Source: Macrostomum lignano (Eukaryota). Taken from it: a stretch of 24,442 bases of DNA. A model generated the notes under the pieces. It saw only the letters and a program-made list of their open reading frames with translations, was not told where the DNA came from and made no database searches. The position numbers were made by a program, and so were the translations under genes. Positions 1 through 24,442 of this stretch are shown here, piece after piece; positions within the stretch are counted from its first letter, which is position 1; each line of letters begins with the position of its first letter. The stretch covers positions 26,516-50,957 of the forward strand of contig NIVC01002887.1 of the NCBI GenBank assembly GCA_002269645.1. Direction: 5' to 3'.

Positions 1-2384
1 CTCATCAGCTGATCCTGTCTTCATTATCAAGTCCTCATCAGCTGCTGATCCGTCTGTCTTCATTATCAAGTCCTCATCAGCTGATCCTGTCTTCATTATC
101 AAGTCCTCATCAGCTGGTCATGTGTCTTCATTATCAAGTCCTCATCAGCTGATCCTGTCTTCATTATCAAGTCCTCATCAGCTGATCCTGTCTTCATTAT
201 CAAGTCCTCATCAGCTGATCCATGTGTCTTCATTATCAAGTACTCATCAGCTGGTCATGTGTCTTCATTATCAAGTCCTCATCAGCTAATCCTGTCTTCA
301 TTATCAAGTCCTCATCAGCTGATCCTGTCTTCATTATCAAGTCCTCATCAGCTGATCCTGTCTTCATTATCAAGTCCTCATCAGCTGATCCTGTCTTCAT
401 TATCAAGTCCTCATCAGCTGGTCATGTCTTCATTATCAAGTCCTCATCAGCTGATCCTGTCTTCATTATCAAGTCCTCATCAGCTGATCCTGTCTTCATT
501 ATCAAGTCCTCATCAGCTGATCTGTCTTCATTATCAAGTCCTCATCAGCTGTCATGTGTCTTCATTATCAAGTCCTCATCAGCTGATCCTGTCTTCATTA
601 TCAAGTCCTCATCAGCTGGTCATGTGTCTTCATTATCAAGTCCTCATCAGCTGATCCTGTCTTAATTATCAAGTCCTCATCAGCTGATCCTGTCTTCATT
701 ATCAAGTCCTCATCAGCTGATCCTGTCTTCATTATCAAGTCCTTATCAGCTGGTCATGTGTCTTCATTATCAAGTCCTCATCAGCTGATCATGTGTCTTC
801 ATTATCAAGTCCTCATCAGCTGGTCATGTGTCTTCATTATCAAGTCCTCATCAGCTGATCCTGTCTTCATTATCAAGTCCTCATCAGCTGGTCATGTGTC
901 TTCATTATCAAGTCCTCATCAGCTGATCCTGTCTTCATTATCAAGTCCTCATCAGCTGTCCTGTCTTCATTATCAAGTCCTCATCAGCTGATCCTGTCTT
1001 CATTATCAAGTCCTCATCAGCTGGTCATGTGTCTTCATTATCAAGTCCTCATCAGCTGATCCTGTCTTCATTATCAAGTCCTCATCAGCTGATCCTGTCT
1101 TCATTATCAAGTCCTCATCAGCTGGTCATGTGTCTTCATTATCAAGTCCTCATCAGCTGATCATGTGTCTTCATTATCAAGTCCTCATCAGCTGGTCATG
1201 TGTCTTCATTATCAAGTCCTCATCAGCTGATCCTGTCTTCATTATCAAGTCCTCATCAGCTGGTCATGTGTCTTCATTATCAAGTCCTCATCAGCTGATC
1301 CTGTCTTCATTATCAAGTCCTCATCAGCTGATCCTGTCTTCATTATCAAGTCCTCATCAGCTGTCATGTGTCTTCATTATCAAGTCCTCATCAGCTGATC
1401 CTGTCTTCATTATCAAGTCCTCATCAGCTGATCCTGTCTTCATTATCAAGTCCTCATCAGCTGATCCTGTCTTCATTATCAAGTCCTCATCAGCTGATCC
1501 TGTCTTCATTATCAAGTCCTCATCAGCTGATCCTGTCTTCATTATCAAGTCCTCATCAGCTGTCTGTCTTCATTATCAAGTCCTCATCAGCTGATCCTGT
1601 CTTCATTATCAAGTCCTCATCAGCTGATCCTGTCTTCATTATCAAGTCCTCATCAGCTGGTCATGTGTCTTCATTATCAAGTCCTCATCAGCTGGTCATG
1701 TGTCTTCATTATCAAGTCCTCATCAGCTAATCCTGTCTTCATTATCAAGTCCTCATCAGCTGATCCTGTCTTCATTATCAAGTCCTCATCAGCTGATCCT
1801 GTCTTCATTATCAAGTCCTCATCAGCTGATCCTGTCTTCATTATCAAGTCCTCATCAGCTGGTCATGTCTTCATTATCAAGTCCTCATCAGCTGATCCTG
1901 TCTTCATTATCAAGTCCTCATCAGCTGATCCTGCCTTCATTATCAAGTCCTCATCAGCTGGTCATGTGTCTTCATTATCAAGTCCTCATCAGCTGATCCT
2001 GTCTTCATTATCAAGTCCTCATCAGCTGATCCTGTCTTCATTATCAAGTCCTCATCAGCTGGTCATGTGTCTTCATTATCAAGTCCTCATCAGCTGGTCA
2101 TGTGTCTTCATTATCAAGTCCTCATCAGCTGATCCTGTCTTCATTATCAAGTCCTCATCAGCTGGTCATGTGTCTTCATTATCAAGTCCTCATCAGCTGA
2201 TCCTGTCTTCATTATCAAGTCCTCATCAGCTGATCCTGTCTTCATTATCAAGTCCTCATCAGCTGATCCTGTCTTCATTATCAAGTCCTCATCAGCTGAT
2301 CCTGTCTTCATTATCAAGTCCTCATCAGCTGATCCTGTCTTCATTATCAAGTCCTCATCAGCTGATCCTGTCTTCATTATCAAG
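1..2384. repeat. Minisatellite, 33-bp unit GATCCTGTCTTCATTATCAAGTCCTCATCAGCT mixed with a 35-bp variant (GGTCATGTGTC...), about 70 copies, truncated by the window start
   Basis: Periodicity read directly. The ORF track shows the 11-aa repeats SSSADPVFIIK / LSSPHQLILSS, with frame switches at the 35-bp variants. Confidence 0.97.
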
Positions 2385-2504
2385 GCGACGCACTTAATCC
2401 ATGGCCCCCCGCAGAGCGCCTATTACTCGGGAGCAGCTCCGCACCAGGCTGCCGCCACGCCTTCTGCTCCGCCGCCAGCCTATGAAGAGAAACAGCCACT
2501 GTGA
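2385..2504 (+). CDS. Probable terminal coding exon (ATHLIHGPPQSAYYSGAAPHQAAATPSAPPPAYEEKQPL*) of a gene starting upstream of the window. The acceptor is either the AAG at 2382-2384 or the CAG at 2359-2361 inside the last repeat unit.
   Basis: Abrupt switch from repeat to GC-rich unique sequence, open to TGA 2502-2504. Pro/Ala/Tyr-rich peptide ending in PPPAY, followed by AT-rich 3'UTR-like sequence. No ATG, so it is absent from the ORF track. Confidence 0.6.
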   Translation, partial: ATHLIHGPPQSAYYSGAAPHQAAATPSAPPPAYEEKQPL

Positions 2505-3781
2505 GAGCGCTGGCGTGCTGGCCTTTAGTCAATGACGCGATCTGGATAATTTTAACAAAAAAACACGCAATTTGAATAATTCATCATTTCCATTATTCAA
2601 ATATTATTACGTTCGTTGCTGCTTGTAAGTTCCAGTGGATCCAATTTAGAAACTACATATTTGAGTACAGTTTTGTTAATTTATTTATTTCTGTGTTTAT
2701 ACATTAATTATCCCCGTTGTGATTGCAAATGTTAAATTATTCAACTCGTATATTCAACATACAATTTAGCCCTGTATGACTACTTTAAGTAGGTAAAAAC
2801 GAGGCAAATTTGAAATTTTCATTAAAAACCAGAGTAAAGCTAAATTGGCACTGTTTTATCCAGATTTTGAACACTAAAGCTTCGTCTCTGCTGTAGTCCC
2901 TGTTGGCATTAATGAATGTCAAAATATGTATAATTTATATATATCTACGTACTGATGAAAAGTATTCTTGTCATTTGTCATTTCGCTTTGTCACTAAACT
3001 ACTCTATTATTCAAAGCAAAAAGTTATTAATATTAGAATCTTGGTATATTTTTTCATGTTTTGTTTCAGTTTATTCAGAGTTCGCTTATGCAAGCGTCGA
3101 ATTTCTTTTTGATGACAGAAAGAGAACACAAAGCAATTACGTATAAAATATAAATTGAATAAAAAATACCTTACTTGAATCATTCAAGCACAGTTGAAAA
3201 TCCATACAATTGAAAGCTTTGTAAAAAATGAGTCAATTGATTTTTTATTTATGACTTCATGGAGGAAGTGAAGTTTTCAAGATGTTGAGAATTTTAACAG
3301 AAAATGTTAACTGACTCTTGAAACTACGATTACGCAAGGATTTCTACTTTGAGTAGTAAAAAACTGTTGTGGTGTCTATCTACTGTAATATACTGACACT
3401 GGCTGGCACTGTTGAAGTCTCCTGCAGTTGGCACGCTTTAGTTCACACAATAAATGATTCGCGTGACTCAAACAACATCCATCGAGGGGCGATACGTTAC
3501 GAGAAACTACTAGGCCATGCACCAGGCCTGTTTTATTGACTGTTAGATCAATGTTATACATTTTACTTGGTTCACTTTTCGCACATTTTTATTTACATAG
3601 GCTTAGCCCACTGTTAAATGATATTTACATGGACCAAGGGCTACACCTGCTGCATGACGCATTAGATGGCGTGGTTAATTAAAGGTAAACAAGTTCAATA
3701 TTTTTGTAAATCCATCATGCTTACACAGATCGACTCTGAAATTAATCTTCCAAAGAAAGCTCAGCAAATACTAGTCCATTT

Positions 3782-3795
3782 GTAGCCATGGCAAC
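3782..3795 (+). promoter_or_regulatory. RFX-type X-box GTAGCCATGGCAAC upstream of lectin paralog 1
   Basis: 13/14 match to the palindromic X-box GTTGCCATGGCAAC and fits RTHNYYWTRRNRAC. Lies 96-83 bp upstream of ATG 3878, with a counterpart upstream of paralog 2. Confidence 0.6.
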
Positions 3796-3877
3796 GGCCG
3801 CAGCAACAAACCTGCTCTGAATTTAGCTTTGTGATGCAAGCTAAGGCTGCTGCTAATTTCTGGCACTGCTAAAAGTG

Positions 3878-4648
3878 ATGAAGCTCCTAGCCACTGAGCT
3901 CGTGTCCGCTGCTCTGCTGCTGCTGACTGTCTGCCCAGCGCAGTCCCGAACGACGGTCTCCTGCCCGGCTCCGTTCAAGCGGCTGCGCACCGCCACCCAG
4001 CTGTGTCTGTTTGTCGAGTCCAACCAGAGCTACAGCTGGTGCTCCGCCAACCGAAGGTGCTCTGAGCTGGGCGGCGAGCTCATCAACTCGCCCGAGTCCC
4101 TGGCTCTTGTGAAATCTTGGAACCTGACTGATGGCAACTTCAACGGGTCTTGGTGGATCGGGCTGAGCGACCTGGCGGCTGAGGCCGGCACAAATCGGTC
4201 TGGCTGGCAGAGGGTCAACGACGGCGGCGTTCTGCCTAAAGAAGATTCGCTGTGGTACCACGGAGAGCCGAGCGGCAACTTCAAAGAGGATTGCATTCGG
4301 ATCTTACCTGTGGGCGATTCTCTAAGACTGAGCGACAGGTACTGCCACATTTTGCTCGGCTTCGTCTGCCAGTTCGTGGAGCCGCCTGCCGCCACCCAGT
4401 CGGCTGGCTACTGGACTCCGGCTGAGTTCACGAGAACCCGGACCGACACGTACTGCTGCTGCGATGAGCTGCAGCCAGTGGCCTCGCTGAAGGCCTGCCT
4501 GGTCAGAGCCTCCCTGTGTGGCAGCAGGTGCCGCAGCGCTCTGTACAACAGCCGGCTGGCCGCCTGCCGCCTGCTGCAGTTCGCCGACGCTCCGGTCGAC
4601 CCGGAAATCGAGCGCAGCCCGGACTGGGTCAAGCTGGTCAGGGGCTGA
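3878..4648 (+). CDS. Secreted C-type lectin domain + C-terminal PAN/Apple-like domain protein, paralog 1 (256 aa, intronless)
   Basis: Signal peptide MKLLATELVSAALLLLTVCPAQS. Long-form CTLD with CPAPF..LC, C..LGGEL, WIGLSD, W..GEPS, EDC, YC and FVC. C-terminal SLKAC...CRSALYN...CRLL resembles the PAN/Apple pattern. The start is set at ATG 3878 rather than the GTG at 3875. Confidence 0.9.
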   Translation: MKLLATELVSAALLLLTVCPAQSRTTVSCPAPFKRLRTATQLCLFVESNQSYSWCSANRRCSELGGELINSPESLALVKSWNLTDGNFNGSWWIGLSDLAAEAGTNRSGWQRVNDGGVLPKEDSLWYHGEPSGNFKEDCIRILPVGDSLRLSDRYCHILLGFVCQFVEPPAATQSAGYWTPAEFTRTRTDTYCCCDELQPVASLKACLVRASLCGSRCRSALYNSRLAACRLLQFADAPVDPEIERSPDWVKLVRG

Positions 4649-4910
4649 GTGGGTCAAGCTGGTCAGGGGCTGAGTGGGTCAAGCTGGTCAGGGTGTGAGT
4701 GGGTCAAGCTGGTCAGGAGCTGAGTGAGTCAAGCTGGTCAGGAGCTGAGCTGAGTGGGTCAAGCTGGTCAGGATGTGAGTGGGTCAAGCTGGTCAGGGTG
4801 TGAGTGGGTCAAGCTGGTCAGGGGCTGAGTGGGTCAAGCTGGTCAGGGTGTGAGTGGGTCAAGCTGGTCAGGAGCTGAGTGGGTCAAGCTGGTCAGGAGC
4901 TGGGTCAAGT
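4624..4910. repeat. 25-bp minisatellite (GTGGGTCAAGCTGGTCAGGGGCTGA and variants), about 11 copies; the first unit is the end of the lectin 1 CDS
   Basis: Direct periodicity. The unit overlaps codons WVKLVRG and the TGA stop. Confidence 0.95.
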
Positions 4911-5320
4911 AACCAACACAAACAAAAACTTTCTGAAGCAATCGGATTCACACATTTACAATCGTATATCAGTAGTAAGTCTTCATTTCGTAGTCCTTCT
5001 GACATAGCTGGCTCTCTTTGCTGCTTCTATTGTGATACATCATGTCTTTATCTTTTGTTTTTTGTTTTAGAGCTTCATGGCCTTTTTCCTTCATTTTGAA
5101 AGTAGAAAAGAAGTTTTACTATTATGTAATTTAACTCGTAAATGCCTGTTAACTCTTGTCAATTTTACGAACATGTAATGCCTTTGGCAATGCTAAATAT
5201 AACAAATGCTTGCACTTTTTCAGCTGAGTCGATCCATTACATGCATGCACTTTGAGTGTTCAAACGCAGAGCCTTAGGACTGCTGCCGGGGCAGAATACA
5301 TGCAGGTAAATGGGATGCCA

Positions 5321-5720
5321 ATGGCTGCTGAGGGTGCATGCAGGTTAATGGCACCCATGGCTGCTGAGGGTGCATGCAGGTTAATGGCACCCATGGCTGC
5401 TGAGGGTGCATGCAGGTTAATGGCACCCATGGCTGCTGAGGGTGCATGCAGGTTAATGGCACCCATGGCTGCTGAGGCATGCAGGTTAATGGCACCCATG
5501 GCTGCTGAGGGTGCATGCAGGTTAATGGCACCCATGGCTGCTGAGGGTGCATGCAGGTTAATGGCACCCATGGCTGCTGAGGACACATGCAGGTTAATGG
5601 CACCCATGGCTGCTGAGGGTGCATGCAGGTTAATGGCACCCATGGCTGCTGAGGGTGCATGCAGGTTAATGGCACCCATGGCTGCTGAGGACACATGCAG
5701 GTTAATGGCACCCATGGCTG
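5321..5720. repeat. 36-bp minisatellite ATGGCTGCTGAGGGTGCATGCAGGTTAATGGCACCC, about 11 copies
   Basis: Direct periodicity. It yields the spurious MAAEGACRLMAP repeat ORFs. Confidence 0.95.
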
Positions 5721-6014
5721 CATCCGAGCTCCTTGGCCACATTGGGTTCTCGCGCTTTTCGGTTCCATGCAGCTGCTGACGCGATCTTTTAGGCTCGAGG
5801 CCAGCAAATGAAAGTCCAACAAATGAGGCTGCTGAGGCATCCTCATCGCAGCGCTGCATCTTCCCGGTCAGCCGTACTGAAACCCTGCCTGCTATCGATG
5901 CCCAAGTATGTGCAGCGACATCGCTTGGCTTTTGAGCACTCGGCAGTGCCCGTCCGCTCTCATGGCCTGTCTCAGTGCCTTCAATCAGACAGGAGCTCAC
6001 GTTGCCGACAGACC

Positions 6015-6188
6015 GTCTGAGTCATCAGTCTGGGTCATCAGTCTGAGTCATCAGTCTGGGTCATCAGTCTGGGTAATCAGTCTGGGTCATCAGTCTGAGT
6101 CATCAGTCTGAGTCATCAGTCTGGGTCATCAGTCTGGGTCATCAGTCTGGGTCATCAGTCTGGGTCATCAGTCCGAGTCATCAGTCGG
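6015..6188. repeat. 13-bp minisatellite GTCATCAGTCTG(G/A), about 13 copies
   Basis: Direct periodicity. Confidence 0.93.
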
Positions 6189-6284
6189 GTAATAAGCAAA
6201 CAGATACAGAGCCATTCGTGTTAAAATGCATGAAATGCAGAGTCAAGACATGTGCAGTGCTAAACTGCATGCACTAAATTAAGA

Positions 6285-7520
6285 GAGGGTGCTTATTAAG
6301 TTCCCGGAAAATGCAGCTTAAAAATGCGCAAATCAAACAAATCTTAACCAAAGTTAGGGTTGTATGTTCTACGTTTGCTTGTAAAATTTTAGCTCGATCG
6401 GTCGCAATAATGCGCCGCAGTGACCATGCAAAGTTCGGCTGAGAACGTGGCCCCCCTGCCATCCCAGTCGATGGTGTATGAGTGGTTTGCGCGCTTCCAC
6501 TGCAGATCGGCCACTCTGGGGACGATGATCCCCGCGAGGGTTGCCGAGTTCGGCTGTTTCCGACGGAGTCGTTGCTGCTGTTCGACGCCACCTACTCGTA
6601 GACGAAAATCAGCGAGTGACGATTTGCTGGTTGGAGCAGCTCATCAGGGTGCGGATTCCACCATCATTAAGATCCTGCACCAGCACCTCGGCATGAGGAA
6701 GCTGTCTGCTCGCTGGGTGCCCCACCAGCTCAGCGCTGACCAGATGCGAGCCCGAGTTGAGTTCGCCGACCTCATGGCGGCCAGGTTTGACGGAGGCCGC
6801 TCAAAGTTGGTAGATAACATCCTCACTGGCGACAAAACCTGAGTCTACTTCTATGACCCAGAGACCAAGGAGCAGAGTCGGCAGTGGGTCACCAACGAGG
6901 AAGATGCTCCTCTCAAATTTCGTCGCGAGCGCAGCGTCGGAAAAGTGATGGCGGCCATTTTCTTCCGACGCAGCGGCATCCTGCCGCCAGTGCTGTTGCA
7001 GCAAGGCGCCACAGTGACGGCAGAATGGTACAGCACCGTCTGCTTGCCTCAGGTTCTGGAGGCGCTCGCATAGCAGCGGCCGAAGACGCTTGACAAAGTC
7101 ATCTTCCTCCATCAGGACAACGCTCCAGCGCACCGGGCACGAGTGACCCAAGGAGTTCCTTCAGGCGACCCAGCAGGCCCAGCTGCCGCATTCGGCATAT
7201 TCGCCGGACCTGGCGCCTGCTGACTTTTTCCTCTTTCCCAGGATGAAGAAAAGTCTGAAGGGGAGTGCTTCGACTCGAGGGAGGAGCTGGTTGTTGCGCT
7301 GCAAGCTGAGCTGGACAGCTTCATCAAAGCTGATCTTGGGGATGCTTCGACGCATGGTTCCAGCGCCTGCAAAAGTGACCCGATTTAGATGGAAATTATG
7401 TTGAGAACTGATAATAGACTGTGGTTGATTTCTATTATCGGTTGCCAAATCGGTTTGCGGTTGCCAAAGAAGCTTTTCCTACATTCCCAGCTGGGAAATA
7501 TTTTCCTGACTACTCGAGTC
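6285..7520 (+). mobile_element. Decayed mariner element (boundaries approximate, TIR pair not confirmed)
   Basis: Transposase relic plus a mariner-like left end (GAGGGTGCTTATTAAGTTCCC near 6287). No convincing matching right TIR was found. Confidence 0.6.
6426..7411 (+). pseudogene. Degenerate mariner (DD34D) transposase relic
   Basis: Motifs across frames: VYEWFARF, KLSARWVPHQL, LTGDKT*VYFYDPETKEQS, HQDNAPAH, YSPDLAPADFFLFP, GNYVEN*. Internal stops at 6840-6842 and 7071-7073, several frameshifts, and a shortened N-terminus. Spacing is D34D once the frame is corrected. Confidence 0.92.
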
Positions 7521-7963
7521 ACTAAAAAGACTTAAAGCAATGAAGTGCCCCATTATTTCTGGTGCAACTGCTTCTTGAATGATGAATTTTTATGTACCGG
7601 AATTTTTGCTAGATTTCTGGAGAAGCAGCCGCGGGAACCTGCACAATGGGCCCTGCGGCAGATGGTTGGTTGGAATTGAGGCTGAGCCAATTAGCAAACT
7701 ACAGGTATGAGGCAGCAGGTTCTATCAAGTCATAAAGCTTCACCAATTTCTCATTAATTATTTGAAGCTGCAAGAAAAAAGTGACTGGAAATTTCTAGGA
7801 AGAAGTCCGTCAGCAATGGCGGAGGCCCGTTTGCCATTGCTGGCGAAACTGCAAGAGAAAAATTCTGAGAATCTACCTTGTTAGCGAAGAGGCTGCCGGC
7901 TTCTGCCCTACCAGCACGCAAGCGGATAATACAGTTGGCGTCATAAGTTTGATGAGGAGGCTG

Positions 7964-7977
7964 GTTGCCATGGGAAC
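7964..7977 (+). promoter_or_regulatory. RFX-type X-box GTTGCCATGGGAAC upstream of lectin paralog 2
   Basis: 13/14 match to GTTGCCATGGCAAC, 90-77 bp upstream of ATG 8054. Confidence 0.6.
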
Positions 7978-8053
7978 CAGTCAGCAGCAGCTAAAAAACC
8001 GGCCGTACAGCAACCAAAAGCTTTCATTTCACAGAAAAATATTCTCAGGCAAA

Positions 8054-8818
8054 ATGAAGCTTCATGTCGGCTGCTCTGCTCTGGCAGCGGCTCTGCTGCT
8101 GTGTGTCAGCCTCGGACAGTCCGAGACCGTCCCCTGTCCGGCCCCGTTCCAGCTGTACTCGGCCGCCCAGCTGTGCCTCTTCATCCAGCCCAACCAGAGC
8201 TACAGCTGGTGCTCCGCCAACCGAGTGTGCTCTGAGCTGGGCGGCGAGCTCATCAACTCGCCTGAGTCCATCGCTGCCTTGGCTTCTGTGAACCTGCAGA
8301 CTCTCGGCTACTCAACTGACATGTGGACTGGACTCAACGACCTGGCGTCCGAGGCCAACACCAGCAGGTCCGGCTGGCAGAGGGTCAGCGGTGGCGGCAG
8401 TTTTCCACTACACGAGTCGCTGTGGCACCCGACGGAGCCAAATGGAAGCCCTGGAGCGCACTGCCTCCGGTTTTTATACCCTAGCGGCCAGACTCGGCTC
8501 GGAGACAGGACCTGCAACGATTCACTCGGCTTCGTCTGCCAGTTTATGAAGCCGCCTGCCGCCACCAAGTCGGCTGGCTACTGGACTCCGGCTGAGTTCA
8601 CGAGAACCCGGACCGACACGTACTGCTGCTGCGATGAGCTGCAGCCAGTGGCCTCGCTGAAGGCCTGCCTGGTCAGAGCCTCCCTGTGTGGCAGCAGGTG
8701 CCGCAGCGCTCTGTACAACAGCCGGCTGGCCGCCTGCCGCCTGCTGCAGTTCGCCGACGCTCCAGTCGACCCGGAAATCGAGAGCAGCCCGGACTGGGTC
8801 AAGCTGGTCAGGGTCTGA
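8054..8818 (+). CDS. Secreted C-type lectin domain + PAN/Apple-like domain protein, paralog 2 (254 aa, intronless)
   Basis: Signal peptide MKLHVGCSALAAALLLCVSLGQS places the start at ATG 8054, not 7949. CTLD with WTGLND and EPN motifs. The C-terminal region is almost identical to paralog 1. Confidence 0.9.
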   Translation: MKLHVGCSALAAALLLCVSLGQSETVPCPAPFQLYSAAQLCLFIQPNQSYSWCSANRVCSELGGELINSPESIAALASVNLQTLGYSTDMWTGLNDLASEANTSRSGWQRVSGGGSFPLHESLWHPTEPNGSPGAHCLRFLYPSGQTRLGDRTCNDSLGFVCQFMKPPAATKSAGYWTPAEFTRTRTDTYCCCDELQPVASLKACLVRASLCGSRCRSALYNSRLAACRLLQFADAPVDPEIESSPDWVKLVRV

Positions 8819-9168
8819 GTGGGTCAAGCTGGTCAGGGGCTGAGTGGGTCAAGCTGGTCAGGAGCTGAGTGGGTCAAGCTGGTCAGGGGCTGAGTGGGTC
8901 AAGCTGGTCAGGGTCTGAGTGGGTGAAGCTGGTCAGGGTCTGAGAGGGTCAAGCTGGTCAGAGTGTGAGTGGGTCAAGCTGGTCAGGGTGTGAGTGGGTC
9001 AAGCTGGTCAGGGTGTGAGTGGGTCAAGCTGGTCAGGGTGTGAGTGAGTCGAGCTGGTCAGGAACTGAGTGAGTCAAGCTGGTCAGGGTGTGAGTGGGTC
9101 AAGCTGGTCAGGGTGTGAGTGGGTCAAGCTGGTCAGGGTCTGAGTGGGTCAAGCTGGTCAGAAGCTGA
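8794..9168. repeat. 25-bp minisatellite of the same family as 4624-4910, about 15 copies; the first unit is the end of the lectin 2 CDS
   Basis: Direct periodicity. Overlaps WVKLVRV*. Confidence 0.95.
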
Positions 9169-9573
9169 GCTGATAGGCTTGTCGTAGGAGAAAGTATGAG
9201 TAAGAAAGTAATTAATAATCGAGAAAGGTAGTCTTTGAGTAATATATTTAGGATTTTATTGGGACGCCGAGCATAAAATTGTGACAGTAAAAGCTTGACG
9301 CTAGAAGGCAACGATCAAAAGCTATTTATGTAATCAAAGAAAAGTTTTAAAATGTTTAACAAGCTTTTTAGTTAAGAAATTGTTGGTGTCCAATTTTACA
9401 TTTCTGTGCAATGAAAATTTCGAATGAAATACAAGTGAAGGCGCCATTAGTTAATTTTGCACACAGAGTGAAGTGAATCAACCTGTGAGATGCCAAATCA
9501 TATTGTTTAATTACTGCATAACTCTTGTGGTTTTTTATCAAACCGTTTTTTTAACATAAAGCTCATTTCCTCG

Positions 9574-10292
9574 GAACTCATCTCCCCTGAACTCATCTCG
9601 CCTGAACTCATCTCGCCTGAACTCATCTCGCCTGAACTCATCTCGCCTGAACTCAGCTCCCCTGAACTCATCTCCCCTGAACTCATCTCCCTTGAACTCA
9701 TCTCCCCTGAACTCATCTCCCTGAACTCATCTCACCTGAACTCATCTCCCCTGAACTCATCTCCCCTGAACTCATCTCCCCTGAACTCATCTACCCTGAA
9801 CTCATCTCACCTGAACTCATCTACCTTGAACTCATCTCACCTGAACTCATCTCCCTTGAACTCATCTCCCCTGAACTCATCTCCCCTGAACTCATCTACC
9901 CTGAAATCATCTACCCTGAACTCATCTCCCTGAACTCATCTCCCCTGAACTCATTCCCCTGAACTTATCTCCCTGAACTCATCTCCCTGAACTCATCTCC
10001 CCTGAACTCATCTCCCCTGAACTCATCTCCCCTGAACTCATCTCCCCTGAACTCATCTCCCTGAACTCAGCTCCCCTGAACTCATCTCCCCTGAACTCAT
10101 CTCCCCTGAACTCATCTCACCTGAACTCATCTCACCTGAACTCATCTCACCTGAACTTATCTCCCCTGAACTCATCTCCCCTGAACTCATCTCACCTGAA
10201 CTCATCTCCCCTGAACTCATCTACCCTGAAATCATCTACCCTGAACTCATCTCACCTGAACTCATCTCACCTGAACTCATCTACCCTAAACT
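9574..10292. repeat. 15-bp minisatellite CCTGAACTCATCTCC and variants, about 48 copies, just downstream of the PRODH-family stop
   Basis: Direct periodicity. The minus frame gives MSSGE repeats. Confidence 0.96.
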
Positions 10293-10327
10293 CGCCATCA
10301 ACGCCTGTGAAGTCGTCACCCACCCAC

Positions 10328-10741
10328 CTAAGCCCGACCAGCCCGCAGCGCGGCTCTCAGCACAGATTTCTCCTCCCGCACCCCATCGAATATGAGCTTG
10401 TTCTCGTTGGCCCTGCGCACCAAATACAGCAGAGTTTCGTCCACGCTGCCGTACGGAATGGACTTGTACACCTGGTAACCAGACTGGGCTAGCGGAACCG
10501 AGATGTAGTCTGCCATGCCGTACAGTTGGCCGAACGACACAGCGCCGCTTTCTGGCGATATGCAACGCCTACGCATGCCGTCCAAGCACAGACTGATGCT
10601 GTTCGAATTCTGCGTTGCCAGGATCACTTCGTGACGGCTGGAGTTGCTGCCCTCGGTTACTATGCGATCTAGGGCGATTGAGACTGCTCGGTTGTACGAA
10701 CAGTTAGTCTCTTCGAGGCTGCTCCAGACTCGACTGCGACC
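10328..10741 (-). CDS. PRODH2: Hydroxyproline/proline dehydrogenase (PRODH2-like), exon 3 (last coding exon)
   Basis: Acceptor ctgcag|GGT at 10742/10741, phase 0. Motifs SYNR, FGQLYGM, YKSIPYGS, YLVRRANEN. TAG at 10330-10328. The acceptor choice is supported by motif spacing relative to human PRODH2. Confidence 0.85.
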   Translation of the reverse strand, partial: GRSRVWSSLEETNCSYNRAVSIALDRIVTEGSNSSRHEVILATQNSNSISLCLDGMRRRCISPESGAVSFGQLYGMADYISVPLAQSGYQVYKSIPYGSVDETLLYLVRRANENKLIFDGVREEKSVLRAALRAGRA

Positions 10742-10784
10742 CTGCAGTTTGAGATTATAGTAACTGCTGCAGGGAGTGGGCCAC

Positions 10785-11080
10785 AAACAACCGGTGTCAA
10801 GATCGGATTGGGTCATAGACAACCGGTGTCGAGGAATCGGATTGGGCCATACAAAACCGGTGTCGGGGATCGGATTGGGCCATAGATAACCTGAGTCAGA
10901 GGATCAGATTGGGCCATAGACGGATCAGATTGGGCCATAGACAACCTGAGTCAGGGGATCAGATTAGGCCATAGACAACCGGTGTCGGGGAATCGGATTG
11001 GCCCATAGAAAACCGGTGTCGGGGATCGGATTGGGCCACAGACAGCCTGTGTCAGAGGATCAAATTGGGCCATAGACAAG
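10785..11080. repeat. ~33-bp degenerate minisatellite GACAACCGGTGTCGGGGATCGGATTGGGCCATA, about 9 copies, filling intron 2
   Basis: Direct periodicity with substitutions and one truncated unit. Confidence 0.9.
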
Positions 11081-11122
11081 CTGTCACAGGCAAGTCTCCA
11101 ATGTAATTGGCATATCACTAAC

Positions 11123-11719
11123 CCCGTTGATCTCGGCTCCTTGACCGTTCTCCCAGTGCAAATAGGCTCCACGAACAATTTTCGCGCCGGCTCTAACGCC
11201 GCGCCGACTAGTCGACAGAAGAAGATCCATGTGCCAGTTGTAGGTGTCGATGGTGTCTCTTAGATAGCACTGGTAGGTGTTAAACACCATGCAATAATCC
11301 TCGGCATTGTACACCGTGGCCAGAGCCAGATAAAACAGCGAAATCCCAGGATTAATATGGCTGTACTCGGCATCGATCAAAATCTGCACGGAATGTCGTT
11401 TGGCCGCGTCGAAAACTCGACGAGTTCGAACGACTGCGGCTAGAAGCTGGTCGGAGAGGCGACCAGCGTCCGAGGCGGCTGGTAGGAGCCGGCGAAGCAG
11501 ATCCTGCTGCTGCTGTCGGGACTTTGTGGAGCACGGCGTGTCAGGAACCGCCAGCTGCAGTAGCTGCGACAGCACCTCGGAGGCGGCGTCGGCCACTGCC
11601 AGATCGCCGTGCAGTGTAGCCAGCTTCTGAAGCAGCGACGTCGGCATCAGAGAGGTCAGCTTCAGCTGCATCTTCGGCCGGTTGCTGTTCAGCTGGGCCG
11701 ACAGTTCCACGGCCCGCAC
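11123..11719 (-). CDS. PRODH2: PRODH2-like, exon 2
   Basis: Acceptor ccccacag|GTG at 11720/11719 and donor GGG|gttagt at 11123/11122. 597 nt, phase 0/0. Motifs MQLKLTSL, LIDAEY, NTYQCYLRD, KIVRGAY. Confidence 0.88.
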
Positions 11720-11729
11720 CTGTGGGGTC

Positions 11730-11880
11730 CGGTGTGATCGTGATCTTGTGACTGTGAGTGTGATCGTGTGACTAGGTGTGATCTTGTGACTGTGAGTGTG
11801 ATCGTGTGACTAAGTGTGATTGTATCGCTGAGTGAATGTACAACTGTGATTGCGTGACTGAGTGTGATCGTGTGACGTTA
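11730..11880. repeat. Degenerate GTGTGATCGTGTGACT-type short tandem repeat near the intron 1 acceptor
   Basis: Recurrent TGTGATC(G/T)TGTGACT motifs. Confidence 0.75.
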
Positions 11881-11923
11881 GTGTAATTGAAAAATGCAAT
11901 CGTGTGATCGTGTAACTATGATA

Positions 11924-12262
11924 GTGTGTCTGTGAATGTAGTGGTGTGTCTGTGAGTGTAATGTTGTGTCTGTGAGTGTAATGTTGTGTCTGTGAGTGTA
12001 ATGTTGTGTCTGTGAGTGTAATGTTGTGTCTGTGAATGTAATGGTATGTCTGTGAATGTAATGGTGTGTCTGTGAGTGTAATGGTGTGTCTGTGAATGTA
12101 ATGGTGTGTCTGTGAATGTAATGGTGTGTCTGTAAGTGTAATGGTGTGTCTGTGGGTGTAATGGTGTGTCTGTGAGTGTAATGTTGTGTCTGTAAGTGTA
12201 ATGGTGTGTCTGTGAGTGTAATATTGTGTCTGTGAATGTAGTGGTGTGTCTGTGAGTGGTAT
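11924..12262. repeat. 20-bp minisatellite TGTGAGTGTAATG(T/G)TGTGTC, about 17 copies, in intron 1
   Basis: Direct periodicity. Confidence 0.93.
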
Positions 12263-12807
12263 TGGTGTGACTTTGAGTAGGACAATGTAACTATTAGTAT
12301 GATAGTGTGACTGGAGTGTTATAATAGGACCGTGATGTGATGATGTGACTGTGAGTCAGATATTGTGACTGGGAAAGCGATAAGGACTGCGTGATCAAAT
12401 ATTATGAATGCACTTCACTTGTCCCTCCTTTCCTTATAGGATTATTATCACATAATTATATTATGACTGAAAATGTGCCACGAGCGGGTTTGAATTAGGA
12501 TATAGATAAATTTACTGGCTTAACCTAATAAGCCCTCCACTGGCTAGGATAATTCACGAATCGCAATTACTGGCTAGCTAAATTATCGCAGTCATCGATC
12601 TTAGCGATCTTAGCCTGTCACGCTCCTTAGCCAGCTGATAAGAGAACAAGAAATAAAGAGAAAATGCGGTCTGGAAGAATGTTGGGCAACTCTTGTAAAA
12701 GTACAAGCCACTGACCAGGGGAGCACTCTGACCCCATTTTTAAGAAAATATTCCACAGATAATAGAAGTTTATGAATTTTAGATTGTACGCTTTAAAAAG
12801 AATCTCG

Positions 12808-13080
12808 ACCCACCTCACTCCCGACATCCACCTCACTCCCGACATCCACCTCACTCCCGACATCCACCTCACTCCCGACATCCACCTCACTCCCGACACC
12901 CACCTCACTCCTGACATCCACCTCACTCCCGACCACCCCGCTACTGACACCCACCTCACTCCCAACATCCACCTCACTCCTGACATCCACCTCAGTCCCA
13001 ACACCCACCGCTACTGACACCCACCTCACTCCCGACATCCACCTCACTCCTGACATCCACCTCACTCCCGACACCCACCA
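12808..13080. repeat. 18-bp minisatellite CCACCTCACTCCCGACAT, about 14 copies, beginning about 8 nt inside the intron 1 donor
   Basis: Direct periodicity (LTPDIH repeats). Confidence 0.93.
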
Positions 13081-13088
13081 ATTTTCAC

Positions 13089-13724
13089 CTGCTTGGCTGT
13101 GTTCTCTTCGTACAGGCGCGTCAACTCCTCATCTGAAAGTTTTCTCATCGGCTCCTCCATTGGCACGGCGATCATTGGCCGGAGTCCTTGGCGCCGTTGC
13201 GCCTCGGCTGTCTGGCGCAGCTCAGCTTCAGTGGCGCCGCCTACAAACTGGCCGAAGAAGCTGCGCCTCATCAGGGCGTCGAAGCAGCGTTGGCCCAGCA
13301 GGCGCCGGCCCAGGCGCATCCACAGAAGCGCCCGGCTTACGAACAGATCGATTGAGCACAAGTGCAGGACGGCTAAGGCGCGGATTAACTCTGCTCTAGT
13401 CTTGCTGGCCTGCACCGCCCGATAATCCAGGAAATTGATGTCACTTTTGGCGTCTCTGGCATTACTGCTAGATGTACTTTTCGTGCCCATTGAAAGGCAT
13501 TTTCTACTTTCGATTGCGGTGAATATGACGTCATTGGGTGGTTCGTTAAAAATTTTAGTTCCAATCGTACTTCCGGTTGAGCCGATGCCAGCTGGTCCAC
13601 TTCCGGTTACAATTCCGGTTATAGGTAGCTGTCCAGCATCGGTCCTGGGTTCGATTCCAACGCAGAGCAGACGAGCGGAGACCAGTCGTTGGAGAGCAAA
13701 TTTTGGAAGTCCGCGTAGCAACAT
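13089..13724 (-). CDS. PRODH2: PRODH2-like, exon 1 (mitochondrial presequence-like N-terminus); the spliced product is about 548 aa
   Basis: ATG 13724. Arg-rich, acid-free N-terminus. ELIRALAVLHLC...LLGQRCF..LMRRSFFGQFVGG and LRPMIAVPMEE match the PRODH family. Donor CAG|gtgaaa at 13089/13088; 636 nt, phase 0. Confidence 0.88.
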
Positions 13725-13942
13725 CCGACTGCTTCAGTCAGGTGAGATCTTGAATTGGAATGCGGTCGGCGATACGTGAGTGTAGTTGTGTGAGCATCGT
13801 CTCATTTTGTGGTCCTTGGTCTGAGTGTGTGATCGGGGATCTCTGAGAATGTAGTCCTGAATGTCTGGAAATACTGTCCTGAGTGTCTGGGAATGCTGTC
13901 CTGAGTCTAGCTCGTATGAGGGTGTAACCCCAAATAAAGAAA

Positions 13943-14042
13943 GGGTGTGGCCTCACTAACAGGAGGGTGTGGCCTCACTAACATGAGGGTGTGGCCTCAC
14001 TAACAGGAGGGTGTGGCCTCACTAACAGGAGGGTGTGGCCTC
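13943..14042. repeat. 22-bp repeat GGAGGGTGTGGCCTCACTAACA, about 4.5 copies, in the PRODH2-ENaC intergenic region
   Basis: Direct periodicity. Confidence 0.9.
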
Positions 14043-15060
14043 GAGTATCTGAGGCCACGATCCTATTCTACGGAACCAAAACAAAAAAGAGAAACAGAGA
14101 CAAGTCTTACCTCAGTTCAAGTTCGCAAGCACCCAAAATCTCGGGAATTGGCAGAGAGGACTGTGTACGAGCTATATATATATATAAATACACACTGTAA
14201 AATGGCAAGCAGCTCTTTTCGTTAAACATTGCCAAACCAGTTTATCCAGAGGGTCGTGAGAAGCCAGCAGATTCTATCAGAGTTTCGGTGAAGCAATAAC
14301 AGAAACCAGTTTTGTCAATGGAAAGCAGCTAGTGGCTTTAGAGAGGAATGACAATATTTAATCTGGATTAACGCCTGATTATCAAAATTTCTACTACTAA
14401 ATGTTGTTCAGGAGTGCGGCGGATAAATCCAGTTTAACCCGAATATGTGAAATATGCCTATTTCATTCGACCGCTAAAAGTTCAATTTAGCGGTTATTTT
14501 TAATTGGAAAGCTTGCAAGTTGACTGAATTTTGTGGGCCATAACTGAAAATAGAATAATTTATAATTCAATGGCAAACAACCTGACCGTCAGTTCGCCAC
14601 TTTTACCCGCTGTGGGAGGCCAACAAAGAAAGAAAACACTCTACCAGCAGGAAGTCTTGTACAGATACTGCTGTTAGTTTCTTAGAAATTAAGACATCTT
14701 AAGCAGAAAAGCACCGACCCTGATATAAAGCATGCTGACTCAACATACTGGTATCGGCATCCTGCGAACCTTTGCATCTTAGAATTCCGCATTGATCAGA
14801 GGCATCTCAGTAACTCCACATTGAGCCATGGTTTAACACTAACTTCTTACCCTAACCCTGACCAATCATCCCTAACCCTGACCAGAATCTAGAGTCTAGA
14901 GTCTAGTAGAAATCCCAACCCAGACATCAGTCGCTAAGAGCCAGTTGTCATCCAATGAGAGCTCGAGCAGGCCGACTGAATTGAGAAGCCGAAGAGATTC
15001 TTATCAGCACGACAGGAGCCGCAGGGCGCTGGCGTATGGAACGGACTCAGCGAACTCGCC

Positions 15061-17346
15061 ATGCACGGCAGAGACCGACAGCTGGCCGCAGCTGCAGCCG
15101 CCCTACTGGCCCGGTCTCGAGGCGTGGCCAACCTGGCCGGCACTCGTCAAGGAGGCTCCGCCACCAGCTCGGCCAGCGAAGGCCCCCGAGCCACCATGCG
15201 CGGCGCTTTCATGTACGTCGGCCGGTTCGCCGACCACACCAGCATGCACGCAGTGGCGCAGCTGTTCAGAGCGGACAGCTACAGCAGGCGGCTGTTCTGG
15301 CTGGCTCTGGCCTGCCTGACCACAGCTGCCGGCTGCCTGCACGCCTACCTCACCGTCAAGCAGTTCAACACGACGCCTGTGAACACTCTGATACTCAATC
15401 AGGGCGTGGACACTCTGTTCCCGGATGTGACCCTCTGCAACCTGCGCCCGATGCCCGCCGCCCTGATGCACTACAACACGCCAGCCAGAGCTGAAGCCGA
15501 GGCTGGCATGGCCGACCTGCTGGCCAGGCTGAGGCCGATCTACGCCAAGCAGTACTCCGGCCGGCCCAGAAAGCTGGCCGACTTGTTAAGCTCGCACGAC
15601 TACTTCAACTGGTACCAGTTCCTGCAGCACTACTGGGCCAGCCGGCCCACAGCTCAGCTGGGCTACAACCTCAGCCTGGGCCTGGTCGGCTGTCTCTACA
15701 AAAAGGCGCGCTGCAAGTGGACAGATTTCCATCTGGTGCAGAGCTCGCACCATTGGAACTGTTGGAGCTTCCGGCCGAAGGACCGCAGCGTCCAGGGCAA
15801 CGGGCCGGGCGACGGGCTAGACGTGATCTTGTACACCAGCAGCATGCCGAGGGACCAGGTGTCGGCGACCGGCGACTATCACGTGATCTACCCGCCCAGG
15901 GTGAACCGGACGGTGCTGGAGCAGCTGGGCACCGTGTTCGGCAAGGCCGGCATGCAGACGTCCAACGGGGTTCGAGTCCTGCTGCACGAGCCGGACACCT
16001 ACCCGCACCTGTACTGGGAGGGCGTCGACGTTGGCAACGGCTGGAGCTCGGACATCCGGTTTCGAATGACCCGCAATCTGTACGTGAACCGCAGCAGGCA
16101 CCGCTGCGTTGAGGACTACGGCCGGGTGTCCTACTGGGTGTCCGAGCCGGACACTCGCCGGGTGTTCAAGCGGCGCCTGAAGGATTGCGTGGTTCAACTG
16201 TGGCAGGCGCGGCTGCGGGCGGACTGCTCCTGCGAGTCCACCTTCCTGCCCACCGGCAACCGGAGCAACCTGTGCCACCGGGTGGCCGACGGCGGAACCG
16301 GGCGGCGGAACTACAGCGGCTGGAAGGCGGCCCAGCTGCAGCGATTCAACCGGGTTGAAGGCGCCGTGCGGACGAAAATGTCCGACAGTTTCGTGGCCGA
16401 GTGCTCCCGGCTGCAGGCCTGCCAGCGCGACGAGTTCAGCTACGCAAGCGCCGGGGTGCCCTGGCCGTCGCCATCCGACCTGGAGGCCTTCGTGCACACC
16501 TTCATCGTGTCCGGCGGCCAGCGGCCAGGCGGCAGGCGGTTGGGCGAGCTCGGGCTGCTCGATCTGATTCTGGCTGACAGCGATGCCGGCGGCGGCAGCG
16601 CGCACAGTCCGTGGAACATCAGCCTACGCTTTGTGCGCGAGAACTTCGTCAAGGTGCACGTGTACGCCGAGAATTCGAAGGGCACCATGATGCGCGAGTC
16701 GCCGTCCTACACCCTGGTCGAAGTGCTCTCTGAACTCGGCGGCATCTTCGGCCTGTGGGCCGGAATGTCTCTCGTGACCTTCGTTGAACTGTTCGACTTC
16801 TTCGTTACCTTCGTAGTCAAGTGCGTCCAAGGCGTGACGCTTCATCTGAGTCGTCGCGATCGGTTGGAGGAGCGGCGGCGGCGACGGCAAAACGGCGGCG
16901 GCTTGGCGGCGACGTCGGCATTTGTGGCAGCCGCTGCAGCAGCCGCCGCCGCCGCCACCGCGGCAGCCTCTGGAGGCGGCGGCGGAGCGGCAAAGCACAA
17001 CGACCAGCCGCGCCAGCAGCCAGCTGACATCGCCATGATGGACGCTGACGACGCCGAGGAAGACGACAGCGCCGCCGGCCTCGGCGAAGAGATGCAGCTG
17101 ATGCGAGTTCTCCGATGCGGCCGGGTGGCAGGGGCGGACGGCTTCAGCCAGCCTGGCGAGTTCTGCCCCCGGCCGAGGTCTGACGCCCTCCCGCCCCGGT
17201 TTCCACTGCATCAACCGAAGCCCGCACAGATTTTTTGCATTTTGGATCCCAGGAAGAAAAATGCATCCGAGATTTTTGCTTTCATTTCCCCTCACTGTCG
17301 ATGCTTCAGACCGATAATACAGGAATGCAAATTGCGCGGGAGATAA
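15061..17346 (+). CDS. DEG/ENaC (amiloride-sensitive, ASIC/FaNaC/ENaC superfamily) channel subunit, intronless, 761 aa
   Basis: FADHTSMH pre-TM1, TM1 RLFWLALACL, FPDVTLCN, NCWSF, GPGDGLDVIL, GVRVLLHEPDTYP, Cys-rich thumb (DC..CSC..C), TM2 LSELGGIFGLWAGMSLVTFVEL with a GxS filter. First in-frame ATG has gccATG context. The exact C-terminus is less certain. Confidence 0.92.
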   Translation: MHGRDRQLAAAAAALLARSRGVANLAGTRQGGSATSSASEGPRATMRGAFMYVGRFADHTSMHAVAQLFRADSYSRRLFWLALACLTTAAGCLHAYLTVKQFNTTPVNTLILNQGVDTLFPDVTLCNLRPMPAALMHYNTPARAEAEAGMADLLARLRPIYAKQYSGRPRKLADLLSSHDYFNWYQFLQHYWASRPTAQLGYNLSLGLVGCLYKKARCKWTDFHLVQSSHHWNCWSFRPKDRSVQGNGPGDGLDVILYTSSMPRDQVSATGDYHVIYPPRVNRTVLEQLGTVFGKAGMQTSNGVRVLLHEPDTYPHLYWEGVDVGNGWSSDIRFRMTRNLYVNRSRHRCVEDYGRVSYWVSEPDTRRVFKRRLKDCVVQLWQARLRADCSCESTFLPTGNRSNLCHRVADGGTGRRNYSGWKAAQLQRFNRVEGAVRTKMSDSFVAECSRLQACQRDEFSYASAGVPWPSPSDLEAFVHTFIVSGGQRPGGRRLGELGLLDLILADSDAGGGSAHSPWNISLRFVRENFVKVHVYAENSKGTMMRESPSYTLVEVLSELGGIFGLWAGMSLVTFVELFDFFVTFVVKCVQGVTLHLSRRDRLEERRRRRQNGGGLAATSAFVAAAAAAAAAATAAASGGGGGAAKHNDQPRQQPADIAMMDADDAEEDDSAAGLGEEMQLMRVLRCGRVAGADGFSQPGEFCPRPRSDALPPRFPLHQPKPAQIFCILDPRKKNASEIFAFISPHCRCFRPIIQECKLRGR

Positions 17347-17445
17347 GAATAGCGACACCGAGGCGCGGTAGAGATGGCTTTTTTGTTGGTGCACTGATCA
17401 GTCTGGGGAATTGGGAATGCAGGATGGACTGAATCTCTTCTCTTA

Positions 17446-18144
<699 letters not shown>

Positions 18145-18637
18145 CCCTGTGTCTGTCCGTCTCTCCAATAAAGCTCACGCAGCCAATCGGTGCCCGCAGC
18201 CGCATGAAGAGCAAAAGAGAATTAATTAAAGAGGAATTACTGCTTTTATCATTCTTTTGCCGCCAAGTCTGAGAAAAGTCCCAAGGGATATTCTCACAGT
18301 GTGGCAGAAAATAGGTTGATGGAGCAGACCGTCCCTGAGTCCCAATGGACATGCTTCTTCTACGCACATTAGTTCTTAGTGATCGCCTGCGAATGTGCAA
18401 AGTGCAATTCTGTCATGAAAATTGAATAAGATTAAGACTGTTTTCTGACCACATTTCTGATTCTAAAGGTTTCTATTTTGTAATAAACTGGCTTGGAAAT
18501 GCCTTTGAAAGATTTTCAAATGTTATTTATAGTCTATTTGGAAAAGACAGAATTAACGTAAACAAGATCAATGATTAAAGTTTATGAAAATTTCATCAAT
18601 TTAACCACTAGTTTGATCAGGGATTTGATAATTACGT

Positions 18638-19060
18638 GTCAGGAATGTAGAGGTGGGTCAGGAATGTAGTGATGAGGTGGATCAGGAATGTAGTGATGAG
18701 GTGGATCAGGAATGTAGTGATGAGGTGGGTCAGGAATGTAGTGATGAGGTGGATCAGGAATGTAGTGATGAGGTGGATCAGGAATGTAGTGATGAGGTGG
18801 GTCAGGAATGTAGTGATGAGGTGGATCAGGAATGTAGTGATGAGGTGGATCAGGAATGTAGTGATGAGGTGGATCAGGAATGTAGTGATGAGGTGGATCA
18901 GGAATGTAGTGATGAGGTGGGTCAGGAATGTAGTGATTGGCTGGGTCAGGAATGTAGTGATTGGCTGGGTCAGGAATGTAGTGATGAGGTGGGTCAGGAA
19001 TGTAGTGATTGGCTGGGTCAGGAATGTAGTGATGAGGTGGTTCAGGAATGTAGTGATGAG
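18638..19060. repeat. 24-bp minisatellite GGATCAGGAATGTAGTGATGAGGT, about 17 copies
   Basis: Direct periodicity (DQECSDEV repeats). Confidence 0.96.
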
Positions 19061-19144
19061 ATGATGATGATGAGAAATCAAGGATGAGTTCAAAAGTTCA
19101 TATGGACTCTGATCCCTCTCACTCTGCACTCGCTCACCCTGCAG

Positions 19145-19469
19145 TGCACGGTACAAGCTGCTTCAGTTCTCATATTTCACTTGAAACTGCTCACTCGATT
19201 TGGCACTTTTGCTTTGGACCAAAATCTTCCAATACGAGAGAGATATATTGCTGCCGGAGCTGGCGGAGTCCCGCGAGTTTCTGGGTGAGGGATACGGCGG
19301 GACGAGGGGATTAACTGGGGAATTGCCCGGCAAAGAGCTCTTGGGCAATCAATAAAAGCAGTCTCAGAAACTGCTGGCCCGAAATTAACATTCATAATTT
19401 TCCTTTCCCGTAGCAGCCATATCTGCCCAGTGCAAGAAGGCCGGCGACCCAGCTGAAGATAAAATATAA
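19145..19469 (+). other. Candidate pair of exons (19145-19284 and 19414-19469) of an unidentified gene or pseudogene
   Basis: Splice-like sites ccctgcag|, |gtgagg and tttcccgtag|. One spliced frame reads as protein but contains a TGA at 19182-19184. No homology recognised. Confidence 0.3.
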
Positions 19470-19628
19470 TTGCTAAAGAGAGTTCGGGCAAGGGTGGAGG
19501 GCGGTGACCAGACAGCTCCGTAAACTTCACATTCAGACAACATTTAGGCTGATTGCAGTTTTTCCTGTTTTCAAACCAGACATCAGAAAGTTGAAAACCT
19601 TTTGTTTTAATGGTTTAAAACCAGCCTA

Positions 19629-20970
19629 CGAGGGCTATCCCAAAAGTAAGTTCGCTATGCTATAAAAGACAAACTAGTGATCTAACAATCAACAAAACTT
19701 TGCAACTGCAAAATGAACTCATAGAACTCTACAAATTTGCCGCCGAGGTCAACGCACTTCTGCCAGCGGCGCACCCACGCCTCAAAGGCAGGGCTGCAAC
19801 CGCCGATGGCCAGATGCCGGAGAGCTGATGAAGCACTGTTATTAATCTGTTCCACCGAGGCAAAACGTTGACCACGAAGACTCTTCTTCATCCTTGGGAA
19901 AACGTAGAAGTCCGCCGGAGCCAAGTCAGGCGAATAGCGCGGCTGAGGCAGAACTTCCCAGTCCCAGGACTCCAGGAAGCTCTTCCACTCTTCTGGCGCG
20001 GTGCACAGGCGCATTGTCCTGATGAAAGATGACGCCTCTCTCCAGCAAGCCAGGTCGCTTCTTTCTGATCGCCGGTCGCAGTTTCTCCTGCAGAATCCAT
20101 TTGTAATATTCGGCGTTCACCTTGGTACCGACTGGCACAGGCCAGTCCACCAGAATGCCATGGACGTCGAAGAAGATGATGTGCATCACCTTCATTGAAC
20201 TCTGCTTGCGCTGCACCTTCTCTGGGCTTGCTGATCCCCTTGGAAGCCACTGTGCTGACTGGCGCTTCAGCTCAGGATCCCATTCGTAGACCCAAGTCTC
20301 ATCTCCTGTCACAATCCTGCTGAGGAAGTCGTTGCCTTCTCGATGAAATCGACGAAGGTGCTCTCTGGACAGCCTCACCAGCTCCTCCATCTGCTCTTCT
20401 GTCAGCAGGTGGGGCACCCATTTGGCGAAGATCTTCTGCATGCCCAAGTTCTCAGTTAGAATGCGATGCACCGTGCTGTGGGGAATGTCTAGAAGTTCCT
20501 CGAGCTCAGCGCAAGTGAGCCTGCTGTCCTCTGTCACGGCATCCTTCACACGCTCGGCATTTGCGTCGGTTGTTGCTGTTCTCGGCCTTCCGGAGCGCTC
20601 TTCATCTTCCATGCACAGCCTCCTCCCTGGACCTCACGAACCCACTTGCGCACTGTCTGAATTGATGGAGCTTCCTCTCTCAAAACGTCTCCAAGCTCTT
20701 CATGAATTGCAGTTGCCGATTTTCCAGCCAAAACTCCAAACTTGATGATGTTCCGAACGTCAAACCGAGTGAACGAAGCTGACGCGGCCATCTTTGCAAA
20801 GTCTATTTGATTTAAGGGATGCTCTGCAGCTTGTGAGCATGACAGCACTCTGAAACTTGTCATTCTTCTTTACCATAGACTATAGGTTAGTAAATGGCTA
20901 GTGTCTCCTGTTCAAGATGCTATTAATAAATTTTATACAATAGCGAAACTTACTTTTGGGATAGCCCTTG
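19629..20970 (-). mobile_element. Full-length mariner (Tc1/mariner DD34D) transposon, 1342 bp, with ~40-bp TIRs and a TA target duplication
   Basis: Left TIR CGAGGGCTATCCCAAAAGTAAGTTCGCTATGCTATAAAA (19629-19667) versus the reverse complement of 20931-20970: 3 mismatches plus 1 indel. TA at 19627-19628 and 20971-20972. Confidence 0.95.
19682..20791 (-). pseudogene. Mariner transposase split by two single-base frameshifts (about 20615 and about 19980)
   Basis: MAAS..VRNIIKF / ERSGRP, WVPHLL, TGDETWVYEWDPE, HQDNAPVH / YSPDLAPADFYVFP. Spacing is D34D after correction. No internal stop in the reconstructed path. Confidence 0.93.
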
Positions 20971-21402
20971 TAATCATGTCTGAAAATGGGGAATTGGGGG
21001 GCGCCTGTTATTTCTGTTTCTGGGCCTGGGTTCGGGCCATCCAACCCCACAGAGTGAACGAATCGACTGAAAATTAAGACAGATCCGAGGAAAAACCGTC
21101 GCAAGTTGTTTTATCAAAGAGATGGATGAAATTCTAATTATCCGAGTGCAGCCGATTCCCGGAGGGGCAGCTCTCAGACAAAAAATTAAACATGAAATTC
21201 CCAGTTTTCCACGTGTTTGGGAGCATTTATGACTCAAAATTGTTCTCTGTTCTCGGGTTATCGTGTGTGTCAGGTGCTCTGATGGGTAATTACTCTGGTA
21301 ATCAGATAATAAATTAATCACGTGCTCCCAATGAAGTACTTAAGAAGCATATTGTTCTCAGCGGCTTAGAAACAATTGATAAATACTCGCATTTACCCAC
21401 AT

Positions 21403-22320
21403 TACTCTGGCACTATACCATTCAGCTACTCAGGCACTATACCATTCAGCTACTCAGGCACTATACCATTCAGCTACTCAGGCAATATACCATTCAGCTA
21501 CTCAGGCACTATACCATTCAGCTACTCAGGCACTATACCATTCAGCTACTCAGGCACTATACCACTCAGCAACTCAGGCATTATACCATTCAGCTACTCA
21601 GGCAATATACCACTCAGCTACTCAGGCATTATACCACTCAGCTACTCAGGCACTATACCACTCAGCTACTCAGGCATTATACCACTCAGCTACTCAGGCA
21701 CTATACCACTCAGCTACTCAGGCACTATACCAATCGGCTACTCAGGCACTATACCATTCAGCTACTCAGGCACTATACCACTCAGCTACTCAGGCACTAT
21801 ACCACTCAGCTACTCAGGCACTATACCACTCAGCTACTCAGGCACTATACCAATCAGCTACTCAGGCACTATACCATTCAGCTACTCAGGCACTATACCA
21901 CTCAGCTACTCAGGCATTATACCACTCAGCTACTCAGGCACTATACCACTCAGCAACTCAGGCATTATACCATTCAGCTACTCAGGCACTATACCACTCA
22001 GCTACTCAGGCACTATACCACTCAGCTACTCAGGCACTATACCATTCAGCTACTCAGGCACTATACCAATCAGCTACTCAGGCATTATACCACTCAGCTA
22101 CTCAGGCACTATACCACTCAGCTACTCAGGCATTATACCACTCAGCTACTCAGGCACTATACCATTCAGCTACTCAGGCACTATACCAATCAGCTATTCA
22201 GGCAATGCACCACTCAGCTACTCAGGCATTATACCACTCAGCTACTCAGGCATTATACCACTCAGCTACTCAGGCATTATACCACTCAGCTACTCAGGCA
22301 ATGCACCACTCAGCTACTCA
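21403..22320. repeat. 24-bp minisatellite AGCTACTCAGGCACTATACCA(C/T)TC, about 38 copies
   Basis: Direct periodicity. The 321-aa SYSGTIPL ORF is its stop-free frame. Confidence 0.96.
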
Positions 22321-22814
22321 CACTTTTTAATACCCAGGTAGTCAAACACGTAAGAACTTAATTAAAATCCTGATGTAAGAAGTCAAGCAAGTACCTGCAA
22401 TAATCAAATCAATAACTTAGCTTAAAGTACATTAGTAAACTAGCTGATAGAACCGCTTCAGTTTCGCGAACCAGCACCTCATGCAATATAACTTGGCTAT
22501 AAAGCGAGCCCTCAGGCTGGTTTCACAAGCCCTGCATCAATCAGCAGGGGGAATTGCAGCCCATATTTCCCCATCTAATATGCACCCCAGCCTCAGAATC
22601 TGCAATATCGCCTTCATTTTCGACAAAACGGTTTGAGCAACTCGAAGGCCGAACCGATGTTTTGGAGAAGAAAAGTATCGGCCCTAAAAATTTGTGCCAA
22701 AGGGCGGCGGCTGTGACTTGATGGTTTGAATTTTTTATTAACAGTTTGGAAGGTCCCAGCTGAGACCATATTTTAATACGAGTATAGCCCGTGTGGGGAT
22801 CTGTTCCCGTATTA

Positions 22815-24442
22815 CTTCCCCTCAAGCAATTCCCCTCAAGCTCTGTGGCCATATTCTGAGCCATTCCCCTCAAGCTCTGTGTTCATATTCTGAGCCATTC
22901 CCCTCAAGCTCTGTGTTCATATTCTGAGCCATTCCCCTCAAGCTCTGTGGCCATATTCTGAGCAATTCCCCTCAACCTCTGTGACCATATTCTGAGCCAT
23001 TCCCCTCAAGCTCTGTGACCATATTCTGAGCAATTCCCCTCAAGCTCTGTGACCATATTCTGAGCCATTCCCCTCAAGCTCTGTGGCCATATTCTGAGCC
23101 ATTCCCCTCAAGCTCTGTGACCATATTCTGAGCAATTCCCTCAAGCTCTGTGTCCATATTCTGAGCCATTCCCCTCAAGCTCTGTGTTCATATTCTGAGC
23201 CATTCCCTCAAGCTCTGTGGCCATATTCTGAGCCATTCCCCTCAAGCTCTGTGTCCATATTCTGAGCCATTCCCCTCAAGCTCTGTGTTCATATTCTGAG
23301 CCATTCCCCTCAAGCTCTGTGGCCATATTCTGAGCAATTCCCCTCAACCTCTGTGACCATATTCTGAGCCATTCCCTCAAGCTCTGTGACCATATTCTGA
23401 GCAATTCCCCTCAAGCTCTGTGCCATATTCTGAGCCATTCCCTCAAGCTCTGTGACCATATTCTGAGCAATTCCCCTCAAGCTCTGTGCCATATTCTGAG
23501 CCATTCCCCTCAAGCTCTGTGACCATATTCTGAGCAATTCCCCTCAAGCTCTGTGGCCATATTCTGAGCAATTCCCCTCAAGCTCTGTGGCCATATTCTG
23601 AGCAATTCCCTCAAGCTCTGTGGCCATATTCTGAGCAATTCCCCTCAAGCTCTGTGACCATATTCTGAGCAATTCCCCTCAAGCTCTGTGGCCATATTCT
23701 GAGCAATTCCCCTCAAGCTCTGTGACCATATTCTGAGCAATTCCCCTCAAGCTCTGTGGACCATATTCTGAGCATTCCCCTCAAGCTCTGTGGCCATATT
23801 CTGAGCCATTCCCTCAAGCTCTGTGACCATATTCTGAGCAATTCCCCTCAAGCTCTGTGACCATATTCTGAGCAATTCCCTCAAGCTCTGTGATCATATT
23901 CTGAGCCATTCCCTCCTGTGGCCATATTCTGAGCAATTCCCCTCAAGCTCTGTGACCATATTCTGAGCAATTCCCCCTCTGTGACCATATTCTGAGCCAT
24001 TCCCTCCTGTGGCCATATTCTGAGCAATTCCCCTCAAGCTCTGTGGCCATATTCTGAGCAATTCCCCTCCTGTGACCATATTCTGAGCAATTCCCCTCAA
24101 CTCTGTGGCCATATTCTGAGCGAATTCCCCTCAAGCTCTGTGGCCATATTCTGAGCATTCCCCTCAAGCTCTGTGGCCATATTCTGAGCAATTCCCTCAA
24201 GCTCTGTGACATATCTGAGCATTCCCCTCAAGCTCTGTGTCCATTCTGAGCAATTCCCCTCAAGCTCTGTGGCCATATTCTGAGCATTCCCCTCAAGCTC
24301 TGTGACCATATCTGAGCAATTCCCCTCAAGCTCGTGTCCATATTCTGAGCAATTCCCCTCAAGCTCTGTGGCATATTCTGAGCAATTCCCCTCAAGCTCT
24401 GTGGCGCATATTCTGAGCGATTCCCTCAAGCTCTGTGGCCAT
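22815..24442. repeat. 34-bp minisatellite ATTCCCCTCAAGCTCTGTG(G/A)CCATATTCTGAGC(C/A), about 48 copies, truncated by the window end
   Basis: Direct periodicity. Homopolymer indels increase toward the end. Confidence 0.96.

What the first reader, a model, noticed from the sequence alone, without database searches (positions are those of the whole stretch)
3782..7977. Both secreted lectin paralogs carry a near-perfect RFX X-box about 90 bp upstream of the ATG
Seen: GTAGCCATGGCAAC (3782-3795, -96 to -83) and GTTGCCATGGGAAC (7964-7977, -90 to -77). Each is 13/14 identical to the X-box palindrome, while the rest of the two upstream regions barely align. A forkhead-like GTAAACA lies at 3685-3691, which is weak evidence alone. 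Established: RFX/DAF-19 binds X-boxes at about this distance to drive ciliary genes, with FoxJ1 as a partner for motile cilia. Inference: these secreted lectin-PAN proteins are RFX targets made by ciliated epidermal or sensory cells, i.e. a cilia-programme-coupled surface recognition or mucus module rather than structural ciliary genes.
Basis: partly seen in the sequence, partly recalled or inferred. Interest (0 to 1): 0.72.

Follow-up and report, generated by a model that had tools for sequence, protein, structure and literature searches.

The report
Conserved RFX X-box upstream of two lectins
Two neighbouring flatworm genes for secreted sugar-binding proteins each keep a near-perfect binding site for the RFX transcription factor about 90 bases before their start codon, so they are probably RFX-controlled, but nothing here shows that they are made in ciliated cells.

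Summary
GTAGCCATGGCAAC (3782-3795) and GTTGCCATGGGAAC (7964-7977) are the only sites in the 24.4 kb window within two mismatches of the X-box palindrome (0.10 expected). They lie at -96 and -90 from the start codons of two tandem single-exon paralogues. Each gene encodes a signal peptide, a C-type lectin domain and a PAN-like domain, in a Macrostomum-type flatworm.

The paralogues have dS of about 0.65-0.95 in their 5' halves, and the sequence next to the boxes matches at chance level. The boxes are 12/14 identical. Both differences fall on degenerate positions of the nematode consensus GTHNYYATRRNAAC. A second short block with an extra RFX half-site (AGCAAC) is also kept.

I read these as RFX sites kept by selection (about 0.6). 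Expression in ciliated cells is only an inference (about 0.35). The forkhead 7-mer occurs at chance frequency, and the second promoter has no forkhead core at all.

No genomic DNA of relatives could be retrieved, so family-wide enrichment is untested. This is a plausible new target of a known regulator, not a new kind of system.

The parts
3782..3795 (+). X-box 1, GTAGCCATGGCAAC, at -96..-83 of the lectin-1 ATG. Near-palindromic candidate site for an RFX dimer.
   Evidence: It matches both GTNRCC NN RGYAAC and GTHNYYATRRNAAC exactly and has one mismatch to the ideal palindrome.
7964..7977 (+). X-box 2, GTTGCCATGGGAAC, at -90..-77 of the lectin-2 ATG.
   Evidence: It matches GTHNYYATRRNAAC on both strands and has one mismatch to GTNRCC NN RGYAAC. 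It is 12/14 identical to box 1, and the two differences are at consensus positions 3 (H) and 11 (N).
3796..3810 (+). Second conserved block of promoter 1, GGCCGCAGCAACAAA. It holds an extra RFX half-site, AGCAAC (3802-3807), 12 bp after the right half of the box.
   Evidence: gapped alignment of box-to-ATG segments, z 2.7, p 0.03, plus a half-site scan. Weak evidence.
8001..8019 (+). Second conserved block of promoter 2, GGCCGTACAGCAACCAAAA, with half-site AGCAAC (8009-8014). A 23-nt insert separates it from the box.
3878..4648 (+). Lectin-1 gene. Single exon, 256 aa: signal peptide (MKLLATELVSAALLLLTVCPAQS), C-type lectin domain, Cys-rich PAN-like C-terminal domain.
   Evidence: ORF. Lectin_C 30.3 bits against a cut-off of 22.6; full-length relatives end at the same W.K[FL] position. 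PAN_1 in 16/24 relatives. PDB C-type lectin domains.
8054..8818 (+). Lectin-2 gene. Single exon, 254 aa, same architecture, 70% identical to lectin-1.
   Evidence: N-terminal 166 codons dN 0.37, dS 0.68; C-terminal 88 codons dS 0.015.
4625..4902 (+). 25-bp minisatellite that begins inside the last codons of lectin-1 and includes the stop codon. Its unit is the 3' end of the coding sequence.
8795..9161 (+). The same 25-bp minisatellite at the 3' end of lectin-2 (14.7 copies).

Best explanation
The two 14-mers are real binding sites for a dimer of an RFX transcription factor in the proximal promoters of two tandemly duplicated, single-exon genes. The genes encode secreted C-type-lectin/PAN-like proteins in a Macrostomum-type flatworm.

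Shown: the sites match the X-box consensus, sit at nearly the same distance from the ATG, and are the only well-conserved stretch in upstream regions that have otherwise diverged to randomness.

Inferred:
- The ancestral gene already carried the box plus a nearby AGCAAC half-site, and selection has kept both since the duplication.
- An RFX dimer bound there recruits the transcription machinery to a TATA-less start region lying in the ~80 bp between box and ATG.
- Both lectins are therefore transcribed wherever that RFX factor is active. The most likely place is ciliated cells (multiciliated epidermis, ciliated sensory neurons or protonephridia), because in planarians an Rfx orthologue and its motif track the cilia gene modules.

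My probabilities are about 0.6 that the boxes are functional RFX sites and about 0.35 that they drive expression in ciliated cells. The confidence below is for the whole chain read loosely: RFX-bound, activating, in RFX-positive cells.
For: - Motif match and rarity: the only 2 sites in 24.4 kb within two mismatches of the palindrome, 0.10 expected. Exact matches to GTHNYYATRRNAAC, 0.13 expected. From that density the chance of a hit in one 300-bp promoter is 1.6e-3, and in both independently 2.6e-6.
- Island of conservation: flanks match at chance, 15/60 and 21/90. Nothing aligns upstream of the box (z 0.1-0.4). A shared 14-mer of at least 12/14 at an offset within 10 bp occurs in 2.8% of dinucleotide shuffles.
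- Divergence: with dS 0.64-0.95 in the adjacent coding half, neutral retention of at least 12/14 has p of about 0.003-0.024. Both substitutions fall on the degenerate consensus positions (p 0.033).
- Extra half-site: an RGYAAC half-site lies in a second weakly conserved block.
- The box is not coding. Its ATG gives a 10-codon uORF in one gene and an in-frame extension that would bury the signal peptide in the other.
- Literature: RFX DNA specificity is conserved from fungi to animals, with X-box = GTNRCC N0-3 RGYAAC (PMC10530576). Most validated C. elegans X-boxes lie within 250 bp of the ATG, and X-boxes conserved between homologous promoters had about 4% false positives (PMC1794439). Drosophila targets were found by conservation of the box in sequence and distance (PMC2375033). 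In a planarian, an Rfx orthologue is linked to cilia modules whose promoters are enriched in the motif (PMC12660999). Two C-type lectin genes, C14A6.1 and C54D1.2, are about 3-fold lower in daf-19(-) arrays (supplement 3 of PMC1794439).
Against: - There are only two promoters, and they are paralogous, so the two boxes are probably one ancestral event and not two independent ones.
- A single X-box in a promoter (p about 1.6e-3) is something a reader scanning many windows for many motifs will meet by chance.
- The retention statistics are modest (p 0.003-0.03).
- Single-genome X-box scans in C. elegans have high false-positive rates (PMC1794439).
- The lectins have no homology to ciliary proteins.
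- No forkhead partner site is shared.
- Transcription start sites, RFX genes and expression data of this species were not available. No orthologous or family-wide promoter could be fetched.
- RFX factors also repress, and some family members are not ciliogenic (PMC3245922).
Confidence: 0.45

Rival explanations
1. RFX binds the boxes but the output is not the cilia programme. Either a repressing RFX keeps the lectins silent outside one tissue or condition, or a non-ciliogenic RFX paralogue (RFX4/6- or RFX5/7-type) drives them in gland, gut or immune-type cells.
For: RFX1 represses MAP1A through X-boxes, yeast RFX represses the RNR genes, and a distal X-box represses F25B4.2 in C. elegans (PMC3245922). 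The proteins are lectins with a fast-evolving recognition domain (dN/dS 0.54, 43% amino-acid divergence). That fits immune or surface recognition better than cilia. No shared forkhead site was found.
Against: Near-palindromic promoter-proximal X-boxes at about -100 are the classic layout of activated ciliary targets (PMC1794439). In the one flatworm studied, the Rfx motif tracks cilia modules (PMC12660999). The RFX gene set of this species is unknown.
Confidence: 0.2
2. The boxes are a neutral relic. One chance X-box-like sequence in the ancestral promoter has simply not decayed yet in either copy, and no factor uses it.
For: The two boxes are not independent, because they belong to paralogues. 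One hit per 300-bp promoter has p of about 1.6e-3, which is reachable given how many promoters and motifs a scan looks at. If local divergence is at the low end (dS 0.64), keeping at least 12/14 has p of only 0.024. The C-terminal halves of the genes have been homogenised (4/264 nt differ), so patchy conversion occurs at this locus.
Against: The 60 nt and 90 nt directly flanking the boxes are at chance identity, so no conversion tract or slow-evolving patch covers them. Both substitutions sit at the consensus's degenerate positions. The distance to the ATG is kept within 6 bp although the intervening sequence has gained or lost about 23 nt.
Confidence: 0.2
3. A different factor recognises the palindrome, for example an NFI-type protein using the TGGCA/TGCCA half-sites inside the box, or an uncharacterised flatworm factor.
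For: Both boxes contain TGCCA or TGGCA (read directly). That NFI binds TTGGC N5 GCCAA and weaker half-sites is my own knowledge.
Against: The NFI half-sites are abutting and in the wrong orientation and spacing for an NFI dimer. All 12 conserved positions, including the outer GT..AAC that NFI does not need, fit the RFX consensus.
Confidence: 0.07
4. The conserved feature is the ATG in a strong Kozak-like context (GCCATGG). It would act as an upstream start codon that controls translation or gives an alternative N-terminus.
For: Both boxes centre on CCATGG. In lectin-2 this ATG is in frame with the main ORF.
Against: In lectin-1 the same ATG opens a 10-codon uORF, while in lectin-2 it adds 28 residues in front of the signal peptide, so neither frame nor peptide is conserved. 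Full-length relatives start with the signal peptide. Conservation extends 6 bases either side of the ATG in palindromic form, which a start context does not require.
Confidence: 0.03

Closest known systems
C. elegans DAF-19 X-box promoters (che-2, osm-5, bbs genes, xbx-1)
   Same: A 14-bp imperfect palindrome fitting GTHNYYATRRNAAC, about 100 bp upstream of the ATG, in a compact TATA-less promoter. Sometimes further X-box-like elements lie nearby (PMC1794439, PMC3245922).
   Different: Those targets are mostly ciliary structural or transport genes. Here the products are secreted lectins with no ciliary homology. Binding and RFX dependence are shown there and not here.
Drosophila dRfx targets defined by X-boxes conserved in sequence and distance between species (PMC2375033)
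   Same: The same logic of evidence: a box conserved in sequence and in distance to the ATG while surrounding sequence diverges.
   Different: That study compared orthologues across 412 genes. This is one pair of paralogues within one genome.
Vertebrate RFX2/RFX3-FOXJ1 multiciliated-cell programme (PMC5245798, PMC7498320)
   Different: It needs cooperating forkhead binding. No shared forkhead site is present here.
MHC class II X box bound by the RFX5 complex (my own knowledge, not tested)
   Same: An RFX-type site roughly 100 bp upstream of genes for immune recognition molecules.
   Different: The MHC X1 box is a weak, non-palindromic site. It works only within the S-X-X2-Y module with RFXAP, RFXANK and CIITA, and is restricted to vertebrates. 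The boxes here are near-perfect palindromes without such a module.
Repressing RFX sites (human RFX1 on MAP1A, yeast Crt1 on RNR genes; PMC3245922)
   Same: The same DNA motif near the start of the gene.
   Different: The output is silencing. Whether these boxes activate or repress is unknown.

Membership tests
RFX X-box (site for an RFX dimer) | Sequence fits GTNRCC N0-3 RGYAAC, or the nematode form GTHNYYATRRNAAC | tested here: met
   Box 1 fits both exactly. Box 2 fits the nematode form exactly and the general form with one mismatch.
RFX X-box (site for an RFX dimer) | Promoter-proximal position, typically within 250 bp upstream of the ATG | tested here: met
   -96 and -90; criterion from PMC1794439.
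RFX X-box (site for an RFX dimer) | Conserved in sequence and distance between homologous promoters | tested here: met
   12/14 identical at offsets 6 bp apart, with flanks at chance identity. This was tested only between paralogues. Orthologues could not be fetched.
RFX X-box (site for an RFX dimer) | Bound by an RFX protein in vitro or in vivo | not testable with these tools
   Needs EMSA, DAP-seq or ChIP.
RFX X-box (site for an RFX dimer) | Gene expression depends on the RFX factor and on the box | not testable with these tools
   Needs rfx RNAi and a reporter with the box mutated.
RFX-FoxJ1 motile-cilia module | Forkhead site accompanying the X-box in the target promoters | tested here: not met
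   GTAAACA occurs 2 times in the window against 1.55 expected. The forkhead core RYMAAYA occurs 5 times within 400 bp of lectin-1 and 0 times for lectin-2.
Ciliome (ciliary structural or transport genes) | Homology to a known ciliary protein | tested here: not met
   Only Lectin_C in Pfam. The PDB profile search returns C-type lectin domains only.
C-type lectin-like domain proteins | Lectin_C profile match above the curated cut-off | tested here: met
   30.3 and 32.4 bits against a cut-off of 22.6. 21/24 family members match. Mannose-receptor and DC-SIGN domains come top in PDB.
C-type lectin-like domain proteins | Ca2+/sugar-binding motifs (EPN or QPD, and WND) | tested here: inconclusive
   Read from the alignments. 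Lectin-2 has EPN and lectin-1 has EPS. The WND position reads L-x-D in both. Sugar binding is therefore not assured.
PAN/Apple domain | PAN profile match in the C-terminal Cys-rich domain | tested here: inconclusive
   The window proteins give no PAN hit at E up to 1, but 16/24 aligned relatives hit PAN_1 (best 1.8e-5). The AlphaFold model was too poor to use (pLDDT 49.5).

The most novel reading that the evidence does not exclude
In macrostomid flatworms the RFX regulon has been extended beyond cilium building to a fast-evolving family of secreted lectin/PAN recognition proteins. Ciliated surface or sensory cells would then secrete their own glycan-binding coat under the same master switch that builds their cilia. 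This would be a direct transcriptional coupling of ciliated-cell identity with surface recognition or mucus defence.
Probability: 0.3. Interest if true: 0.55.

Novelty: new member of a known kind. Interest (0 to 1): 0.35.

Why it matters
If the boxes work as read, they would be among the first candidate direct RFX targets in a flatworm that are secreted effectors and not cilium parts. They would also show how a master regulator of an organelle can pick up cell-type-specific secreted products.

In practice, a promoter of under 1 kb with a defined 14-bp switch would be a handy ciliated-cell or RFX-reporter driver for Macrostomum transgenesis (method in PMC5730564).

If the boxes are not functional, the case is a useful warning that a near-perfect motif shared by paralogues counts as one event, not two.

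Tried and rejected
1. Family-wide and orthologue test, all attempts empty.
- The word-index protein search with lectin-1 found nothing.
- The search with a 24-member family profile returned one Logan protein. Its 1.8-kb contig looks like a transcript and has no X-box.
- Exact look-ups of lectin-1 and of the M. lignano channel protein found no contig.
- Two metagenome scans found no relative.

2. Global MAFFT alignment of the two upstream regions did not even align the boxes. It was replaced by anchored and permutation tests.

3. The box as coding sequence or uORF was rejected, because the frames are not conserved.

4. The box as part of an RNA gene was rejected: no Rfam or tRNA hit in the window. 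The box as part of a repeat or mobile element was rejected: the self-BLAST shows no other shared upstream sequence.

5. The forkhead partner motif is at chance frequency and is not shared.

6. Structure prediction to confirm the PAN fold failed. Only 3 sequences were allowed in the alignment, and the model had pLDDT 49.5, too poor for a fold search.

7. Literature searches for Macrostomum + RFX, and for DAF-19 + X-box + C-type lectin, found no direct precedent. A lectin search in the Drosophila X-box gene tables was empty.
Full report
**What is in the window**

The closest database protein to the window's single-exon DEG/ENaC channel gene (15061-17346, Pfam ASC) is Macrostomum lignano A0A1I8HRJ3. 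Identity is 72% over the first half and 55% over the second. The window therefore comes from a macrostomid flatworm: M. lignano itself (a paralogue) or a related species.

About a third of the window is minisatellite. It also holds a proline dehydrogenase gene on the minus strand, two mariner/Tc1-type transposase remnants, and the two lectin genes.

**The genes**

- The ORFs 3878-4648 and 8054-8818 encode proteins of 256 and 254 residues that are 70% identical.
- Each begins with a typical signal peptide and has a C-type lectin domain above Pfam's cut-off.
- A full scan of 1.84 billion representative proteins found 480 relatives. Many are proteins of about 240 residues that cover the whole query and end a few residues after the same W-x-K-[FL] motif. 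The window genes are therefore complete single exons.
- The closest relatives are lectin portions of chimeric M. lignano gene models, at about 40% identity.
- PAN_1 hits 16 of 24 aligned relatives but not the window proteins themselves. 'Lectin-PAN' is thus supported at family level only.
- An AlphaFold model from the three sequences I was allowed to use was too poor to help (pLDDT 49.5).

**The observation**

- They are the only sites in the window within two mismatches of GTTGCCATGGCAAC. The expectation is 0.10, and no shuffle of 100 gave two.
- Both match the nematode consensus GTHNYYATRRNAAC exactly, with 0.13 expected.
- Box 1 is the only exact match in the window to GTNRCC N0-3 RGYAAC.
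- From the shuffle density, a hit in one 300-bp promoter has probability 1.6e-3. Hits in two independent promoters have probability 2.6e-6.

**Are the two boxes independent?**

Probably not, and this is the main caveat. The genes are tandem paralogues.

- BLAST homology runs from +20 of the coding sequence through a 25-bp minisatellite after the stop codon, and does not extend upstream.
- Divergence rises toward the 5' end. The last 88 codons differ at 4 of 264 bases (dS 0.015), which points to recent gene conversion.
- The lectin domain has dS 0.64 and the signal-peptide region dS 0.95.
- Anchored on the box, the 60 bases to the left and 90 to the right are 25% and 23% identical, which is chance level.
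- Gapped alignment with permutation finds nothing upstream of the box (z 0.1-0.4). It finds a weak signal between box and ATG (z 2.7, p 0.03). That signal comes from a block GGCCG..CAGCAAC.AAA, which abuts the box in gene 1 (3796-3810) and lies 23 nt further on in gene 2 (8001-8019). The block contains a further RFX half-site, AGCAAC.

The simplest history is one ancestral promoter with a box and a half-site. Everything else in that promoter has since been randomised.

**Is the retention more than chance?**

- A shared 14-mer of at least 12/14 at an offset within 10 bp arises in 2.8% of dinucleotide-preserving shuffles of the two 300-bp regions.
- If the site evolved at the synonymous rate of the adjacent coding half, keeping at least 12 of 14 has p of 0.024 to 0.003. 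At the saturation that the flanks actually show, p is 3e-6.
- The two differences, A/T at position 3 and C/G at position 11, fall on two of the three degenerate positions of the nematode consensus (p 0.033).
- Together this is reasonable but not overwhelming evidence for purifying selection with the specificity expected of RFX.

**Alternatives for the palindrome**

- The central ATG sits in a strong start context. It opens a 10-codon uORF in gene 1 and an in-frame 28-codon extension that would bury the signal peptide in gene 2. Nothing coding is conserved.
- This argues that transcription starts downstream of the box, or that the leader is removed by trans-splicing. Either is consistent with a promoter element. 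This step is inference.
- No Rfam family or tRNA overlaps the region.
- No repeat family carries the box.
- NFI-type half-sites are present inside the box, but with the wrong spacing and orientation.

**What the literature adds**

- RFX DNA-contacting residues and the recognition sequence are conserved from fungi to animals. The X-box is the inverted repeat bound by a dimer (PMC10530576).
- The motif has high information content (PMC10393296).
- In C. elegans most validated boxes lie within 250 bp of the ATG. Single-genome scans are full of false positives, whereas boxes conserved between homologous promoters were expressed in ciliated neurons in 24 of 25 tests (PMC1794439).
- In Drosophila, targets were likewise found through conservation of the box in sequence and distance (PMC2375033).
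- In the planarian Schmidtea, an Rfx orthologue is connected to cilia gene modules whose promoters are enriched in the motif (PMC12660999). The RFX-cilia link therefore exists in flatworms.
- In the daf-19 microarray table of PMC1794439, the C-type lectin genes C14A6.1 and C54D1.2 are about 3-fold lower without DAF-19. The authors stress that many such genes may be indirect targets.
- RFX sites can also repress (PMC3245922).

**The forkhead hint**

GTAAACA at 3685-3691 is real, but the 7-mer occurs twice in the window against 1.55 expected. The looser forkhead core occurs five times within 400 bp of gene 1, which is an AT-rich stretch, and not at all within 400 bp of gene 2. Nothing supports a shared FoxJ1 partner site.

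**What could not be done**

It needs flatworm genomic DNA, which none of the collections yielded.

**Verdict**

- The best reading is that the boxes are functional RFX sites kept by selection in the proximal promoters of both paralogues (about 0.6).
- That they switch the lectins on in ciliated cells is plausible by analogy (about 0.35) but untested. Repression or a non-ciliogenic RFX factor is a serious rival, and a neutral relic cannot be excluded.
- This is a candidate new target of a well-known regulator, not a new kind of element.
- Macrostomum transgenesis with proximal promoters works (PMC5730564), so the decisive reporter experiment is practical.

Noticed in passing
window 4625-4902 and 8795-9161: A 25-bp minisatellite (10.9 and 14.7 copies) starts inside the last codons of each lectin gene. 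The stop codon and the final W-V-K-L-V-R residues are part of the first repeat unit. Some units read AGGGTGTGAGT, which resembles a splice donor.
   Followed up: partly
window 3878-4648 vs 8054-8818: The paralogues are mosaic. The C-terminal 88 codons differ at 4 of 264 bases (dS 0.015). The N-terminal 166 codons have dS 0.68, dN 0.37 and 43% amino-acid divergence. This looks like recent gene conversion of the PAN-like half and fast change in the lectin half.
   Followed up: yes
proteins P0006, P0030, P0034, P0084 and others: Secreted proteins of about 240 residues (signal peptide, C-type lectin domain, PAN-like domain, ending W.KF) form a family. Many members are known only from short ENA, JGI or Logan contigs of unidentified, probably invertebrate, origin. 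The M. lignano members are buried in chimeric gene models (A0A1I8JSG6, A0A1I8HX01).
   Followed up: partly
window 13942-14042: A 22-bp tandem repeat (4.6 copies) lies between the divergently oriented proline dehydrogenase and DEG/ENaC genes. It carries four copies of GTGGCCTCACTAAC, each one mismatch from the loose X-box consensus. It fails the stricter nematode consensus and is probably chance.
   Followed up: partly
window 15061-17346: A DEG/ENaC (amiloride-sensitive channel) gene is encoded as one uninterrupted ORF of 761 codons, with an alanine/glycine-rich low-complexity tail. It is 72% and 55% identical to M. lignano A0A1I8HRJ3 in its two halves.
   Followed up: partly
window 10328-13724, minus strand: A proline dehydrogenase gene in at least three exons (13062-13724, 11084-11719, 10328-10822). 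Its introns are largely filled with minisatellites of 15-, 18-, 20- and 34-bp units.
   Followed up: no
window 6274-7151 and 19682-20863: Two decayed mariner/Tc1-type transposase remnants (Pfam HTH_Tnp_Tc3_2; Transposase_1 plus HTH_32). The first ends about 800 bp upstream of X-box 2 and so bounds the lectin-2 promoter.
   Followed up: no
window 1-2384, 5299-5721, 9562-10293, 17446-18162, 18650-19060, 21403-22320, 22825-24442: The minisatellite load is very high, with units of 4 to 36 bp and up to 71 copies. These arrays produce many long spurious ORFs in all frames.
   Followed up: no
window 7441-7447 and 7460-7466: Two monomeric RFX-type sites, GTTGCCA, lie 19 bp apart about 600 bp upstream of lectin-2. 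Nothing comparable lies upstream of lectin-1.
   Followed up: no
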